Positions 1-64,000 of a stretch of DNA of 64,000 bases are shown here, piece by piece (the first letter of the stretch is position 1; every line of letters starts with the position of its first letter). A program made the position numbers and the translations under genes. The stretch spans positions 129,785-193,784 of the forward strand of contig CAYUUR010000001.1 in the NCBI GenBank assembly GCA_964448075.1, in the 5' to 3' direction. The DNA is from an uncultured Candidatus Saccharibacteria bacterium (lineage in GTDB: Bacteria > Patescibacteriota > Saccharimonadia > Saccharimonadales > CAYUUR01). The notes below the pieces were generated by a model that was not told the DNA's origin, searched no databases, and saw only the letters and a program-made list of their open reading frames with translations.

Positions 1-98
1 ACGTCTATACTGTCAATGTACGATGGGTCGCTGTACTCATCAGTAAGCTCTATCCTAGAGTAAGCATCTGTACCAATCGTCCCGACCTATTTCAATCG

Positions 99-611
99 TT
101 ACGTACGAAATAGCCACAAGTACAACATAGACCATGCGGTCACAATAGCAGCGACAATATACTGATATTCCAGATAGGCTGGCGAAAAGTAACACAGCGC
201 TGCGGCTGCGAGGTTGAGCGCAGCAGCAAAGTAGTACCACTGAGCTGGACGATCAACAACACCGTTCCAAATGTACGCAATTGCCATAACCACCAACCAA
301 AAGACACCCAAATATGGGATAATTCGCGCTAACTGGTCAATATAGAAAGCTAGTCCTGAGACGGCCATGCCAAAGGCAATCGGCACCAGCCAAGAAACGA
401 AAATCTGCTTCATCTTGCCGACCTTGAGAGGCATAACCCTCCACATATACCCCATACCAATCACCGAAATAAGAAACCATACTGCATTGATCTGACGCAC
501 TTGCCAGAAATGCGTCGCTATATAACCAATCGTACCAAGCACTGCCCACAGCAAATACACCCGGGCCCGCGAAGCATGTAGTAAATAAAACCAGTCAACT
601 CTGCTATTCAT
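99..611 (-). CDS. Integral membrane protein, function unknown
   Basis: Part of ORF 99..668. I place the start at the internal ATG (MNSRVDW...) at 611 because the longer version runs into the divergent gene at 632. The translation is rich in hydrophobic helices and has no motif I recognise. Confidence 0.55.
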   Translation of the reverse strand: MNSRVDWFYLLHASRARVYLLWAVLGTIGYIATHFWQVRQINAVWFLISVIGMGYMWRVMPLKVGKMKQIFVSWLVPIAFGMAVSGLAFYIDQLARIIPYLGVFWLVVMAIAYIWNGVVDRPAQWYYFAAALNLAAAALCYFSPAYLEYQYIVAAIVTAWSMLYLWLFRT

Positions 612-631
612 TGTTATAATGCTTATTATAC

Positions 632-1336
632 ATGCGCGTAAGATTTGACCACAAACATGAAGAGGCAAACGGTATTGTTAATCTGTATTTTGAACCATTG
701 GAACGCTACCAACACATGGCTGGTCAGTTTATTGAGATCAATCTACGGCATGACAAACCCGATTCTCGCGGCATTCGCCGCTGGTTTACGCTCTCATCTG
801 CGCCCGAGGATGAATTACTCAGCATAACAACTCGATATGCAGGCAAAAATAGCAGCAGCTTCAAGCGTGCTTTTACCGCACTTAAACCCGGTACTGAACT
901 GTCCTTTAGTCCGCCAGAGGGTGACTTTTGTTTACCAAAAGACACCGACACCAAACTTGTATTTGTCGCGGGAGGGATCGGCATTACCCCGGTTCATAGC
1001 ATGGTAAAACACCTACTCAACGCCCAAGAACAACGCGATGTCCGCGTCATATACGGTGTTAATACGCTGGACGACGCACTGTTCACCAATGTATTTGACA
1101 CCTACCAAGCAGACGTCGAACTAGTGGTAACCAACCCGCCAGATAACTGGGAGGGCACGAGCGGACGTGTCACCGCAGAGCAGATAGTTTCCGCAACCCA
1201 AAACACTGATAACTTCCTCATCTACTTATCGGGGCCAGAACCGATGGTAGAAAAGCTTGACGCAGAACTAAAATCAGCAGGCATTGCCTCCAGGCACATC
1301 AAGACAGATTTCTTCCCGGGTTATAACAATATCTAA
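632..1336 (+). CDS. FNR-fold FAD/NAD(P)H oxidoreductase (cytochrome-b5-reductase/ferredoxin-reductase-like)
   Basis: RWFTLSS matches the R-x-(Y/F)-(S/T) FAD-binding motif, GGIGITP is a nucleotide-binding motif, and LSGPEPM lies near the C-terminus. There is no Fe-S domain. Confidence 0.7.
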   Translation: MRVRFDHKHEEANGIVNLYFEPLERYQHMAGQFIEINLRHDKPDSRGIRRWFTLSSAPEDELLSITTRYAGKNSSSFKRAFTALKPGTELSFSPPEGDFCLPKDTDTKLVFVAGGIGITPVHSMVKHLLNAQEQRDVRVIYGVNTLDDALFTNVFDTYQADVELVVTNPPDNWEGTSGRVTAEQIVSATQNTDNFLIYLSGPEPMVEKLDAELKSAGIASRHIKTDFFPGYNNI

Positions 1337-1347
1337 AGGAGTACTAC

Positions 1348-1758
1348 ATGAAAAAATCAACCCTCGCCATTATCATCGCCATCTTATCAGTCGGTATACT
1401 CGGCGGTATCTACTTGTATCAAAAAGATGAACCATCAACGTCAGATACGCCTACAATCAGCACAAATACCACTGACGGAACAACAAAGGCTTCCAGCTAC
1501 ACAGCAGCAGAGGTCGCCAAACACAAGACCGCATCTGACTGCTGGACAATCATCAATGGCAATGTCTACGACCTTACAAGCTATGTGTCTCGTCACCCTG
1601 GTGGTGATGACATTGAATTGGCTTGTGGCGTAGACGGAACAACCCTATTCACTCAGCGTAAAACAGTAGATGGCAAGACAGTTGGTTCAGGCACACCTCA
1701 TGATGACGGCTCTGCCTCCCAACTCGAATCGCTCAAGATTGGCACCCTCGCTAACTAG
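1348..1758 (+). CDS. Membrane-anchored cytochrome b5-like heme-binding domain protein
   Basis: AAGGAG lies 8 nt upstream. It has an N-terminal TM helix followed by CWTIINGNVYDLTSYVSRHPGGDD...GVDGTTLF, the classic cyt-b5 HPGG signature. Confidence 0.75.
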   Translation: MKKSTLAIIIAILSVGILGGIYLYQKDEPSTSDTPTISTNTTDGTTKASSYTAAEVAKHKTASDCWTIINGNVYDLTSYVSRHPGGDDIELACGVDGTTLFTQRKTVDGKTVGSGTPHDDGSASQLESLKIGTLAN

Positions 1759-1770
1759 CTGACATAATTA

Positions 1771-2628
1771 TTAGTGAGTTTTCGCATGTGCTTCGACATG
1801 GCGCGAGAGTACACCAATGCCCAGCAAATGACTGAGTGTCGCACGCGGCGTGTCGACATTATGCGGGATGAGGCGATATAGCTTGGCGGTTTCAGGTCTC
1901 ACCACGACGTCGCGAGCAGCACCGGAAGTTTCAAGACATGCACAACTACCGATCGTTTCCAACCGAAGTGCCTTCCAGCGAACAGATCTTTCATCCCAAT
2001 CTTGTTCTCCCTCAATAGACGTTATTCGACTCGAAACGTTGAATCGGCGTTCATTCACTTGTACAGCCAACGAGGTTGACCCAGCCCGGAATCCGTCATC
2101 AAATTCTACATATGAATAACCATCTTCAGCCTGGCTCCGTACCTCTGCACCATGCGGTTCTGCCATCGCTTGCACCGTCTCACGCCATATGTCTGTGTTG
2201 GCACTGCTCAGGTTTAACCACTCTTGCATCGACTTATTCACCCAGGCATAGCAACCGACGCGTCCATTCAGAGACTGAATACTCATTACTCGATCTGTTG
2301 GATTATCAAGGGTATAGTTCATGATTCGGTTGGCCGCATCGAGATATTTGCCGAGTGGTGAATCACCCCAAACTGGTTTGCTGTACGTATCACCGAGTAG
2401 TGCTTTTATGTCAGTAAGCACCGTGAGTCTTTCGCCCTCAGTAGACACCTCAACGCCAGAGAAAGACGCAATGCCATCAATTGCCTCGTCGTATAGCTCA
2501 TGCCTCCGACTTGGATCTGCACCAGCATCTTCTTCGTCAAATGCAGCGACTGAATCGAGATTAAAGACGAGGTTACCCTGCGCTTCATACGTCACTTGAG
2601 GACGAACTTCTGGTTGATTCATATACAA
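1771..2628 (-). CDS. Hypothetical protein (285 aa, soluble)
   Basis: Long uninterrupted ORF with no recognisable motif. Confidence 0.5.
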   Translation of the reverse strand: MYMNQPEVRPQVTYEAQGNLVFNLDSVAAFDEEDAGADPSRRHELYDEAIDGIASFSGVEVSTEGERLTVLTDIKALLGDTYSKPVWGDSPLGKYLDAANRIMNYTLDNPTDRVMSIQSLNGRVGCYAWVNKSMQEWLNLSSANTDIWRETVQAMAEPHGAEVRSQAEDGYSYVEFDDGFRAGSTSLAVQVNERRFNVSSRITSIEGEQDWDERSVRWKALRLETIGSCACLETSGAARDVVVRPETAKLYRLIPHNVDTPRATLSHLLGIGVLSRHVEAHAKTH

Positions 2629-2661
2629 ACACCCTACGGTAAACTCAGGCTGGCTGCAAGG

Positions 2662-3654
2662 TTAAGCAGTATGTTTTGTTGTAGCCGGAACAGAGTGGAC
2701 TTCGTGGGTTTTGTGCGCGTCTTCAAGATATTTACGAATCATAAGTGCTGCAGTGGCACCTTCGCCTACGGCACTGGCAATCTGCATGGTTGCACCTGAA
2801 CGGACATCGCCAGCCGCAAAGACTCCCGGCATGGTCGTCATGAGCTCTGTGTTTGTCTTGATAAGACCAAGTTCATCAAGTTCAATCTTGGTACCCTCCA
2901 AGAACTGCGTATTTGGTAATAGTCCGATGAATACAAACACACCATCAGTCGGAAAATCGACTTTCTTTCCAGTTGTCACATCAGTGCCGACGACTTTAAC
3001 AACCTTGCCTTCTTCCCCAACAATTTCATCGGTCGTTGTATTGTAGTGAATGGTTATTTTGTCGGCGTGTTTTTTGAGCTCTTCTTGTAGTACTTCGCTG
3101 GCGCGCATCTTTTCGCCACGCACTAGTAGATCAGTCTTAGAGGCAAACTTGGTCAGAAACATTGCTTCTTGAACGGCAGAGTTGCCACCACCGACAACTA
3201 CGAGACGTTTGTCACGATAGAATGCTCCGTCACACGTCGCACAGAAGTGCACGCCACGTCCGTAAAACTCTTGCTCACCTGGAATACCAAGCTTTTTATA
3301 ATCACTACCGGTAGCGATCAAGACTGACTCTGCCAAAATTTCTCCGTCAGTTGTATCAAGTATTTTGTACTTGCCTTTGTCAGTAATCTTAGTAACCTCA
3401 CCGAGTTCAATTACCGCGCCAAAGCGCTCTGCTTGCTTACGCAAGCCTTCGGCAAGATCAAGGCCGGCTATTCCTTTTGGAAATCCAGGATAGTTATCAA
3501 CCCAGTCAGTAATAGCCGCTAAGCCTCCGACAACACCCTTTTCATACAGAAGTGTCTCTAGGTCTTCACGCGTTGTATAGACAGCCGCAGCCAGTGCCGC
3601 TGGTCCAGCACCAACCATTACAACTTGGTGGATTTTTTTGTCTGCCTCACTCAT
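2662..3654 (-). CDS. trxB: Thioredoxin-disulfide reductase
   Basis: VMVGAGPAALAAAVY dinucleotide fold, CATCDG redox-active motif, and a second GGGNSA fold. The start is set at MSEADKK (ATG 3654), which has GGGAGA upstream. Confidence 0.9.
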   Translation of the reverse strand: MSEADKKIHQVVMVGAGPAALAAAVYTTREDLETLLYEKGVVGGLAAITDWVDNYPGFPKGIAGLDLAEGLRKQAERFGAVIELGEVTKITDKGKYKILDTTDGEILAESVLIATGSDYKKLGIPGEQEFYGRGVHFCATCDGAFYRDKRLVVVGGGNSAVQEAMFLTKFASKTDLLVRGEKMRASEVLQEELKKHADKITIHYNTTTDEIVGEEGKVVKVVGTDVTTGKKVDFPTDGVFVFIGLLPNTQFLEGTKIELDELGLIKTNTELMTTMPGVFAAGDVRSGATMQIASAVGEGATAALMIRKYLEDAHKTHEVHSVPATTKHTA

Positions 3655-3732
3655 GCTTATTCTCCCATTACGAGGCCACACACCCTTGTCTGCCTCACTG
3701 CTATAGTCTCTATTCTATATCCTCACGTGCGT

Positions 3733-3981
3733 TCAGGCTACAGCTGGAGCAAGACGAGAGAGGTTAAAACCAACGACTACTTCTTGACTGTCGTCTTGCT
3801 TTGTCACGACCGTGACCGGTACAGTCATGGCACCACTTATCTGCATAGCTTCTGCTTGACGCTCTGGGTTCTGGTCAAGGTTAACCTCTTCGTAGGTCTG
3901 ACCCTTGCTGGCAAGCCACTTTTTGACCATTACGCAGTATGCGCAGGTGTTAGTAGTGTAGATAGTAACGTTTTTAGGCAT
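3733..3981 (-). CDS. Glutaredoxin/NrdH-like small redoxin
   Basis: 82 aa with a CAYC active site after the first beta strand (VTIYTTNTCAYC). It lies adjacent to trxB. Confidence 0.75.
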   Translation of the reverse strand: MPKNVTIYTTNTCAYCVMVKKWLASKGQTYEEVNLDQNPERQAEAMQISGAMTVPVTVVTKQDDSQEVVVGFNLSRLAPAVA

Positions 3982-4088
3982 AATTTTCCCCTCATGCTTT
4001 GCTTTTTGTTTAGCTTTTATTTATGCTGCTTTTAGTATATATAGCGCTCACGCTTAATTCAATACCCCATATGTTGTGTTTTTGGCAA

Positions 4089-4643
4089 TTATTGCGCTGG
4101 TTCGCCAACACTGATGAGCTGGATATCAAACACCAGGTCAGAGTTTGGTGGAATGTTTGCTGCGGGCGACTGCTCACCGAAGGCCTGTGCTGCAGGAATG
4201 AGTAAACGACGCGTACCGCCCGCCTTCATACCCGGGACACCTTCTTGCCAGCCTACGATAACCCCTGATAGCGGAAATGTAGCGGGCTGACCACTGTCGA
4301 GCGAACTCTGGAAGATCGTTCCATCTTTAGCGAGTGCTCCGGTGTAATGCGCCGTAACGGTATCGCCTTTTTTGACTTCTGTACCCGTTCCAACAGTGAT
4401 GTCAGTAATTACAAGCTTGTCGACTTGCTCTACCGGCGTAAAGCCTTCTAGTTTTGTACCTTCCAATGAACCCTCCTTTGGTGTTGTTTGTTCTTCTACT
4501 GGTTTATCCTCAGTCGCTACTGACTGCTGACTGTCATCCTTCGTAAGAATACTGTATAAGATCGCCCCACTGGTCCCTACAGAAGTCAATAAAAAGATAA
4601 CAGCGATAACCAAAGTAAATGCACGTTGACTTCTCGTAGCCAT
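4089..4643 (-). CDS. FKBP-type peptidyl-prolyl cis-trans isomerase, membrane-anchored
   Basis: C-terminal FKBP signature (VTAHYTGAL..DGTIFQSS...GVIVGWQEG..GMK.GG.R.L.IP...AFG). GGAGGAAAT precedes ATG 4643. Confidence 0.85.
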   Translation of the reverse strand: MATRSQRAFTLVIAVIFLLTSVGTSGAILYSILTKDDSQQSVATEDKPVEEQTTPKEGSLEGTKLEGFTPVEQVDKLVITDITVGTGTEVKKGDTVTAHYTGALAKDGTIFQSSLDSGQPATFPLSGVIVGWQEGVPGMKAGGTRRLLIPAAQAFGEQSPAANIPPNSDLVFDIQLISVGEPAQ

Positions 4644-4729
4644 ATTTCCTCCATTTGCCGTTGTAGTATACCGCAAAACGACACGCGAGGAACCATTGAC
4701 AATTTACGAATTTGGTTCATGATAATCAC

Positions 4730-4984
4730 ATGCCAGAAACTCACAAAAGAACAACCGCCAACTACTTATTCGGTGCTAGCTGTTTAGCGACCTTTGCGCT
4801 TGGTTGCGGGCTTTACATCGACGGCGCGGCAGATTTACTGCAAACGGAACTAGCTAATCATGGAGAAACCCTACAGATATCAAGCTCAGTACCCGATGTA
4901 GACTCAGGTATTGCGCTTCAGCTATCCGGCGGCCTCATCCTTGCAGTCACAGGTTTAGCATCACTCTGTCGTATCGAAGGCTAG
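4730..4984 (+). CDS. Small hypothetical membrane protein
   Basis: ORF 4712..4984. ATG 4730 sits just downstream of TTGACA (4696-4701) and an ATGATAAT -10-like box. Weak support. Confidence 0.35.
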   Translation: MPETHKRTTANYLFGASCLATFALGCGLYIDGAADLLQTELANHGETLQISSSVPDVDSGIALQLSGGLILAVTGLASLCRIEG

Positions 4985-6756
4985 TCTGCGATATCGAATG
5001 ACTGTAGTTTCTTTTTGACTTGTTCAGTCTTTTTGCCGTGTTGCAGCGCAAGCAACTGAGCATAGATACCGTCTGACTTGGCAAGTACCCCAGGAGAACC
5101 GACCTCGTCAATAGTACCGCCACGTAGCGTAACAATCATGTCGACGTTCTGGATGGTACTGAGCCGATGAGCAATAATCAACGTCGTTCGGCCTTTCATG
5201 AGACGTTCGAGGGCTTCTTGAACCATCTGTTCACTTTTACTATCTAAACTGCTGGTTGCTTCGTCCAGAATAAGAATTGGCGCGTCCTTAAGCAGGGCGC
5301 GAGCGATAGCAATACGCTGTTTCTGCCCGCCACTCAGTTTTAAACCACGCTCACCTATCTCTGTATCATAGCCGTGCTCAAGTTTACTGATGAACTCATG
5401 GGCGTTCGCAGCCTTGGCAGCAGCAATAATCGCAGCGTCATCGGTTTTTTCTTGGGCATATCCAATGTTTTCCTTAATCGTTCCACTAAATAAAGCAGGG
5501 TCCTGAAAAACGACGCCGATATTGTGTCGCAAACTTTTTTGCGTAACCTCGCTGATATTTTGACCGTCAATCATAATCGATCCCGTTTGAGGCTCATACA
5601 GACGAAGCAGCAGATTGGTTAGTGTTGTCTTTCCTTCGCCACTCTCACCAACGAGTGCGATCTTTGTATCAGGCATTATTTCAAGTGAAATTTCTCGGAG
5701 GATAGTATGTTTGTCGTCATACCCGAAGGCCACATCCTGAAAGGTAATGGCTCCCCGAGTTACCCTCAACTGGCGAGCGCCTGGCTTGTCCAGAATATCA
5801 GGGGTTACATTCATGACTTCAAAATAATCACGACTATCAGCCACCGCACGTTGCACGCTTTCAACCAAGAAGCTGATAGTAAATATTGGGATCCTTATCT
5901 GTTGAGCCAACAGAATCAACGCCACGGCATCCCCGGCGGTTAGTTGACCGTTCACGGCCTGTGTGAAGATGAATATATATACTCCAAAAAATATCACGTT
6001 CAAAGCCAAGCGACGCCGAACGTCTCGTTCATGCCAGAAGCGAGACTGAGGCATATTTATTGCAACGGCTTTTTGTATGTATTTCTGGAAAAACTTCAGT
6101 TCGCGACGTTCTTGCACGAAACTCTTGATTACTTTTATCTGTGTTATTGCCTCTGCAAAGCGCCCACTCGCTATGTCATAGTTCTGATTCTTGTCCTTCT
6201 GATACTCTTGCCACGTGTTACTGGTACGAACAGTCATCCAAATGTAGATTGGATACAGCGCAAAGAGCAGGACTGCAACCTGCCAGCTATAGTACGTTAC
6301 TGCAATCAAAGCAAATATCGTCGAGAAGATGAACTGCAAGAAGTTATTACTGAACATGTTCATGAAGTTAGACAACTGCTGGACAGAACGACTAAGGCGG
6401 TTGATCAGCGCGCCGGATAACTCTTTGTCAAAATAGCTCTGAGGCAGAGTCAAGAGATGCTTATAGTAGCGTTCTGACAGTACCTTGTTGAGCTTGGCGG
6501 CCATTTGATCGCCTAAGTATCCAGATATGTTATTTAAGAAAGTTGCCGACACATCCAGAACAAAAAGGCCTACAGCCAGCCAAATAACATAGCTCAAGCG
6601 CGCCGACGTACCTTGTCCAATCTCATCGATTGCTCGACCACTTATGATTGGCACTAGAAGCATGGTCAAGCTTGAGATTATCGTCAAAATACCGATTGCT
6701 ACATAATACGGACGCAGTTCGCGCGCATAGCCCAAAATTCTCATCACATACTTCAT
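4981..6756 (-). CDS. ABC transporter, fused permease/ATPase (exporter type, MsbA/MdlB-like)
   Basis: N-terminal six-TM domain, Walker A GESGEGKTT, signature LSGGQKQR, Walker B ILILDEATS. Confidence 0.85.
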   Translation of the reverse strand: MKYVMRILGYARELRPYYVAIGILTIISSLTMLLVPIISGRAIDEIGQGTSARLSYVIWLAVGLFVLDVSATFLNNISGYLGDQMAAKLNKVLSERYYKHLLTLPQSYFDKELSGALINRLSRSVQQLSNFMNMFSNNFLQFIFSTIFALIAVTYYSWQVAVLLFALYPIYIWMTVRTSNTWQEYQKDKNQNYDIASGRFAEAITQIKVIKSFVQERRELKFFQKYIQKAVAINMPQSRFWHERDVRRRLALNVIFFGVYIFIFTQAVNGQLTAGDAVALILLAQQIRIPIFTISFLVESVQRAVADSRDYFEVMNVTPDILDKPGARQLRVTRGAITFQDVAFGYDDKHTILREISLEIMPDTKIALVGESGEGKTTLTNLLLRLYEPQTGSIMIDGQNISEVTQKSLRHNIGVVFQDPALFSGTIKENIGYAQEKTDDAAIIAAAKAANAHEFISKLEHGYDTEIGERGLKLSGGQKQRIAIARALLKDAPILILDEATSSLDSKSEQMVQEALERLMKGRTTLIIAHRLSTIQNVDMIVTLRGGTIDEVGSPGVLAKSDGIYAQLLALQHGKKTEQVKKKLQSFDIAD

Positions 6757-6785
6757 TATGTATAGCTTATCGCATTACATTGATA

Positions 6786-7337
6786 TCAGCGACCGTTTTT
6801 AGAAGAAACAAGCGAATACAGTAACGCCGCGATTATAAAAAACAAACCACCGTAAAAGAATAACTCCACATAGAGTTCAGCTTTGTAGCCTTCTCCTGGG
6901 GAGGTTACAAAGTAGCGGACCACTGCTAACGAATATGCTGCCAATGAAATAATTGCCGTGGTTAGCAAGGCAATTCTGGATCGCAGTATCGCTATGACAA
7001 GTAGGGGCAATATATATAAGAACACCGCCTTACTAGCCATGCCACGTTGTGCAAACACAATAATCGTCGCTATAGCCAGGTCCACAGCTGCAAGTATCCA
7101 CGCGTAGGCCTGCAATAGCGTTTGGCTTTTAGTAGCGCGTGCCGCATACCAAATGCCAGCTGTTGCGGCAAGCAGTAATGATGCGAGTGTCCAGCGCTGC
7201 AGGACAACGCTCGGCGGAATGAGATTCCATGCATCTGACAGAATAATTGTAACGACAAATAACCCCACAAAAGCAAAGTGAATGCGTGCGATTGAGAGCA
7301 GACTAGACTGTAGTGGCAACGTAGCAAGTTTTTTCAT
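6786..7337 (-). CDS. Integral membrane protein, function unknown
   Basis: 183 aa consisting almost entirely of TM helices. Confidence 0.5.
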   Translation of the reverse strand: MKKLATLPLQSSLLSIARIHFAFVGLFVVTIILSDAWNLIPPSVVLQRWTLASLLLAATAGIWYAARATKSQTLLQAYAWILAAVDLAIATIIVFAQRGMASKAVFLYILPLLVIAILRSRIALLTTAIISLAAYSLAVVRYFVTSPGEGYKAELYVELFFYGGLFFIIAALLYSLVSSKNGR

Positions 7338-7397
7338 TACTTCACGTTGTATTCAACCATAAGCGCTATGTGATAGCAACCAAAACGCAACAAATGA

Positions 7398-8045
7398 CTA
7401 CAGGCTTATCGTCTGTGCGTTGGTTGGAATTTCAATAGTAACTGGCTTGTAAGTAAAGACAAGCTCACCACTGTCGCCGCCGTAGTTACCGGTTGCTTTC
7501 ATGATTCGCTTGGTTGATTGGTCAATATAGACTTTGCCGTTCGTTGTATCTTGCGTAACCTCCCAGACTTCACATGTCTGAGCACCACACGCTTCTGTGC
7601 CAACATATTTTGCATTTTGTTTGAGGCTATTAATCTCATCAGCTGAATATTGGTATGTGTTCGGGTCAAAGCCGCTCGCGTTAGTGGTATCCATTTTATA
7701 GCAGGTTGAGCCTTGGCAGGAATAGTATGCATCCTTGGTCATGATAATTCTGATTTCTTTTCCGCTTTGTTGAGACGAAAACTCACTGTTTCCTTTGCCG
7801 TCATACTTTAGCGATGCCGTAAACGTCTTACCGTCCTTTTGACTGGTCAAGGCTGCCTCATAACTTACACCAGTCATTGCAACAGGATTAAATGCAGCGG
7901 CTGTTTGAGACTGTGTTTGTGTATCCTGTGATACAGCTGGTGCTGCTGACTTGTTATTGCTATCTTTGTTCATGGCAAGATATGCTCCGCCGCCTAGTAC
8001 GACCACAGCAATAACCGCCAGTGCTATTATGATTGATTTCTTCAT
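7398..8045 (-). CDS. Secreted or membrane-anchored hypothetical protein
   Basis: N-terminal signal/anchor (MKKSIIIALAVIAVVVLGG), a Ser/Thr/Gln-rich linker, and a Cys-containing globular domain. Confidence 0.55.
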   Translation of the reverse strand: MKKSIIIALAVIAVVVLGGGAYLAMNKDSNNKSAAPAVSQDTQTQSQTAAAFNPVAMTGVSYEAALTSQKDGKTFTASLKYDGKGNSEFSSQQSGKEIRIIMTKDAYYSCQGSTCYKMDTTNASGFDPNTYQYSADEINSLKQNAKYVGTEACGAQTCEVWEVTQDTTNGKVYIDQSTKRIMKATGNYGGDSGELVFTYKPVTIEIPTNAQTISL

Positions 8046-8098
8046 CTCATCTCTCCTCGTTATAACCCTATCCTACGCCACTGCCGAATAAGATTCAA

Positions 8099-8782
8099 TT
8101 AGTCGCGAGCGAAGGGCGAAAAGTTCGTATTGCGGTCATAGACGTCGGCGCCTTCGGCTTTTTTGAGATACCCAACAACGACGTACGTAACTGGCGTACA
8201 TACTATTTCTACTGCAAGCTTAATACCGTACACCGTGGCAATCAGCTGTACTAACTCGCTACTTGTCAGCATGCCACCAAATGCAATTACACTAAAGACG
8301 ATCGTATCTAACGCCGAACCAACGACCGTTGAAGTAATCGTTCGTAGCCATAGAAGTTTGCCAGCAGTACGCACTTTTAGCTTTGCCAGGACAAAAGAGT
8401 TCGCAAACTCACCCACAATATAGCCACAAAGACTGGCGAGCGCTATGCGCGGCACAAAGCCAAGGATTGATTCGTATGCTGCTTGATTCTCCCACCCAGA
8501 TGCCGCCGGCAATGCTTGAACCAGTAGCAACGTTACACTGAGGACGAGCAGGCTATAAAAACCCAACCAAATAGTCCGACGTGCTCGCTTATAGCCGTAC
8601 ACTTCTGTCAGGACGTCACCAATAATATATGCGAACGGGAACAAGATCGTACCGGCATCGAACAACAACGGACCTGATCCAATGAGCTTTGTAGATACAA
8701 TGTTTGAGACAATCAATACCGTCACAAACATGGCGACGATTACGTCATAGTACTTGAAAGACTTGGCAGAAACGGCAGTCAT
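8099..8782 (-). CDS. yhhQ: Queuosine-precursor transporter family protein (YhhQ/DUF165/VUT)
   Basis: FPFAYIIGDVLTEVYGYKRARRTIWLG is the motif I associate with the YhhQ family. Polytopic membrane protein. Confidence 0.7.
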   Translation of the reverse strand: MTAVSAKSFKYYDVIVAMFVTVLIVSNIVSTKLIGSGPLLFDAGTILFPFAYIIGDVLTEVYGYKRARRTIWLGFYSLLVLSVTLLLVQALPAASGWENQAAYESILGFVPRIALASLCGYIVGEFANSFVLAKLKVRTAGKLLWLRTITSTVVGSALDTIVFSVIAFGGMLTSSELVQLIATVYGIKLAVEIVCTPVTYVVVGYLKKAEGADVYDRNTNFSPFARD

Positions 8783-10071
8783 TACTCGTAACGAAGCGCT
8801 TCAATTGGATCAAGCCGCGCCGCACGACGCGCTGGCAGCGTTGCCGCTAAGAAAGCAATAGCCATAATGAGCAGAATAATCGGAAGCATCGACATGAATG
8901 GGAATGAAAAGAGCTCAAGACCGTCAAAATCCTTGAACAATGTGTCGGCAGCAATACTACTCCCAATGCGACCTATAATGTTTGCAGCGCCAAGTGCAAT
9001 AATTGCTCCCCAGAAACCAATCAGAATCGCCTCAAGACTGAACAGCAGAAAGATCTTGCCTCGTCCCATACCGAGTGCTTTCATGAGGCCGATCTCTCTG
9101 GTCCGTTCTTGTACTGCCATGAGTAAAGTATTGACGATACCAAAGCTCGCAGCAGCGAGCGCAATACCGGCGAAGATATTCAAAAAGGTTGTAATGCCGT
9201 CAATAACGCTCGTGATAATTCCCAGCTGGTCGTCCAAAGTCGAAGCACTATATCCCTGTTCGGCTAATCGATCCTTAAGGGACTGTAGCTCTGCTTCTGG
9301 CTTCGATGCGTCAAACTTTCCAACGACATACGGGTACTGCTCACGTTGAAAATCAGGTACACCAACTGTTGCTTTGTCAAAAGCTGTCTTCATGAACGCG
9401 TCGTTTACATTCGCAGCGTTGCCTTGTATGAGTGTTTTTTCCTGAACACCAACAATCGTAACAGGCACAGTGAATGGGCTGCCCTGACTATCTTTGAAGC
9501 CCATTTCTATGGTCTCGCCAACCGCATCTTGGTCATCACTAAAGTTAAGGATCGACACAAATGATGGCGGGAGTGTAACTTCGTGTTTGTCAGAATTGTT
9601 CTGAACGAGTCGCCCCGCACGAAGAGGTTGGTTCAAGCCATCAACGGCCTGACCCACGGTAACCTGAAACTTCTTTGCACCATCACGGGTAAGATAGTCA
9701 GGCACGACAGGATAAAATAACTGCACGCTCTTGATTCCTTCTGTTGCCTCAATCTTTGCAACATCTACAGAACTCAGTGTTGGTGGATTAGTAAAGTCTG
9801 CGCTGGCCTGTTTCTTGCTTGGGTCATATTCTTTAGGGTCGTCGTTACTAACTGGCCCTCCGCCCTCAGTTTTTACACTAATGATTAAGGCATCTTTTGC
9901 CCCTACTGCAGAAACTTGTTCGTCAACGTACGTTTTAAGACCCTGGCCAACACCAGTGGTGAGCATGAGAGTGAGTGCTCCCATGAAAACTGCGCCAACA
10001 GTCAGAATCGTGCGGAGCTTGCTTTTACGTAAGTTGGAGTTAGCAGTACGGATGACATCGCGATAGTTCAT
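8782..10071 (-). CDS. ABC transporter permease, FtsX/MacB type
   Basis: N-terminal TM helix, a large extracytoplasmic domain, and a C-terminal FtsX-like three-TM bundle. It overlaps the upstream ATPase gene by 4 nt. Confidence 0.8.
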   Translation of the reverse strand: MNYRDVIRTANSNLRKSKLRTILTVGAVFMGALTLMLTTGVGQGLKTYVDEQVSAVGAKDALIISVKTEGGGPVSNDDPKEYDPSKKQASADFTNPPTLSSVDVAKIEATEGIKSVQLFYPVVPDYLTRDGAKKFQVTVGQAVDGLNQPLRAGRLVQNNSDKHEVTLPPSFVSILNFSDDQDAVGETIEMGFKDSQGSPFTVPVTIVGVQEKTLIQGNAANVNDAFMKTAFDKATVGVPDFQREQYPYVVGKFDASKPEAELQSLKDRLAEQGYSASTLDDQLGIITSVIDGITTFLNIFAGIALAAASFGIVNTLLMAVQERTREIGLMKALGMGRGKIFLLFSLEAILIGFWGAIIALGAANIIGRIGSSIAADTLFKDFDGLELFSFPFMSMLPIILLIMAIAFLAATLPARRAARLDPIEALRYE

Positions 10072-10757
10072 GACTTACCACCTTTCGCGACAATCTTGCC
10101 ATCTTTGATGTGGACTTGTCGATCGCAACGTTTGGCAAGGTCTTCGTCATGTGTCACAAATATGAGCGTAATGCCTTTTTGTTTGTTGAGTTTAAAAAGC
10201 AAGTCCTCGATCTTTTGTCCGGTTGAGCTATCTAAGTTACCCGTCGGCTCATCCGCAAAGATAACTTTAGGATTGTTGACCAAAGCACGAGCGATAACGA
10301 CGCGCTGCTTCTGGCCGCCGCTTAAATCCGAGGCCTTGTTCTTCACCTTATCAGCAAGATCTACCGACTTCAGCACCTCAAGTGCCTGAGCTTTACGCTT
10401 GCGCGGTGACACGCCGGCAATTTTGAGAGGCAATAGCACATTATTGAGGACAGATTCGTCACTATTTAGGAAGAACTGCTGGAATACAAAGCCAAATTCA
10501 CTGTTACGAAGTGCATCCACTTGCTTACGCTTGAGGGTGCTCGCATCTATGCCGTTTATCGTAATTGAACCTTTTGTTGGTGAATCTAATAACGCGAGAA
10601 GATGCATGAGGGTGGATTTACCGGAGCCGCTTTTGCCAATTACCGCGATAGTTTCACCTTCGTTAATTGTGAGGTCAATGCCTTTCAGCGCGGTAAACGC
10701 AGCTTCGCCTTTACCGTAGGTTTTCGATAGTTTCTTGGTCTGTAATAATGTGTTCAT
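10068..10757 (-). CDS. ABC transporter ATP-binding protein (MacB/LolD-like)
   Basis: Walker A GKSGSGKST, signature LSGGQKQR, Walker B VIFADEPTGNLD. Confidence 0.9.
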   Translation of the reverse strand: MNTLLQTKKLSKTYGKGEAAFTALKGIDLTINEGETIAVIGKSGSGKSTLMHLLALLDSPTKGSITINGIDASTLKRKQVDALRNSEFGFVFQQFFLNSDESVLNNVLLPLKIAGVSPRKRKAQALEVLKSVDLADKVKNKASDLSGGQKQRVVIARALVNNPKVIFADEPTGNLDSSTGQKIEDLLFKLNKQKGITLIFVTHDEDLAKRCDRQVHIKDGKIVAKGGKS

Positions 10758-10778
10758 GTAGGTATTAGCATAGCATGG

Positions 10779-13271
10779 TTAGCTTCGCTCGACACCTTGC
10801 TCGGCAAGATTCTTGCAGACAGTATCAAGAATGCCGTTGACTTCTTCTGTTGTGAGCGTGCGCTCAAAATGGGTTAGGCGAATTCGATAGGTAGTATGTG
10901 TTTTTGCTTGTTCTTCCTTGCGGTAAATGTTGCGTGGTTCAAGACTCCATTCATAGCCACGCTCTACGGCAAGTGGCTCAATAGTTGCAGTCAGTACTTT
11001 CGTCAAATCAGCATAGCTGAGTTCGGAAGTAAACGTCATGTCTTGCTCGGTTGATGGAAAGCGTGACAACTGCACAAAACCGCGACTCTGCGGTGTTGCC
11101 TGCTGCAACTCATCTAGTCCAAGTTCAAAGCCAGCGCTATGAACCGGTAATTTGAAACCTTGGCGCGTTTCTGCTTTAAACTCGCCAACCACACCAATGA
11201 TTTCTTTGCTGCCCGCTACACCAACCAGCGCTGATCGCGTCAGGTCAAACGGTTGCGTTACAGGATAATCAAGATCTTTTGTAATTGGTTGGTACGTGAA
11301 GGTCACGCCGAGCTGATCGCTCAAAAAATCTAAGTATTGCTTGGCCTGATAGAAAGCCGCACCAGGCAAGGTTTTTGCAGCCTTATCGGTAACCGACAGC
11401 ACCATGCTTAGTACTTCAAACTCTTTTGGCACAGGTTCCTTGCCGTCACTGCTGTGGGCCTTCTGGTGGACTTTATTCATCTCATACACAGCCATGGCGT
11501 CAATGCCAGTCTTATGATTTTGATGGACCTTATCAAGCAGGCTCGGCGTCAGACTGAGCCGGTAGTACTGCAAGTCAGGACTCAGCGCGTTGCTTAAACG
11601 GAAGGCTTCTTTAGGGTTTTGCCCTGCTTTTGTGAGCAAGTTACTGTGAACAAAGCTGTAGGTCAGCAACTCATTCGCGCCAGCCCGAGCCATGATACTT
11701 CTCAGGTTCTGCTTATAGCTAAACCGCGCGTTGTTCGGAGCTGGTGTTAGGTCGCGCAGCGGCAAGGCCTGCGGCAAATTATCGTAGCCGATCAAACGAC
11801 CAACCTCTTCAACAATGTCTTCTGGGATAGCAATATCGGTCCGCCAGAACGGCGCAGTGATGGCCAACATCTCGTCCTTGCCTGAAACTTCAAACTCAAC
11901 ATTTGATAGGAGTGTAGCGATGCGGTTCTTTGGTAGGGCAATACCTAGACGTTCTTCTATAAATCTTGGCCCAACTTTTACTGTGCTTGGCACGGGCAAC
12001 TTGGCAGACTTGTCGTACGTTTCGCCCGCTATAACGCCCTTAGCTACATCGGAAATCATCTGGGCTGCATAGTTTAAGACATATTCATTCTGGAGCGGAC
12101 TCTGGCCTTTATTAAAGCGCGTTACGGCGTCTGTAAATAACCCGTAGTGCATGCTTGTGCGTCGTATGTTGTACATGTCAAAGCTCGCGCATTCCAATAT
12201 GACATTCTTGGTTGATGCGTCAACTTCTGTCTCGGCACCGCCCATTACGCCACCGACTGCAATCGGATATTGATCAGTGGCAATCATGACTGCAGGCGCT
12301 TCAAACTTAGCTGTCTTGCCATTAAGTAGCTCTAGCTCATCACCCTTCTCGGCTTCACGCACTACAATAACTGGCTGTCCTGAGCTGAGTTTCTTAACCT
12401 TGTCATAATCATAGGCGTGTAGTGGCTGCGCGGTGAGAACCATGCTCAGATTAGTAACGTCGACAATGTTGTTGATTGGTTTAAGGCCAACACGAGTGAG
12501 GAAACTCTGCACAGCAATAGACGATGGCGCAACTTGCACATCAGCAATCGGCACCATCATAAATCGTGGTACGAGGTCGGTAGCTTTGTTAACAACTGTC
12601 AACGGCAGTTTCTTGGCCGGGGCGCCGAGCTTGAGCGCATGCAAGTACCAGTCTGGTGAGCGGAACTCAATATCTTGAATCCCGGCAATCTCGCGTGCCA
12701 CGCCAAGGATGCCAAAGCAATCAGGGCGATGCGTAAACATCTTGTTTTCTATATCAATAATCACGTCATCAAGCTGGTAGACCTGACTCAAGCTTTTGCC
12801 CGGCAAGCAATCAACGTCAACTTCCATAATGCCTTCGTGGTCATCATTGATGGCTAGTTCTTTACCACTGGCTAACATACCGTTGCTCACAACCCCGCGA
12901 ATCTCCCGGGCTTCCAGGCGGAACTGATCTGTTTCCCAGGTGCTCGGCACCACGTTGCCCGGTGGAATCCACGCAACCAACATACCCTCACGAACATTTG
13001 GTGCACCACAGACTACCTGTACATGCCCGTCTGCGTCACGTTCGATATCTTTGCGTACTCCAGCATCATCGATCTTACACACATTAAGTTTGTCGGCATT
13101 GGCATGCTTCTTGATGCTCACAATCTTGGCAACTACAATGCCTTCGTATCGTTCGCCTAGTGCCACAACTTCTTCAACGGCACCAAGCTGTGCACCAATC
13201 TTTGTCACCAGCTCATCAGTCGAGCACTTGATATCAGTAAACTGCTTAATCCAATTAATACTTACTTTCAT
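10779..13271 (-). CDS. pheT: Phenylalanine--tRNA ligase beta subunit
   Basis: 830 aa with an N-terminal tRNA-binding (EMAP-like) domain, B3/4 and B5 regions, and a C-terminal anticodon-binding-like domain. It overlaps pheS by 4 nt. Confidence 0.92.
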   Translation of the reverse strand: MKVSINWIKQFTDIKCSTDELVTKIGAQLGAVEEVVALGERYEGIVVAKIVSIKKHANADKLNVCKIDDAGVRKDIERDADGHVQVVCGAPNVREGMLVAWIPPGNVVPSTWETDQFRLEAREIRGVVSNGMLASGKELAINDDHEGIMEVDVDCLPGKSLSQVYQLDDVIIDIENKMFTHRPDCFGILGVAREIAGIQDIEFRSPDWYLHALKLGAPAKKLPLTVVNKATDLVPRFMMVPIADVQVAPSSIAVQSFLTRVGLKPINNIVDVTNLSMVLTAQPLHAYDYDKVKKLSSGQPVIVVREAEKGDELELLNGKTAKFEAPAVMIATDQYPIAVGGVMGGAETEVDASTKNVILECASFDMYNIRRTSMHYGLFTDAVTRFNKGQSPLQNEYVLNYAAQMISDVAKGVIAGETYDKSAKLPVPSTVKVGPRFIEERLGIALPKNRIATLLSNVEFEVSGKDEMLAITAPFWRTDIAIPEDIVEEVGRLIGYDNLPQALPLRDLTPAPNNARFSYKQNLRSIMARAGANELLTYSFVHSNLLTKAGQNPKEAFRLSNALSPDLQYYRLSLTPSLLDKVHQNHKTGIDAMAVYEMNKVHQKAHSSDGKEPVPKEFEVLSMVLSVTDKAAKTLPGAAFYQAKQYLDFLSDQLGVTFTYQPITKDLDYPVTQPFDLTRSALVGVAGSKEIIGVVGEFKAETRQGFKLPVHSAGFELGLDELQQATPQSRGFVQLSRFPSTEQDMTFTSELSYADLTKVLTATIEPLAVERGYEWSLEPRNIYRKEEQAKTHTTYRIRLTHFERTLTTEEVNGILDTVCKNLAEQGVERS

Positions 13272-14302
13272 TTGAACTGCCTTAGGAATTTTAGGTTTCC
13301 GCTGTGGAAATAACGCACATCGTCTATGTCGTACTTCATCATAACCAAACGGTCCAGCCCGAGACCTCCCGCAAAGCCGGTGTAGATTTCTGGGTCGATG
13401 CCGGCCATCTTAAGTACATTCGGGTTAACCATGCCCATGCCCAGTAGCTCAATCCAGCCTTCGCCGCAAACCTTACAGCCTGCTTTATCGCAGAATGGGC
13501 ATGATATGGCCAGCTCAAAGCTTGGCTCGGTAAATGGAAAGTAGAATGGCTGGCTTTTGACTTCAATGTCTTTTTCGTAGTACTCAGACAAGAAGGTGCG
13601 AAATGTTGCTACCAAATTGCCAACGTTAATACCTTTGCCAACGTACATAAGCTCTACCTGATAGAAAGTGTGTTCGTGACGAGCGTCAACGTCTTCGTTC
13701 CGAAAGGTTCGACCTACATAAACATTGGCGATTGGTTTGCCCGCTTCAAGTAGTGGCTTGCCAGCTTTCAGCACGCGGTTTTGCATGGTGCTGACATGCG
13801 CCGGAGCAATCAGACCTTCTTCGGTCATAAAGGTATCGTAATCATCACGTGCTGGATGGCCTTCCGGAAAGTTCAAAGAATCAAACATATGGTAGGCGTC
13901 GTCTATCTGACGTGATTCTACTGGGGCAAAACCCATGCGCTGAAAGATACCTACTACCTTGTCGAGTTCGCGCATTAACGGATGAACGGAGCCGTTTTGA
14001 GCCGGAAGTAACCCAGGTTGAGTGTCAGTTCTTACGTTAACGTCAAAAGGTGCCGTTACATCAATAGGCGCAAGACTGGAGACAGAGGACTGGAGATTGG
14101 AGACGAGGCCCTCAAGCTCTGTTTTTAGGGCATTGATTTCTTTGCCAAATGCACCGCGTTCCTTAGCGTCAAGTGTTGGGATCTCAGCATACAAACTTTT
14201 TAGTAGCGGCGAACGCAACACACTCTGTGGCTCGTCAGCTTTTTTAATCTCCGCCTTTAGCTTTTCGGCAACATCAGCAATCTTCTTGTTTGTATAGCTC
14301 AT
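13268..14302 (-). CDS. pheS: Phenylalanine--tRNA ligase alpha subunit
   Basis: Class II aaRS motifs (HPARD..DTF, FRNE, GMGMVNP..GFAGGLGLDR). Confidence 0.95.
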   Translation of the reverse strand: MSYTNKKIADVAEKLKAEIKKADEPQSVLRSPLLKSLYAEIPTLDAKERGAFGKEINALKTELEGLVSNLQSSVSSLAPIDVTAPFDVNVRTDTQPGLLPAQNGSVHPLMRELDKVVGIFQRMGFAPVESRQIDDAYHMFDSLNFPEGHPARDDYDTFMTEEGLIAPAHVSTMQNRVLKAGKPLLEAGKPIANVYVGRTFRNEDVDARHEHTFYQVELMYVGKGINVGNLVATFRTFLSEYYEKDIEVKSQPFYFPFTEPSFELAISCPFCDKAGCKVCGEGWIELLGMGMVNPNVLKMAGIDPEIYTGFAGGLGLDRLVMMKYDIDDVRYFHSGNLKFLRQFK

Positions 14303-14339
14303 ATTTAGCTCATTATACCAGCTATGCTACTCTGGTGGT

Positions 14340-14885
14340 ATGGCTTTAAGCATAGAGATTCACAAACCGCCTGTCGCCGTAGATATTCCAGATAATGAAC
14401 TACAGATTTTTCTTGCAGGCCCGATACAAGGTGCCCCTGATTGGCAACAGCAGGCGACTGAAATGCTGGCAGATCGGCTTAAACACGAAGACGCAACAAT
14501 TCATATAGCAAACCCCCGTCGCGGCGTGTTTAGACAAGAAGGCTTTGATTACGATGCATATAAAGAACAGGTCGGCTGGGAAAAGACAAGCATCAAACGC
14601 GCCGCACGACTCGGCGCCGTCCTCTTTTGGTTTGCTGCAGAGTCTACTGAAGCACCGGCACCAAACCGCCCTGACCGCCAATACGCCAAAACAACCATCA
14701 AAGAACTGCACCGCGCCGTTGGCTGGAAGGATTATGACGCAGGCATCAACTTAGTAGTCGGCATCGAGCCCGGATTTAATGAGCGCTTGCGCTATGACCG
14801 TTTATGTATCGAGGAGTTTGCATTGCCGGTTCATACAAGCCTTGCGGATGTTGTTGGCGCAATTATAGAGTCACTAAGTAAATAA
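14340..14885 (+). CDS. Nucleoside 2-deoxyribosyltransferase-like protein
   Basis: IFLAGPIQGAPDW near the N-terminus and a later QVGWE...FWF segment resemble the Nuc_deoxyri_tr2-type fold. Recognised from memory only. Confidence 0.5.
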   Translation: MALSIEIHKPPVAVDIPDNELQIFLAGPIQGAPDWQQQATEMLADRLKHEDATIHIANPRRGVFRQEGFDYDAYKEQVGWEKTSIKRAARLGAVLFWFAAESTEAPAPNRPDRQYAKTTIKELHRAVGWKDYDAGINLVVGIEPGFNERLRYDRLCIEEFALPVHTSLADVVGAIIESLSK

Positions 14886-14897
14886 CAGGAGTTATAT

Positions 14898-15395
14898 ATG
14901 GCACAGTTTAGTTTTGATATAGTAAGCGACTATGACAAATCAGAGATGAACAACGTCTTTGACCAAACGCAGCGCGAGATAACAGCGCGCTACGACTTTA
15001 AAGGCACACCTGCAGCGATTGATTGGCTTAACGCCGAGAAAACAGGCTTCAAGATAACAGGCAATAGCGATTACCAGATAGACGCAATTCTCGACATCGT
15101 ACGCAAAAAACTTGCCACGCGTGAACAGAGCCAAAAAGTCCTCGACACCACCAAAGAAGCTTCCACCAGTAACATGCAAACCACCAAAGAAGTACCGTTC
15201 CTGCAAGGGCTCGATCAAGAAAAAGCCAAGAAAATCACCAAGCTGATCCGTGACGAACTACCCAAGGTCAAGACTCAGATCCAAGGCACCGAAGTCCGCG
15301 TGACCAGTGGCAGCAAGGACGACCTCCAGACCGTCATGCAACTGCTCCGCAGTAAGGACTTCGACTTCCCTCTCAGCTTCACCAACTTCCGCTAG
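14898..15395 (+). CDS. yajQ: YajQ family nucleotide/cyclic-di-GMP-binding protein (UPF0234)
   Basis: FDIVSDYDKSEMNNVFDQTQREITARYDFKGT is the conserved YajQ N-terminus. AGGAG lies upstream. Confidence 0.85.
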   Translation: MAQFSFDIVSDYDKSEMNNVFDQTQREITARYDFKGTPAAIDWLNAEKTGFKITGNSDYQIDAILDIVRKKLATREQSQKVLDTTKEASTSNMQTTKEVPFLQGLDQEKAKKITKLIRDELPKVKTQIQGTEVRVTSGSKDDLQTVMQLLRSKDFDFPLSFTNFR

Positions 15396-15432
15396 TGTAG
15401 CTAATAAAATATGGTCTGGTATACTTTCTGCT

Positions 15433-16842
15433 ATGCACCAACAGGCTCTGAACTACGAGAGGATTAAAGCTCAAGCACGTCACCAGTTAGAACAGAACTG
15501 GACGGGCGAGTACTACGCGCCGCACCTTGACGGCGCATTCCCTGACAACTTCCTGTGGGATACCTGCTTTGTGGCTATGGGGCTGGCTGAAGATGAGCCA
15601 ATGATAGCAGCAACGCAAATGGTTCAGTTAATGCGCTACCAGTGGCCAAATGGCATGATCGCCAACCAGAACGTTGACACAGAACGGAGCGGCACAATTA
15701 TTGAACGCCTAAACTTCCGAACAGACAAAAGCCCTGAAGCACCTGAGAAGCAACCTACCAGCGGCTTTTCTCAACCACCTATGATTGCAGAGGCAACCTG
15801 GACCGTAGCACAAGCGCTGCCCGCGCCAGAGAGACAGCGCTTCTTGGACGTCATGCTGCCAGGGATTATCTCGTACCATCAGTGGCTATTTGATGAGCGA
15901 GATATCAACGGCGACGGTTTAGTCACCCAAATACATCCGTACGAAACAGGTATGGACAACACCCCGCCATACGAATATTTAGTGATGGATAGCAGGTCAA
16001 GATCCGAACGCTTACTCACAGGCCGGGTTATGATGAGCGTCTTTGGCCCGGCCCTTGGTGCGCTGCGTCGCGACTTCAAACATGCTGATCCAGACCACCG
16101 CATGCACAACGCCTCAGTTGCGCAATATCAACTGCTCATCCGCAAACTCGCTCGTCACAGATACGACATCGACAGCATTATTGCCGACCAATCAATTCCA
16201 CTCGTAGAGGATATAACATTCAACAGTATCTTTATGCGCGCGAACACGCGCTTGGTAGAGCTTGCGAGTATGTCCAGCCAAGAACTCCCTGCGCAGCTCA
16301 AAGAGAATATTGCACGGCAACGTACAGCGCTAGATAATCTTTGGGATCCAGCTCAAAAAACATACTTTAGCCGTAACGCCCGTACCAAAGAACTCATTAA
16401 GATCAAAACTATCGGTTCACTTATGCCGCTTTATGCAACTACGCTTGAGCCAGAGCGACGAGACCACCTCGTTGACGACCTAATCGACCCCCGACAATTC
16501 TGGACACGTTACCCCGTACCCAGCGTACCGTGCAAACCTGCCTTTGATGCCAAAGCGCGTCCACTTCACGACCCAAACAGATATTGGAGCGGTGCTTCTT
16601 GGCTTTGGATGAACGGGCTATTAACCGATGGCTTGGAGCGCAACAATGAGCCAGAAATTGCCGGCACACTGCGTCAAAAATCTCTCAGAATGTTTGCGCA
16701 TACGGTCAGAAAACAACAAAGGGGCGCTGCAGAGTACTACAACCCTCACACTGGAGAGGCCATTGGGGTGTTTCCTTTCAGTGCTGCAGCCGCGTGGACA
16801 ATGCGTTTTGCCGACATAGAATTAGCAAAAGCGCTATACTAG
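15433..16842 (+). CDS. GH63-like (alpha/alpha)6 glycoside hydrolase, paralog 1
   Basis: FLWDTCF near the N-terminus and YWSGASWLWMNGLL near the C-terminus. The size matches glucosyl/mannosylglycerate-hydrolase-type enzymes. The start is at ATG 15433, 7 nt after TGgTATACT. Confidence 0.55.
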   Translation: MHQQALNYERIKAQARHQLEQNWTGEYYAPHLDGAFPDNFLWDTCFVAMGLAEDEPMIAATQMVQLMRYQWPNGMIANQNVDTERSGTIIERLNFRTDKSPEAPEKQPTSGFSQPPMIAEATWTVAQALPAPERQRFLDVMLPGIISYHQWLFDERDINGDGLVTQIHPYETGMDNTPPYEYLVMDSRSRSERLLTGRVMMSVFGPALGALRRDFKHADPDHRMHNASVAQYQLLIRKLARHRYDIDSIIADQSIPLVEDITFNSIFMRANTRLVELASMSSQELPAQLKENIARQRTALDNLWDPAQKTYFSRNARTKELIKIKTIGSLMPLYATTLEPERRDHLVDDLIDPRQFWTRYPVPSVPCKPAFDAKARPLHDPNRYWSGASWLWMNGLLTDGLERNNEPEIAGTLRQKSLRMFAHTVRKQQRGAAEYYNPHTGEAIGVFPFSAAAAWTMRFADIELAKALY

Positions 16843-16846
16843 TTCT

Positions 16847-18214
16847 ATGATTTCTGATGACTTGGCCAGCCAAGCCCAAAAAGTGCTCGAGGATAACAAT
16901 CGCTATGACCAGTACACCGTTCCAGCGATTGGTCTATATCCACACCAATGGCTATGGGATAGCTGTTTTATTGCTATCGGTCAGCGTCATTATGATGTGA
17001 AGCGCGCCCAACAAGAAATCCTGAGCCTCTTGCGTGGCCAGTGGTCAAACGGCATGATCCCAAACATGGTGTTTACTAAAACCGACAAACATCGGCGCGA
17101 TAGTAACTTATGGCGTAGCTGGCAAAGTCCTTATGCACCTGATGACGTCGCAACAAGTGGCATCACACAACCACCAGTGCTTGCTGAAGCAGTCACCAAA
17201 ATTGGCGACAAGCTCTCGCTGCCCGAACGTCGCATGTGGTATCAAACAGTATTCAAGGCATTGGTCCGTTATCACAGCTGGCTCTATGCTGAGCGTGACC
17301 CACGTCAAACCGGCCTGGTTCTGCTCGTTCACCCGTGGGAATCCGGCCTCGACAACACTCCGCCGTGGATGTACGAGCTCCATCAGCATAGTCTGCCCTG
17401 GTGGGTCGGCGCAGTCGGTACGTTACATCTGGATAAAGTCGTTAATTTCTTCAGACGTGATGTACAGTTCGTACCAGCTGAACAGCGCCTATCAACGATA
17501 GATATTTTGGCTCTATACAGTATTCTCCGCCGACTCAGACGCAAGACATATGACACGGAGCGAATCCTATCGCACTCGTTGCTAAGCATTGAAGACCTCA
17601 CGTTTAATAGCATCCTGATACGCAACAACAGCCACCTGCAAAAGATTGCCAAAACAATCAAGCAACCCCTGCCAGAAGAGCTCACAACTGCCATGCGAAA
17701 AGCCGAGTCCGCTCTTGAAGAATTATGGGATCCATACGCAGGTCAGTACTACAGTCGTAACTACGCATCAAACAAACTCATCAAAATACCAAGCATTGCC
17801 ACGTTGATGCCCCTGTATGCAGGCTGCATAACCAAAGAACGTGCCGAGCAGCTCGTTCGACTACTGACTGATAAAAAACAGTACGCCGCTCACTTCCCGG
17901 TGCCATCAACACCCATGAATTCAGAGTGGTATAGAGAAATGGGCTATTGGCAAGGGCCAACTTGGATTAATACCAACTGGCTGATTATTGACGGACTAGA
18001 GCGTTACGGCTACCACGATCTCGCAGATCAGATTCGTGAACGGTCGCTCGACCTAGTAAAAGAAGCTGGCTTCTATGAATATTTCTCTGCAAAAACAGGG
18101 CAAGCCGCTGGGACAGACCATTTTTCATGGACAGCAGCACTAACAATTGACCTACTGCAGCAGCAGGCTAGCCACCAAAAAAGTACCAAAAACGCTTCAA
18201 AATCAGACCAATAA
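16847..18214 (+). CDS. GH63-like (alpha/alpha)6 glycoside hydrolase, paralog 2
   Basis: HQWLWDSCFIAIG, GITQPP, HPWESGLDNTPPW and YWQGPTWINTNWLI are colinear with the upstream paralog. Confidence 0.55.
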   Translation: MISDDLASQAQKVLEDNNRYDQYTVPAIGLYPHQWLWDSCFIAIGQRHYDVKRAQQEILSLLRGQWSNGMIPNMVFTKTDKHRRDSNLWRSWQSPYAPDDVATSGITQPPVLAEAVTKIGDKLSLPERRMWYQTVFKALVRYHSWLYAERDPRQTGLVLLVHPWESGLDNTPPWMYELHQHSLPWWVGAVGTLHLDKVVNFFRRDVQFVPAEQRLSTIDILALYSILRRLRRKTYDTERILSHSLLSIEDLTFNSILIRNNSHLQKIAKTIKQPLPEELTTAMRKAESALEELWDPYAGQYYSRNYASNKLIKIPSIATLMPLYAGCITKERAEQLVRLLTDKKQYAAHFPVPSTPMNSEWYREMGYWQGPTWINTNWLIIDGLERYGYHDLADQIRERSLDLVKEAGFYEYFSAKTGQAAGTDHFSWTAALTIDLLQQQASHQKSTKNASKSDQ

Positions 18215-18764
18215 CCACCACGTACCAAACAACTAACATATCAAAGTGGTGACGATCAAAGAACGCTGCGAGAGGACGCAACGCTTTAGGCGGGACAATA
18301 TTTTTACTTCGTAAGTTCCAGAGCGTGGTATACACAAACGCAGGCATGGTGATTGACCAGACGACCATACAGTATAAGCAGAGTGCGCCAATCTCATACA
18401 AACTCTCATGTATAAGCCAGTGTACGAAGATAACCCCACCTAGCGTGCCCAGATTAAATAGCATCCAATACCATTTCTTAAACGTTGCGCCAGCCAGCAT
18501 AGCAACTCCCGTACCAAGCACCAGCGTGAAAGAAATAAGGCCTATAAAGGCGTTTGGGAAGCCAAAGGCTGATGCTTGTTCAGTCTTCATGATACTGGTG
18601 CAGCTAAAGATCGGATTAATATTGCAGGACGCCTGATAGTCAGGGTTTTTAAGTAGTTCAATCTTCTCAAGGCTTAATACAAAGGCAGCTATCAAGCCAA
18701 TAACGCCAACAATTACCAACAGCCACGGATAAATCTTTGCAAAGTTAATGTTTCGTTTACTCAT
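18168..18764 (-). CDS. Vitamin K epoxide reductase (VKOR) family protein
   Basis: Loop cysteines (SCNINPIFSC) and a CLYC redox motif in the last TM region. Four or five TM helices. Confidence 0.8.
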   Translation of the reverse strand: MSKRNINFAKIYPWLLVIVGVIGLIAAFVLSLEKIELLKNPDYQASCNINPIFSCTSIMKTEQASAFGFPNAFIGLISFTLVLGTGVAMLAGATFKKWYWMLFNLGTLGGVIFVHWLIHESLYEIGALCLYCMVVWSITMPAFVYTTLWNLRSKNIVPPKALRPLAAFFDRHHFDMLVVWYVVVIGLILKRFWYFFGG

Positions 18765-19942
18765 CAGAATTTAGCAACCTTTCCGCCCTTGCGCCATGTT
18801 TTAACGGCTTTTTTATATGGTTCAAAGTTCTGGAATATCCACAGATCGGCTTTGCGCCTGACCCGCCAACCAGCCTTACCGCTTACTACTTTATCACCCG
18901 ACTGAACTACTGCCCAGTTTGGACCAATTGTCACCACGTATATTGGCTTGCGCGAACGGTACAATTTGTGTGGTTGCCCCTTGGTTAGAGCAATAAAGTT
19001 CCGCGCCACAAACTTGGCATCATGAATAGCAGTCTGAGCCATGCCACTATATTTTGTCAGTGCATTGTCACCAATAACAAAGATGTCTTTGTGGCCGATT
19101 GGTCGCAAGAAGCTATCAACCTTTACCTTGCCGTGTTCTAAAGTAAAGACTTCTGGGTGGTTAGCATAAAAATCGACTACGCGACTTCCAGCCGTCCATA
19201 CAATCAAGTCAGCATGTACGTCTCGTCCACTGACGCATACCTTTCCGGGTTCGCAGGCATTGACGCGTGTATTCAACCGTAGGGCAACACCTTGCTTTGT
19301 CAGATGCTTCTGTGCGATTGCAGAGGCCTTCTCGTTAAGTAATGGCAGGACGCGACCAGACCCTTCTATAAGTGTAAGTTCAAGTCTCTTCAGCGGTCGT
19401 TTGTCTTTTTTGGCTACGAGTTCGGCAAAATACGGCAGCTCAGCAACCAACTCTACGCCAGACGCACCGCCACCAATAACAGCAATCCGCACCGTTTCTT
19501 TTTTGCTTCTGAGGAGCGCAATCAACTTGTGTCGTAATACCATAGTATTGCTGACTGTGGTCATAGCAACGGTATTTTGTTCCATTCCTTCGATACCAAA
19601 GTAGTTCGTAATATTACCCATCGCGAAGACGACTTTGTCATACGAATAAATACTGCCCATCTCACTTTCAAGTCGTTTCATACCAGGGTCAATCTTGGTT
19701 ACCGAATCAAGTACAACACTCACATTACGGGCCTTACGGAAAATCTCGCGCAGCGGAATCACAACTTCCATAGGCGAGCGGCCAGTTGCAGTACGATAGA
19801 GCGCACCATGATACTCAAAGTTCATACCCTGGGAAATCAGTGTCACCAGAACATTACGCTTATTCGCCAACTCCAGAGCGGTCTTAACGCCACCAAAGCC
19901 ACCACCAACGACTACAACGTGTATTTGCTCTTTCTTGCTCAT
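18764..19942 (-). CDS. ndh: Type II NADH:quinone oxidoreductase (NDH-2)-like flavoprotein
   Basis: VVVVGGGFGGV and VIGGGASGVE dinucleotide folds with a C-terminal GDNA motif. Its stop overlaps the VKOR start by 1 nt. Confidence 0.75.
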   Translation of the reverse strand: MSKKEQIHVVVVGGGFGGVKTALELANKRNVLVTLISQGMNFEYHGALYRTATGRSPMEVVIPLREIFRKARNVSVVLDSVTKIDPGMKRLESEMGSIYSYDKVVFAMGNITNYFGIEGMEQNTVAMTTVSNTMVLRHKLIALLRSKKETVRIAVIGGGASGVELVAELPYFAELVAKKDKRPLKRLELTLIEGSGRVLPLLNEKASAIAQKHLTKQGVALRLNTRVNACEPGKVCVSGRDVHADLIVWTAGSRVVDFYANHPEVFTLEHGKVKVDSFLRPIGHKDIFVIGDNALTKYSGMAQTAIHDAKFVARNFIALTKGQPHKLYRSRKPIYVVTIGPNWAVVQSGDKVVSGKAGWRVRRKADLWIFQNFEPYKKAVKTWRKGGKVAKF

Positions 19943-19963
19943 GCTTAATACTAGTATAGCAAA

Positions 19964-21049
19964 CTATTCGTCAGTTGTTGGGCGATCTAAAATGAGTGGC
20001 TCAACCGATGGCGCAGAGTCGGCGATCTTGACCACATCTTTGTCGATCTTTTTCAGTTCCTTATGAGCATTATTGTAGTGATTAACCGTCGTTCCAAGGC
20101 TACCACCGAGCTTCTGCATAAGCAGCTCATACGCTCCGATATGTCGGCCAAGCTCGCCAACGCGCTTCTGAATTTCTTTGGCCTGCTCTTCTATTTGCAA
20201 GCTTCTAAGTCCTTGCAAGACCGTTTGTAGATATGCCATGAAGCTCGTTGGACTAACAATAATCACGTGCTTCTCCGCAAAAGCATACTCAATAAGATCG
20301 CGCGAATTAGTCGCCGTTGTGCCAACCTTATTTATCAGCAAATCATAGTAGAGTGATTCACTTGGGATAAACATGAAAGCAAAATCCATGGTATTCTCGT
20401 TTGGTCGAATATACTTAGCGGTTTCATCAATACGGTTTTTCAGATCAATCTTAAAACGTTTAACCACTGCCTCTTTGGCATCTTTATCTTTTTCTTCTAT
20501 CAATCGATTATAATTCTCTAGGCTAAACTTACTGTCGACAGGCAGAATCTTATCTTTGTCTAGGAAAAGTGCTGCATCGACAACCTCACCATCCGCAAAC
20601 TTATATTGCATCTGGAATCCACCTGGTGGCATGACATTTTCAAGAACACTCTGCAAATAATACTCACCAACCACACCACGCTGCTTTGGGTTTTGGAGCA
20701 CGTTCTGTAACATTTTAAGCTCGTCGGCCACATCTACGACCCGTTTGTTTGTCTCGTCCAACTTAGTGAGTCGTCCGGTTACGTCGGCAATTATTTTGGC
20801 AGTTTGGTCAAACTGTTTCTGGATACTGGTATTGAGCTGGGATTGCGACTGCTGCAGTTTCTCGTTAATGTTTTCATGGAGTGAATCTTTGAGCTCACCG
20901 ACACCTTTGTTTAGGTTGTCGAGGTCCGTTTTGAGTAGCTGTGTGGCTTGATCATTCTTGAGGCCACCGAGTTTTTGATTCAATACCATGATAACAGCGG
21001 CAAAACCGCAAATAACTGCAACTAGTAGTACTACCCCTGTCATATCCAT
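19964..21049 (-). CDS. rmuC: DNA recombination protein RmuC
   Basis: N-terminal TM helix, a long coiled coil, and a C-terminal RmuC-type nuclease-like region (FAFMFIPSESLYYDLL). Confidence 0.8.
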   Translation of the reverse strand: MDMTGVVLLVAVICGFAAVIMVLNQKLGGLKNDQATQLLKTDLDNLNKGVGELKDSLHENINEKLQQSQSQLNTSIQKQFDQTAKIIADVTGRLTKLDETNKRVVDVADELKMLQNVLQNPKQRGVVGEYYLQSVLENVMPPGGFQMQYKFADGEVVDAALFLDKDKILPVDSKFSLENYNRLIEEKDKDAKEAVVKRFKIDLKNRIDETAKYIRPNENTMDFAFMFIPSESLYYDLLINKVGTTATNSRDLIEYAFAEKHVIIVSPTSFMAYLQTVLQGLRSLQIEEQAKEIQKRVGELGRHIGAYELLMQKLGGSLGTTVNHYNNAHKELKKIDKDVVKIADSAPSVEPLILDRPTTDE

Positions 21050-21073
21050 CGTATGCTAATTATAACACTTATG

Positions 21074-21937
21074 CTATTCGTCTGCGTGATCATCGTCGCA
21101 ATCTTGCAACACAACTTCAGTTCCGTCTTTGTTATAGTACGTCACACATTGGTCGCTACTGGCATCTGTGTGTTGCGCGTCAATATACTTGTGTGCCACC
21201 TGTATACTCAACGCAACTACAATTACGCCAAGAAGTAGTAGTATTGGTTGCCAATCTAGGAGTCGTTTTTTCGGTGTGCTTTCGTGAATACCTGGGATGA
21301 TGTCACTCATGGCGATATAGAGCAAGAACCCTGCACTCAAACCAAGCAATAATCCAAGTGGTAATCTTTCTCCTGAACCGAGCGCAAAAGTAACCAGTGC
21401 AGCAGCAGTTGTGGCAAGCGCACTAAAGATATTGACCATCAGAACTTTTTTGCGAGACAGTCCTTTATTTAGCAGTAGCCCGAAGTCACCAATTTCTTGC
21501 GGAATTTCATGCGCTGCCACAGCAATTGTGGTAACAATGCCCGTTGGAACGCTGACTAAAAACGAGGCCGCGATAGCCACACCATCGAGAACATTGTGTA
21601 GCGTATCTCCGATAATCACCAAACTAGTTGAGGGATCAGTTTTACTATCTTCGTGCACATGATGATGGTGAAACCAATGCAAGAACCGCTCAGCAAAGAA
21701 AAATATCACGATTCCAACGAGTGCAGCCATAAGTACCGTGTATGGTTCGGTTGTTTCGATACCTTCGTGAAGCAGATCCAGGAATACTGCCGCAAGCAGC
21801 GCGCCTGCTGCAAAAGGTGTAGCATACTTTGCTAAAGCATTAGCCGTCGACTTCCTCTGCAACAATAAGATACCGCCTATCAAAGAAATCACTCCACCGA
21901 GCAGTGAAAAAATCAGAACATCTAAGTATGTAGCCAT
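21074..21937 (-). CDS. ZIP family metal (zinc) transporter
   Basis: HEIPQEIGDFGLL motif and a His-rich loop (HHHHVHED). AAGGAGA lies upstream. Confidence 0.85.
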   Translation of the reverse strand: MATYLDVLIFSLLGGVISLIGGILLLQRKSTANALAKYATPFAAGALLAAVFLDLLHEGIETTEPYTVLMAALVGIVIFFFAERFLHWFHHHHVHEDSKTDPSTSLVIIGDTLHNVLDGVAIAASFLVSVPTGIVTTIAVAAHEIPQEIGDFGLLLNKGLSRKKVLMVNIFSALATTAAALVTFALGSGERLPLGLLLGLSAGFLLYIAMSDIIPGIHESTPKKRLLDWQPILLLLGVIVVALSIQVAHKYIDAQHTDASSDQCVTYYNKDGTEVVLQDCDDDHADE

Positions 21938-21980
21938 TTGTTATCTCCTTGCTTAAGATCATAGTCGCTCACGATAAAAT

Positions 21981-21997
21981 TTGCAACTTTGTCGCAA
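21981..21997. promoter_or_regulatory. Imperfect inverted repeat, candidate Zur/Fur box over divergent promoters
   Basis: TTGCAAC-TTT-GTCGCAA with one mismatch. It overlaps the -35 TTGCAA (17 nt from TATGAT) of the ZIP gene and sits just upstream of TATAAT (22003-22008) of the Fur-family gene. Confidence 0.35.
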
Positions 21998-22015
21998 TTT
22001 GTTATAATATTGCCT

Positions 22016-22441
22016 ATGTCACCTCAAGAAGCAACCTTTCGGGCTAAACTCCGTGCCAACCAGCAAAGCATCACATCTGCCAGGTTGGCGGTGTTTCGCG
22101 CTCTGTGCAAACAGGAGACAGTAAGTATGCAGCAGCTCGTCAAGTCTCTCGATAATAGTGCTGACCGCGCGAGTGTTTACCGATCAGTGGCACTCTTTGA
22201 ACAGCTAGGAATCGTACAGCGAGTGCAAATCGGGTGGAAATACCAACTTGAACTAAGCGACAACTACAATCCTCATCATCATCACATTCATTGCATAGAC
22301 TGCGGCAAGCTTAGTGCCTTGCCTGAAGAGACTCAATTAGAAGAAATGATCAAGAAGATAGCCCGCAGAGCAGGATATAGTCTGACGAGTCATCAGCTCG
22401 AGTTAACAGGGCGATGTCAGGAATGTTCACACAAAAAATGA
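22016..22441 (+). CDS. Fur family transcriptional regulator (Zur-like)
   Basis: Winged-helix N-terminus, HHHHIHCIDCG and a C-terminal CQEC metal site. ATG 22016 lies 7 nt after TATAAT. Divergent from the ZIP transporter gene. Confidence 0.85.
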   Translation: MSPQEATFRAKLRANQQSITSARLAVFRALCKQETVSMQQLVKSLDNSADRASVYRSVALFEQLGIVQRVQIGWKYQLELSDNYNPHHHHIHCIDCGKLSALPEETQLEEMIKKIARRAGYSLTSHQLELTGRCQECSHKK

Positions 22442-22463
22442 GCTGGGCGGTGATGCCCAGCTC
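22433..22463 (-). terminator. Intrinsic terminator downstream of the PAP2 gene
   Basis: GAGCTGGGC-GGTGAT-GCCCAGCTC gives a 9-bp stem. On the minus strand it is followed by AUUUUUU. It overlaps the last codons of the Fur-family gene. Confidence 0.5.
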
Positions 22464-22522
22464 GATTGGGAAGTCTCTCACTTCCACACTTAGCATAAGC
22501 CTATTAGGACGGCCGTGCAAGT

Positions 22523-23110
22523 CTATTTTTTAGTGTCAGGGTAGACTTTTTTGACGGCAAATACTGCCAAATAACCGATAGCAAAACCACCGACTAAATC
22601 AAGCGGCGCATGGACGCCAAGAGCAATCCGCGATAAGCCCACAGCCACAATAACAAGTCCTATCATCCAACGAAACTGCTTAGGAACATAAGGTAGTAAC
22701 AGGAGCCCCATAACGGTAGCGAGTGCTGTGTGTCCAGATGGAAAACCAGAGCCATGCACTAAAACCTCTGAATTGCTGACTGCCTCAAAAAGGTCGAAGG
22801 GCCGCGGCCGGCCGATCGCTAGCTTCAGTACAGCGGTAGCAAATATGCTCAACCCACCACCAATCAGCAGTTGCCAGGAAAGCCTGCGAAACCTAGCCGC
22901 AAACGCCACCACAATGCTAACCAACCACATCGCAATTGTTCCAAGTTGCGTAAGCAGTAAAAACAGCTGACTGAAGGGGTTCATCAAGTCATACAGCGTC
23001 GTGAACAAGCTTTGTTCAACTGAACTCATGGCCGGGATAGAAAGCAAGGCGGACACAAACAATAAGGCAACCGCAATTATTGGCATTTTTTTACTAATTC
23101 TTTGCCGCAT
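22523..23110 (-). CDS. PAP2 superfamily phosphatase (undecaprenyl-diphosphatase-like)
   Basis: KLAIGRPRP, PSGH and SRIALGVHAPLD are the three PAP2 motifs. Membrane protein. Confidence 0.8.
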   Translation of the reverse strand: MRQRISKKMPIIAVALLFVSALLSIPAMSSVEQSLFTTLYDLMNPFSQLFLLLTQLGTIAMWLVSIVVAFAARFRRLSWQLLIGGGLSIFATAVLKLAIGRPRPFDLFEAVSNSEVLVHGSGFPSGHTALATVMGLLLLPYVPKQFRWMIGLVIVAVGLSRIALGVHAPLDLVGGFAIGYLAVFAVKKVYPDTKK

Positions 23111-23206
23111 CGTCTACAGTATACCTTATGCTTATCCATAAAGATTCCTGTCATTAATCATACTCACGGCATGCTAGTATACACATAGGAAAGGAGTCCT
23201 GGCGCC

Positions 23207-24097
23207 ATCAAGTATTCAGCAGTTATTATCATATACAACCCCAACAGCACGAGTGGGCTTGCAGAGACTAAGGCCGGGCGGCTCAAGACGCGCCTGACAA
23301 AACGCGGCATAGAGCATGTCAAACTTATCAAAACTGAGTACGCAGGTCACGCTGAAGCTATCGCCTACCAGCAGACACGCAAATACCCTCGCCCGCTCCT
23401 CGTTTCGGTGAGCGGTGACGGAGGCTACAACGAAGTAGTCAACGGCGCGTTGCTGGCGCAAGAACAAACCGGCCATCAGCCAACCTGCTGTATTCTGGCC
23501 GCGGGCAACGCCAATGATCATCGCCGTAGCGTCAAAAAACAACCGCTCAGTCGAGCAATTGTCAAAGCCGAGCCAGAAGCTGTCGACATTTTAAAAATGA
23601 CGGTGCGCTATGGTTCCACGACTATCGTTCGTTATGCTCATTCATACATCGGCTTTGGATTCACCAGTCACGTTGCAGATGAACTCAACCAGGCGCGTCT
23701 TACCCGGCTCAAAGAAATTGGTATCGTACTGCGAGCATTCTTTAACTTTGAACCAACTCTGATCGCCATGCCTGAGGGCCGTATTCGTAAGGTCGACAGC
23801 TTAGTCTTTGCCAACATTCATCAAATGGCCAAAATGGTGCGGATCGGCAAAAAAACCAACCTCCACAACGGCCAGTTCAAAATGGTTTTCTTCCCACACC
23901 AAACACGGCTTAAGTTCATTATTAATCTACTAAGGACAACCATACTCGGTGTCAGGAAGCCCGTGCAGCAACAAGCCTTCACCTGTGCCTTACCAAAAAC
24001 GACATTAGTACATCTGGACGGAGAAGTGCAAACCATCCCTGGCGGATCACAAGTTATCATTGAATCGGCCGCAGGCGGTCTGCAAACTGTCCGATAA
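23207..24097 (+). CDS. Diacylglycerol-kinase-like lipid kinase (YegS/BmrU family), start codon non-canonical or missing
   Basis: The ORF caller starts at GTG 23408 inside the GDGG motif (VSVSGDGGYNEVVNG). The in-frame upstream codons encode the expected N-terminal strand (K)YSAVIIIYNPNSTSG...TEYAGHAE. No ATG, GTG or TTG lies between the TAG at 23186 and 23408. ATC 23207 lies 10 nt after AGGAG. Confidence 0.7.
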   Translation: MKYSAVIIIYNPNSTSGLAETKAGRLKTRLTKRGIEHVKLIKTEYAGHAEAIAYQQTRKYPRPLLVSVSGDGGYNEVVNGALLAQEQTGHQPTCCILAAGNANDHRRSVKKQPLSRAIVKAEPEAVDILKMTVRYGSTTIVRYAHSYIGFGFTSHVADELNQARLTRLKEIGIVLRAFFNFEPTLIAMPEGRIRKVDSLVFANIHQMAKMVRIGKKTNLHNGQFKMVFFPHQTRLKFIINLLRTTILGVRKPVQQQAFTCALPKTTLVHLDGEVQTIPGGSQVIIESAAGGLQTVR

Positions 24098-24143
24098 TTA
24101 CTTGTTGCTACAAGCAATTAAACTATTCGTATAACGCCTCTCG

Positions 24144-24686
24144 TCAAGGTGAAAGTACTTGGCCAGACAGCATGGCAATTATCATAAGTGCCGCCATGAC
24201 AGCCATGATCAAATCCTCTAATAGGGTTACTGTAGACAGCGGTAGCTTGATAATGCCACCGAGACACGCACAATGAAACGTTGGACCGCGCTGCATAAGG
24301 CCTTTGGCCACTCCATAAGCGCCGACAAGCATGATAACGAGTGTAATAACATCACGTAACAGCGGTGCAATATCCAGTACGAAAGCGACGCCAAGACTGA
24401 GTTCAATAAATGGATATAGGTATGTGTACAGTTTGTATCTTTTACCAATGATGTCATAGCGCGGAAACATCTGCACAAAGTGCTCATAACCAATCAGTTT
24501 AAAGCTACCGAATACTAAGAAAAATCCAGCCATAAACCAACGCATCCAGTCCGTCCAGTGGAATTCCACGGTAGTACTCATAACGGTTGCAGCCGCGGCT
24601 AACAGGACAAAAATAACGGCCAGTTTAGCGTATTCTTTTTTGCTGCTTTCTGTTTCTGCGTGCCTGCTGTGACGTCTCATGTTCAT
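24144..24686 (-). CDS. MauE/DoxX-like membrane protein
   Basis: Four TM helices and a CACLGG motif in the third helix. The family call is from memory only. Confidence 0.4.
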   Translation of the reverse strand: MNMRRHSRHAETESSKKEYAKLAVIFVLLAAAATVMSTTVEFHWTDWMRWFMAGFFLVFGSFKLIGYEHFVQMFPRYDIIGKRYKLYTYLYPFIELSLGVAFVLDIAPLLRDVITLVIMLVGAYGVAKGLMQRGPTFHCACLGGIIKLPLSTVTLLEDLIMAVMAALMIIAMLSGQVLSP

Positions 24687-24700
24687 ATTGTAACACCAGC

Positions 24701-26497
24701 CTACCAGCCGCCGCCTCCACCGCCGCCGCCTCCACCACCAGAGGAACCGCCACCGCCCGAAAAACCACTTGAGCCAGAACTACTCGGCGCCGTAAAAGTA
24801 CTCGCGGCAGCCGCATTGAAACTGTGCAACGAGCCAACGATATAACCCGTTCTGAATGCAGATGTATTACCCTGATACCATTCAGGAGGTTCACTATAAA
24901 GATCCTTAAACTGTTCTACCCACTGTTTTTCTAAACCAAAGAGCATAGCATATGGGAGTAGCGTCTCGAACAGCTTAACCTGTGTGGAGTGCTTCCCGGT
25001 CTGCCCATATTGTTTGACTCCCTGTGGTGACTGCAGGAAAGCAATACGATCTTTCTCGGCAAGTTTAATATAGGCTTTAAGTCCAAGAAGGTACTCCTTG
25101 GTTTCAACTCCTTTCACTGAGCGAGCGGGCATCGTTCGTGCCGCAAACATCATAATCAGTCCAGATGCAATCAAACCAATCCCAAAAGGCGTCAAGACAA
25201 CAGTAAAGGCAAGCATAAAGCCGATCAGAGCCGCAAGCACACCACCAATCAAAAAAACCTTCGGCGTCTTAATTGGATCATTGGCAAAGTAGCCGTCCGC
25301 GTACAACGACTGCATGGTTTGCTTATGTATTTTAGCAACATCACCGTAAAGTTTGTTTTTTAGAGACTTCATGTCCACTTTCTGACCTTGCGTTGGCGCC
25401 TTGCCAAACAAACCCTGGACCAGCAGTAACTGCTCCGGCGTCAGGCCTTCTAGGGGTTTTACTAACTCAACACTATACTCGGGCTTACCATGTTTCTTGT
25501 CTGACGCAATCTCGTGAATTATCAGATACTTTGCAATGGCAAGTTCGATAATCGCTGCCGTTATTGCCGTTGTCCGCACTTTCTCCTGCATGATACCTTC
25601 GCTCGTGATGGCATTCAGACCTTTTGGAGGGGTGTATTGCGGAACGATGACGCCACTACCTTTTGGATCCTTACCAGACTTACGCCACCGATTTACTAGC
25701 CAAATTACCGTAACTAGCGGCGCAATAACTATAGGAGACAGGAACAGCAGTGGACTGATAACTTCCCATAACGACGGCTGATATGGGCTGAATGTGTTTT
25801 TCTCAAAGCCCATGACAAAGGAAAGGTTTTGACCCGGCAGCAAGTTGGCTGCACGTACGTTAACAATCGTGTTGTCATTTTCTACCGATTGAGTAATCTC
25901 ACAGTTGCTTGCCGTCGAACCCATAGCGCCAGTAAAGCACTTTGGAGACTTACTGATAGATTCTGCCAATCCATTAGGTATATGTACGCGTGCGGCAACC
26001 GAGCCAAACGGCTGCATCCACTCGGTGCCGTTCACATCCCAGAACCACTCATCATGTTCATCGTAGTATGTAATAACATCCCGCATGGTGTAACTAATCA
26101 CATATGTGGTTTCACCGTGGACGTATTTGTTAGCATCGCCAATCTTTAGCACAAGGTTATCGTTCTGTGTACTGCTTGAATAGGGGTACTCATTGCCGAG
26201 CTGGTCAGTCACACCGATGACCTTTAGTTTAAGGCTATTGTCCTCGTACTTTTTTGGTATTGCGCGCAAGATGCCGTGGTTTTGATCGTACTTAGGGAAC
26301 ACCGCTGTTATACGCTCTTCTACACGTAACTCTGCCTCGTTGTCAGCATTCCTGCCCAGGTAATAATCAGCTGTGAATGACTTAATATCAAAGTCTTGAA
26401 CGTTTTGAGCGCGCGCCGAACGCATAGACGCTAGACTAAATACCAGGGAAAGTACCAATACCGGCAAAAACAATAACAGCCTTAAGCGTTTCATCAT
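24701..26497 (-). CDS. DUF2207-type membrane protein with C-terminal poly-Gly tail
   Basis: Signal peptide, a large extracytoplasmic N-domain, a TM cluster, and a C-terminus ending SSGSSGFSGGGGSSGGGGGGGGGGGW, typical of this family. Confidence 0.7.
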   Translation of the reverse strand: MMKRLRLLLFLPVLVLSLVFSLASMRSARAQNVQDFDIKSFTADYYLGRNADNEAELRVEERITAVFPKYDQNHGILRAIPKKYEDNSLKLKVIGVTDQLGNEYPYSSSTQNDNLVLKIGDANKYVHGETTYVISYTMRDVITYYDEHDEWFWDVNGTEWMQPFGSVAARVHIPNGLAESISKSPKCFTGAMGSTASNCEITQSVENDNTIVNVRAANLLPGQNLSFVMGFEKNTFSPYQPSLWEVISPLLFLSPIVIAPLVTVIWLVNRWRKSGKDPKGSGVIVPQYTPPKGLNAITSEGIMQEKVRTTAITAAIIELAIAKYLIIHEIASDKKHGKPEYSVELVKPLEGLTPEQLLLVQGLFGKAPTQGQKVDMKSLKNKLYGDVAKIHKQTMQSLYADGYFANDPIKTPKVFLIGGVLAALIGFMLAFTVVLTPFGIGLIASGLIMMFAARTMPARSVKGVETKEYLLGLKAYIKLAEKDRIAFLQSPQGVKQYGQTGKHSTQVKLFETLLPYAMLFGLEKQWVEQFKDLYSEPPEWYQGNTSAFRTGYIVGSLHSFNAAAASTFTAPSSSGSSGFSGGGGSSGGGGGGGGGGGW

Positions 26498-26550
26498 ACT
26501 CCACTATACGCCGTTTTTGGGCGCTGAACTACCATAATCTACACAAAGAA

Positions 26551-26907
26551 TTACGATTGCTCGTCATACTCGCTGATCTTGCTGTTGATATAACCAATGA
26601 GTGCCGAGAAACCCCAAGCAATTAATCCATACACAATTATTGCAAATAGTGCTGAGACATCTAAGTAACCTGTTTCGCCGACTGCTTTGGGCGGAAAGAT
26701 ACCACGAAACGGCTGCAGAAAGTCGGTCGAAGTCGTATAAATAAACTTCACAAATGGTGAGCTATCGTTTGCGGAAAATGCCAGCAGAAATACACGGAAT
26801 CCAAGCACAATCTCAGCGAAGATGACGTAGGCATACATCGCATATGTCAGAACTTTACCCACGTTAAGATATGTTGGTACCTCTGATGTTGTTTGTTTCT
26901 TAGCCAT
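26551..26907 (-). CDS. YggT-like small membrane protein
   Basis: LQPFRGIFPP...GYLDVSALFAIIVY resembles the YggT repeat motif. Confidence 0.45.
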   Translation of the reverse strand: MAKKQTTSEVPTYLNVGKVLTYAMYAYVIFAEIVLGFRVFLLAFSANDSSPFVKFIYTTSTDFLQPFRGIFPPKAVGETGYLDVSALFAIIVYGLIAWGFSALIGYINSKISEYDEQS

Positions 26908-26958
26908 AGAACCCTCCTCGTCAAGCTGACAGATTATTTATGGCAGTAGTATACCACC

Positions 26959-27576
26959 CTACTGTTGGCCAGTAATATCACTCGGACGCAGCGCATCCCA
27001 GTCAACTGAACTGAGCACATCGTCAGCTAGACTCTGTACACCTGGGTCACGCCATTCTAACCAGGCTTCTTCCAAACTGCCATAGGCCAAGCCAATACCC
27101 TGACTAACACCGTCAGCATAAGCTGGCAGCTGATCCATACTTAGTAACTCAGCTGTTGGAAGCAAATATTCGCAGCGGCGCCAACTATGCACCGTAAACG
27201 TTCCGACAGCCGCCCATCTTTCCGATTGCGCTGTCTTCTCAAGCACCGTAGGGATCGGCAAATCGTAAACAACTTCCTTGAAGCCCGGCAGATTGCCAAA
27301 AAGAGCCAGTTGACTAGCTGCAGCCATTACCACATCTGAACCTGCTTGCAACCCCAGACGTCGACGCATGTCATTATGACGATCGCCATTCTCGGGCAAG
27401 AGAGACACTACTGCATCTCCAAAACGATCCAATTTTTGATTACGCACACCCCGAAGAATCTCATCGAGAGCATTGTGACCGCCTGCAATTAGCTTAGCCT
27501 CAATAATCTGCACCTCTTGGCGTAACGGAATCTCAGGAGACGGAAAGTTGTTTATATCATACTCGCGTGCCGACAT
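26959..27576 (-). CDS. Hypothetical protein (205 aa)
   Basis: ORF lying 12 nt downstream of the 726-aa orphan gene, operon-like. It ends in the motif SSVDWDALRPSD. Confidence 0.5.
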   Translation of the reverse strand: MSAREYDINNFPSPEIPLRQEVQIIEAKLIAGGHNALDEILRGVRNQKLDRFGDAVVSLLPENGDRHNDMRRRLGLQAGSDVVMAAASQLALFGNLPGFKEVVYDLPIPTVLEKTAQSERWAAVGTFTVHSWRRCEYLLPTAELLSMDQLPAYADGVSQGIGLAYGSLEEAWLEWRDPGVQSLADDVLSSVDWDALRPSDITGQQ

Positions 27577-27588
27577 AGTACGTTTGCT

Positions 27589-29769
27589 CTACTTTTGTTC
27601 TTTGTTTTCCATTGCCTCGCCAATAGCCGCTTCGGTACTTTTGGCTAGCGAACGGAACAGCTTCCGCATGCGCGGCACCGTCAACAAGCGTTTAATCTCA
27701 GAGTCAGACTCCTGGGCAACCAAGAGAATAATTGCGTCACGGAAGGATATGTCTTTTTTAGTATCTTCAGAGATCATGTTATTTTCGCGGGCGTTTACAA
27801 TATCTCTTACCCTTAAGTCAAATTCACTCTCAAGCTGACGTGAAGTATACCGGTCGTCAGGGCCAAAGCCTGATGCAAGCAGTCTATTCGCAATGCCGCC
27901 CACGACGGTACGAACAATCTGCTCTTCCTGCTCTGCTTTTGATTTAACTTTTGGTTCGGGTTTTTTAACCTCATCTGAGGTAACAGGAGTATGCTCAATC
28001 CGCTCATCGCGAATAACGTCATCACGAGCAATAACATCTGGGTCGCTCACAGCGACGTCTGTTTCAGAGACAACTGCAGACTCTTCTATAGGTTCAGCGA
28101 CCGGCGCTTCTGGGACGATCTCATCCTCAATTATTGAAGTTGGCATTTCTGGCTCTTCACCAGTATCGTACTCCACACCGACAATTGTCACACCACTAGA
28201 AAAGCTTCCATTGTCGACAATAATGCGTGTCGCAGGATTAAAGGCAATGAGTTCGCGCAACTGCGCCGTTTCGGTATCATCCATATCGAGGATTGTATCA
28301 ATCAACATTTCACCGAGATCGCCTAAGTTTTCACCATACAAGTGACCAAAGATGTCAGCAATATTATTCTCTACAAGATCGTTCAAGAGTGCATCGTTCT
28401 CCGTGAGGCTTATGAGCTTCTCGGCAACTTCACTGCGGAGCGCATCGAGTGAAACACTTGATTCAAGTCGGCCTGCGTCTTCTTTGTCAAAGTTCTCTTC
28501 GATACATTCCAGCATGCTATCAACGATCTCGAAGACAAAATGGAGCATTGAAGACTCGGGGATAGCCTCGAGCTCAGCAAAGTTTGGCATCGCTGAATAA
28601 ATCTTGCTGAGGAACGCATATAATTCCATCTGACTCGGCATGACTTCTGCAAACCGCGCAATCACAGCATCGTCGATTCCTTCATCTACGGTATCTAATG
28701 TAGTATCCGCAACTCCTTCTATAGCTTCGCTTTCATCTCTAGCGACATCCTCGCTAACTGATCTTGTCGCATCGGCAACTTCTTCTGTTGGTTTTGGAGT
28801 TTTCTCGAGAGAAACGAACGTAGTGTGCGTCGTGGCCTCCTCAACCTCAGTCATACTACCGAGTTCAATCAGCTCATGGGCGAATTGCTTAACGTCATCA
28901 TCACTCTCCGCACCAATCACAATGTCGTACTGTAATTCTGGGTTTACTTCATAAGCAGACGAAAGCCCACGCTTGTTGTTGTGTACAAACATTTGTTGTT
29001 GACGATAGGTCAGGTTGGTTAAAAATTCGCGTACGTTGCGCATGACGTCACGATCAAAGGCTGGAGCACGCTCTTCGCCCAGTACAGAAGTAAACATCCG
29101 CGTCCACAGTTCGTTCACGCTAATCTGCTCGCCGTCCATCAATTCCGTCATAACCGATAGTGCCGCAAATTTAGGTGCTGCATGACGTAAGCTTGACTCT
29201 TTTGTTGCCAACTTTATACGTCTGTTACCAATGTAAATAGCGGGCATTCCAGACTTCTCATCAATATCAAAGCCAATAGGGATTGTCCGTCGCTGTCTAT
29301 CAGTTTCGAGCGCCTCACTCTCGTCGTCCTCACCGATAAAACCAGTGACATCGATACTATTAGAGGATACTCCCATCGTGTTGGTCATATTACTAAGCGC
29401 GCGCACAACCAGCCGAGCAGCAACAAGGTTTGTCGAAGTTGGCACCTTTTTGTCTAGTTCGTGTAAACGCTGGTCAACATCAACTACTGAAAGGTTAAGC
29501 TCGAGCATACTGTTTCGTAATGCCTTCAGTTTGGACTCCTCATTGGCACGATCTGCAACCTTACTCAGAACGGTAAGTGCCTCATCTTCTGACACGGCTT
29601 CTAAAGTGCCGTCGGCTATAGCATAGGCAGCGGCAACTGCTGCCTGACCTTCAGGGGTATCATCGTAGTTTTCGGAAAACACAATTTCCGAAATTCTTAA
29701 TGCTCTTTCGATTGAGACAGCAGCAGCACCGAAATTTGCTGAGTGTTCGTGTGGATTAACATCATTCAT
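27589..29769 (-). CDS. Large acidic hypothetical protein (726 aa)
   Basis: Long ORF with no TM helix, no signal peptide and no motif I recognise. It contains long Asp/Glu-rich stretches. Confidence 0.55.
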   Translation of the reverse strand: MNDVNPHEHSANFGAAAVSIERALRISEIVFSENYDDTPEGQAAVAAAYAIADGTLEAVSEDEALTVLSKVADRANEESKLKALRNSMLELNLSVVDVDQRLHELDKKVPTSTNLVAARLVVRALSNMTNTMGVSSNSIDVTGFIGEDDESEALETDRQRRTIPIGFDIDEKSGMPAIYIGNRRIKLATKESSLRHAAPKFAALSVMTELMDGEQISVNELWTRMFTSVLGEERAPAFDRDVMRNVREFLTNLTYRQQQMFVHNNKRGLSSAYEVNPELQYDIVIGAESDDDVKQFAHELIELGSMTEVEEATTHTTFVSLEKTPKPTEEVADATRSVSEDVARDESEAIEGVADTTLDTVDEGIDDAVIARFAEVMPSQMELYAFLSKIYSAMPNFAELEAIPESSMLHFVFEIVDSMLECIEENFDKEDAGRLESSVSLDALRSEVAEKLISLTENDALLNDLVENNIADIFGHLYGENLGDLGEMLIDTILDMDDTETAQLRELIAFNPATRIIVDNGSFSSGVTIVGVEYDTGEEPEMPTSIIEDEIVPEAPVAEPIEESAVVSETDVAVSDPDVIARDDVIRDERIEHTPVTSDEVKKPEPKVKSKAEQEEQIVRTVVGGIANRLLASGFGPDDRYTSRQLESEFDLRVRDIVNARENNMISEDTKKDISFRDAIILLVAQESDSEIKRLLTVPRMRKLFRSLAKSTEAAIGEAMENKEQK

Positions 29770-29871
29770 ATGAGTCTCATTATACCAGTTTGTTGTTTAT
29801 TCCTCAAGTATATTTCTTGTCTACTGATACTGCTTGTGCAATTGTAAAACAACTGTGTAATACTGTTGCGC

Positions 29872-30717
29872 ATGAGTAAACCACCCGTAAAATTAGAGAA
29901 TTGTGCTGACGTCTATGACTACTACGAAAAGAAACGCCAACACCCCCGCGCCGCACGGCGTCGTCATTCGGTTCTGGCAAAACTGTTCAAGCCTACCATA
30001 CACACCCTCAACCCCGACCTTGATCAGCAAATTAAGGAGCTGCGAGAACGTGGCACCCAATTTGTAATTGCCGGCAATCACGTAAGCGATGTCGATCCGG
30101 TTATCATGGCCAGCCTGACGCGCCATTATCCACCCCTCTCACACCTAGAGGGCAATACCTTCATACCCAGTAAAAGCGTGTTGTTTAAACACCGTGTTGT
30201 TCGCTGGTTGATTGATGATCTCGGCGCAACGCCACAGTTCCGTACCAAAGATGTCGGCAGAAACGGAGAGCCACTGCCTAACAAGGTCAAGCAGTTACGT
30301 AATGCCGCTCGTGAAAGATCGTTCTCGATGGCACGCAACAAACTTGAACAGCAACGACAGAACATGGGAATCTATCCTGAGGGCGAACGTCAGGGCGATG
30401 AACGAGACAGAATTAGCCAGATCGGCTTTGGCCTCGGCAAGATGATCTGCCAGCTCGATCCTTCAGTTGAAATTGCGATTATTCCGATAGGCGTTCACTA
30501 CGGAAACGAAAGGAAACGACGCTTTGGAAGTATTCCACTGCTCAGAACAGTCGAACGAATTTGGCATGAACATGACCCAGATGTAACACTTGGCAACATC
30601 ATTCTTGGGCCGTTCGAGCAACCAGCTGATTTTGAACCTGTACTCCGAGCAGGTATGCAAGAAACGCTTGACTATTCGATCGAACAGCGTGCCCTACGGC
30701 TCGCAGAAGCCGCTTAA
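29872..30717 (+). CDS. Lysophospholipid (1-acylglycerol-3-phosphate) acyltransferase family protein
   Basis: NHVSDVD is the H-x4-D catalytic motif, and a later YPEGERQ motif is present. ATG 29872 is preferred over TTG 29866. Confidence 0.7.
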   Translation: MSKPPVKLENCADVYDYYEKKRQHPRAARRRHSVLAKLFKPTIHTLNPDLDQQIKELRERGTQFVIAGNHVSDVDPVIMASLTRHYPPLSHLEGNTFIPSKSVLFKHRVVRWLIDDLGATPQFRTKDVGRNGEPLPNKVKQLRNAARERSFSMARNKLEQQRQNMGIYPEGERQGDERDRISQIGFGLGKMICQLDPSVEIAIIPIGVHYGNERKRRFGSIPLLRTVERIWHEHDPDVTLGNIILGPFEQPADFEPVLRAGMQETLDYSIEQRALRLAEAA

Positions 30718-31575
30718 TTACTGACAATAATCACTGGTTTTGCCAGCAGCTTGGTCGCCGCCAGGTAGCGCCCGCACGATAGCCTCATCTTCTGGAGGAA
30801 GGTTATCTAGCCAGCATAAGCCATATGCTGCTTGACTCAATTCCATTTGATGTTTCGCTTCGTAACCTGGCTGCTTGCTTGCGGCGTTCTTTTGTCTCAG
30901 ATCATACAAGCCAAAATCAAAGCCAACGTTTTTTGTGTTTTTGAAGCCCACAGCCGTTGCAATTTTGTCGCCAGATTTTACTGGATAGTTTTGCGTGAAG
31001 GTTGTTGTCTGCGACTGGTTCTCTTTTGGTGCGGGAAGCGAGTCGGCAATTTTCTGCATTTCTGGGGAAAGAACGAGCAAGTGATCAAGCCGATAGATTA
31101 CGCCGCAATCATTGGTAAACTCAAACAGATGTTGCACCTCGCCCATCTCAATATAACGCGAACCAGCAGTGACTTTAGCGTCCATAGGCGCAGTAACGGT
31201 AACATTGTTGCTTGCACTGCTCAGACGAAAACCACCATGTGGCTTATACCCCGTACTGCGTTGCTGGCCTGGATACAGTATGGACTCTACTTTGTTGACA
31301 TCCACTGGTGACGATACAACAAGCGGGTCCGGACACGCCGGCACGCTGCCAGAAGACTTCCATTCCGATCCTGTCCATGACCATCCAACCGCGCCATCAG
31401 GCTGCTCGCCGCTCTGCTGCTGCCCGTTTCTTTCCGAGCTTGAAGTTGTCTTCTTATCAGATCCTTCTTGTCGCTTCATAACTAACCAGCCAGAGGCAAC
31501 AATCAGCCCAAGAACGACAATTACAATTACTACAAATGATAGATGGAACCCTTTTTGATTTTCTTTGATGCGCAT
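30718..31575 (-). CDS. Secreted/anchored hypothetical protein
   Basis: The start is set at MRIKENQ. It has an N-terminal TM anchor, a Ser/Gln-rich linker, and a Cys-containing C-terminal domain. Confidence 0.5.
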   Translation of the reverse strand: MRIKENQKGFHLSFVVIVIVVLGLIVASGWLVMKRQEGSDKKTTSSSERNGQQQSGEQPDGAVGWSWTGSEWKSSGSVPACPDPLVVSSPVDVNKVESILYPGQQRSTGYKPHGGFRLSSASNNVTVTAPMDAKVTAGSRYIEMGEVQHLFEFTNDCGVIYRLDHLLVLSPEMQKIADSLPAPKENQSQTTTFTQNYPVKSGDKIATAVGFKNTKNVGFDFGLYDLRQKNAASKQPGYEAKHQMELSQAAYGLCWLDNLPPEDEAIVRALPGGDQAAGKTSDYCQ

Positions 31576-31687
31576 AGCATATAGTATCCTGCTTATGCTT
31601 TCTAGCATACAACACTACTCACAGGCGCCAAATATATTTGAACAAGTCGGTATTGCTTTTTATGTATTTTTGTGCTATTATATGTTG

Positions 31688-32197
31688 ATGAGTACACCAG
31701 AGTTTAGATCCCTTGGAGAAATACAAGTTCAGCCAGAAGGCCAAAACCTTGTTCCCGTCGCAGTTCACCCTGTTACAGAACTAGGTATTGTTCATGACGA
31801 AGATGGTAATTCAATGCATCAAGTTACTTTTGACAGAATGGTGCGAGTCGAGGAACGCTTCCTGCACGAACGCACATGGTACAGACAATATGCATACGTA
31901 CCGCAATCAGAAACTATCGTTACAGATAACTCACTTACTGCTCGCTATATGTTAGTTGGCGACGTTGTAGTAGAACGCAAAGCTCGCGGCTCTGCACTCA
32001 TTGACGGCATGGTTGAGTTATCCGAAGAGCTAGAAGACGCACTTGATGATTCCGATATTGAAGCACGCGCGATTGCCATAAAAGCAGCGCTTGGCCATAT
32101 TCAGCGTTCAGTAATAGAGAGCTATCGCCCAATCGTTGACAAACATGGTCATTTTACGGTTAATCCAAAACCCGTCCTCGTTGGTAAAACCAACTAG
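31688..32197 (+). CDS. Hypothetical protein, 169 aa, paralog A of 45366..45875
   Basis: ATG 31688 lies 6 nt after TGcTATTAT. The protein is about 70% identical by eye to the protein encoded at 45366. Confidence 0.6.
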   Translation: MSTPEFRSLGEIQVQPEGQNLVPVAVHPVTELGIVHDEDGNSMHQVTFDRMVRVEERFLHERTWYRQYAYVPQSETIVTDNSLTARYMLVGDVVVERKARGSALIDGMVELSEELEDALDDSDIEARAIAIKAALGHIQRSVIESYRPIVDKHGHFTVNPKPVLVGKTN

Positions 32198-32354
32198 TCT
32201 CTGATACATACTATCAACCCCGCGACGTACCCTTTGTAATTTGCTTTAAGCTCATGGAACAGCTAAAGCTATTTGCGCGAACTACATACGCTCATGCAAT
32301 TATTTGATGAGCTACAATATAACCTCAAACCGAGTGATCGGCTCTAAATGCCAA

Positions 32355-33566
32355 CTATGGACGTAAGATACGATTTTGGAGCGTATCTTCGACTTGGTCG
32401 AGTGATTCGACTAAATCTCCGGATACTTGACCTTCAACATCAAGAGCTAGGTAACCGAGCGGACCGTTCGTCTCGAGGCTTTGCCTGACTACATTGTGAC
32501 CAACGTCCGCAATAACATCATTAATGTGTGCCATTACCGTTGGTACGTTATGGTGCACACTTGTAATGCGTGCATCGCCCTTAATTGTGTCGAGTGCAAG
32601 CTCGGGGAGATTAACAGCACCGACGGTACTACCAAGTCTTACAAAGTTTGCTAACCTGCCAGCCACGGTTTTGCCAATTTGATACTGTGCCTCAACTGTT
32701 GACCCTGCAATGTGAGGAGTCAATATTGCGTTCGGATACATCTGTAGAATGTGCGAGAAATCATCACCTCGTTTAGAAGGCTCTTCAGCAAAAACGTCAG
32801 CAGCAACGCCTCCAAGTTTGCCATTTTCAAGCGCCATCGCAACTTCGTAGTAGTCAACAACATCACCTCGTGCCGCATTAATCAAAAAAGCACCTTGCTT
32901 CATCGCTCCTATTGCATTTTTATCAATCAAATTATGCGTTTTGTCACCGCCAGGTACATGCAGCGTCACGACATCAGAGGCATGTAATAACAAGTCGAGA
33001 CGAGGCACGTACTCAGCAATCTCGTCTTGTGCTGCGGGAAACATGTCGTAATAACTTACTTTCATCCCTACTGCTTTTGCCAAACGAGCAACCTCACGAC
33101 CAATGGCCCCGTAACCAACCACGCCGAGTGTTTTGCCATTGACTTCATAACTTCTCTCGTCAGTCTTTGTCCAGTACCCATCATGCATGCTCTCATTATG
33201 TTCTGCTGTTCTTCTGAGCAAGGCAAAAACACTTCCGATTACATGCTCTGCTACAGCAGTCGTGTTTTCGCCCGCGGCATTAAACACCGGAATGCCGTAC
33301 TCGGCTGCATATTCAGAATCAACATGGTTGGTGCCAGCACAAAAACAACCAATCGCTTCGAGTGAGTGGTTAGCGCCGGCTTCTATGACAGACCTTTCAA
33401 GTGCCGGCCCAGACCGAACGCCGAGCGCCGTTGCCCGCGTTGCTAGTTCTGCCAGTTCTGCTTGACTACTGCTTTTTTCGAACGTGTGCACCGTAAACTT
33501 TGCTTCTTCGAGAAGCTGATGAGCGCTCGGGTTAATGCCCTCGAGCAGATAAGCCTGGTTTGTCAT
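32355..33566 (-). CDS. serA: D-3-phosphoglycerate dehydrogenase (2-hydroxyacid dehydrogenase with C-terminal ACT-like domain)
   Basis: GVVGYGAIGREVA NAD fold, RGD..D and HIAGST catalytic motifs, and a roughly 80-aa C-terminal regulatory-like domain. Confidence 0.8.
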   Translation of the reverse strand: MTNQAYLLEGINPSAHQLLEEAKFTVHTFEKSSSQAELAELATRATALGVRSGPALERSVIEAGANHSLEAIGCFCAGTNHVDSEYAAEYGIPVFNAAGENTTAVAEHVIGSVFALLRRTAEHNESMHDGYWTKTDERSYEVNGKTLGVVGYGAIGREVARLAKAVGMKVSYYDMFPAAQDEIAEYVPRLDLLLHASDVVTLHVPGGDKTHNLIDKNAIGAMKQGAFLINAARGDVVDYYEVAMALENGKLGGVAADVFAEEPSKRGDDFSHILQMYPNAILTPHIAGSTVEAQYQIGKTVAGRLANFVRLGSTVGAVNLPELALDTIKGDARITSVHHNVPTVMAHINDVIADVGHNVVRQSLETNGPLGYLALDVEGQVSGDLVESLDQVEDTLQNRILRP

Positions 33567-33567
33567 A

Positions 33568-33611
33568 AAAACTCCTATTCTGTCACTTATTTTACACGAG
33601 TAACAGAATAG
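33568..33611 (-). promoter_or_regulatory. Leader hairpin plus U-tract abutting the serA start
   Basis: Minus-strand RNA CUAUUCUGUUACU-N11-AGUGACAGAAUAG forms 13 bp including one G-U. It is followed by GAGUUUUU and then AUG. The 3' arm overlaps the AGGAG Shine-Dalgarno. Confidence 0.4.
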
Positions 33612-33640
33612 TTCTTGTTGTCTTTTTTACCGTCAATTAC

Positions 33641-33838
33641 CTAGGCACCGAGGAGGCCAAGCGCGTAGTACAGGACATAGGCTGGCCAGACACAGGCTTG
33701 AAAGAAGGCTACGACAACTTCCCAGAAGCCATTTGCTTGGTTAACAAAGTACACAAGCGCGCCGATCCACGCCATAAATAGCACAAAACCCATTGGTCCG
33801 TGATCGTTAATGACTTTGGTGGTTTTTTGCTTTGACAT
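33641..33838 (-). CDS. Small two-TM membrane protein
   Basis: 65-aa ORF with two hydrophobic helices. Confidence 0.4.
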   Translation of the reverse strand: MSKQKTTKVINDHGPMGFVLFMAWIGALVYFVNQANGFWEVVVAFFQACVWPAYVLYYALGLLGA

Positions 33839-33954
33839 AGCTTTTCTCCTGCTTAGTTTCTCTGGTTTCTAGTATACGCCTGCTTGCAAATACACAAACT
33901 GTTCTCAATGCATATCACTATTGCACAATCCGATTTCCAGACTACAATAGGCTC

Positions 33955-34581
33955 ATGACAGAGGTACTGTTTGCAACCAACAATCCTGGCAAGCTAGCCG
34001 ATGCCCGGCGATTTGCTCGTGAGCATGACTACAGACTACTCACTCCGCACGATCTCGATATCGCGATTGAAGCGCTGGAGGATGGCACTACGTTCACAGA
34101 GAACGCCGACAAAAAATACTATGGCTTTATGGAACACGTTACTAACCCAAATATGTGGATTATGGCCGACGATAGCGGAATAGAAATTCCAGCCCTTGAC
34201 AATAAACCCGGCGTTTATAGCCGTCGCTGGGCGGGACACGAGATGACTGATCAAGAGATTGTTGACTATTGCCTTTCCCAGCTAGAAGGCGTCGAGGACC
34301 GTCGTGCCAGATTCACGGGTATTCTTGCCGTTGGCAGACCTCGGACTAAGCCCTATCATATATCTTTTGGAATTGAGGGTGAATTACTTAAAGAACCATC
34401 TCATGATGCTGCCGACATGCCAGGCTTCCCGTATCGCTCACTCTTTTATCTGCCGCAGTATGAGAAAATGCTATACGAAATTCACGACATTCCCTACGCA
34501 GATAGGCCTGGCATACTAACCCACCGTGAACAAGGTCTTAAAGATGCCTTCGACTACATTGCAGAGCACGAAGAAGACTAA
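33955..34581 (+). CDS. rdgB: Non-canonical purine NTP pyrophosphatase (HAM1/RdgB family)
   Basis: FATNNPGK N-terminal motif with later DDSG and E.HG-type segments. ATG lies 6 nt after TACAAT. Confidence 0.75.
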   Translation: MTEVLFATNNPGKLADARRFAREHDYRLLTPHDLDIAIEALEDGTTFTENADKKYYGFMEHVTNPNMWIMADDSGIEIPALDNKPGVYSRRWAGHEMTDQEIVDYCLSQLEGVEDRRARFTGILAVGRPRTKPYHISFGIEGELLKEPSHDAADMPGFPYRSLFYLPQYEKMLYEIHDIPYADRPGILTHREQGLKDAFDYIAEHEED

Positions 34582-34665
34582 AATCATAACAACTATGTGG
34601 AATTTTTCACAGTCAGGATCTTAACCTTTTTGTACACTGGAGTCACCAGTAAATAAGGAGGGGTT

Positions 34666-34773
34666 ATGAGTCAAAAGCTTCAACAAAAAATCGACACATT
34701 TATGTTGCGCAAGCAGCGCGAATATCCAGACCTTAATAAACCGGTAGATGAACTAATCAATAATTGGAGATAA
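34666..34773 (+). CDS. Small ORF (35 aa), not in the supplied ORF track
   Basis: AAGGAGG lies 5 nt upstream of ATG 34666. The product is [35 protein letters not shown]. Its stop is 1 nt before the ATG of the next gene. Confidence 0.4.
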
Positions 34774-34774
34774 T

Positions 34775-35041
34775 ATGATAGATGTACTCATGTGGATAAT
34801 ATTTGGTGCGATTGTTGGCTGGATTGCTTCAATCATCATGAAGACAGACGCACAGCAAGGTGCGCTCGCAAATATAATTGTCGGCATACTCGGCGCCGTT
34901 GTCGGTGGTTTCTTATGGAAAGCGCTGACGGGCGACAGTGCCGATAGTCTGGTCGGCCAGTTATTAGTCGCACTAGTTGGTGCACTGATTGTCATAGGCT
35001 TATGGAAAGTGTTGAGTGGCCGTGGAGCCAGAAGCTTGTAG
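34775..35041 (+). CDS. GlsB/YeaQ/YmgE family stress-response membrane protein
   Basis: [16 protein letters not shown]...[16 protein letters not shown] is the typical transglycosylase-associated family pattern. Confidence 0.8.
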
Positions 35042-35044
35042 CTA

Positions 35045-35344
35045 CTAGAAGCCTTGAGCGTGACGTTCGGCAAGACGTTCTTGAAAACGTACGATTTCAC
35101 GAGTAAGGTCAATGTCATAGTGATTGGCGAGTGTCATAATGGCGATGATGAGGTCTGCCATCTCTGACCCTAGGTCTACTTTGACATCCTTGCGCGCTTT
35201 AGCACCGTTTGTCTTGCGGATAGCCTCAGCAACCTCACCAAGCTCTTCCATCATATAGAGTAGTTGTAGTTCAACGGAAGGCATTTCCTTTGAGTGCTGT
35301 TCCCAGTCATGTGCCACCCAATTTTGCAGTTGTTGTAGTGTCAT
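35045..35344 (-). CDS. MazG-like nucleotide pyrophosphohydrolase domain protein
   Basis: EELGEVAEAIRK and EMADLIIAIMTLAN form the E-x-x-E/D helix pairs of the all-alpha NTP-PPase fold. AAAGGAGA precedes ATG 35344. Confidence 0.7.
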   Translation of the reverse strand: MTLQQLQNWVAHDWEQHSKEMPSVELQLLYMMEELGEVAEAIRKTNGAKARKDVKVDLGSEMADLIIAIMTLANHYDIDLTREIVRFQERLAERHAQGF

Positions 35345-35361
35345 CGTGAATTCTCCTTTCA

Positions 35362-35391
35362 ATAAAAAAGCACGAACTTATTAAAGCTCGT
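35362..35391 (-). terminator. Intrinsic terminator after the 305-aa orphan gene
   Basis: 8-bp stem (ACGAACTT/AAGCTCGT, one G-U on the minus strand) with a 4-nt loop, followed on the minus strand by CUUUUUUAUU. Confidence 0.45.
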
Positions 35392-35467
35392 ACATTTTAC
35401 CAAGAACCCAACCATCCATCCATAACACTTGAATTGTACAGCGATTATATCATGGCGTTCTGCGCGA

Positions 35468-36385
35468 TTAAAGCAGAGGCACGTTTTTTTTGATGACGGC
35501 ATCGGTGAGATTCTCTATCATGTCATTGACTATCTGTTTGCCGGGCTGTCGACTTCTGAACTGTGCTTTTTCAAAGATGAGCTGGCGCTCTAGCGCTTGA
35601 TCATCACGCTCGTGTTTTTGTCGAAGAAACGATGTAAATGCTCCAAAGACATCCCTCATTACGACTTCGGCATCGCCTGATGCCATATCAACCAGTTCAA
35701 CTTTAAGTACTGGGTCAAGTTTATTTACCACTTCATCCTTGGCTCCTCTTAAATACGTTTGCTGTTCAGAAGTATAGACACTGGTATTCCCATTTACGTT
35801 TACATAGTCGTAGTCGTACTTTAAGTGCGTCTCTTCCTGGGAGCGGCGATCGATAGCGGAGACTAACGACTGTATAGTCGGGAGGCGCCAGCAAAAAGCA
35901 GCGATTCTACGTTCAAAATTATCGGCATGTAATCCTCTTGCTATTGAGTTATCGAACTCAATAATGTCTTTAGCGACACCAAGAACATCTTTTTCATCGG
36001 TTGACAGAAGCGTATGTTCACCTAGGTCCTCGATGACTGCCAAGATGGTTTGGCCGTATACTGTTTCCGCCCAAGCCGGACGCACCAGCGGCGTCGTGTC
36101 GCTATATTCAAACACAAACAACCCTTCATTCTCTGGGTCATTGATGGAGCAGACAACATGCGTCCGATCGCGCTGCTGCTGGCCATACTCGTCAGTCAGG
36201 TCTGTAACCCGGTGACTGCCAATCTTGAGCTCAGAACCTTTAGGTGAGCGAACGGTATATTCACGCGTTACCGTGCGTGGCTCACCATTGAGAGTAGCCT
36301 CAGCAAGGACAGTTAACGTGTGTAGGTCAATTTGGCTGGCTGGTTCGCCGTTTAGATAAATGGGTTCTTGTTCGTGCGATGACAT
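35468..36385 (-). CDS. Hypothetical protein (305 aa)
   Basis: Long ORF encoding a soluble protein with no recognisable motif. Confidence 0.5.
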   Translation of the reverse strand: MSSHEQEPIYLNGEPASQIDLHTLTVLAEATLNGEPRTVTREYTVRSPKGSELKIGSHRVTDLTDEYGQQQRDRTHVVCSINDPENEGLFVFEYSDTTPLVRPAWAETVYGQTILAVIEDLGEHTLLSTDEKDVLGVAKDIIEFDNSIARGLHADNFERRIAAFCWRLPTIQSLVSAIDRRSQEETHLKYDYDYVNVNGNTSVYTSEQQTYLRGAKDEVVNKLDPVLKVELVDMASGDAEVVMRDVFGAFTSFLRQKHERDDQALERQLIFEKAQFRSRQPGKQIVNDMIENLTDAVIKKNVPLL

Positions 36386-36447
36386 AGAATAATCAGATTA
36401 TTTCACACTGTTGTGTATTTTGCTATTACGTTATGTATGCGTGCTTT

Positions 36448-36699
36448 CTATTGGCTGGCGATGGTATCTGCATTAATGCCATTCGTAACATGCATAAAAC
36501 CAAGCTGCTGGAATACTGGTATCGCTGCCTGTGCTCGACGACCACTCACACAGTACACGACGATTTCAGTGTTGCGATCAAGCCCGCTCAACGTTGCAGC
36601 TGCCTCTGATAAGTCACTCATAGGAATATTGAGCGCACCAGTTACATGTCCCTCGCGATATTCGTCAGGCTCACGTACGTCTACAAAAACTCTGTTCAT
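36448..36699 (-). CDS. Single-domain rhodanese-like sulfurtransferase
   Basis: VVYCVSGRRAQ active-site loop (C-x-x-G-x-R) and EYREGHV upstream motif. Confidence 0.8.
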   Translation of the reverse strand: MNRVFVDVREPDEYREGHVTGALNIPMSDLSEAAATLSGLDRNTEIVVYCVSGRRAQAAIPVFQQLGFMHVTNGINADTIASQ

Positions 36700-36722
36700 T
36701 CGTCTATTTTACCGCCAATAAC

Positions 36723-37130
36723 CTAATCAAGTCTACGCAGAATTGTAAAGCCTAGGCACACCAGCATTAATCGTTCACGTGAGGTACATATTAATCGTTC
36801 ACGGCGAGCATACGTCTGGACATCAACCTCACCGAAAGCATGCTCGCCACCATAGACTGGCGTCGCTCGCACCACAGGCAAATCAACCGCATGTTGCTTG
36901 TCTCTTATGAACCGTGGCGAAAGCACGTACATTGGAAATCCTGTAGGTAGGGCGGCTGGTTCTACCGACAACGCAAGCATTTGGTACGGATCTTGGTTTT
37001 CTCTGAGGTCAACAGGCAGCGCTATGGCTGCAAATCTATGGAACATTCGCGTTGTTTCCGCCAAACGCATGCGTTCAGCCTGATCCATAAAGTCAGGCGG
37101 TCCACTCAACGACAACTCCTGCGCAACCAT
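36723..37130 (-). CDS. Hypothetical protein (135 aa)
   Basis: ORF in a co-directional cluster with no recognisable motif. Confidence 0.45.
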   Translation of the reverse strand: MVAQELSLSGPPDFMDQAERMRLAETTRMFHRFAAIALPVDLRENQDPYQMLALSVEPAALPTGFPMYVLSPRFIRDKQHAVDLPVVRATPVYGGEHAFGEVDVQTYARRERLICTSRERLMLVCLGFTILRRLD

Positions 37131-37160
37131 ACGTTATATTATACGCCGAACAACAAGTAG

Positions 37161-37820
37161 CTAGGCGCTATCCCTGAAGACAGCATCCCAATCAACAGAA
37201 CCAATACTAGCCTCAAGCTCTGACTGATCGCGCAAACGGTGAACCGTACGCACTGCATCTGCCAAACTCATAAAAAAGCCAAACCCATACCTAACAAATA
37301 TATCGTGATCACGTGTCGCAGTTGCTTCATTGAGCGTCCGATCGCTTTCGATCAAACCATGATACGGCTTTGAGAATGTATAATAGCCGGTCTCGCCAAG
37401 CTTTTTTACGCTTTCTTTGGCCCGATCCCTTGAGGCTTTACCTTGCACTTGATTCGCGTCACCATTATAAACAACGCCGATACCGTGTTCTGCAATTTCC
37501 TGCACAGTATCGTCACTAAGCATCAATGCCCCTGCGATATTTGCAAGCAGATAACCATTCTTAAAGGCATTATGACTCGGTGCGATTAAACCTCTGTCTG
37601 TGACAACACGCATGTCGGCGTGCATCATCAATGCACCCGATGCAACCAAAGCATCTGCTGGTGTCTGTTTGGGAATGTAATCATTATAAATGAGCGCCAG
37701 GCTACTAACACCGCCACGCTTCATGACTTCAAGCTCGAGTTGCTCAGCACCTGCCGGCGACATCAGCGCATCAAGCTGCTGCACCACCTGAAAAGAACCT
37801 AATTGACCGTGCTCACTCAT
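37161..37820 (-). CDS. Hypothetical protein (219 aa)
   Basis: The start is set at ATG 37820, 7 nt after TATAAT (37833-37828). It ends in GSVDWDAVFRDSA. Confidence 0.5.
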   Translation of the reverse strand: MSEHGQLGSFQVVQQLDALMSPAGAEQLELEVMKRGGVSSLALIYNDYIPKQTPADALVASGALMMHADMRVVTDRGLIAPSHNAFKNGYLLANIAGALMLSDDTVQEIAEHGIGVVYNGDANQVQGKASRDRAKESVKKLGETGYYTFSKPYHGLIESDRTLNEATATRDHDIFVRYGFGFFMSLADAVRTVHRLRDQSELEASIGSVDWDAVFRDSA

Positions 37821-37859
37821 TTTCAGCATTATATGCTTTTATATAACGATTACAAGTAT

Positions 37860-39455
37860 TTAGCGAACCATGCGTTTGTCGGGGATGTGACGCGACAACG
37901 TCAGAGCACCAAGTGCAATAACCGTCACAAAGAACATCGACGACTTAAGACTGCTTACTTGAGCACTCTTATAAGAATCGCTTACTTCAACTGCTTCAGC
38001 CTCTGACAAGCCTACACTCTCAGCATATTGCTGCACCTGACTTGCGGGTACAATTGCGACACCCGCCGTACTATTTTGTTGCACGTATGTCTTGACGTTT
38101 GTCGGCAAACCACTAGCAGAGATGTTTGATACAAAGCCGCTGGTAAGTGCCGCGATCATAAGCGAACCAATGAGCGCTGTTCCAAACGACGAACCAAGAT
38201 TCTGGAAAGTACCCTGCAAACCACCGACCTCACTACTTTGTTTTTCTGATACGGCCGACATGTTGATATTTCCAAGTTGAGAAGCCAACAAACCCAACCC
38301 AGCACCAACCACAAACATTCCCATCAGGAATAGCGGATCGCGTAGATCAGGGTCTATGGCCGCCGTAATAATGGCACAGCCAGCTACGAGCGCTAGTTGC
38401 CCGCCGCGGACGATTTGCTTAGGAGAATAACGAGTAATGAGTTTTGAACCTGCAAGAGAGAAAATTATAAGCGCCACAGAAAGCGGTGCAATCTTTAGGC
38501 CCGTTTCGAGCGCGTCAAGCCCAAGAACCATCTGTAGATACACCGGCAAAGTAAAGAACACGGCAGCGATAATTACGTATTGCGCTAACAATACACCAAG
38601 CCCGGCTTTGAGCTGAGGAATCTTCAATAGCGACATACGAAGCAAAGGTTCCTGACCGCTATCTTCGAGCCGTTGTTGTCGCCGACCAAACAACCACAGC
38701 ACCGCTACACCAAGTACAATCAAGTAAGCGACGATCGATATACCAAATGGAGCGATTTCTTGACCACCAATTACCGGCTTTGCCATCGGTTGTACCCAAC
38801 CCCAAACTTTGCTCTGCAACATACCAAACACTACAAGTGCCAAACCAGACGCAGAAAGCACTACGCTTGGGAAATCAATCTTGCTCTTAACGGTGCGCGC
38901 CGCAGCTGGGCTATTAAGTACGCGACTTCCAAGCAGGATGAGAACAATAACCACTGACTCAGCGGCAAATACATAACGCCATGAGAAGTACGTCGTGACA
39001 AAACCACCAATCAGCGGACCGAGCGCTGCGGCAGCACCAGCAATTGCGCCAATAACTGCAAACGCCAGCACGCGATCTTTGCCTTTATAGGCTGCAGCGG
39101 TCAATGCTGCAATTGCTGGCATAACCAACACTGCACCCAGACCCTCAACGATTGACCAACCGAACAACAAGACTCCGAGGTTTGGACTAATTGCGGTCAT
39201 GAATGAACCAAGCCCGTATATAACCGCGCCGACACGAAATACCTTGACACTCCCAAAGATATCGCCGATCTTGCCACCAGTCAGCATGAAAGCCGCCATA
39301 GTTAGCGTATAGAACGTAATTGCAGCCTGCAGGCCTGCCACTGTAGTGTTCAAATCAACCACGACTTGACTGATAGACACATTCATAACCGTGCTGTCGA
39401 GCACCATGATAAACTGTGCCATCGCCAGTAGAATGACTGGAAACCATTTCTTCAT
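37860..39455 (-). CDS. MFS transporter, 14-TM DHA2 (EmrB/QacA-like) type
   Basis: About 14 hydrophobic helices and an LDSTVMNVS motif in TM1. The start is at MKKWFPV. Confidence 0.8.
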   Translation of the reverse strand: MKKWFPVILLAMAQFIMVLDSTVMNVSISQVVVDLNTTVAGLQAAITFYTLTMAAFMLTGGKIGDIFGSVKVFRVGAVIYGLGSFMTAISPNLGVLLFGWSIVEGLGAVLVMPAIAALTAAAYKGKDRVLAFAVIGAIAGAAAALGPLIGGFVTTYFSWRYVFAAESVVIVLILLGSRVLNSPAAARTVKSKIDFPSVVLSASGLALVVFGMLQSKVWGWVQPMAKPVIGGQEIAPFGISIVAYLIVLGVAVLWLFGRRQQRLEDSGQEPLLRMSLLKIPQLKAGLGVLLAQYVIIAAVFFTLPVYLQMVLGLDALETGLKIAPLSVALIIFSLAGSKLITRYSPKQIVRGGQLALVAGCAIITAAIDPDLRDPLFLMGMFVVGAGLGLLASQLGNINMSAVSEKQSSEVGGLQGTFQNLGSSFGTALIGSLMIAALTSGFVSNISASGLPTNVKTYVQQNSTAGVAIVPASQVQQYAESVGLSEAEAVEVSDSYKSAQVSSLKSSMFFVTVIALGALTLSRHIPDKRMVR

Positions 39456-39491
39456 ATGTCTATAATACCCCCTCCGAATCAAAAAAAACAG

Positions 39492-41234
39492 CTATAACGC
39501 CAGGACAGTTTGTTCTACCTGTTTCGGTGGCAACACCCGTTCGATCAGTTCTTTTTGGCGACGCAATTGACTTTCGACACTTTCAGTCGACTCAAGCTCA
39601 ATTACCTCGTTCATTTGTGCGATAAGCTGCACCAGTGCAGGGTCATCATCGTGTTCAAGCTGCGACAGGTGCTCTAATAATTGCTGCGCGAGCTCGACAT
39701 CTACACCCTCCCCAATGCGTGCAAGCAGTTCGTGCATGGTGTTATTTATAGTCTTCGCAAGCGCTTGATCCCCTACCACCTCAGCTGCATCGCCGTTTAA
39801 CAGCCCGGATTTTGCAGCAACAACCGTATTTGCTGCTGTATTGAGAGCTTTCGTTCTGGCCGCCTTTGATGCACGACGCGCGTATTCGGATGCTTTGGCT
39901 TCTCGTTCCGAACCTTCTACGCTCGTATCAAAATGGAAGGCGCTGCGCATCCCGTTCGCGTAGTCTGTTATTGCTTTATCTACACTGAGTACTAGTTTTG
40001 GAAGCTCTGGGTCAAAGTCACGGATCCAGATGGCCTTTTCGTAGATCAAATCATCGCCAAGCCCAGCACGCTTCATGCGGGCTAATTCTTCGGCTTGTGT
40101 ATAAGAAATACCCTCAGTATGAATTAAGAGTCTGATGTTATCAGGAAGTTCACTCAGTCTTTCGCGGGTCGCGATGTCACTTCTGATCTGGACTGCTGAC
40201 ATGGCCTGTTCACTGTACATCTGCACCAGACCGATAGCATCTTTTTCACTGTATATCTTTAGTAGCCTTGCACACTCACTCACCCCCTCAAAAGACAAGC
40301 CGTTTTCCATATGTTCACGCTTCATGGCGCCTGGTAGGTCGTTAAAGCGCAGCATACGCCACACTGTGCCCATGTCTTTTTTAGCCAAGTCAGCCAACTC
40401 TTTGTTTGTCACAGGGTCCCCATCTCGTTCACGCAATGTGACGATCCGTCCCAGCATGCGTGCCCATTCCCACGGTTCTATCGGACGATTACTGTTTTCG
40501 TTGGCTTGCACCTTCAATGCCTGATAAAACGGCGGATTATCAAATACGCGAGCTTCAAAACCAATACCTCTGTCTGGATGCCCATTTGTTTCTACGTTTG
40601 CTGACGCTGCCCCGAGCAATCGGTTATGACCAGACATCATAATTATCCATCTACCGAACCGCCGGTGGTAAGGAACCTCATCAACACTAATATTGGTCTC
40701 CCAGTAGTCATTCAAGTCAGCGAGGTATGCCTCAATATGATCTTCATCATGTATGCCTACTGCCCCATGCTCAAGCTGACCACCGTAATCATCGCGCATG
40801 CTTCTGCCAAGTCGAGTGTAGTATGTCTGGTCGTACGTCTCTCTGGTTTGCGGAGCAATAAATGCCGATGATGGACGCAAAGTTACAAACCTTGAGCGAC
40901 CGACCTTCGAGATTGATTCGTGCACCAGTCGTCCTGTTGTACGTTTACGTGGTGTAAAAGCAAACTCGATAGCTTCTTCTCGAGACTGTTTGGTCGGGTC
41001 CGGCATGAGCGCCTCTTGCGTATCAAACCCTACCCTGATTACTTTTGTAAACTTACGGTCTTCGAAGAGTTTATCTTCTGGCTGGTCTGATGTGTCAGGA
41101 GTGTCAACCTCATCAGGGACTTCAACGTGTTTACGAGCAACGCCATAATCTTCTGCGCGTATAAAACCAGGAGTAACCTGCTCTATCTGCTCGCCGTCGC
41201 CTTCAACTCTCATAGCCTCTGCTGGTACTGCCAT
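39492..41234 (-). CDS. Divergent ParB/Srx-fold protein with long N- and C-terminal extensions
   Basis: The central region MMSGHNRLLGA...NENSNRPIEPWEWARMLGRI....TNKELADLAKKDMGTVWRMLRFNDLPGAMK..MENGLSF is colinear with the ParB N-domain plus HTH. The C-terminus looks coiled-coil. GGAAAGGAAGGG precedes ATG 41234. Confidence 0.5.
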   Translation of the reverse strand: MAVPAEAMRVEGDGEQIEQVTPGFIRAEDYGVARKHVEVPDEVDTPDTSDQPEDKLFEDRKFTKVIRVGFDTQEALMPDPTKQSREEAIEFAFTPRKRTTGRLVHESISKVGRSRFVTLRPSSAFIAPQTRETYDQTYYTRLGRSMRDDYGGQLEHGAVGIHDEDHIEAYLADLNDYWETNISVDEVPYHRRFGRWIIMMSGHNRLLGAASANVETNGHPDRGIGFEARVFDNPPFYQALKVQANENSNRPIEPWEWARMLGRIVTLRERDGDPVTNKELADLAKKDMGTVWRMLRFNDLPGAMKREHMENGLSFEGVSECARLLKIYSEKDAIGLVQMYSEQAMSAVQIRSDIATRERLSELPDNIRLLIHTEGISYTQAEELARMKRAGLGDDLIYEKAIWIRDFDPELPKLVLSVDKAITDYANGMRSAFHFDTSVEGSEREAKASEYARRASKAARTKALNTAANTVVAAKSGLLNGDAAEVVGDQALAKTINNTMHELLARIGEGVDVELAQQLLEHLSQLEHDDDPALVQLIAQMNEVIELESTESVESQLRRQKELIERVLPPKQVEQTVLAL

Positions 41235-41365
41235 TATTCCCTTCCTTTCCAAACAGTGTAGCGCTATATGTAGCGTTTTTGAAGAAAACTCTTCTGTCAA
41301 TTACACAACGAATTACACCGTTGCATAAAAACGACTTCTGCGCCAAATAGTTGTATAATGCTGCT

Positions 41366-42037
41366 ATGAATCCGACAGACGAACTCGCTTTTCCTTTCCG
41401 TACATTCTCAAATGAGCTCCAAATGGACATGACTGAGTTTATAGAAACCGGCGTCAATAAAGAGCTGATTGACCCTGTAAACGCAGGTCGCCTGCTGGCA
41501 CTCGGCGACGTTGCGACCGGCTGCAGTGTAGAGCTGTCTGCTGCTATGCAGAACAAGCTATACGCAATAAATGATGGCTATGACTCAGAATACGTTCCTG
41601 GCAGAATCATTGCGCCGGCGCTCCGTGTCCGTGAAGACTTCCGCGAGGTCAGTCGTGTTTACTTACAGCTAGCCGACAAGGCACCATGGCTCCTGCGCGA
41701 CTTATTCGCAGTAGATGAAATCTGTGACCCTGCCGAAGCCATCGCAGTCAGTGGCATTCCGGCAGACTTTGCAGATCATCCGCTACGCGTTGCACCACAA
41801 ACGCAAACGCTAGCCGGGTTCCACCCCAAGTCCCCACGTATATTCTCAGAACGAGATAACAACATTCTTACCAAGCCACCAAAAGGCGTGCGACGGCAAT
41901 GGAAGCAAGCAGCAGCAGTACGCTGGGCGCTCCACCTTAGTTATTTCAATGCTGACACAGAAGAGCCTATAGTGAATAGCGTTACCCGGCACTACGACCT
42001 GCAGCTCGTGAAGAAAAAGCAAACTCAGACCGACTAG
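41366..42037 (+). CDS. Hypothetical protein (223 aa)
   Basis: ATG 41366 lies 6 nt after TATAAT. No recognisable motif. Confidence 0.5.
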   Translation: MNPTDELAFPFRTFSNELQMDMTEFIETGVNKELIDPVNAGRLLALGDVATGCSVELSAAMQNKLYAINDGYDSEYVPGRIIAPALRVREDFREVSRVYLQLADKAPWLLRDLFAVDEICDPAEAIAVSGIPADFADHPLRVAPQTQTLAGFHPKSPRIFSERDNNILTKPPKGVRRQWKQAAAVRWALHLSYFNADTEEPIVNSVTRHYDLQLVKKKQTQTD

Positions 42038-43320
42038 TCAGGGCTATCTACGTCTAACCGTCCTTGTGGCGGCAGCGGAAAACGTAATCGCGGTCCTCGT
42101 ACCGCCAGCATGTCAGCAATATACCAAGTTGTTGCACTCATGCGCGATTCACAGGTAGTTTCCGCTGGGCAACACCTGCAAGACTTTTCATACGCTGCCA
42201 TTTGCTTGGGGTCGTCAGGGTTTTCGTCCACGACGATCAGCGGCGTACGCTTGCCGTCGCGAAACTTCCGCGGCAATGGTTCAATCGTCCAGTTTCCAGG
42301 CGCCTTGCTACAAAGCAAACCAGAAAGTAACCACACCGCGTCACATAACCTAAGCGGGTCAGCGTCCTTGCGCACCACATAGTCCAGGTATACTTTACGC
42401 AATGCATCGGTTGTTTCTGGACGCATAAGATCAGTGTTTGACGGCACGCCCGGGAAGCTAATTAGACCATTCAATATACTAACCCGCATTACGTGCACAT
42501 CAACCGGTATGGGGAACTTAAAGCTGTCTATCAACCCATCATCCATCAAAAAGTAGGTAATCATACTGACCATCTTTTCTTTGAAGCCTTTAAACCCGCC
42601 GCCCTTTTTGTCATTCTCTATCCGTCGGCAAGCCTCAGCGTAATCTGTGACACCATCAAATATCTCCAGCGGATCACCATCATATCTATCGACCATCCTG
42701 ATCGCATTCTCTACCCAGATGCGCGCTGTCGTATTGTGCAGCCCCAGCCCAAATGCTTGCAGTGCGTCTGCGATGTCTTGCTCCACTATGGCGCGCGGCG
42801 TCTCTGGGTTCAACGGCTCCACCACGTCTTCTGTCAGCGTGTCATGCTCAAGCTCTTCAGCCAGCCGTTCAACGTCAACCGGTGATGACTGCACATCACT
42901 GCCAAGATTTGCCACAATCTTATTGCAGTCAAATAAATCTGGGCGGGTATCATACATCCGCCCCAGACGGGTATAGGCAGTAAACGACTTTATTCCCCCA
43001 CGCATGTAGTAGCAGCAGGCAAAATGAAACATGGCGTGTTCGCGACCACCACGTTCCAGCGTTTTTGGCATGTTTTCTAGGATATGCGGAGAACGAGCTT
43101 CTGGCAGATTATACGGGAACTCGCCTGCTTCAAGCGTAGCCAAGAGCTTATCGAGCACTTTGTCGACGCGCTCGGGGTGTACTTCTATCGGCAATTTTGG
43201 CTCAGGCCAAGCTGTTATTTCTGACTCCCAGTCTCTGTACTGTTCCAGCAGTGCTGAATGGTCTGACTCTGGGCGCGGCACATAGTACTGCGAGTGTTCA
43301 AAAAGTTGCTCCCCGTTCAT
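42034..43320 (-). CDS. HhH-GPD-superfamily (endonuclease III-like) protein with N-terminal extension and C-terminal Cys cluster
   Basis: GFKGFKEKMVSMITYFL is a helix-hairpin-helix-like segment, and IPVDVHVMRV can be compared with PVDTHVxRV of Nth. The C-terminus carries CRCCPAETTC. The start is uncertain between ATG 43320 and TTG 43356. Confidence 0.45.
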   Translation of the reverse strand: MNGEQLFEHSQYYVPRPESDHSALLEQYRDWESEITAWPEPKLPIEVHPERVDKVLDKLLATLEAGEFPYNLPEARSPHILENMPKTLERGGREHAMFHFACCYYMRGGIKSFTAYTRLGRMYDTRPDLFDCNKIVANLGSDVQSSPVDVERLAEELEHDTLTEDVVEPLNPETPRAIVEQDIADALQAFGLGLHNTTARIWVENAIRMVDRYDGDPLEIFDGVTDYAEACRRIENDKKGGGFKGFKEKMVSMITYFLMDDGLIDSFKFPIPVDVHVMRVSILNGLISFPGVPSNTDLMRPETTDALRKVYLDYVVRKDADPLRLCDAVWLLSGLLCSKAPGNWTIEPLPRKFRDGKRTPLIVVDENPDDPKQMAAYEKSCRCCPAETTCESRMSATTWYIADMLAVRGPRLRFPLPPQGRLDVDSPD

Positions 43321-43352
43321 ACAAAACAGTCTAATGACTGTGTCATTAGACT
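43321..43352 (-). terminator. Hairpin plus U-rich tract between the SHOCT gene and the HhH-GPD-like gene
   Basis: AGTCTAATGAC-TGT-GTCATTAGACT forms a perfect 11-bp stem. On the minus strand it is followed by GUUUUGU and then immediately ATG 43320. Confidence 0.45.
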
Positions 43353-43402
43353 GCAATCATAAGCAACATGACGGTTCACGTTGCGTGCGATTATTAAATC
43401 CT

Positions 43403-43672
43403 CTAAAGCCCGAGGATCTGTTTCTTCTTCGCATCAAACTCCTCTTGCGTCAGGATACCCTGATCTTTGAGTTGTGCGAGTTGCTGTAGCTGAGCCATAT
43501 CGTCATCTACTGCAGGAGCGGGTGCGCTCGGAGCCGCCTGTTGAACCTCTTGCTGCTGCGCTTCTTGGGCGCCCCATCGTTCCGCCTGTCTACGGCTCAC
43601 ACGGTTTGAGGCAGCGGTCGCTGTTCCTGCGACCACTGCTGTTCGAGCCATTCCACGTAGTAATCCTGGCAT
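43403..43672 (-). CDS. SHOCT domain-containing protein
   Basis: The C-terminal LKDQGILTQEEFDAKKKQILG is the SHOCT motif. Confidence 0.75.
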   Translation of the reverse strand: MPGLLRGMARTAVVAGTATAASNRVSRRQAERWGAQEAQQQEVQQAAPSAPAPAVDDDMAQLQQLAQLKDQGILTQEEFDAKKKQILGL

Positions 43673-43686
43673 AATCGTTTCCTTTC

Positions 43687-44091
43687 TTAGTTAAGTTCAG
43701 CGGCTGCGTCTGGGTGAATACGCCCTTCTGCGACCAAGACACCGTTTGCATCAAGCAATGCCTTCTTGAGAGGCTTAGCCCATAGGTGTTCAACTGCCAG
43801 CAAACCTGCCGTCGTGTTGTTTTCTAGTAGATCGGCCATTTCATCTACGTCATCCTTCGTAACAACGCTGTCATCCGTCTTGTATTTCTGTGTGAACTCA
43901 GAAATATACGCATCGCCAACATCTGCTACATCAAGCGTCATAACAGTGCCTTCTGCATCTTTGCTCACCACCGACAATGCCACCAGCCCAACAGCGCCAC
44001 TATCGATCGCTTCAGCCAGCGCCTTTAAGATACTTCCATCAAACTTATTGCCCTCAAATCCGACAATAATATAATCGATTGGTCCGCGCAT
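43687..44091 (-). CDS. DUF6325-like protein (family often adjacent to SHOCT genes)
   Basis: MRGPIDYIIVGFEGNKFDGSILKAL... and a later LWAKPLKKALLDANG repeat. The family name is recalled from memory. Confidence 0.5.
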   Translation of the reverse strand: MRGPIDYIIVGFEGNKFDGSILKALAEAIDSGAVGLVALSVVSKDAEGTVMTLDVADVGDAYISEFTQKYKTDDSVVTKDDVDEMADLLENNTTAGLLAVEHLWAKPLKKALLDANGVLVAEGRIHPDAAAELN

Positions 44092-44134
44092 ACGTCCCCT
44101 TTCTGATTACTGTTATCTAATACAGGTTGAGTCG

Positions 44135-44542
44135 CTACTTGATTTCTTTCATTTCGGCACCATGTACGATCACTGCGTAGAGCACGCACACGTCAATCGC
44201 CAGGATGAGCACAGACCAAATTGGGTAGACTGGGATAAACGCCAACGAAACCATTGCGCTGCTCACAGCTACAACGATAGCTGCCAGTCGCCCAAAGAAG
44301 TTACCCTTGGCGAGTGAAGACCCAGCCCATATTGCCAAAAGTCCCCAGAAGATATGCGCCCAGCCCCATGTGGTATAGCTGACCAGCCAAACGTTTTGTG
44401 CACCAAACACATAAACGTCATCGTTAAACAGACCAACCAGGCCTGTAATAATGTGAAAGAACCCTGCTAGCAACATCAATGTTGCTGCAAATGCCACCCA
44501 GCCAGTCCAGCCTGTTACGCTGTTGTTATTTTTTGTAGCCAT
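44135..44542 (-). CDS. Four-TM membrane protein, function unknown
   Basis: The start is at MATKNNN, with GGAGGAAAAAGCT upstream. Trp-rich TM helices. Confidence 0.55.
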   Translation of the reverse strand: MATKNNNSVTGWTGWVAFAATLMLLAGFFHIITGLVGLFNDDVYVFGAQNVWLVSYTTWGWAHIFWGLLAIWAGSSLAKGNFFGRLAAIVVAVSSAMVSLAFIPVYPIWSVLILAIDVCVLYAVIVHGAEMKEIK

Positions 44543-44711
44543 AGCTTTTTCCTCCATTAATCTTATACATATATTATACGCCCCTGTTGCAACAAAAAAC
44601 AGCAGTAAGCACAAGCTTGATTGTGGATAATACTGTTAGCTTTCTTTCAAAACAGAGAAAGTATTGCCGACCAGAACTTTGGATACTGCACAGCTTTCGG
44701 AAGTGGAAGCG

Positions 44712-45218
44712 TTACTTCCAACCGCCTTTGACACGGATGCTTTTAATAATCAATCCATCCAAAAGTAGATGGCTAAAGTACCCGGCTACCGCTGCGCCGT
44801 ATATCAGCAGACTCGTCTCGCCGACTTGTGCTGAGGCCAGGTATGACACCAATACGATCGGCAACGGCACCAAAAACATAGCTATCCGGCTATGCGTCCA
44901 GCCACGGTGCGTGCCAACTATCGGCGTCATCGCCAACAGCCCCAATATTGCGGCTGCGGCAAAGTAGCCAAATATTATAAGTAATACGTCAGCAACAAAT
45001 GCTATGCCAAAGAATATATCCTGTGCTTTAGAGTTGGTATCAACATCAGGCCACAGCGCAAACAGCACCGCCACCACGTAGACTGCAACTAACAGCTGCC
45101 AGTCGCCTGCCAACACTGCGCTATCAGGCATGCCACGCCCAGGCAGCAAATAGTAGCCCGCCGACACTGCTGTACCAGCCACCAAACCACCCACCACATG
45201 CCCTTTGTAATTTGCCAT
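44712..45218 (-). CDS. Membrane-bound metal-dependent hydrolase (YdjM/DUF457-like)
   Basis: KGHVVGG N-terminus with HRGWTHS and SHLLLDGL His motifs. Confidence 0.6.
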   Translation of the reverse strand: MANYKGHVVGGLVAGTAVSAGYYLLPGRGMPDSAVLAGDWQLLVAVYVVAVLFALWPDVDTNSKAQDIFFGIAFVADVLLIIFGYFAAAAILGLLAMTPIVGTHRGWTHSRIAMFLVPLPIVLVSYLASAQVGETSLLIYGAAVAGYFSHLLLDGLIIKSIRVKGGWK

Positions 45219-45365
45219 AAGCTTATTGTACCTGAAGCTTAATTACAAAGGATAATGTGGCCACCGTAACACACCTGGTGCAATGCCTAATCGTCACCAT
45301 TGCGTACAAACAGCGCTGATGAATGTGACTTTGCATTTTGTTTTATTTTATGCTATTATATTGTA

Positions 45366-45875
45366 ATGAATACGCCGGAATTTGTCTCCCTCGGAGAAAT
45401 ACAAGTCGATCGAGACGGTCAAAATCTCGTTCCCGTTGCAGTTCACCCTGTTACTGAACTTAGTATTGCACATGACGAAAACGGTAATTCTTTGCATCAA
45501 GTTACATTCGACAGAATGGTCCGTGCAGAGGAACGATTTAACGATAATGGCATATGGTTCGTACAGCGCATATACATTCCCCAGACTGAAACTATCGTAA
45601 CCGATAACTCGCGTACTGCTCGCTATTTGTTAGTTGGCGATGTTGTCGTGGAACGCAAGCCCCATGGCCCGGCACTTATTGACGGCATGGTTGAGCTTTC
45701 TGAAGAACTAGAAGAAGAACTTAAAGACGAAGATATTGGGGCGCGATCTGTCGCCATACATGCAGCACTTGGTCTGATCCAGCGCTCAATTATTGAAAGC
45801 TACCGCCCAATTACCGATGAGCAAGGCCGTTTTACCGTCAACCCCACACCTGTTCTTGTTGCTAAAACAAACTAG
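45366..45875 (+). CDS. Hypothetical protein, 169 aa, paralog B of 31688..32197
   Basis: ATG 45366 lies 6 nt after TGcTATTAT. Same length as paralog A, with conserved blocks GQNLVPVAVHPVTEL, HQVTFDRMVR, ETIVTDNS, LVGDVVVERK and ALIDGMVELSEELE. Confidence 0.6.
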   Translation: MNTPEFVSLGEIQVDRDGQNLVPVAVHPVTELSIAHDENGNSLHQVTFDRMVRAEERFNDNGIWFVQRIYIPQTETIVTDNSRTARYLLVGDVVVERKPHGPALIDGMVELSEELEEELKDEDIGARSVAIHAALGLIQRSIIESYRPITDEQGRFTVNPTPVLVAKTN

Positions 45876-45986
45876 CCATCTATTCCTCATCTTTCTCTCA
45901 TCGGTATGAGTACCTTCCGGACTTTTCAAAGTTTGCATACAACAAAATAGCAGGTCAGGCTAGTATCATGTGTTATAGTCTGATTT

Positions 45987-46487
45987 ATGGAAAGTTATTG
46001 TGCGACAGGTATTATGGTGCCGTCAGAAGCGGCAATTATCATTGATGAGTTTTGTGAACAAGGCGATAAAAGCATTGATTACTTTTTTGGTGAATGTATT
46101 GAGGTTGGCATCCTGTGCGCCAAGCAATACCTCGCCAACCTCACAGAAGGCTACCCTACAGCACTGGTGTGGTACAGCGCAGACAGGCAGTACAATCAAG
46201 AATTTTTGGACTTTGAACAGCACACTGAACAGTCAGCACCCGAAACCGCACATATGTTTGATGTCGTTGATCCTTTTGCTACTGACGAGCCACATTTTTA
46301 TCTTTTGAATCATTTTATGCCCCAGATTCAGCCGTTGATTGAAGCGCTTGATATACCGTTACATACCTTTATGCAACGCGCTATCGAACTACGCATTGGC
46401 TTACAGCAAGTCAGAGAAGACGGTGGCAATCTCGCAGTTTCTAACGGCGCAGAAGAATTTTGGTACTTTGCAGACGCGTCTAGTTAG
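45987..46487 (+). CDS. Hypothetical protein (166 aa)
   Basis: ATG lies 7 nt after TGtTATAGT. Acidic, with no recognisable motif. Confidence 0.45.
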   Translation: MESYCATGIMVPSEAAIIIDEFCEQGDKSIDYFFGECIEVGILCAKQYLANLTEGYPTALVWYSADRQYNQEFLDFEQHTEQSAPETAHMFDVVDPFATDEPHFYLLNHFMPQIQPLIEALDIPLHTFMQRAIELRIGLQQVREDGGNLAVSNGAEEFWYFADASS

Positions 46488-46962
46488 CGCAGAGGGCGTA
46501 GTCGATCAGGTTTACTGGTAGGTAGAGCGGGCGGCGGACGGGTCTGTCATGCGGCAGGTAGTAGTCAAATGACATTTCTGACATGCCGTCTTCTGCAGAC
46601 AGCTCAACTTCTGCGGGTGGGTCAAGCACATCTGCTCCGGTAAGCATCCATGATAATGAGCCGTTTTGGCCAAAGGCAACATACTGTGCGCGGCCAAGGT
46701 TGCCCCGCAAACGCAGGGCGCCAAACTGTAGATATGGCCAGATTGCCTCGTCTGTCGACATGCCGTCGCGCATCATCAGTGCTGCTTCTGAGCCAACAAT
46801 CACCTTTGTGGCACCCCGAAAGTCATGCTGGCCAGCCAATGCATCACATGCCAGCTGCGCAGCAACTAACCGCGCCTGTGGGTCCGCCTCTGCATCAATA
46901 ACCTCTTGCCACCCCTGACAAGTCTCCAGAAAATTAGTAGCTACAAATAGTCCCTCTGCCAT
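46480..46962 (-). CDS. Hypothetical protein (160 aa)
   Basis: ORF with AGGAGGAAGAT upstream of the ATG. No recognisable motif. Confidence 0.5.
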   Translation of the reverse strand: MAEGLFVATNFLETCQGWQEVIDAEADPQARLVAAQLACDALAGQHDFRGATKVIVGSEAALMMRDGMSTDEAIWPYLQFGALRLRGNLGRAQYVAFGQNGSLSWMLTGADVLDPPAEVELSAEDGMSEMSFDYYLPHDRPVRRPLYLPVNLIDYALCAN

Positions 46963-47020
46963 ATCTTCCTCCTAATGCAAACTATTCTACTCCGCAAGTC
47001 AAAACTTAGCCAATAATCCG

Positions 47021-47953
47021 TTACAGGTTTGGATTGGGCGGGCCGTAGATAGTCGCAATCTCGGCTTGTTCTAAAACTTCTGCGAGGAACTGGATGTCTT
47101 GTTTGAACGGCGCAGTGAACAGTTCCAGGAACATGATCATTTCATCGGCGATATCGGCATCAGGGTTCAGCTTGCCTTCGCTGTCAAAATGCTCAACGTC
47201 GATATAATTGAGGTCATCATCAATCCTCGCAACCTCTAACCTCACAGTACCATCTGGATAGATCAAGAACTCATACTGGTTGCGTTCTTTTACGCTTTCG
47301 ATATCAATCTCAAGCCATGGTTCGTCTTGCGCATTCATATCCTCATCGTTCAAGCGGACAAGTACATTACCCACCCAGTGCTGGTGCACTATCGACACAT
47401 CGCGAACAGCAAAAGCCTTCACATCTTTTTCATCAACTGCAACATCAACCAGATTCTGAGCCAACTGCCGAGCCTCATCAGGCGACATGCCGTGACGATC
47501 TACAAATTGATCAAACGAAATCTCTGCGTGCTTGTATAGCAAAACGCTTTGCAGATACCTCGTGGCGGTTCTTTCTGCGCTGTTGAGTAACCCTGAATCT
47601 AAAGCTGTATCAAGGCATGCGAAGACTGTTGCTGCATCTGCCTTGATAAGAATCTCACTGTTTGCAACGAGTTCAAGCTCACATATGAGCTCTTCTTCTG
47701 CATCAATCATACAAATGTATGGGCGTATTTTATCCTCGCCTGTGTGGTACCGATTGCCAAACTCTATGCATATATCACCATTAAGGTTAAACCCATAAGA
47801 CTTAGTTAGCTCGCATGGGCTACCACTCATCAGCGATTCAGCGGCTGCTTCAAGTCGCATATAGTCATCTTGGTCTGGTTCTACCATTTCTTCAGGGAAA
47901 AAGCCCTGTTTATACTCATAACCAAACTCCCAGCTTTCTCCAGATGTAGACAT
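47021..47953 (-). CDS. Hypothetical protein (310 aa, acidic)
   Basis: Long ORF with no recognisable motif. Confidence 0.5.
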   Translation of the reverse strand: MSTSGESWEFGYEYKQGFFPEEMVEPDQDDYMRLEAAAESLMSGSPCELTKSYGFNLNGDICIEFGNRYHTGEDKIRPYICMIDAEEELICELELVANSEILIKADAATVFACLDTALDSGLLNSAERTATRYLQSVLLYKHAEISFDQFVDRHGMSPDEARQLAQNLVDVAVDEKDVKAFAVRDVSIVHQHWVGNVLVRLNDEDMNAQDEPWLEIDIESVKERNQYEFLIYPDGTVRLEVARIDDDLNYIDVEHFDSEGKLNPDADIADEMIMFLELFTAPFKQDIQFLAEVLEQAEIATIYGPPNPNL

Positions 47954-48090
47954 ACCCTACATCATAGAACTACGCAGACTTTAATGCTACTTGTGCTTAC
48001 ATCTGTTCCCTCTGGCAAATTAGACAAGCTGGGCAATGTTGTTGCATTTAATGGTACTGTGTTAAATAATGTACCAAACGGAGGAATCAC

Positions 48091-48696
48091 ATGCCAGGTA
48101 TAGAACAGTTCCCAGCAGCAGAAGTAGTACTAACGGATGAGGAGCGGCTCATGGCTGCTTTTAGTAGCTTTGCGATTGCTAATACTGCGGAGGAAGAAAC
48201 GCGTGCACGAGTTACAAACTTGAGCATTCGAGCCGAGAATTTATCAGAAGAATTTCATGCGCATGAACCCGCACTAAAGCATCAAAATCGGCAGCAGTAT
48301 TTGTATGAGCTTGGTGGAGTTATGGATACAATATACACGCTAAAAAAGGCGCGGAGCGAAACGGACGAAACAACATCGGAAGCCCGTCGTAACATGATTA
48401 GGACTGCTCAAGAATTCCGTGGACGTAAACTACATGTCGTATCTCTTCTTCCAGAAGATAGCCGTCAACCAATCGGTGCGCTTGCTCGGACCCGTTATGA
48501 CTATACCGGACCCGTCATTATCGACGACCTGCGTGAAGCAGTTGGCAAAGTTGCACACCCAGCAGTAGACGGCAACAACCTTGATCTTGTGCCGCACAAA
48601 CCCAAGCGCGTGGGCATCAAACGTCTGACATCGCTTGCAGTTAGAATGGTAGGTCCAAATGGCCAACCACTTGTTAAGCTTGAATTCCTCGACTAG
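48091..48696 (+). CDS. Hypothetical protein (201 aa)
   Basis: GGAGGAATCAC precedes the ATG. No recognisable motif. Confidence 0.5.
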   Translation: MPGIEQFPAAEVVLTDEERLMAAFSSFAIANTAEEETRARVTNLSIRAENLSEEFHAHEPALKHQNRQQYLYELGGVMDTIYTLKKARSETDETTSEARRNMIRTAQEFRGRKLHVVSLLPEDSRQPIGALARTRYDYTGPVIIDDLREAVGKVAHPAVDGNNLDLVPHKPKRVGIKRLTSLAVRMVGPNGQPLVKLEFLD

Positions 48697-49688
48697 TCGT
48701 TAACCTCCCAGGCAAAATCGTGTCCAAAGTGCCCGTAACGAGCGGTTTGCTCGTACTGTGGCTTGCGGAGATCCAGCCACTTAATAATACCGTTTGGCGA
48801 TAAGTCGTAGCCGGTGACTGCTTCTTGGACGCCATCAATCGTTACTGTTGCTTCGAGCGGCTGATCATAGCCGATTGCGTATGCTAGGTGACAGAACACT
48901 TCCTTAGCCTTGCGCTTTTTTAGGTATTCCACGGCGATTCGGCGTGCCGCATATGCTGCAGAACGGTCGACTTTACTGGGGTCTTTGCCACTGAAACAGC
49001 CACCGCCAATGGGGATACGAGGGCCGTAGTTATCTACCACAAGTTTACGGCCTGTTAGACCCGTGTCGGCATCAAAGCCTCCCTGATCCCAGTCTCCGGT
49101 TGGGTTGATATGGAGTTGCGTAGATTGGAGACTGAAGACTGAGGATTGGAGACTAGAAGCCCAGGTGAGAACAGCTTTTTTGAGTTCGGATTGCTTGGCA
49201 TGCTGGAAGCTCGCCACCAAACTAACTATCCTGCCGTCGTGTAATGTCACTTGTGTTTTGCCATCATATGGCCACTTGGCATACAAATACTGATTGAGTT
49301 GACGACTCAGAACAACTTCTAGTGGCAACAGTTCTGGCGTTTCATCGCAAGCGTAGCCAACCATAATTCCTTGGTCACCCGCGCCACCAGTGTCGACACC
49401 CCGGGCGATTTCTGGACTCTGCGCTACTATACGAACTTCCACTTCATTGCCCGGTGCTAGCCGCTGAACAATTGGCTCTACTTTGATATTGCCATGCGAG
49501 GTCACTTCTCCAACTACAAATATCTTCCCGTGGCCGCCGACCGTCTCAACCGCTACGCGGGACGCAGGATCTTGCGCTAGATAGGCATCCAGTATGGCGT
49601 CTGATATTTGGTCACACAGTTTGTCTGGGTGCTGGGGTGAAACACTCTCCGCAGTGCGGTAATTGGTTTGATTTGATTTCGTCGACAT
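48693..49688 (-). CDS. metK: S-adenosylmethionine synthetase (compact, 331 aa)
   Basis: ESVSPQHPDKLCDQISDAILD, GAGDQGIMVGYA, INPTG..GGF.ADTGLTGRK and GGGCFSGKDPSKVDRSAAY motifs. It is preceded by a SAM riboswitch. Confidence 0.9.
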   Translation of the reverse strand: MSTKSNQTNYRTAESVSPQHPDKLCDQISDAILDAYLAQDPASRVAVETVGGHGKIFVVGEVTSHGNIKVEPIVQRLAPGNEVEVRIVAQSPEIARGVDTGGAGDQGIMVGYACDETPELLPLEVVLSRQLNQYLYAKWPYDGKTQVTLHDGRIVSLVASFQHAKQSELKKAVLTWASSLQSSVFSLQSTQLHINPTGDWDQGGFDADTGLTGRKLVVDNYGPRIPIGGGCFSGKDPSKVDRSAAYAARRIAVEYLKKRKAKEVFCHLAYAIGYDQPLEATVTIDGVQEAVTGYDLSPNGIIKWLDLRKPQYEQTARYGHFGHDFAWEVND

Positions 49689-49689
49689 G

Positions 49690-49855
49690 AAAAAACTCCT
49701 TTCTATCGACCCCGTGGCAGGTCAGAAAGGAGCGTGCTGCTCGGCTATCTTCCCCGCGTACGGGCTGAATGTTGCACCTTGCAGCTGGGCTGTAGGTTGC
49801 AGGTGGGTCGACGGGTCAGTTCCCTCGCCACACTCTGGATAGTTACATTGTTAAC
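49690..49855 (-). promoter_or_regulatory. SAM-I riboswitch (aptamer about 49745..49842) with terminator and SD-sequestering expression platform
   Basis: The minus-strand RNA reads CUAUCCAGAGUGUGGCGAGGGAACUGACCCGUCGACCCACCUGCAACC...AAGGUGCAACAUUCAGCCCGUACGCGGGGAAGAUAG. P1 pairs CUAUC with GAUAG. The P2-loop CUGA can pair with UCAG in J3/4. CUCCUUUCU (49732-49724) then pairs with AGAAAGGAG (49704-49696), followed by U6 and AUG. The -10 box TGcTATACT is at 49870-49862. Confidence 0.8.
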
Positions 49856-49900
49856 TTGCCTAGTATAGCAACACATTCACATTACGCAAACACACTTAGA

Positions 49901-50179
49901 CTAGCCTTCGATCTCTCGGCGCTGACTCAACTCGTTTCTACGCATACTGTTTACTTCAACCGCCAGGCCTGCCCTTAATGCAACGTATGTTGAGGCAGCT
50001 GCCGTTATTAAAGTTGCAGCTTGGTGTTCGTTCAAGGCGCTCCACACGGCAGTAAGCCCGAGCCCGGAACTGACCAACAAACCTGCTGGTATGGCCCATT
50101 CATTGCGACGCATATGCCGCTCCATCTCTTCTGTCGGCTCTTGTGCAATATGCTGCTCCCAATACTCTTTGTTTCTCAT
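49901..50179 (-). CDS. Small membrane protein (92 aa)
   Basis: ORF with two hydrophobic helices. Confidence 0.4.
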   Translation of the reverse strand: MRNKEYWEQHIAQEPTEEMERHMRRNEWAIPAGLLVSSGLGLTAVWSALNEHQAATLITAAASTYVALRAGLAVEVNSMRRNELSQRREIEG

Positions 50180-50274
50180 GTTTTCAATTATAGAACGCTC
50201 TTATCCGTTGTAAATAGTCGTTGATAACTCGTGGTTCTTGCCATTGCGCACATGCTATACTGGCTGTAACAACT

Positions 50275-51513
50275 ATGGAACCAGCAATCACTCCACCACA
50301 AAACAATCAGCCTCAAAATAATCCACCGGCGACTCCACCTACTGATACTGCCGGCAACGACACCTATGTTATAGCAATATCCGAGTTTGGATTCTTCGGC
50401 AAAGGTGCCTTTGCAAATAAACTCACTGATAAACCTGTAGCTCTCGTACTCTTCGCTTCTGGTAAAATTATCGCCATTAATGGTCACGGTGAAGTCACAG
50501 AAGAGTTTAAGGCAAGTTCGGTAGCGATGGCTGAAAACAAAGGACTGTTACAAGTCGCTGGTAACAAATTAACCGTTGATGGCCAGCCAAGGGTGTTTGT
50601 GAACGATGCGTTCATGCGCAGCGCAAAGGATGCAAAAAAAATACTCGCCGAAAAACACCCCGAATACCAGTTCTCTGCAGTATGCGAGGCCGGTCTAGTA
50701 TTCTTTAGTTTTGTAGAGGGGTTTAATCAAGACCCTGTCGGATCTGTTGCAGGAGTCATGAAAATCAAACCCGAGGATTTAACGCCCGACAAAGCAAATC
50801 CTGGGTCGATTTACAAAGATACAGGAATAGACGTGTCTATTTTTGGTATGTTATTTTCACCAGAAAAAAAGGGTCGCGCCATCGCCATGGCGATTGTAGG
50901 CATACCGATACTGCTCTTAATGAGCCTTCTATTCTACACTGGCATTAAAGATATCGAGAATCTTTCTAATAAAAAGGCATACAGCCTCCAAGTGAAGAGT
51001 GCCCGAGTTGATAGTGGCTTTCGTTCGTCAACAAACCTGCTTATCTATACCGCCGTACCAGCGGGTGTGCTCTGCGAAAACATAGTGGTACAAACGCCGC
51101 TGAAAGTATATCCAGACGAAGCCTCCCGACCCAAACCCGGTGATAATTTGCGTGTGTACATCGACCCAAAAGCTGAGTGCTCGAGTAACGGCTTATATAT
51201 GACTGGTTACACTGAAAAGACGGCAACAGAAAACGCTATGGACAGCCTTGTGAATGTCATGCTGACTGGGTCGAGCTTATTTGGCGCCGGCATCCTACTA
51301 CTTGGAGCATTCTATGCAACAAACAAACAAGTTCGAGAGTTCTACCTATCACACGCAATTATTGGCAAGATTATAGCAATCCTCTTCTTTGGCTGGATAC
51401 TTGCTGGGTATGGCTTACGTGTCTTTGATTTGAGTTCTCTTGGCTTATCAGTGTTTATACTCCCGGTAATTCTGGCTGTAATAGTCTACTTTGTATCGCG
51501 TCGCAAGGGTTAA
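50275..51513 (+). CDS. Membrane protein with N-terminal soluble domain, function unknown
   Basis: The start is set at MEPAITPP. It has a Pro/Asn/Gln-rich N-terminus and TM helices in the middle and at the C-terminus. Confidence 0.5.
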   Translation: MEPAITPPQNNQPQNNPPATPPTDTAGNDTYVIAISEFGFFGKGAFANKLTDKPVALVLFASGKIIAINGHGEVTEEFKASSVAMAENKGLLQVAGNKLTVDGQPRVFVNDAFMRSAKDAKKILAEKHPEYQFSAVCEAGLVFFSFVEGFNQDPVGSVAGVMKIKPEDLTPDKANPGSIYKDTGIDVSIFGMLFSPEKKGRAIAMAIVGIPILLLMSLLFYTGIKDIENLSNKKAYSLQVKSARVDSGFRSSTNLLIYTAVPAGVLCENIVVQTPLKVYPDEASRPKPGDNLRVYIDPKAECSSNGLYMTGYTEKTATENAMDSLVNVMLTGSSLFGAGILLLGAFYATNKQVREFYLSHAIIGKIIAILFFGWILAGYGLRVFDLSSLGLSVFILPVILAVIVYFVSRRKG

Positions 51514-51552
51514 CCGCGCAGACACTTCGCCTTTTCTGTTCTGAGCGCCTAG

Positions 51553-52470
51553 TTAGAGCGTTACGTCAGCTTGTTTGGCAGGGATACTACCGCCTGTGCC
51601 ACCGATAACTTTTGCCTCACCACGCGTGTATCGCAATGATGCAGTTTTGGCTTGGTCGTTCGTGACATAGAAGAAGAGCCAGCCAGTTGCAGACTTGCCT
51701 CGAGCAGGCGTTTCAAACACTGCGAGTTTTTCTTTGGCTACATAATCTTGGAATGGAATGTCACTCTCTGATGTTGTTTTGCTGCCCGTAATGAGTTTGA
51801 AGTTACTGCTAGAAACAGTAGAGCCATATTTGTCACCCGCTGTCACTGTTACTTCAACCGCAAAACTAGTTTGTGATTTGTCTAGTGCGCTCAGGTCTGC
51901 GTTAAACGGAACGTTGCGGCGTACTTTGTTTACCTTGATTGTTGTGCCGAGCGCTTCGTCCGTAATCGTTTCGTTGATGGCCTTTTCGCTTAACTCTGTC
52001 GTTGCTGCGTCGCTCGCAGTAGCACTTGGCGTCGTTTCAGTTGCTAGCTCGTCAGTTGTTGAGAGTGCCGCATCACTAGCCGTTGATTGATCGGCAGCTT
52101 TTTTGTCTGATCGATCAAATAAGAAGAATCCCCCACTCATAGAAAAGACCAAAACGACCAAAAGAACAGCCAGAGAGATTGCTAGCCCTTTGCGTGAATT
52201 CTTTGCCTGAGCTGCTGGCATTGGATCAGTTGGCGGCGTATACGCGTTGACCGTGGGCTGGGGTGGTGCGACCGTTTGAACAGGCTCTTGTACAGGCACT
52301 ACAGGTTGTGCCATGGGCTGCGGTATTGTTTGTGGTGCGGGTGGCTGAACAGGTTGGGGTGCAGGCGGCTGCGTAACTTCTTGTGCTGGCATTGGCGGTG
52401 TTGGCTGTGTTGGCTGGATAATATTTGGGTCAGTTGGTTGAGCTGGCTGAAGGGGATCTTGTGGTTGCAT
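51553..52470 (-). CDS. Pro/Gln-rich membrane-anchored protein with DUF4352-like extracellular beta domain
   Basis: Roughly 90-aa PQ-rich N-terminus, one TM helix, and a C-terminal segment (TIKVNKV...FAVEVTVTAG...SATGWLFFYV) resembling DUF4352. Confidence 0.5.
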   Translation of the reverse strand: MQPQDPLQPAQPTDPNIIQPTQPTPPMPAQEVTQPPAPQPVQPPAPQTIPQPMAQPVVPVQEPVQTVAPPQPTVNAYTPPTDPMPAAQAKNSRKGLAISLAVLLVVLVFSMSGGFFLFDRSDKKAADQSTASDAALSTTDELATETTPSATASDAATTELSEKAINETITDEALGTTIKVNKVRRNVPFNADLSALDKSQTSFAVEVTVTAGDKYGSTVSSSNFKLITGSKTTSESDIPFQDYVAKEKLAVFETPARGKSATGWLFFYVTNDQAKTASLRYTRGEAKVIGGTGGSIPAKQADVTL

Positions 52471-52602
52471 TACGCTACTTTCTTTACTGTTGCTATGAGC
52501 ATGAGTATAGCTGTTTTTCTATACCCTGCCAATAAGCATAAACGTCGTTCAGCTATTACTGTCTATACGCAACTGAGCACGCCCCGATGCTGACTTACCG
52601 CC

Positions 52603-53103
52603 CTATACTTCAGCTAAACCTATCACATAGTTTTTGCCGTAGTGCTTGGCACACTTAGGGCAGGCTGTGTAGAAAAAGTAGGTTTCTTTTGGTTCGCGTC
52701 CGGACTTTTTGACATAGCTCGTCAGATCCTCATGCCATTGCTTGGCATTCTGGAATGGTCCTTCGTAGACCTTTGTCATAAACGTGCCGTCGAGAGTGAC
52801 ATTATCGGCGTCCGGGATCTCTTTGCTCACAGCGTAGAGCTGTTCGGCTTTCCATGGCGAGAGTTCCCGGCTCAGGATCATGGCTTCTTGCGGCGGCATT
52901 TCAACCCCGGCTGTTTCTGCTGCGGATTGCAGTGCCGTCATCACCATAGACATATTGAGCGGCACATGGAATAAACTTCGGGTGTACATCCGTATAAACG
53001 GCTTATCCTCAAACGTTACTTCTTGCTCATCCCAAGCCGATACATTGGGTACTGCACAGCAGCCAGTTTCGTTTTTGTCAGTGTATGTGAGTGGTACATT
53101 CAT
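52603..53103 (-). CDS. Conserved hypothetical Cys-containing protein (166 aa)
   Basis: The start is at MNVPLTY, with AGGAGGACGT upstream. A CC pair lies near the N-terminus and CPKC near the C-terminus. Confidence 0.5.
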   Translation of the reverse strand: MNVPLTYTDKNETGCCAVPNVSAWDEQEVTFEDKPFIRMYTRSLFHVPLNMSMVMTALQSAAETAGVEMPPQEAMILSRELSPWKAEQLYAVSKEIPDADNVTLDGTFMTKVYEGPFQNAKQWHEDLTSYVKKSGREPKETYFFYTACPKCAKHYGKNYVIGLAEV

Positions 53104-53205
53104 ACGTCCTCCTATACTTATATTATACGCCTGTGTAACAACCAAACACAGGCGAGCAGCAATAGTCTTCACCCCGATCTTTTGGAGGTTTGAAACCACT
53201 CAGAG

Positions 53206-53245
53206 CCAAAGAAAATGACCCACATATGTGAGTCATTTTCTTTGG
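53206..53245 (-). terminator. Long hairpin overlapping the tRNA-Gln CCA end
   Basis: CCAAAGAAAATGAC-N12-GTCATTTTCTTTGG forms a perfect 14-bp stem. The upstream arm on the minus strand begins at the encoded CCA. Confidence 0.5.
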
Positions 53246-53316
53246 CTGGGATGGAGGGATTCGAACCCCCGATCACGGGACCAGAACCCGGTGCCTTACC
53301 ACTTGGCCACATCCCA
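53243..53316 (-). tRNA. tRNA-Gln (anticodon CUG), CCA encoded
   Basis: I folded the cloverleaf by hand. Acceptor UGGGAUG/CAUCCCA with U1-A72, D-arm GCC..GGC, anticodon stem CCGGG/CCCG(U) with loop UUCUGGU, T-arm GGGGG-UUCGAAU-CCCUC, discriminator G, then CCA. Confidence 0.9.
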
Positions 53317-53445
53317 ATAATTTAACCTGATTATAAAAGAACGACGGGGTTCGATTCGAGTCACGTTCCGCGACCCCGCCACTTCATCTTAGCAAACAAG
53401 TTCGCTAGAGAAGATGGCCTTGCGAAATGCCACTGGCATTTCTCA

Positions 53446-53497
53446 CCCCGATCACGGGACCAGAACCCGGTGCCTTACCACTTGGCCACATCCCAAT
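53446..53497 (-). pseudogene. 5' fragment of tRNA-Gln (exact 52-nt direct repeat of 53267..53318)
   Basis: Identical to tRNA positions 1 to about 50 plus 2 upstream nt. The T-arm 3' half and the acceptor 3' strand are replaced by unrelated sequence, so no cloverleaf is possible. Confidence 0.75.
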
Positions 53498-53500
53498 GAT

Positions 53501-53539
53501 GCAAAATAACAGAGAGGATTGTACCAAACAATCCTCTCT
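53501..53539 (-). terminator. Intrinsic terminator of hsp20
   Basis: AGAGAGGATTGT-ACCAA-ACAATCCTCTCT forms a perfect 12-bp stem, followed on the minus strand by GUUAUUUUG. Confidence 0.6.
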
Positions 53540-53556
53540 TAGTCCACAGTACTCCG

Positions 53557-53985
53557 TTATTTACTCTTGGAGCTAATGGCTATCTTCTTTGGTTCCGGCA
53601 GCGCTTTAAATGGTACCGTAACAGCCAGCACACCATCTTTCATCTGCGCAGAGATGCTGTCTTCATCAGCTTGCTCTGGCAAACGAATACGGCGGTAAAA
53701 GCTGCTGCTGCTTTCACGCACTACATACTTACGTTTTTTGTCTTCTTCTTTTTCGTACTTTTCTGCCTGGATAACCAGTGCACCCTTATCAACACTTATG
53801 TTTATATCTTTTTGGTCAAAATTGGGCAGGTGCGCCTCAATCTTCATGGTGTTGTCTTCTGTGTACACATCTGTAGTTGGCGTGAGCAGCTTCATTGACG
53901 AAGGCGTAAACCAGTCATCGCCAAAGAATTGTTTTTGTAGATTTCTGATCTCATCAAATGGATCAAAACGAGTTAAGTGGTTCAT
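53557..53985 (-). CDS. Hsp20/alpha-crystallin family small heat-shock protein
   Basis: Alpha-crystallin domain pattern (TDVYTEDN..IEAHLP...I.I......L.I.AE...E......Y..RE...G.F.R...LP........I.A....GVL.VTVPF). AGGAGGTGAT lies upstream. Confidence 0.9.
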   Translation of the reverse strand: MNHLTRFDPFDEIRNLQKQFFGDDWFTPSSMKLLTPTTDVYTEDNTMKIEAHLPNFDQKDINISVDKGALVIQAEKYEKEEDKKRKYVVRESSSSFYRRIRLPEQADEDSISAQMKDGVLAVTVPFKALPEPKKIAISSKSK

Positions 53986-54050
53986 ATCACCTCCTATCTA
54001 ATTAGTTGAAGTGTTATGAGGGAGACCCCTCTACAATGATTGTACAAAAA

Positions 54051-54077
54051 TTGGCACTCTCGTGTCAAGAGTGCCAA
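54051..54077. promoter_or_regulatory. CIRCE operator (HrcA-binding inverted repeat) overlapping the hsp20 promoter
   Basis: TTGGCACTC-N9-GAGTGCCAA, compared with the consensus TTAGCACTC-N9-GAGTGCTAA. On the minus strand the spacer supplies TTGACA, with TACAAT 18 nt downstream. Confidence 0.8.
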
Positions 54078-54101
54078 TTACGCTCGTGCTATAATCTGTT
54101 A

Positions 54102-54320
54102 ATGGAAAACTTTCAACCAGGAGATTCGGTGGCGTGGCGATGGGCAAATGGGGTTGCAGAGGGTACAGTTATCTCGGTTAACTCAGAACGGACGGAGATT
54201 GAGAGCAAAGGCAAGCGTATCGTAAGGAACGGCACGGCCGAGAACCCGGCGGTTATTATTAAGCACTCCTCTGGCACACAAGTACTAAAACGAGCGAGTG
54301 AACTGCAAAAAACCAGCTAA
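54102..54320 (+). CDS. Small SH3/Tudor-like protein (DUF2945-like)
   Basis: The start is at MENFQPGD, 6 nt after TGcTATAAT. GDSVAWRWANGVAEGTV resembles the DUF2945 pattern (recalled from memory). Confidence 0.45.
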   Translation: MENFQPGDSVAWRWANGVAEGTVISVNSERTEIESKGKRIVRNGTAENPAVIIKHSSGTQVLKRASELQKTS

Positions 54321-55489
54321 AACACATCAAGGTCTGCGAGTTCTGGGGGTAGAAAGCCCTCTGGGTGCTCAAAGCCGGCTTCCCATTTGGTTCCTTTCTG
54401 ATAGCCAAGATCCTTCATGAGCTGGGTTGGCGCGTTACGCAAGTGCAGTGGCACCGGCAAATCAGGATGTTCTTTGGCAGCACGTTGCGCGCCGTACATA
54501 GCATCGGACACCACGCGCGACTTTTCGCATTTGGCCAGCACCGTTGCACAGTGGAACAGATTATACTGACACTCTGGCATGCCGATTCGCTCAACTGCTT
54601 GAAAGGTTGCAACCGCTAAGTTCAGAGCCGGCGACGCAGCAATACCAACGTCTTCTGATGCAAAGATCACCATGCGCCGAGCGAGAAACTTGGGGTCTTC
54701 ACCAGCCTGCAACATCCTTGCGAGGTAATACAGCGTAGCATTGGCGTCACTGCCCCGCATTGATTTAATAAACGCACTTATGATGTTGTAGTGGGTCTCA
54801 CCATTTTTGTCATAGCCTGGCACGCGCTTCTGGGCAGCTGTCTCCACAACTTGCGTAGTAACGGTTTTCTTGGTGAGCTGCAACGCCAGCTCTAGGTTGC
54901 CCAACGCTACCCGTGCATCACCACCAGATAGCTCAGCCAATAGTTCAATACTCTTAGCGGGCAATCGTTCTGCACTGAGTTTTTCTGCCTTAGCAGTTTT
55001 CTTGAGAATCTTGACGATGTCTTTTTTACCCAGAGGCTCAAGTACCAACACACGACTGCGCGAAAGCAATGGTGTAATGACTTCAAAGCTGGGGTTTTCT
55101 GTAGTGGCGCCAATGAGCACAATCGTGCCATTTTCTACATGTGGCAAAAAGGCGTCTTGCTGGGCTTTGTTGAAACGATGAATCTCATCGACAAACAGAA
55201 TCGTCTGCATACCCAGGCGCTTATTGCCCTTGGCGTGTTCAATAACCTTTGTGACATCGGCCTTGCCGCTCGTGACAGCACTCAGTTCTATAAACTCCGC
55301 TTCTACTTCATTTGCAATAATCCGCGCCAAGGTTGTTTTGCCACTGCCCGGTGGCCCCCACAAGATCAGACTAACAGGTTGCTGTTTGGCAATAATCTCA
55401 CGGATAATCTGACCAGACTGTAGCAAGTGCTCCTGTCCGACCACATCCTTTAACCGTTCTGGTCTCATCCGCTCCGCTAATGGCTGCAT
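54317..55489 (-). CDS. rarA: Replication-associated recombination protein A (AAA+ ATPase)
   Basis: Walker [10 protein letters not shown], Walker [12 protein letters not shown], and the MgsA C-terminal region (YYLARML.AGEDP.F..RR). The start is at ATG 55489, 6 nt after TATAAT. Confidence 0.85.
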
Positions 55490-55529
55490 GTTCATATTAT
55501 ATGTTGTGTGCATGGTATACACTAATACT

Positions 55530-55856
55530 ATGGAACACGAACCAGCAACAGACGTGTCACAACTTACAGAAGCTATGGACCACGAAACGCTTGTGTGGTC
55601 TGGCGGATTCGAAAACTCTGCACATTACCAAGCGATTGTAGACGCTGGAACTGCAGCCTTGCCACAACTCATTGCAGAACTTGATGCGGGTGCTTTCTGG
55701 GTTTCGCGCTGTGAACTCGTTGCTGAAATCGCACAATCGGCGGGGCTTGAACTCGCCTTTCCTGATGAAGCGTCACGCTGGAGCGCGGGAGAAGGCGTTG
55801 CCTACATTGTGGAGTGGGGCAAACAAGAGGGCATTTATCAGCCTATAGCGGAGTAG
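55530..55856 (+). CDS. Hypothetical protein (108 aa)
   Basis: ORF with the start set at MEHEPATD. No recognisable motif. Confidence 0.4.
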   Translation: MEHEPATDVSQLTEAMDHETLVWSGGFENSAHYQAIVDAGTAALPQLIAELDAGAFWVSRCELVAEIAQSAGLELAFPDEASRWSAGEGVAYIVEWGKQEGIYQPIAE

Positions 55857-55910
55857 ACATTGCGAGAGTGATGATGTCATGCTACATTAAAAGTACTTTA
55901 ACAACGTAAG

Positions 55911-56150
55911 CGTATACAGAGTGCAGCGAGAGATCTAGCTCGTCGACCTGCCAGCAACCTACGTATTGATACTTCCGAGCTCGGGAAGAGCAGCCCGACA
56001 AAATCTCACACGATTTTGCCGGCGCGATGAGAAACCCTGAAGGGGTGTCTCATAAGCGAAGCGAACGCAAGGTGCTCCATCTAGCCCGGATTACAGGGAA
56101 AGATATTGATACGATCAATCCTTTCTCGGGTTATCCAGAAAGGATATTTT
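55911..56150 (+). promoter_or_regulatory. SAM-I-like riboswitch variant with a roughly 100-nt branched P3 insertion, plus terminator/SD-sequestering platform
   Basis: The core strings ACAGAGUGCAGCGAGAGAUCUAGCUCGUCGACCUGCCAGCAACCUACG (55916-55963) and ACGCAAGGUGCUCCAUCUAGCCCGGAUUACAGGGAAAGAU (56065-56104) align with the metK leader. Hairpins lie between them at 55972-55988, 55999-56018 and 56027-56053. AUCCUUUCU (56118-56126) pairs with AGAAAGGAU (56138-56146), followed by AUUUUU and AUG 56152. Confidence 0.65.
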
Positions 56151-56151
56151 T

Positions 56152-56457
56152 ATGCCCGAACAACCAAACCCGTGCGAGACCCACCCTATTGAGGAGGAAG
56201 ACTTCAAACGCTCAGTCCTCCGTGCCAGCATTGCTAAAAACGCCTGCCGATTTATTTTGCCAGGATCAGATCAGGCAGAACTACCGAGCACGCTCATCGC
56301 AGCGTTAGGCGTTGACGTCGCTAGAAGTGCCATTGTCAACGAATGCGCAGACAGGATTGCATCTGGTGAATGTACACGTTACCAGTTGTCATCAACAGGC
56401 GAAGGCATCTGTATCTCGCCCATAGAAGTGCTGCCAGAACCCACAAAACCTTCGTAG
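56152..56457 (+). CDS. Hypothetical 101-aa Cys-containing protein under riboswitch control
   Basis: The ATG directly follows the riboswitch expression platform. Five Cys residues, no TM helix and no recognisable motif. Confidence 0.5.
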   Translation: MPEQPNPCETHPIEEEDFKRSVLRASIAKNACRFILPGSDQAELPSTLIAALGVDVARSAIVNECADRIASGECTRYQLSSTGEGICISPIEVLPEPTKPS

Positions 56458-56522
56458 CGCAAAAAAGTAATATTCTGATTGTGCTTACCACTGTAGATAT
56501 GCTATAATATCACTAAGGTAAG

Positions 56523-56556
56523 CGCCTGAAATAAGTTAAAAACAGGGCGTTTTTTT
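56523..56556 (+). terminator. Terminator-like hairpin plus U7 between the orphan gene and typA
   Basis: CGCCUG pairs with CAGGGCG (6 bp with one bulge) around a 14-nt A-rich loop, followed by UUUUUUU. It lies downstream of a TGcTATAAT box (56500-56508) and 11 nt before the typA ATG. Confidence 0.4.
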
Positions 56557-56567
56557 AGTTAAGACAT

Positions 56568-58397
56568 ATGGCACAATTACAAGACCCAACCAAGATCAGA
56601 AATATTGCAATTATTGCACACGTTGACCACGGCAAGACCACGCTTGTTGATGGCCTACTCAAACAGTCAAAAACATTCCGCGACAACCAAGCAGAAATGA
56701 ACCAAGATCTTATCATGGATAGTGGCGACCAAGAGCGTGAGCGTGGTATCACCATCACCGCTAAAGTCACCGCTGTGCAGCACGACGACTACCGCATCAA
56801 CATCATTGACACTCCTGGTCATGCTGACTTTAGTGGCGAGGTAGAACGCACGCTTAATATGGCTGATGGCTGCATCCTCATTGTTGACGCCCAGGAAGGC
56901 CCGATGCCACAGACTAAGTTTGTGCTGGGTAAAGCCCTCGCCCAAGAACTCAAACCAATCGTTATTATCAACAAGATAGACAAAACAGGCAGCCGCATCA
57001 AAGAGGTCGAGGACGAACTCGCTGATCTGTTCTTAGAGCTAGCTGTGCACGAAGACCAACTCCACTACCCTGTCTATTACGCAGTTGGTCGTGCGGGCAA
57101 AGCTTGGACGGAAGTCCCTACTGACGCTGAAGCTGACGCAAATCTGGACTGCATATTTGATGCCATTATCGAACACGTGCCTGCACCTGCTATCGAGCGC
57201 GATAAGCCATTCCAGATGCTAATCACTGCCCTCGCATGGGACACATTCAAAGGCAAATACGCCATTGGCCGAATAACCCGAGGACAAGTCACAGCAGGCG
57301 ACCAAGTGACACTGTGCAAAAAAGACGGCACCATGAGCAAAGCAAAAGTCGACACTGTCTATATGAGCCACGGTGTAAGTAAATTTGAAGTGCCTGGCGG
57401 TGTAGCCGGTGACATCGTTCAGCTTACAGGTGTTGGTGACGCGCAAATTGGCGAAACTATTGCTGACGCAGAAAACCCTGAGGCATTACCAGTCCTTGAG
57501 GTTGAAGCGCCAACGCTTAAGATCTACCTTGGCCCAAACACTAGTCCGTTCAAAGGCACTGAGGGCGAATTTAGTACCTCGCGTCAGATTGGCGAACGCC
57601 TGGAGAAAGAGCTTGAGACAAATGTGGGCTTGCGTGTCGAGCAAGATGGCATTGGCTTTTTGGTTAGTGGCCGTGGCGAACTTCACTTGAGCGTACTTAT
57701 CGAAACTATGCGCCGTGAAGGCTACGAATTTGAAGTAGGTCGCCCACAAGTGGTGACACGCGAAAAAGACGGCCAGACAGAAGAGCCTCTGGAAGAAGTC
57801 ATTATTGAGGTTCCTGCTGAGCAAGTCGGCACCGTACAGATGGAGCTCGGCGCACGACGTGCCAACCTTAAAGAACAATTTGCCAGCCCTAAAGGTGTAA
57901 CCAAACTTATCTACGAAATGCCAACTCGTGCCCTACTTGGTCTACGTAACATTCTCATGACCAAAACAAAAGGCACGATTGTCATGAACAGTCTTGTTGT
58001 CGGATACCAGCCACTCGGCGCACCACTACAACAACTACGGAACGGCGTCCTTATCGCCTTTGAGACAGGCACTACTACACCGTACGCCCTTCAGAATGCT
58101 GAGGCTCGCGGAGTCTGTTTTGTTGGCGGAGCTGTTAAGGTTTATGCCGGACAGATCGTTGGCCTAAACGGTCGTCAAGACGACATGGAAATAAACGTCT
58201 GTAAGGCAAAACACCTGACCAACATGCGCTCATCAAGTTCAGACGGCGTTGTGCAGTTGACGCCACCAATCATCTTCAGCCTCGAAGAGTGCCTCGACTT
58301 TATTGAAAACGATGAGCTACTTGAAGTCACCCCAAAGAACTTGCGCCTACGCAAACGCGAACTTGACCCGAACAAGCGCAAACGCTTAAGCAAATAA
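56568..58397 (+). CDS. typA: Translational GTPase TypA/BipA
   Basis: IRNIAIIAHVDHGKTTL, DTPGHADF and NKID G-motifs. 609 aa with the EF-G-like domain order and a BipA-type C-terminus. Confidence 0.95.
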   Translation: MAQLQDPTKIRNIAIIAHVDHGKTTLVDGLLKQSKTFRDNQAEMNQDLIMDSGDQERERGITITAKVTAVQHDDYRINIIDTPGHADFSGEVERTLNMADGCILIVDAQEGPMPQTKFVLGKALAQELKPIVIINKIDKTGSRIKEVEDELADLFLELAVHEDQLHYPVYYAVGRAGKAWTEVPTDAEADANLDCIFDAIIEHVPAPAIERDKPFQMLITALAWDTFKGKYAIGRITRGQVTAGDQVTLCKKDGTMSKAKVDTVYMSHGVSKFEVPGGVAGDIVQLTGVGDAQIGETIADAENPEALPVLEVEAPTLKIYLGPNTSPFKGTEGEFSTSRQIGERLEKELETNVGLRVEQDGIGFLVSGRGELHLSVLIETMRREGYEFEVGRPQVVTREKDGQTEEPLEEVIIEVPAEQVGTVQMELGARRANLKEQFASPKGVTKLIYEMPTRALLGLRNILMTKTKGTIVMNSLVVGYQPLGAPLQQLRNGVLIAFETGTTTPYALQNAEARGVCFVGGAVKVYAGQIVGLNGRQDDMEINVCKAKHLTNMRSSSSDGVVQLTPPIIFSLEECLDFIENDELLEVTPKNLRLRKRELDPNKRKRLSK

Positions 58398-58448
58398 CCA
58401 CACCTGCCCTACCCAAGTGAGTGACAAGCTTGCTATAATATAAGCATC

Positions 58449-59354
58449 ATGGCAGTGCCAGCAATCTCACTTCAAAAGCTTACCAAGCGCTACGGTAGTA
58501 GTCGTGGTGTTGACGATATCTCCCTAAAGGTAGAAAAGGGTGAGGTTTTTGGCTTCTTAGGTCCAAACGGCGCTGGCAAAACGACAACTATCAGAATGTT
58601 GATGGACTTCATTCGTCCAAGTAGTGGCTCAGCCAAAATCCTCGGGCTCGATTGCCAAGGAGATCCAACGCACATCCATCGGCGCGTTGGCTTCTTAGCA
58701 GGAGACATGGAAATGGATCCGCGCCTGACAGGCCGGCAATACCTTGAATACGTATCAAACTTGCGTGGTGGCGTACCATGGAGCAAAATTCAACTCTTGA
58801 TTGACCGCTTACAGTGCGAACCAGACCGCAAGATCCGGAAACTTTCCCGCGGCAACAAACAAAAGATTGCCCTTGTTAGCGCGTTAATGGACGAGCCGGA
58901 CTTGCTCATCCTTGACGAGCCAACGAGCGGGCTTGACCCAATTATGCAGTCCGAATTTAACACAATTATCCGTGAACACCGAGCCAAGGGCAAAACAGCC
59001 TTCATATCATCGCATGACCTCAGCGAAGTCCAGCAAATCTGTGACCGAATTGGTTTTATTCGCGAAGGTAAGCTCATCGCAGTACAGCCACTCAAAGAAC
59101 TCACCAGACAAGCCCTAAAAAAAGTAAGTCTCACCCTGACTACCAAGCCAAACAAACAAACGTTTGAAAAGATTCAGTTTGTATCCAACGTTACTATTGA
59201 TGGCAAAACTGTTCATTTGCAACTGCATGGTAATGTCATGCCTCTATTAAAGGCACTCGGTTCTCAGAAGGTCAAAGACTTGACCATCGAGGATGCAAAT
59301 TTAGAAGACATATTCATGACACTCTACGAGGACAAGGAGACAGACAATGCTTAA
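58449..59354 (+). CDS. ABC transporter ATP-binding protein (ABC-2/DrrA-like)
   Basis: Walker A GPNGAGKTT, signature LSRGNKQK, Walker B LLILDEPTSGLD. Confidence 0.9.
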   Translation: MAVPAISLQKLTKRYGSSRGVDDISLKVEKGEVFGFLGPNGAGKTTTIRMLMDFIRPSSGSAKILGLDCQGDPTHIHRRVGFLAGDMEMDPRLTGRQYLEYVSNLRGGVPWSKIQLLIDRLQCEPDRKIRKLSRGNKQKIALVSALMDEPDLLILDEPTSGLDPIMQSEFNTIIREHRAKGKTAFISSHDLSEVQQICDRIGFIREGKLIAVQPLKELTRQALKKVSLTLTTKPNKQTFEKIQFVSNVTIDGKTVHLQLHGNVMPLLKALGSQKVKDLTIEDANLEDIFMTLYEDKETDNA

Positions 59355-60141
59355 GAATATCCTCAGTAAGACCGTCTACGAAAAACGCTGGATGATCGTG
59401 GCTTGGAGTCTCGGCATGATCATAACGGCGGCGATTACCATGGCGCTCTATCCATCATTTAGTCAACTTGGGGCAGATGAATTCGTTAACTCTGTGCCTG
59501 ATTCGCTCAAGTCATTGATTGGTTCTGTCGAAAGTTTCAAATCCATCCCGGGCTACGTTGCCCAGCAAATCTACGGGCCACAGATACCGATTATGACCAT
59601 TGTTCTGGCGATCGTTCTCTACATTGGTATTGGCGTCGGCGAAGAAGATCGAGGCGTGCTACAGACATTGATGGCTCAGCCAATCACTCGCACACAATTG
59701 TATTTACACAAGCTATACGCTGGTGCAATTATCCTCACAATAGTTAGTGTTGCTGTGGGAGTTGGTGTACTTGGCGGTGTTATCGGACTAGGAGAAGAGC
59801 TTTCAATTGTTAGACTTTTTCAAGCCACGCTCCTGCTTAGCCTGCTCAATGTCGCCTACGGTGTTGTAGCCTACGCAATCGGTATGGGAACGGGCAAGAA
59901 GGCGCTAGCCATAGGCGTCGCGAGCACCTACGCCTTTTTGAGTTTCTTTATTACGTCCCTTGCTCCATCAGTCAAAGTACTTCGGCCATTTGAAAAACTA
60001 TCGGTATTCTATTACTACAATAATCCTGCGCCGGTGGTATATGGCATTGATTGGTCACACTTGTTGATCATTGTTGGATTTATTGTGGTGTTAAGCGTTT
60101 TTGGATGGTTGGGCTTCCTGAAACGCGACATCGACGTCTAG
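59347..60141 (+). CDS. ABC-2 type transporter permease
   Basis: Six-TM protein whose gene overlaps the ATPase gene by 8 nt. Confidence 0.7.
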   Translation: MLKNILSKTVYEKRWMIVAWSLGMIITAAITMALYPSFSQLGADEFVNSVPDSLKSLIGSVESFKSIPGYVAQQIYGPQIPIMTIVLAIVLYIGIGVGEEDRGVLQTLMAQPITRTQLYLHKLYAGAIILTIVSVAVGVGVLGGVIGLGEELSIVRLFQATLLLSLLNVAYGVVAYAIGMGTGKKALAIGVASTYAFLSFFITSLAPSVKVLRPFEKLSVFYYYNNPAPVVYGIDWSHLLIIVGFIVVLSVFGWLGFLKRDIDV

Positions 60142-60446
60142 GAAATAACTTTTGCTCGTACTTTATTCATTGCAACAGGGCCAAAGTGACGACTGTCGGT
60201 GCTTTCTGGCTTATTGTCACCGACCACTATCAAGCCGTCGGCCCCGACAACAAAGACGCGTTTTATCTTCTCTTTGCCTTGATGCTCAAAGATTACAATG
60301 TCTTGCGGCTTGACTGACCTGAACCAACCATAGCCAATCACCACTTGCCCAGGATTTAGGTACGGCAACATACTACGGCCACGGACGCGCCGGACAACCA
60401 GTAGCTTACGCCTTTTTGGTTTCCCAGAAGATCTTGGCAATTTCAT
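60138..60446 (-). CDS. sodX: S26-family peptidase, Ni-SOD maturation protease SodX-like
   Basis: GRSMLP (catalytic Ser) and STDSRHFGPV motifs. It lies immediately downstream of sodN with a 41-nt overlap, and no alternative canonical start exists after the sodN stop. Confidence 0.7.
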   Translation of the reverse strand: MKLPRSSGKPKRRKLLVVRRVRGRSMLPYLNPGQVVIGYGWFRSVKPQDIVIFEHQGKEKIKRVFVVGADGLIVVGDNKPESTDSRHFGPVAMNKVRAKVIS

Positions 60447-60783
60447 CTATCATTTCTAGAAGTTTTTCACCCTCGGCAGGTTCAAGGTGGTGTTTACATT
60501 CGCCTGCTTGTTTGGTTGCCTTCCAGAACTTGTTGTGCAGATCCGGATACTTCTCTAAGTGCTCCGGCTTAAAGTAATCAGTCCACAACACCCACAGGTG
60601 ATGCTTTACGAGTTCAGCACGCTGTTCCTTTAAGATTACCGCGCGGAGCTTGTTATGTTCGTCAAGGTCAGGGTATTTTTTCATCATCATCAGCACACTT
60701 TCGGCTTCTATCCGCGCCTGTGCTGGGTCATACACGCCACACGGCAAATCGCAATGCGCATACACTGGTTTAATTCGAAACAT
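60406..60783 (-). CDS. sodN: Nickel-containing superoxide dismutase precursor
   Basis: A 9-aa propeptide MFRIKPVYA is followed by the Ni-hook HCDLPCGVYDP. Confidence 0.9.
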   Translation of the reverse strand: MFRIKPVYAHCDLPCGVYDPAQARIEAESVLMMMKKYPDLDEHNKLRAVILKEQRAELVKHHLWVLWTDYFKPEHLEKYPDLHNKFWKATKQAGECKHHLEPAEGEKLLEMIDEIAKIFWETKKA

Positions 60784-60797
60784 CTTTACTCCTTGTA

Positions 60798-61577
60798 CTA
60801 CATATCCATTATATACGACATATCCATAGGTATGATACCGCCAAAATAGAATCCGTGAAATGCTTTTACGATGCCGTGTTGTTTGTGCACTTCTGGTTCA
60901 ATAGTCGTTCCAAGCCCAAAGGCCTTAGACATGGTAATCAGATTTTCTCCAAGACGCCGCGTATAGTCAGCAAAACGATCTATAAAAACATCGTTGGCTC
61001 GTTCGCGAACATCTTCAGGCAGGTTAAGAACAACGTAGCCAAGCCCAAGTGCATATCGCACTCGGTTTATCTCCTCTATCTCCTTCGCCTCTGGCATTAG
61101 TGGGAATAGTGTCGCATCAATTTTTTCAGATACTTCTAATTGGGAGATCGTATTTTTTATAGTACGCTTGTCATGTAATTGTCGCATTAGAGCATTGAGG
61201 CGGCGAAGGGCAAATTCCGACTCTCCTGGACGCGCCTGTTGAGCATCATGTGCTGCATGCACAATTCCAACCCAAGCCATGCCGGTCGCAAGGTATAGTC
61301 GCCTCATCGTTTCATCGTCTACCCCATCTACATCCTCATAAACTTCCTTCCAGCCTTCGTTATAACCTCGCGTGTTACATACAAGAGTAATATGCCTACC
61401 ATCACGATCTTGGCGTAACTGCGGATATGGAAAGTATGTTCGCTCATCACTGTTAGTCACATACAACGTTGTCGTCTCTCTTAACTTATGGACATCTAAT
61501 TGATTAATGCTGCAAAAATCGTTCAAAAGATCGGGAAACGCCGCATAAAGTCCTTCGTGAGGTTGCTCAACACTCAT
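60798..61577 (-). CDS. Hypothetical protein (259 aa)
   Basis: Its ATG overlaps the trmD stop (ATGA, 4-nt overlap). No recognisable motif. Confidence 0.5.
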   Translation of the reverse strand: MSVEQPHEGLYAAFPDLLNDFCSINQLDVHKLRETTTLYVTNSDERTYFPYPQLRQDRDGRHITLVCNTRGYNEGWKEVYEDVDGVDDETMRRLYLATGMAWVGIVHAAHDAQQARPGESEFALRRLNALMRQLHDKRTIKNTISQLEVSEKIDATLFPLMPEAKEIEEINRVRYALGLGYVVLNLPEDVRERANDVFIDRFADYTRRLGENLITMSKAFGLGTTIEPEVHKQHGIVKAFHGFYFGGIIPMDMSYIMDM

Positions 61578-62218
61578 GATTTACCTGAACGCCATTTTTG
61601 GATTTCAGCGTGATGACCACTTAACAGTACGTTTGGTACTGTCTCGCCGCGGAATTCCTCTGGGCGAGTGTAATGGGCATGCTCTATGTTTTGGTCATCA
61701 TCTTGGAATGATTCTTTCTCGGCACTGGTTTCTCCACCAAGAACCCCCGGCAAAAGACGCACTACACTGTCAGCAATTAGTAGCGCTGGCAGTTCACCGC
61801 CAGTTAGTACATAATTACCAATGCAAACTTGCTCATCTATGAATGTAGTAACGCGTTCGTCGTAGCCCTCGTATCGTGGACAGACGATGATCAGGTCCCG
61901 TTGTGTGGCAGCCCACTTTTTAGCAATTGATTGCTTGTACACTTCACCGCGAGGTGTAGGTAGTAAAACGAGAGCCTTAGGAGAAGTCTTCTTAGCAAGC
62001 TCAATAGCGGCAACTATAGGTTCTGGTCGCAGCACCATACCATCTCCACCCCCATACGGCGTGTCATCAACCTGCTTACGTGGGCCAATACCAAAGTCAC
62101 GAAGATTAATCAGTTCAAACTCAACTGCCTTTTGCTGTTGCGCCTTCCAAAGCATACTAGCATTCAAATACGGCTCAATCGCCTCCGGGAATAGTGTGAT
62201 TATTTGAACCTTCATCAC
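61574..62218 (-). CDS. trmD: tRNA (guanine37-N1)-methyltransferase
   Basis: ITLFPE N-terminus, DDTPYGGGDGMV, CPRYEGYDERV and IGNYVLTGGELPA motifs. Confidence 0.92.
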   Translation of the reverse strand: MMKVQIITLFPEAIEPYLNASMLWKAQQQKAVEFELINLRDFGIGPRKQVDDTPYGGGDGMVLRPEPIVAAIELAKKTSPKALVLLPTPRGEVYKQSIAKKWAATQRDLIIVCPRYEGYDERVTTFIDEQVCIGNYVLTGGELPALLIADSVVRLLPGVLGGETSAEKESFQDDDQNIEHAHYTRPEEFRGETVPNVLLSGHHAEIQKWRSGKS

Positions 62219-62226
62219 CTACTAGC

Positions 62227-63750
62227 CTACTTTGATTCTAATGATACACCAAGTTTTGCGCAGGATTCTTCTAGCTCTTCGTGGGAGATACTCAACGCAG
62301 CTATCGGGTTGGTCATGCACTGTTGAGCAATACGTTTGACGTATTCTTTGGCTTGTGTGTTTAGTATTTCTGGGGCATATTGCTGTGCGACTTCTAAGAC
62401 TTCTACAGCCACTCTAAATTTGAGATGTATTTCTGTAAGGTTATGTGAACGTGTAAGAAGGCTGTTAATCGTATCGACAGCCTCTTGCTCGAACCGCATA
62501 CGATCAATCATATCGTCCATTATTAGTTTGCTCATGGCTGCAAGTTCAGCCCGACAAATCTCAGTCTCTGAACTTAGTTGAAGCGCCTTCATCTGGTCGC
62601 CATCTTCATCATGTTCTGCATGTTCGCTGAGCTCGACGGCTTTATCGAAGGCTTCATTATGATCAAAAGTATTCGAAGGCAGAGAAATTATCTTGTGATA
62701 CGCCCTCTTTGCGATTTCTACGTCAAATTCGTCAGTTTCAGCTTGTTGAGGATTAGATATTTCAGTTAGATGCCACGCCTTTCTTTGCGCAACCATCCAG
62801 TCACCCAGCACTATTGCTTGTGAACCGGTAGCTTTTTCGAGCTCTTTGCTACAACTTGCCATTAGATCGAAATGGTCTGAAAGGAACTTTTCAGGGAAGG
62901 CAAACATAAGTTTACCTTTTTCAAAAAGATTAGCTTTCTGGTAGAGTTTTTCAATCTTGCGGGTTAGTTTACGCCCAGGGTAGCGCTCCATGAGTTCCTG
63001 ACGATAATCTCTAGCTGTTACGAGTTGCACCACAGTGTCAGGCGACCAATAATCAGCGTATCGCGACATCAGGGCAGCGTATTCGTCTTGACCGTTTTCG
63101 ATAAGCGAAAACAAATAATCGTTCATAAATTGGTTGAAGCTGTTTATTAACTCAGTTCGCACACCAGCGTGCGACACGCCATTGATAGCAACACACATAT
63201 CAATACTATTTGCATGTATGTTCATACCGTTTCGCAGTTCGACCATCAGATAAGCTGCAAGCATGCTTGGGTCACCAGAATCTTCGGCCTCTCTACGCAG
63301 ATCACCCAGAACAATCAAGGCACCGAGTGCGCTATCGTCGTCATCTAATTGCAGGGCTGCATCAAGTATGCGCAAACGCTGGTGATAGTCTGTAATTTCT
63401 GGGGTCAGCTCCCCTACGCGCTGATCATTGCCACGTTTCATCTCGTAGATAACTTTGCTTGCAAGCAATCTGTTACGTGATTGTTCAATGTCAGCTATCT
63501 TAGCATCTCTGTCTTCGGCAGCTTTTGTTAGTGCTGCGTCAGAACGCCGCTCCTGCGAATAGTCACGAAATATTTCGTCCTGTGTTGCAATGGCTTCGTC
63601 GTAACTTGCAAGTCCTGCCTGAAAAATGGCTTCTTGATGCTCGTCATAAATAGATCGGGGCTGAGGCTCCGTGTCTTCAAACACCTCGTAGGCTAGCTGA
63701 TCAACATGTGAAAATGGGATTACACCAAACTCATCAATACATTCACTCAT
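62227..63750 (-). CDS. Hypothetical protein (507 aa, acidic, helical)
   Basis: Long ORF ending 8 nt upstream of trmD. No recognisable motif. Confidence 0.5.
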   Translation of the reverse strand: MSECIDEFGVIPFSHVDQLAYEVFEDTEPQPRSIYDEHQEAIFQAGLASYDEAIATQDEIFRDYSQERRSDAALTKAAEDRDAKIADIEQSRNRLLASKVIYEMKRGNDQRVGELTPEITDYHQRLRILDAALQLDDDDSALGALIVLGDLRREAEDSGDPSMLAAYLMVELRNGMNIHANSIDMCVAINGVSHAGVRTELINSFNQFMNDYLFSLIENGQDEYAALMSRYADYWSPDTVVQLVTARDYRQELMERYPGRKLTRKIEKLYQKANLFEKGKLMFAFPEKFLSDHFDLMASCSKELEKATGSQAIVLGDWMVAQRKAWHLTEISNPQQAETDEFDVEIAKRAYHKIISLPSNTFDHNEAFDKAVELSEHAEHDEDGDQMKALQLSSETEICRAELAAMSKLIMDDMIDRMRFEQEAVDTINSLLTRSHNLTEIHLKFRVAVEVLEVAQQYAPEILNTQAKEYVKRIAQQCMTNPIAALSISHEELEESCAKLGVSLESK

Positions 63751-63798
63751 AGTTAGAAGTATTATACTGCTTTTTGGCTTAGAACGCTACTAGATTAC

Positions 63799-64000
63799 TT
63801 AGATGTCGAGGTCGTCGAGGTCAGCGAGTTCTTTGCGGGTGTTCTTGAGGCGATCGCTCTCTTCTGGCTCATCAACTTCTTCTTCCACTTCGGGAACGTC
63901 AACTGGCGCAGTGTCATCTGTACTTGCAACGTCGTCACTGTCAGAAGCCGAGTCATCAGACGATTGCGCTTGGGTTTGCGGAGCAGGACCTTCTGGGCGG
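63799..64000 (-). CDS. 3' end of a CDS running off the window, with a highly acidic C-terminal tail
   Basis: My manual minus-strand translation gives ...SSDDSASDSDDVASTDDTAPVDVPEVEEEVDEPEESDRLKNTRKELADLDDLDI followed by a TAA stop at 63801-63799. Not in the ORF track because the start lies outside the window. Confidence 0.4.
   Translation of the reverse strand, partial: RPEGPAPQTQAQSSDDSASDSDDVASTDDTAPVDVPEVEEEVDEPEESDRLKNTRKELADLDDLDI

Follow-up and report, generated by a model that had tools for sequence, protein, structure and literature searches.

A ParB-like protein and an HhH-GPD protein form a recurrent gene pair in Patescibacteria and may act in replication-linked base excision

Gene A encodes an orphan protein of the ParB-CTPase fold, gene C encodes a member of the HhH-GPD superfamily, and the two make up a conserved two-gene unit. 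They may work together in replication-linked base excision, with the ParB-like A assisting or regulating the glycosylase C; we put this reading forward tentatively and with slightly less than even confidence. The DNA is a 64-kb stretch (the window) from a Saccharibacteria-type tiny-genome bacterium, and the inspection of the genome covers these 64 kb. An earlier note had described three open reading frames here, and A, B and C are indeed present where it placed them except for the end of C. Every peptide that it quoted is found in the sequence, and the CTAG stop/stop overlap of B and C lies at 42034-42037. The end given for C, 43356, corresponds to an alternative TTG start, but the ATG at 43320 is preferred because the TTG start would take in the terminator-like hairpin at 43326-43354. 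This hairpin either terminates the upstream SHOCT gene or serves as a 5' regulatory element. All three are real genes under strong purifying selection: comparison with a 92%-identical relative (L004) gives dN/dS values of 0.071 (A), 0.073 (B) and 0.051 (C). The flanking genes are housekeeping chromosomal genes.

Table 1. Features of the A-B-C locus (positions are those of the window; aa, amino acids of the encoded protein)
Feature	Position	Strand	Remarks
Gene A	39492-41234	minus	580 aa; ATG start; stop 39492-39494; orphan ParB-CTPase-fold + HTH protein
A aa 575-580, Q-T-V-L-A-L	39495..39512	minus	degenerate clamp-binding-like peptide
A aa 275-300, helix-turn-helix	40335..40412	minus	TNKELADLAKKDMGTVWRMLRFNDLP; followed by invariant L-P301
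A aa ~107-250, ParB N-terminal domain	40485..40916	minus	NTP-binding domain
A box III, Q243..E246-N247	40494-40508	minus	
A box II, G202-H-N-R205	40620-40631	minus	
A aa 160-195, helical insertion in N-domain	40650..40757	minus	family-specific; HDEDHIEAYLADLNDYWE...
A box I, Q129-T-R131	40842-40850	minus	
A aa 1-73, N-terminal region	41016..41234	minus	acidic, disordered; pLDDT <50
A/B divergent promoter region	41235..41365	.	two deeply conserved blocks
Conserved block CTTCAAAAACGCTACATATAGCGCTACACT	41246-41275		inverted repeat CGCTA-N4-TAGCG; possible promoter TTCAAA-N17-TACACT
Conserved block TTCGTTGTGTAATTGAC	41296-41312		written on the A strand
Gene B	41366..42037	+	223 aa; lineage-restricted; convergent with C
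Gene C	42034-43320	minus	428 aa; HhH-GPD superfamily, EndoIII/AGOG/OGG2-like
C aa 381-390, C-x2-C-x5-C	42151..42180	minus	candidate [4Fe-4S] ligands with Cys337
C Cys337, distal	42310-42312	minus	fourth candidate ligand
C Asp274 in P-I-P-V-D-V-H-V-M-R-V	42499..42501	minus	candidate catalytic Asp
C aa 242-260, G-F-K-G-F-K-E-K249-M-V-S-M	42541..42597	minus	Gly-rich hairpin + helix; candidate HhH
C Lys249	42574-42576	minus	invariant
C aa ~138-182, acidic insertion	42775..42909	minus	pLDDT 60-72
Hairpin, 13-bp stem, then TTTGTATG	43326-43354	minus	directly upstream of C ATG

C belongs to an uncharacterised, Patescibacteria-wide family with 121 homologues. It passes the Pfam gathering threshold for neither HhH-GPD nor AGOG, and the endonuclease III-like core proposed for it is upheld by the AF2 model (pLDDT 89.8) with Foldseek, by an AGOG profile match and by conserved residues. 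Foldseek matches include a Halogranum virus EndoIII in BFVD (E 1.3e-5, TMt 0.71) and, in the PDB, MjOgg (TMt 0.66), Tm1821, DrEndoIII-3, OGG1 and QNG1. The profile match to Pa-AGOG aligns the PIPVD motif and puts D274 on chain position 172 of 1xqo. Candidates for the catalytic Lys and Asp of HhH-GPD enzymes are K249 and D274, which are invariant among 45 sequences, as are G242, G245, F246, M250, S252 and M253 around the former and H276 and R279 beside the latter. In a weak hhalign match K249 is placed on EndoIII K120, and the D274 motif aligns with IAVDTHIFRV of EndoIII. C thus appears to be an HhH-GPD DNA glycosylase with an EndoIII/AGOG-like active site, and is probably bifunctional, with AP-lyase activity as well. 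Oxidised bases are our guess for its substrate because of the similarity to AGOG and OGG. A C-terminal Cys cluster is present, with a pattern other than the C-R-C-C-x5-C described earlier: the conserved set is C381-x2-C384-x5-C390 with the distal C337 (and C103), while C383 is not conserved. C337, C381, C384 and C390 are invariant in the 45 sequences, and a [4Fe-4S] cluster is probable. The C-x2-C-x5-C spacing equals that of the three final Cys in the EndoIII cluster. The acidic insertion is restricted to the clade of the window, P0002 and P0003 (alignment A1).

A has the ParB N-domain and HTH fold that had been proposed for it. The A-family profile matches ParB/Spo0J/Noc structures in the PDB (E 1e-9), Foldseek on the AF2 model (pLDDT 83) returns Noc, ParB, Spo0J and KorB (probability 1.0, TMt 0.65-0.69), and the alignment has GHNR at the GERR position. 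A itself passes the Pfam gathering threshold for neither ParB_N nor HTH_ParB; the HTH_ParB family is matched by 13 of 25 A-family members, and the HTH aligns with that of canonical ParBs and of PDB ParBs. The CTP-binding residues of ParB are kept in A as Q..R, G..R and EN. Q129, R131, G202, R205, Q243, E246 and N247 are invariant in a 46-sequence alignment (A4), and all of these except Q243 and E246 also in a 25-sequence alignment (A2), where the box columns line up with QPR, GERR and EN of canonical ParBs. Two differences from canonical ParB are the replacement of the catalytic Glu by His (GERR to GHNR) and a 35-aa insertion, aa 160-195, where the canonical proteins are gapped in A2. The model has a helix at 164-178 within this insertion; Y170 is nearly invariant in A4, and in the alignment of the long subfamily (A5) this holds for D173 and N175. 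The N-terminal extension is shorter than the roughly 230 aa claimed for it, with box I and the first ParB N-domain strands already near aa 107-129, preceded by a short structured add-on (aa 80-106). The long helical tail is seen at about aa 430-580.

Given its fold, A might be the chromosome-partition ParB of the organism with parA elsewhere in the genome, of which 64 kb were inspected, an alternative that the earlier note had itself raised. We consider this very improbable. No ParA-binding motif ([LIVM]G[KR]G[LFI]) was found in the N-terminal region of A, and the window contains no ParA-type deviant Walker A (KGGxGK[ST]), as the note had said of parA, nor a canonical ParB or a repeated parS-like site. 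Canonical GLGRGL/GERR ParBs are separate genes in the Patescibacteria loci L038 and L063. The GHNR substitution and the N-domain insertion also argue against a partition role, as do the rarity of the A family (1.84 billion proteins yielded 52 representatives) and its fast evolution (29% identity where C has 66%). A lacks everything that ties ParB to ParA-driven segregation.

The pairing of A with C recurs across genomes. Among 74 C loci, at least 22 have an A-family gene as the direct neighbour of C, no more than 800 bp away, and in the clustering A is the neighbour family seen most often, at 27 loci, with the next true neighbour at 12. Of 18 divergent C sequence clusters, about 10 show the adjacency, which takes four relative arrangements, is seen in genomes of both the Saccharimonadia and the Paceibacteria type, and holds for C proteins with just 25-45% identity to that of the window. 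A search from the A side adds two further loci (L081, L085). In Saccharimonadia, A and C are most often divergent and separated by about 100 bp; convergent or tail-to-head arrangements are also common (L045, L056, L061, L078, L053, L062). The linkage is not obligate: no A lies within 8 kb of C at about 50 of the 74 loci, and A is present without C in L079 and L083. In Saccharimonadia, A is also found together with SNase, CobA-like and glutaredoxin genes in a block that recurs, and part of the linkage there could be inherited synteny because the CobA-like gene also recurs near A. It is conceivable, on these grounds, that C is a stand-alone housekeeping glycosylase and A an unrelated orphan whose adjacency is residual synteny. 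We think this improbable, since adjacency persists at such low C identity, in four orientations and at least 10 C clades, the neighbour counts favour A, and one rare C-terminal motif is found independently in the two families (see below).

B stands outside this pair. It has no matches in Pfam, NCBIfam, PADLOC or PHROG, and hhalign finds no relation to the other neighbour families. It is not the strict orphan it was taken for: homologues stand at the matching position in L004 (84% identity) and in L001 (33%, E 1e-27), and none is found outside this group. B is a recent, lineage-specific addition, and the trio is not a unit, with B confined to the immediate clade of the window.

The motif common to A and C is a Q-x-x-L-F ending, present in 52% of C and 44% of A proteins against 2% of background genes. 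Counted as [LIM]F within the last three residues, it occurs in 63 of 120 C, 23 of 52 A and 21 of 1070 neighbouring genes (Fisher test against the neighbouring genes, p = 2e-52 for C and 1e-21 for A). The bacterial clamp-binding motif has the consensus QL(S/D)LF, and base-excision repair enzymes are known to be stimulated by the clamp (PMC9690074). Most long-form A relatives carry the motif at their C-terminus, while the short A forms adjoining C in Paceibacteria-type loci mostly lack it. The window's own tails are degenerate (QTVLAL in A, QGRLDVDSPD in C). The clamp-motif-like tails on both families point to replication-coupled repair.

None of A, B and C is as well conserved as the promoter region of A. 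This region shares 74% identity with L001, compared with 28-40% at third codon positions of the three genes, and it is partly kept upstream of A in L079, which has neither B nor C. The promoter element occurs once in the window, and a TATAAT box lies 6 nt ahead of the B ATG. The elements may be a promoter and operator. A could be a transcription factor only, a KorB-like repressor of its own promoter and of neighbours including C, with no role in repair chemistry. The ParB-type HTH, KorB among the structural matches, the inverted repeat between putative -35 and -10 boxes, the persistence of the conserved element with A where C is missing, and the divergent Saccharimonadia layout, typical of regulator-target pairs, would all fit. 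This is unlikely, though slightly less so than the other alternatives. Simple operator sharing does not account for the convergent and tail-to-head layouts, in the window B separates C from A and C has a different promoter, the NTP-pocket residues are invariant, and a tail common to A and C is unexpected for a plain repressor.

The earlier note had placed these genes in a DNA modification or defence context. Under that reading the glycosylase would act on a modified base of phage or host DNA, cutting it out or exchanging it, and the ParB-like or a nuclease partner would complete restriction or modification. ParB-fold proteins are known from Dpd, Dnd/Ssp and 5mYOX systems, and among PDB entries C has its lowest E-value with QNG1, an enzyme of queuine salvage that binds a 7-deazaguanine nucleotide. 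At C loci without A, a PD-(D/E)xK-motif protein often flanks C (12 loci), and an HNH/His-Me endonuclease does so in three loci. Yet the TM-score of C with QNG1 is low (0.37/0.44, against 0.66-0.71 for OGG2/EndoIII), and the HNH neighbour resembles a free-standing homing endonuclease. A, B and C have no PADLOC or PHROG hits; in PADLOC nothing matches B, C or the c6 proteins, nor the A family beyond generic ParB-domain noise, and a set of 50,697 phage records contains no A or C homologues. The nearby flanks are housekeeping genes and include no methyltransferase, TGT or other gene for modification, and no mobile-element signal was found at the locus. Synteny is kept between relatives with C 66% identical, and dN/dS of about 0.05-0.07 gives no arms-race signature. 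The defence framing is therefore not borne out, and we rate it as improbable as a lack of any link.

In the replication-linked module that we prefer, A, probably an NTP-gated dimer or clamp, would bind DNA and would help C act on duplex DNA or control it. The β sliding clamp would bring A and C to newly replicated DNA through their C-terminal tails, and the pair would therefore carry out replication-coupled base excision. The deeply conserved operator-like element in the A promoter probably lets A regulate its own expression. NTP binding by A, clamp binding and cooperation with C are all inferred. The proposed parallels are DpdB with DpdA and phage ParB176 with a thymine dioxygenase: DpdA, a base-flipping DNA enzyme, needs the ParB-like ATPase DpdB as a helper (PMC10164549), and 5mYOX176 needs ParB176 on dsDNA (PMC13229309). 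Mutations in the NTP pocket of the ParB did not abolish function in the 5mYOX system (PMC13229309), so the conserved pocket of A is no proof of NTPase-dependence. A literature search found no paper pairing a ParB-like with an HhH-GPD protein. The A-C pairing points to a further, new example of a base-flipping DNA enzyme that works with a ParB-type helper.

Genes A (ParB-like), B (an orphan) and C (HhH-GPD-like) are all present as ORFs, as the earlier note described, and a CTAG is common to the stops of B and C. The outer limit that the note had set for C is an alternative TTG start that lies inside a perfect hairpin with a 12-13 bp stem and a 3-nt loop, followed by the T-run TTTGTATG and ending 6 nt before the C ATG. 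Since this TTG falls within the hairpin and T-run, the ATG at 43320 is likely the start of C, and it agrees with the 428-aa homologue P0002. This hairpin may terminate transcription of the SHOCT gene, or may serve C as a regulatory element on its 5' side. The dN/dS values against the 92%-identical relative L004 are low (A 0.071, B 0.073, C 0.051), indicating that all three are expressed protein-coding genes, and their closest relatives are all in Candidatus Saccharibacteria MAGs.

The window is ordinary chromosome that encodes PheS/PheT, MetK, BipA, MgsA, tRNA-Gln, an MFS transporter, a rhodanese and several orphans, with A flanked by the MFS transporter gene and B. Runs of lineage-specific orphan ORFs of 135-310 aa, without a Pfam match, flank the module on both sides. 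Upstream of metK is a SAM (S-box) riboswitch, and metK is likewise near the module in the relative L001. Elsewhere in the window is a tandem paralogous pair of MGH1-like/trehalase-type glycoside hydrolase genes (511 and 455 aa).

Features of the window, and neighbours of A and C homologues in loci of other genomes (L numbers)
Feature	Location	Strand	Remarks
Glycoside hydrolase gene pair	15307-18214		
Orphan ORFs, first run	35468-36385, 36723-37130, 37161-37829		span 35468-37829
Gene A	39492-41234	minus	580 aa
C-terminus of A	39495-39512		QTVLAL
Second 'LPxxI…' helix pair of A	40068-40187		aa 350-389
A/B intergenic region	41235-41365		131 bp
Conserved block	41246-41275		CTTCAAAAACGCTACATATAGCGCTACACT
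Conserved block	41296-41312		TTCGTTGTGTAATTGAC
TATAAT upstream of B	41354-41359		
Gene B	41366-42037	plus	223 aa
CTAG of B and C stops	42034-42037		
Gene C	42034-43320	minus	428 aa
C-terminus of C	42037-42072		ends QGRLDVDSPD
Acidic insertion of C	42775-42909		aa ~138-182
Hairpin	43326-43354	minus	
Alternative TTG start of C	43356		
SHOCT gene	43403-43672		
Orphan ORFs, second run	45300-45875, 45987-46487, 46480-46962, 47021-47953		span 45300-47953
metK	48693-49688		
SAM riboswitch	49742-49845	minus	
PD-(D/E)xK-like neighbour of C	L020, L025, L028, L031, L032, L035-L039, L043, L057		e.g. L038:1455-2204
CobA-like gene near A	L010, L018, L026, L027, L050, L065, L081, L083, L086		
HNH neighbour of C	L001:6916-7581, L017:3494-4066, L074:6654-7169		4-bp overlap with C in L001

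A has the ParB-CTPase fold and a ParB HTH, and C an EndoIII-like fold; profiles and Foldseek bear out both assignments of the earlier note. The only Pfam match of the window A protein is a sub-threshold HTH_ParB (18.8 vs 22.6 bits, E 0.0018) at a second 'LPxxI…' helix pair that follows the true HTH, the one named in the note. This indicates that the post-HTH 'LP…' segment is duplicated internally in the long A subfamily, which explains the location of the match. Among 25 family members, 13 have HTH_ParB and seven have ParB_N. In the PDB, a profile of 20 non-canonical members matches ParB of M. xanthus, Spo0J and Noc with E-values between 1e-9 and 1e-5; the matches cover the N-domain as well as the HTH, and the HTH aligns with that of canonical ParBs. 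The AF2 model of A (pLDDT 83, and >90 for aa 80-430) is matched by Foldseek with probability 1.0 to Noc (TMt 0.67), ParB-CDP, Spo0J (up to 0.69) and KorB (0.55), and the DNA-binding domains of Noc and ParB give TMt values of 0.68-0.78.

The ParB N-domain motifs show no variation at their defining residues in an alignment of 46 A sequences: Q129-x-R131 in box I, G202-x-x-R205 in box II and Q243..E246-N247 in box III. In another alignment, A3, E246 is almost invariant. Box II, SGHNRLLGA, aligns with GERRxRA of canonical ParBs (AGERRYMAA in L038). The window protein reads G-H-N-R-L-L here, with a His that is nearly invariant among the 46 relatives. This His takes the place of the box II Glu in Saccharimonadia-type A proteins, and GERR is kept by some Paceibacteria-type members. 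The family also has a specific helical insertion of ~35 aa (aa 160-195) within the N-domain and a long helical tail. The N-terminal extension, which had been put at about 230 aa, consists in the model of 73 disordered and ~30 structured residues.

The ParB fold and HTH would suit a partition ParB, but this reading fails on motif, partner and family rarity. The ParA-binding motif LG[KR]GL is absent from aa 1-150, box II has no GERRxR, and neither a ParA-type Walker A protein (KGGxGK[ST] scan) nor a canonical ParB occurs in the 64-kb window, so that the lack of a nearby parA, already remarked on from the sequence, holds, and a plain chromosomal partition protein, the note's own alternative, is disfavoured. 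Word-indexed homologue searches with A alone and with a 20-sequence A profile returned essentially the query only. With phmmer, run exhaustively over 1.84 billion representatives, 52 relatives were recovered; none exceeds 35% identity, and 20 have E <1e-30. An iterated HMM over the loci added about 30 members, with canonical ParBs at the margin. The A family evolves fast: the window and L001 proteins are 29% identical for A and 33% for B, against 66% for C.

Like the orphan ParB-CTPase-fold proteins of the Noc, KorB and VirB type, A combines an NTP-binding domain with a ParB HTH and has neither a ParA nor a ParA-binding motif. It differs from them in the GHNR box II, the N-domain insertion, the duplicated post-HTH helix pair, the long coiled tail that ends in a clamp-motif-like peptide, and the recurrent partner, which is a putative DNA glycosylase. 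Many orphan ParBs are covered in a recent survey of this fold, which mentions neither glycosylases nor Patescibacteria (PMC12704722).

C belongs to a new family of HhH-GPD enzymes that occurs mainly in Patescibacteria. Its 121 homologues are nearly all from Saccharibacteria or other Patescibacteria, and are annotated as 'hypothetical' or occasionally as 'endonuclease III' or 'N-glycosylase/DNA lyase'; the sole non-bacterial locus found is in one Nanoarchaeia MAG (L069). One homologue (L016) comes from the cultivable, Nanosynbacter-type Saccharibacteria. Direct Pfam and NCBIfam scans of the window protein gave nothing significant. The best match, AGOG PF09171 (E 0.15), is below the gathering threshold (11.8 vs 26.1 bits), and PF00730 (HhH-GPD) is absent from the Pfam results even at E <= 1. 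A minority of family members carry a precomputed PF09171 match, and the family profile matches Pyrobaculum AGOG 1xqo alone in the PDB (E 0.08), with PIPVD matched and D274 on chain position 172. AGOG is the only sequence-level signal for C.

The AlphaFold2 model of C (pLDDT 89.8) has the two-domain all-alpha fold of the HhH-GPD superfamily, a six-helix barrel and a four-helix domain, as in Nth, MutY, OGG and AlkA, and C is assigned to this superfamily on the model. Foldseek gives probability 1.0 for 3knt, 3n0u, 4uob, OGG1 and 7ugk. Matches in the PDB include QNG1/DUF2419 (E 2e-4), D. radiodurans EndoIII-3 (4uob), OGG1, AGOG and the OGG2-type 8-oxoguanine glycosylases MjOgg (3knt, TMt 0.66) and Tm1821 (3n0u). 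Among viral models, Halogranum tailed virus 1 EndoIII is matched, again with probability 1.0 (E 1.3e-5, TMt 0.71). An acidic insertion of ~40 aa with low model confidence is found only in the clade of the window protein, P0002 and P0003.

The invariant residues in a 45-sequence alignment of C include G242, G245, F246, K249, M250, S252 and M253 (GFxGFxEKMxSM), P272, D274, H276 and R279 (PIPVDxHVxRV), a PGN, the CYYMRGG motif of the large N-terminal region, and five cysteines (C103, C337, C381, C384, C390). G242..G245-F..K249 would form the helix-hairpin-helix, and D274, 25 residues beyond the Lys, is the candidate catalytic Asp, which in this superfamily follows at a distance of about 20. K249, the candidate catalytic Lys, starts the helix 248-260 of the model, and its tentative register on the EndoIII GVGRK comes from a low-probability hhalign alignment (8.9%) with E. 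coli EndoIII, in which K249 lies on K120 and D274 on D138. C has the candidate residues of a bifunctional glycosylase/lyase, and it may have this activity. The cysteine cluster, which had been read as C-R-C-C-x5-C, included the non-conserved C383; the conserved pattern is C337…C381-x2-C384-x5-C390, in which the last three have the spacing of EndoIII and MutY. C probably carries an Fe-S cluster, going by these residues.

In comparison with the [4Fe-4S] enzymes EndoIII (Nth) and its relatives, C has a similar fold (TMt 0.54 to 4uob), the G-x-x-x-K hairpin/helix, the xxVDxHxxRV Asp motif and the C-terminal C-x2-C-x5-C spacing. It is twice as large, with a conserved N-terminal region, has 25 rather than 18 residues between the Lys and the Asp, and has its first cluster Cys ~43 residues upstream instead of 6 (C-x6-C-x2-C-x5-C). 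Most family members also have a Q-x-x-L-F tail that EndoIII lacks. AGOG and OGG2 enzymes are not known to have an Fe-S cluster, and C has a putative one.

One genome per GTDB species was scanned with the C alignment, giving 74 C loci in which ORFs were called and neighbours clustered. No other neighbour is nearly as frequent as the A family, which lies within 800 bp of C in at least 22 of the 74, a minimum because several contigs stop beside C. Read with C from left to right, the four arrangements are ←A C→ (divergent, A upstream), A→ C→, C→ ←A and C→ A→, and B is inserted between A and C in the window's clade. The A-linked C proteins belong to about 10 of the 18 sequence clusters of the family, the most divergent ones included, in MAGs labelled as Saccharimonadia-, Paceibacteria-, Wolfebacteria- and Parcubacteria-type. 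This spread over arrangements and clusters argues for selection on the linkage rather than a single inherited operon, and so weighs against non-functional synteny as the explanation of the adjacency. For that rival it can be said that the link is non-obligate: from the A side, C is adjacent in L081 and L085, and not in L079 and L083.

The conserved unit is therefore the A-C pair and not the trio; of the module originally proposed, the adjacency of A and C recurs, and B is confined to the window, L004 and the L001 group. B has no detectable relatives elsewhere and no domains (Pfam, NCBIfam, PADLOC, PHROGs). By hhalign it is related to none of the neighbour families compared (PD-(D/E)xK-like, CobA-like, HNH, A and L11), and B was rejected as a diverged nuclease partner for want of evidence. 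A TATAAT lies 6 nt upstream of the B ATG (TACAAT in L001), which points to a B mRNA with little or no leader.

Other genes also recur near C. A protein of ~250 aa with a conserved D-x11-E-x-K…Q is the neighbour in 12 loci, all of them lacking an A-family gene next to C; by this motif it is probably a PD-(D/E)xK nuclease, and it may be an alternative partner of the glycosylase. Six loci have a CobA/BtuR-type adenosyltransferase near C, and A is present as well in at least five of them. Genes of this type (CobA/CobO/BtuR) lie within 1-3 kb of A with or without C, in a conserved Saccharimonadia synteny. Being bona fide PF02572 (E 1e-46), the gene was rejected as a partner, and is more likely a housekeeping gene, e.g. 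for corrinoid adenosylation, that shares synteny with A. An HNH/His-Me-finger gene abuts C in three loci, all with A; it was rejected as a module component since it resembles the homing endonucleases of phages and is limited to these three, and it may be a selfish insertion.

Most members of the long A subfamily end in Q-x-x-L-F, and the same ending is found in the C family, with QEGLF among the A relatives and QGKLF among the C relatives as examples. In the two families together (proteins P0002-P0174), [LIM]F occurs in the last three residues of 63 of 120 C proteins (52%) and 23 of 52 A proteins (44%), compared with 21 of 1070 other genes of the same loci (2%), with odds ratios of 55 for C (p = 2e-52) and 40 for A (p = 1e-21). 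A Q at -5 is also present in 35, 13 and two of these, respectively. The β-clamp-binding consensus is a C-terminal QL(S/D)LF, and glycosylases and other clamp-stimulated BER enzymes are recruited to the sliding clamp, or stimulated by it, through a short terminal peptide (PMC9690074). A and C would resemble in this the mycobacterial Nei2 and XthA, which work with DnaN, and the eukaryotic MUTYH and UNG2, which work with PCNA; for the A-C pair, clamp binding is suggested by the motif. No precedent was found in the literature for a second, ParB-like protein with the same tail. Both tails in the window are degenerate, that of A being a hexapeptide-type variant, and the short A forms of Paceibacteria-type loci mostly lack the motif, so clamp binding is taken here as a hypothesis. 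If it holds, the tails would point to replication-coupled DNA maintenance as the role of A and C.

Between the window and L001, identity is 74% in the A/B intergenic region, against 28-40% at the third codon positions of A, B and C, which are saturated. It contains two essentially invariant blocks. The one nearer to A has an inverted repeat, CGCTA-N4-TAGCG, between a possible -35 (TTCAAA) and a possible -10 (TACACT). The A homologue in L079, which has no B or C nearby, is preceded by slightly diverged versions of the two blocks, and the element therefore belongs to A. It is a single copy, and no further copies were found in the window as parS-like sites. The element may be the promoter and operator of A, and a candidate site for the A HTH. 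A rival explanation is that A is purely a regulator, with which an operator of its own in a locus lacking C would be consistent; the convergent and tail-to-head arrangements of A and C and the tail common to the two families are the observations on the other side.

A further rival, which takes up the framing of the earlier note, is a defence or modification system. The closest functional analogy for A-C is with two experimentally established pairs, DpdA/DpdB and phage 5mYOX/ParB. The DpdB ATPase is required by DpdA for guanine exchange in DNA (PMC10164549), and phage ParB176 is required by its thymine dioxygenase (5mYOX), specifically on dsDNA (PMC13229309). In both, a ParB-superfamily protein is encoded with the enzyme, and no stable complex is formed (PMC10164549, PMC13229309). 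The enzymes there are a TGT-fold transglycosylase and an Fe/2OG dioxygenase, whereas that of A is a putative HhH-GPD glycosylase. DpdB is, with GmrS, SspE and DndB, one of the DGQQR/DUF262-type ATPases, and the 5mYOX-ParBs have no DNA-binding domain, whereas A has the canonical ParB HTH. Pfam finds only ParB_N, HTH_ParB, ParB_C and KorB on A and its relatives, the window motif being GHNR and not DGQQR/DGQHR, and none of them has a Dpd, Dnd or Ssp match in PADLOC. The known systems sit in modification/restriction clusters or phages, and the A-C pair is among housekeeping genes.

The defence reading is further weakened by the database searches. NCBIfam, PADLOC and PHROGs gave no informative match for A, B or C, and PADLOC-DB v2 gave none for these or for the PD-(D/E)xK-like neighbours. 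Among all the proteins scanned, PADLOC returned only ParB-domain noise on a few A members and a homing-endonuclease model on the L001 HNH protein. With no PADLOC, PHROG or phage signal and no defence-island context, the framing is not upheld.

A and C are each a new family within a known superfamily. No paper was found that pairs 'ParB-like' with 'HhH-GPD', and the A-C pairing, with the clamp-motif tail that both families carry, is so far undescribed; its function is proposed here from these features. In the best-supported picture C would be a BER glycosylase/lyase, and A an orphan, probably NTP-gated, ParB-type DNA-binding protein that would assist or control C. Both would be tethered to DnaN, and A would regulate its own expression. 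A more specific version, which is rather doubtful, is that in Patescibacteria an Fe-S HhH-GPD glycosylase has gained a ParB-fold NTP-gated DNA clamp as the subunit that targets or activates it, with both riding on the β-clamp, and that the target is perhaps a specific sequence or non-canonical base, not generic damage. On this version an emerging principle, the licensing of base-flipping enzymes on duplex DNA by ParB-like proteins, would reach beyond DNA modification (DpdAB, 5mYOX-ParB) into base excision.

Patescibacteria (CPR) have minimal genomes and a poorly understood DNA-repair toolkit. Two uncharacterised families found almost entirely in this group, a putative glycosylase and a ParB-like protein, are defined here and are evolutionarily linked. 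The putative clamp-binding tail offers a testable recruitment mechanism for both, and the conserved promoter element is a ready candidate binding site for experiments. If A does assist C, then DpdB and the phage 5mYOX ParBs would be joined by a third independent ParB-fold helper of an enzyme that flips bases in DNA, and the first in repair rather than modification.
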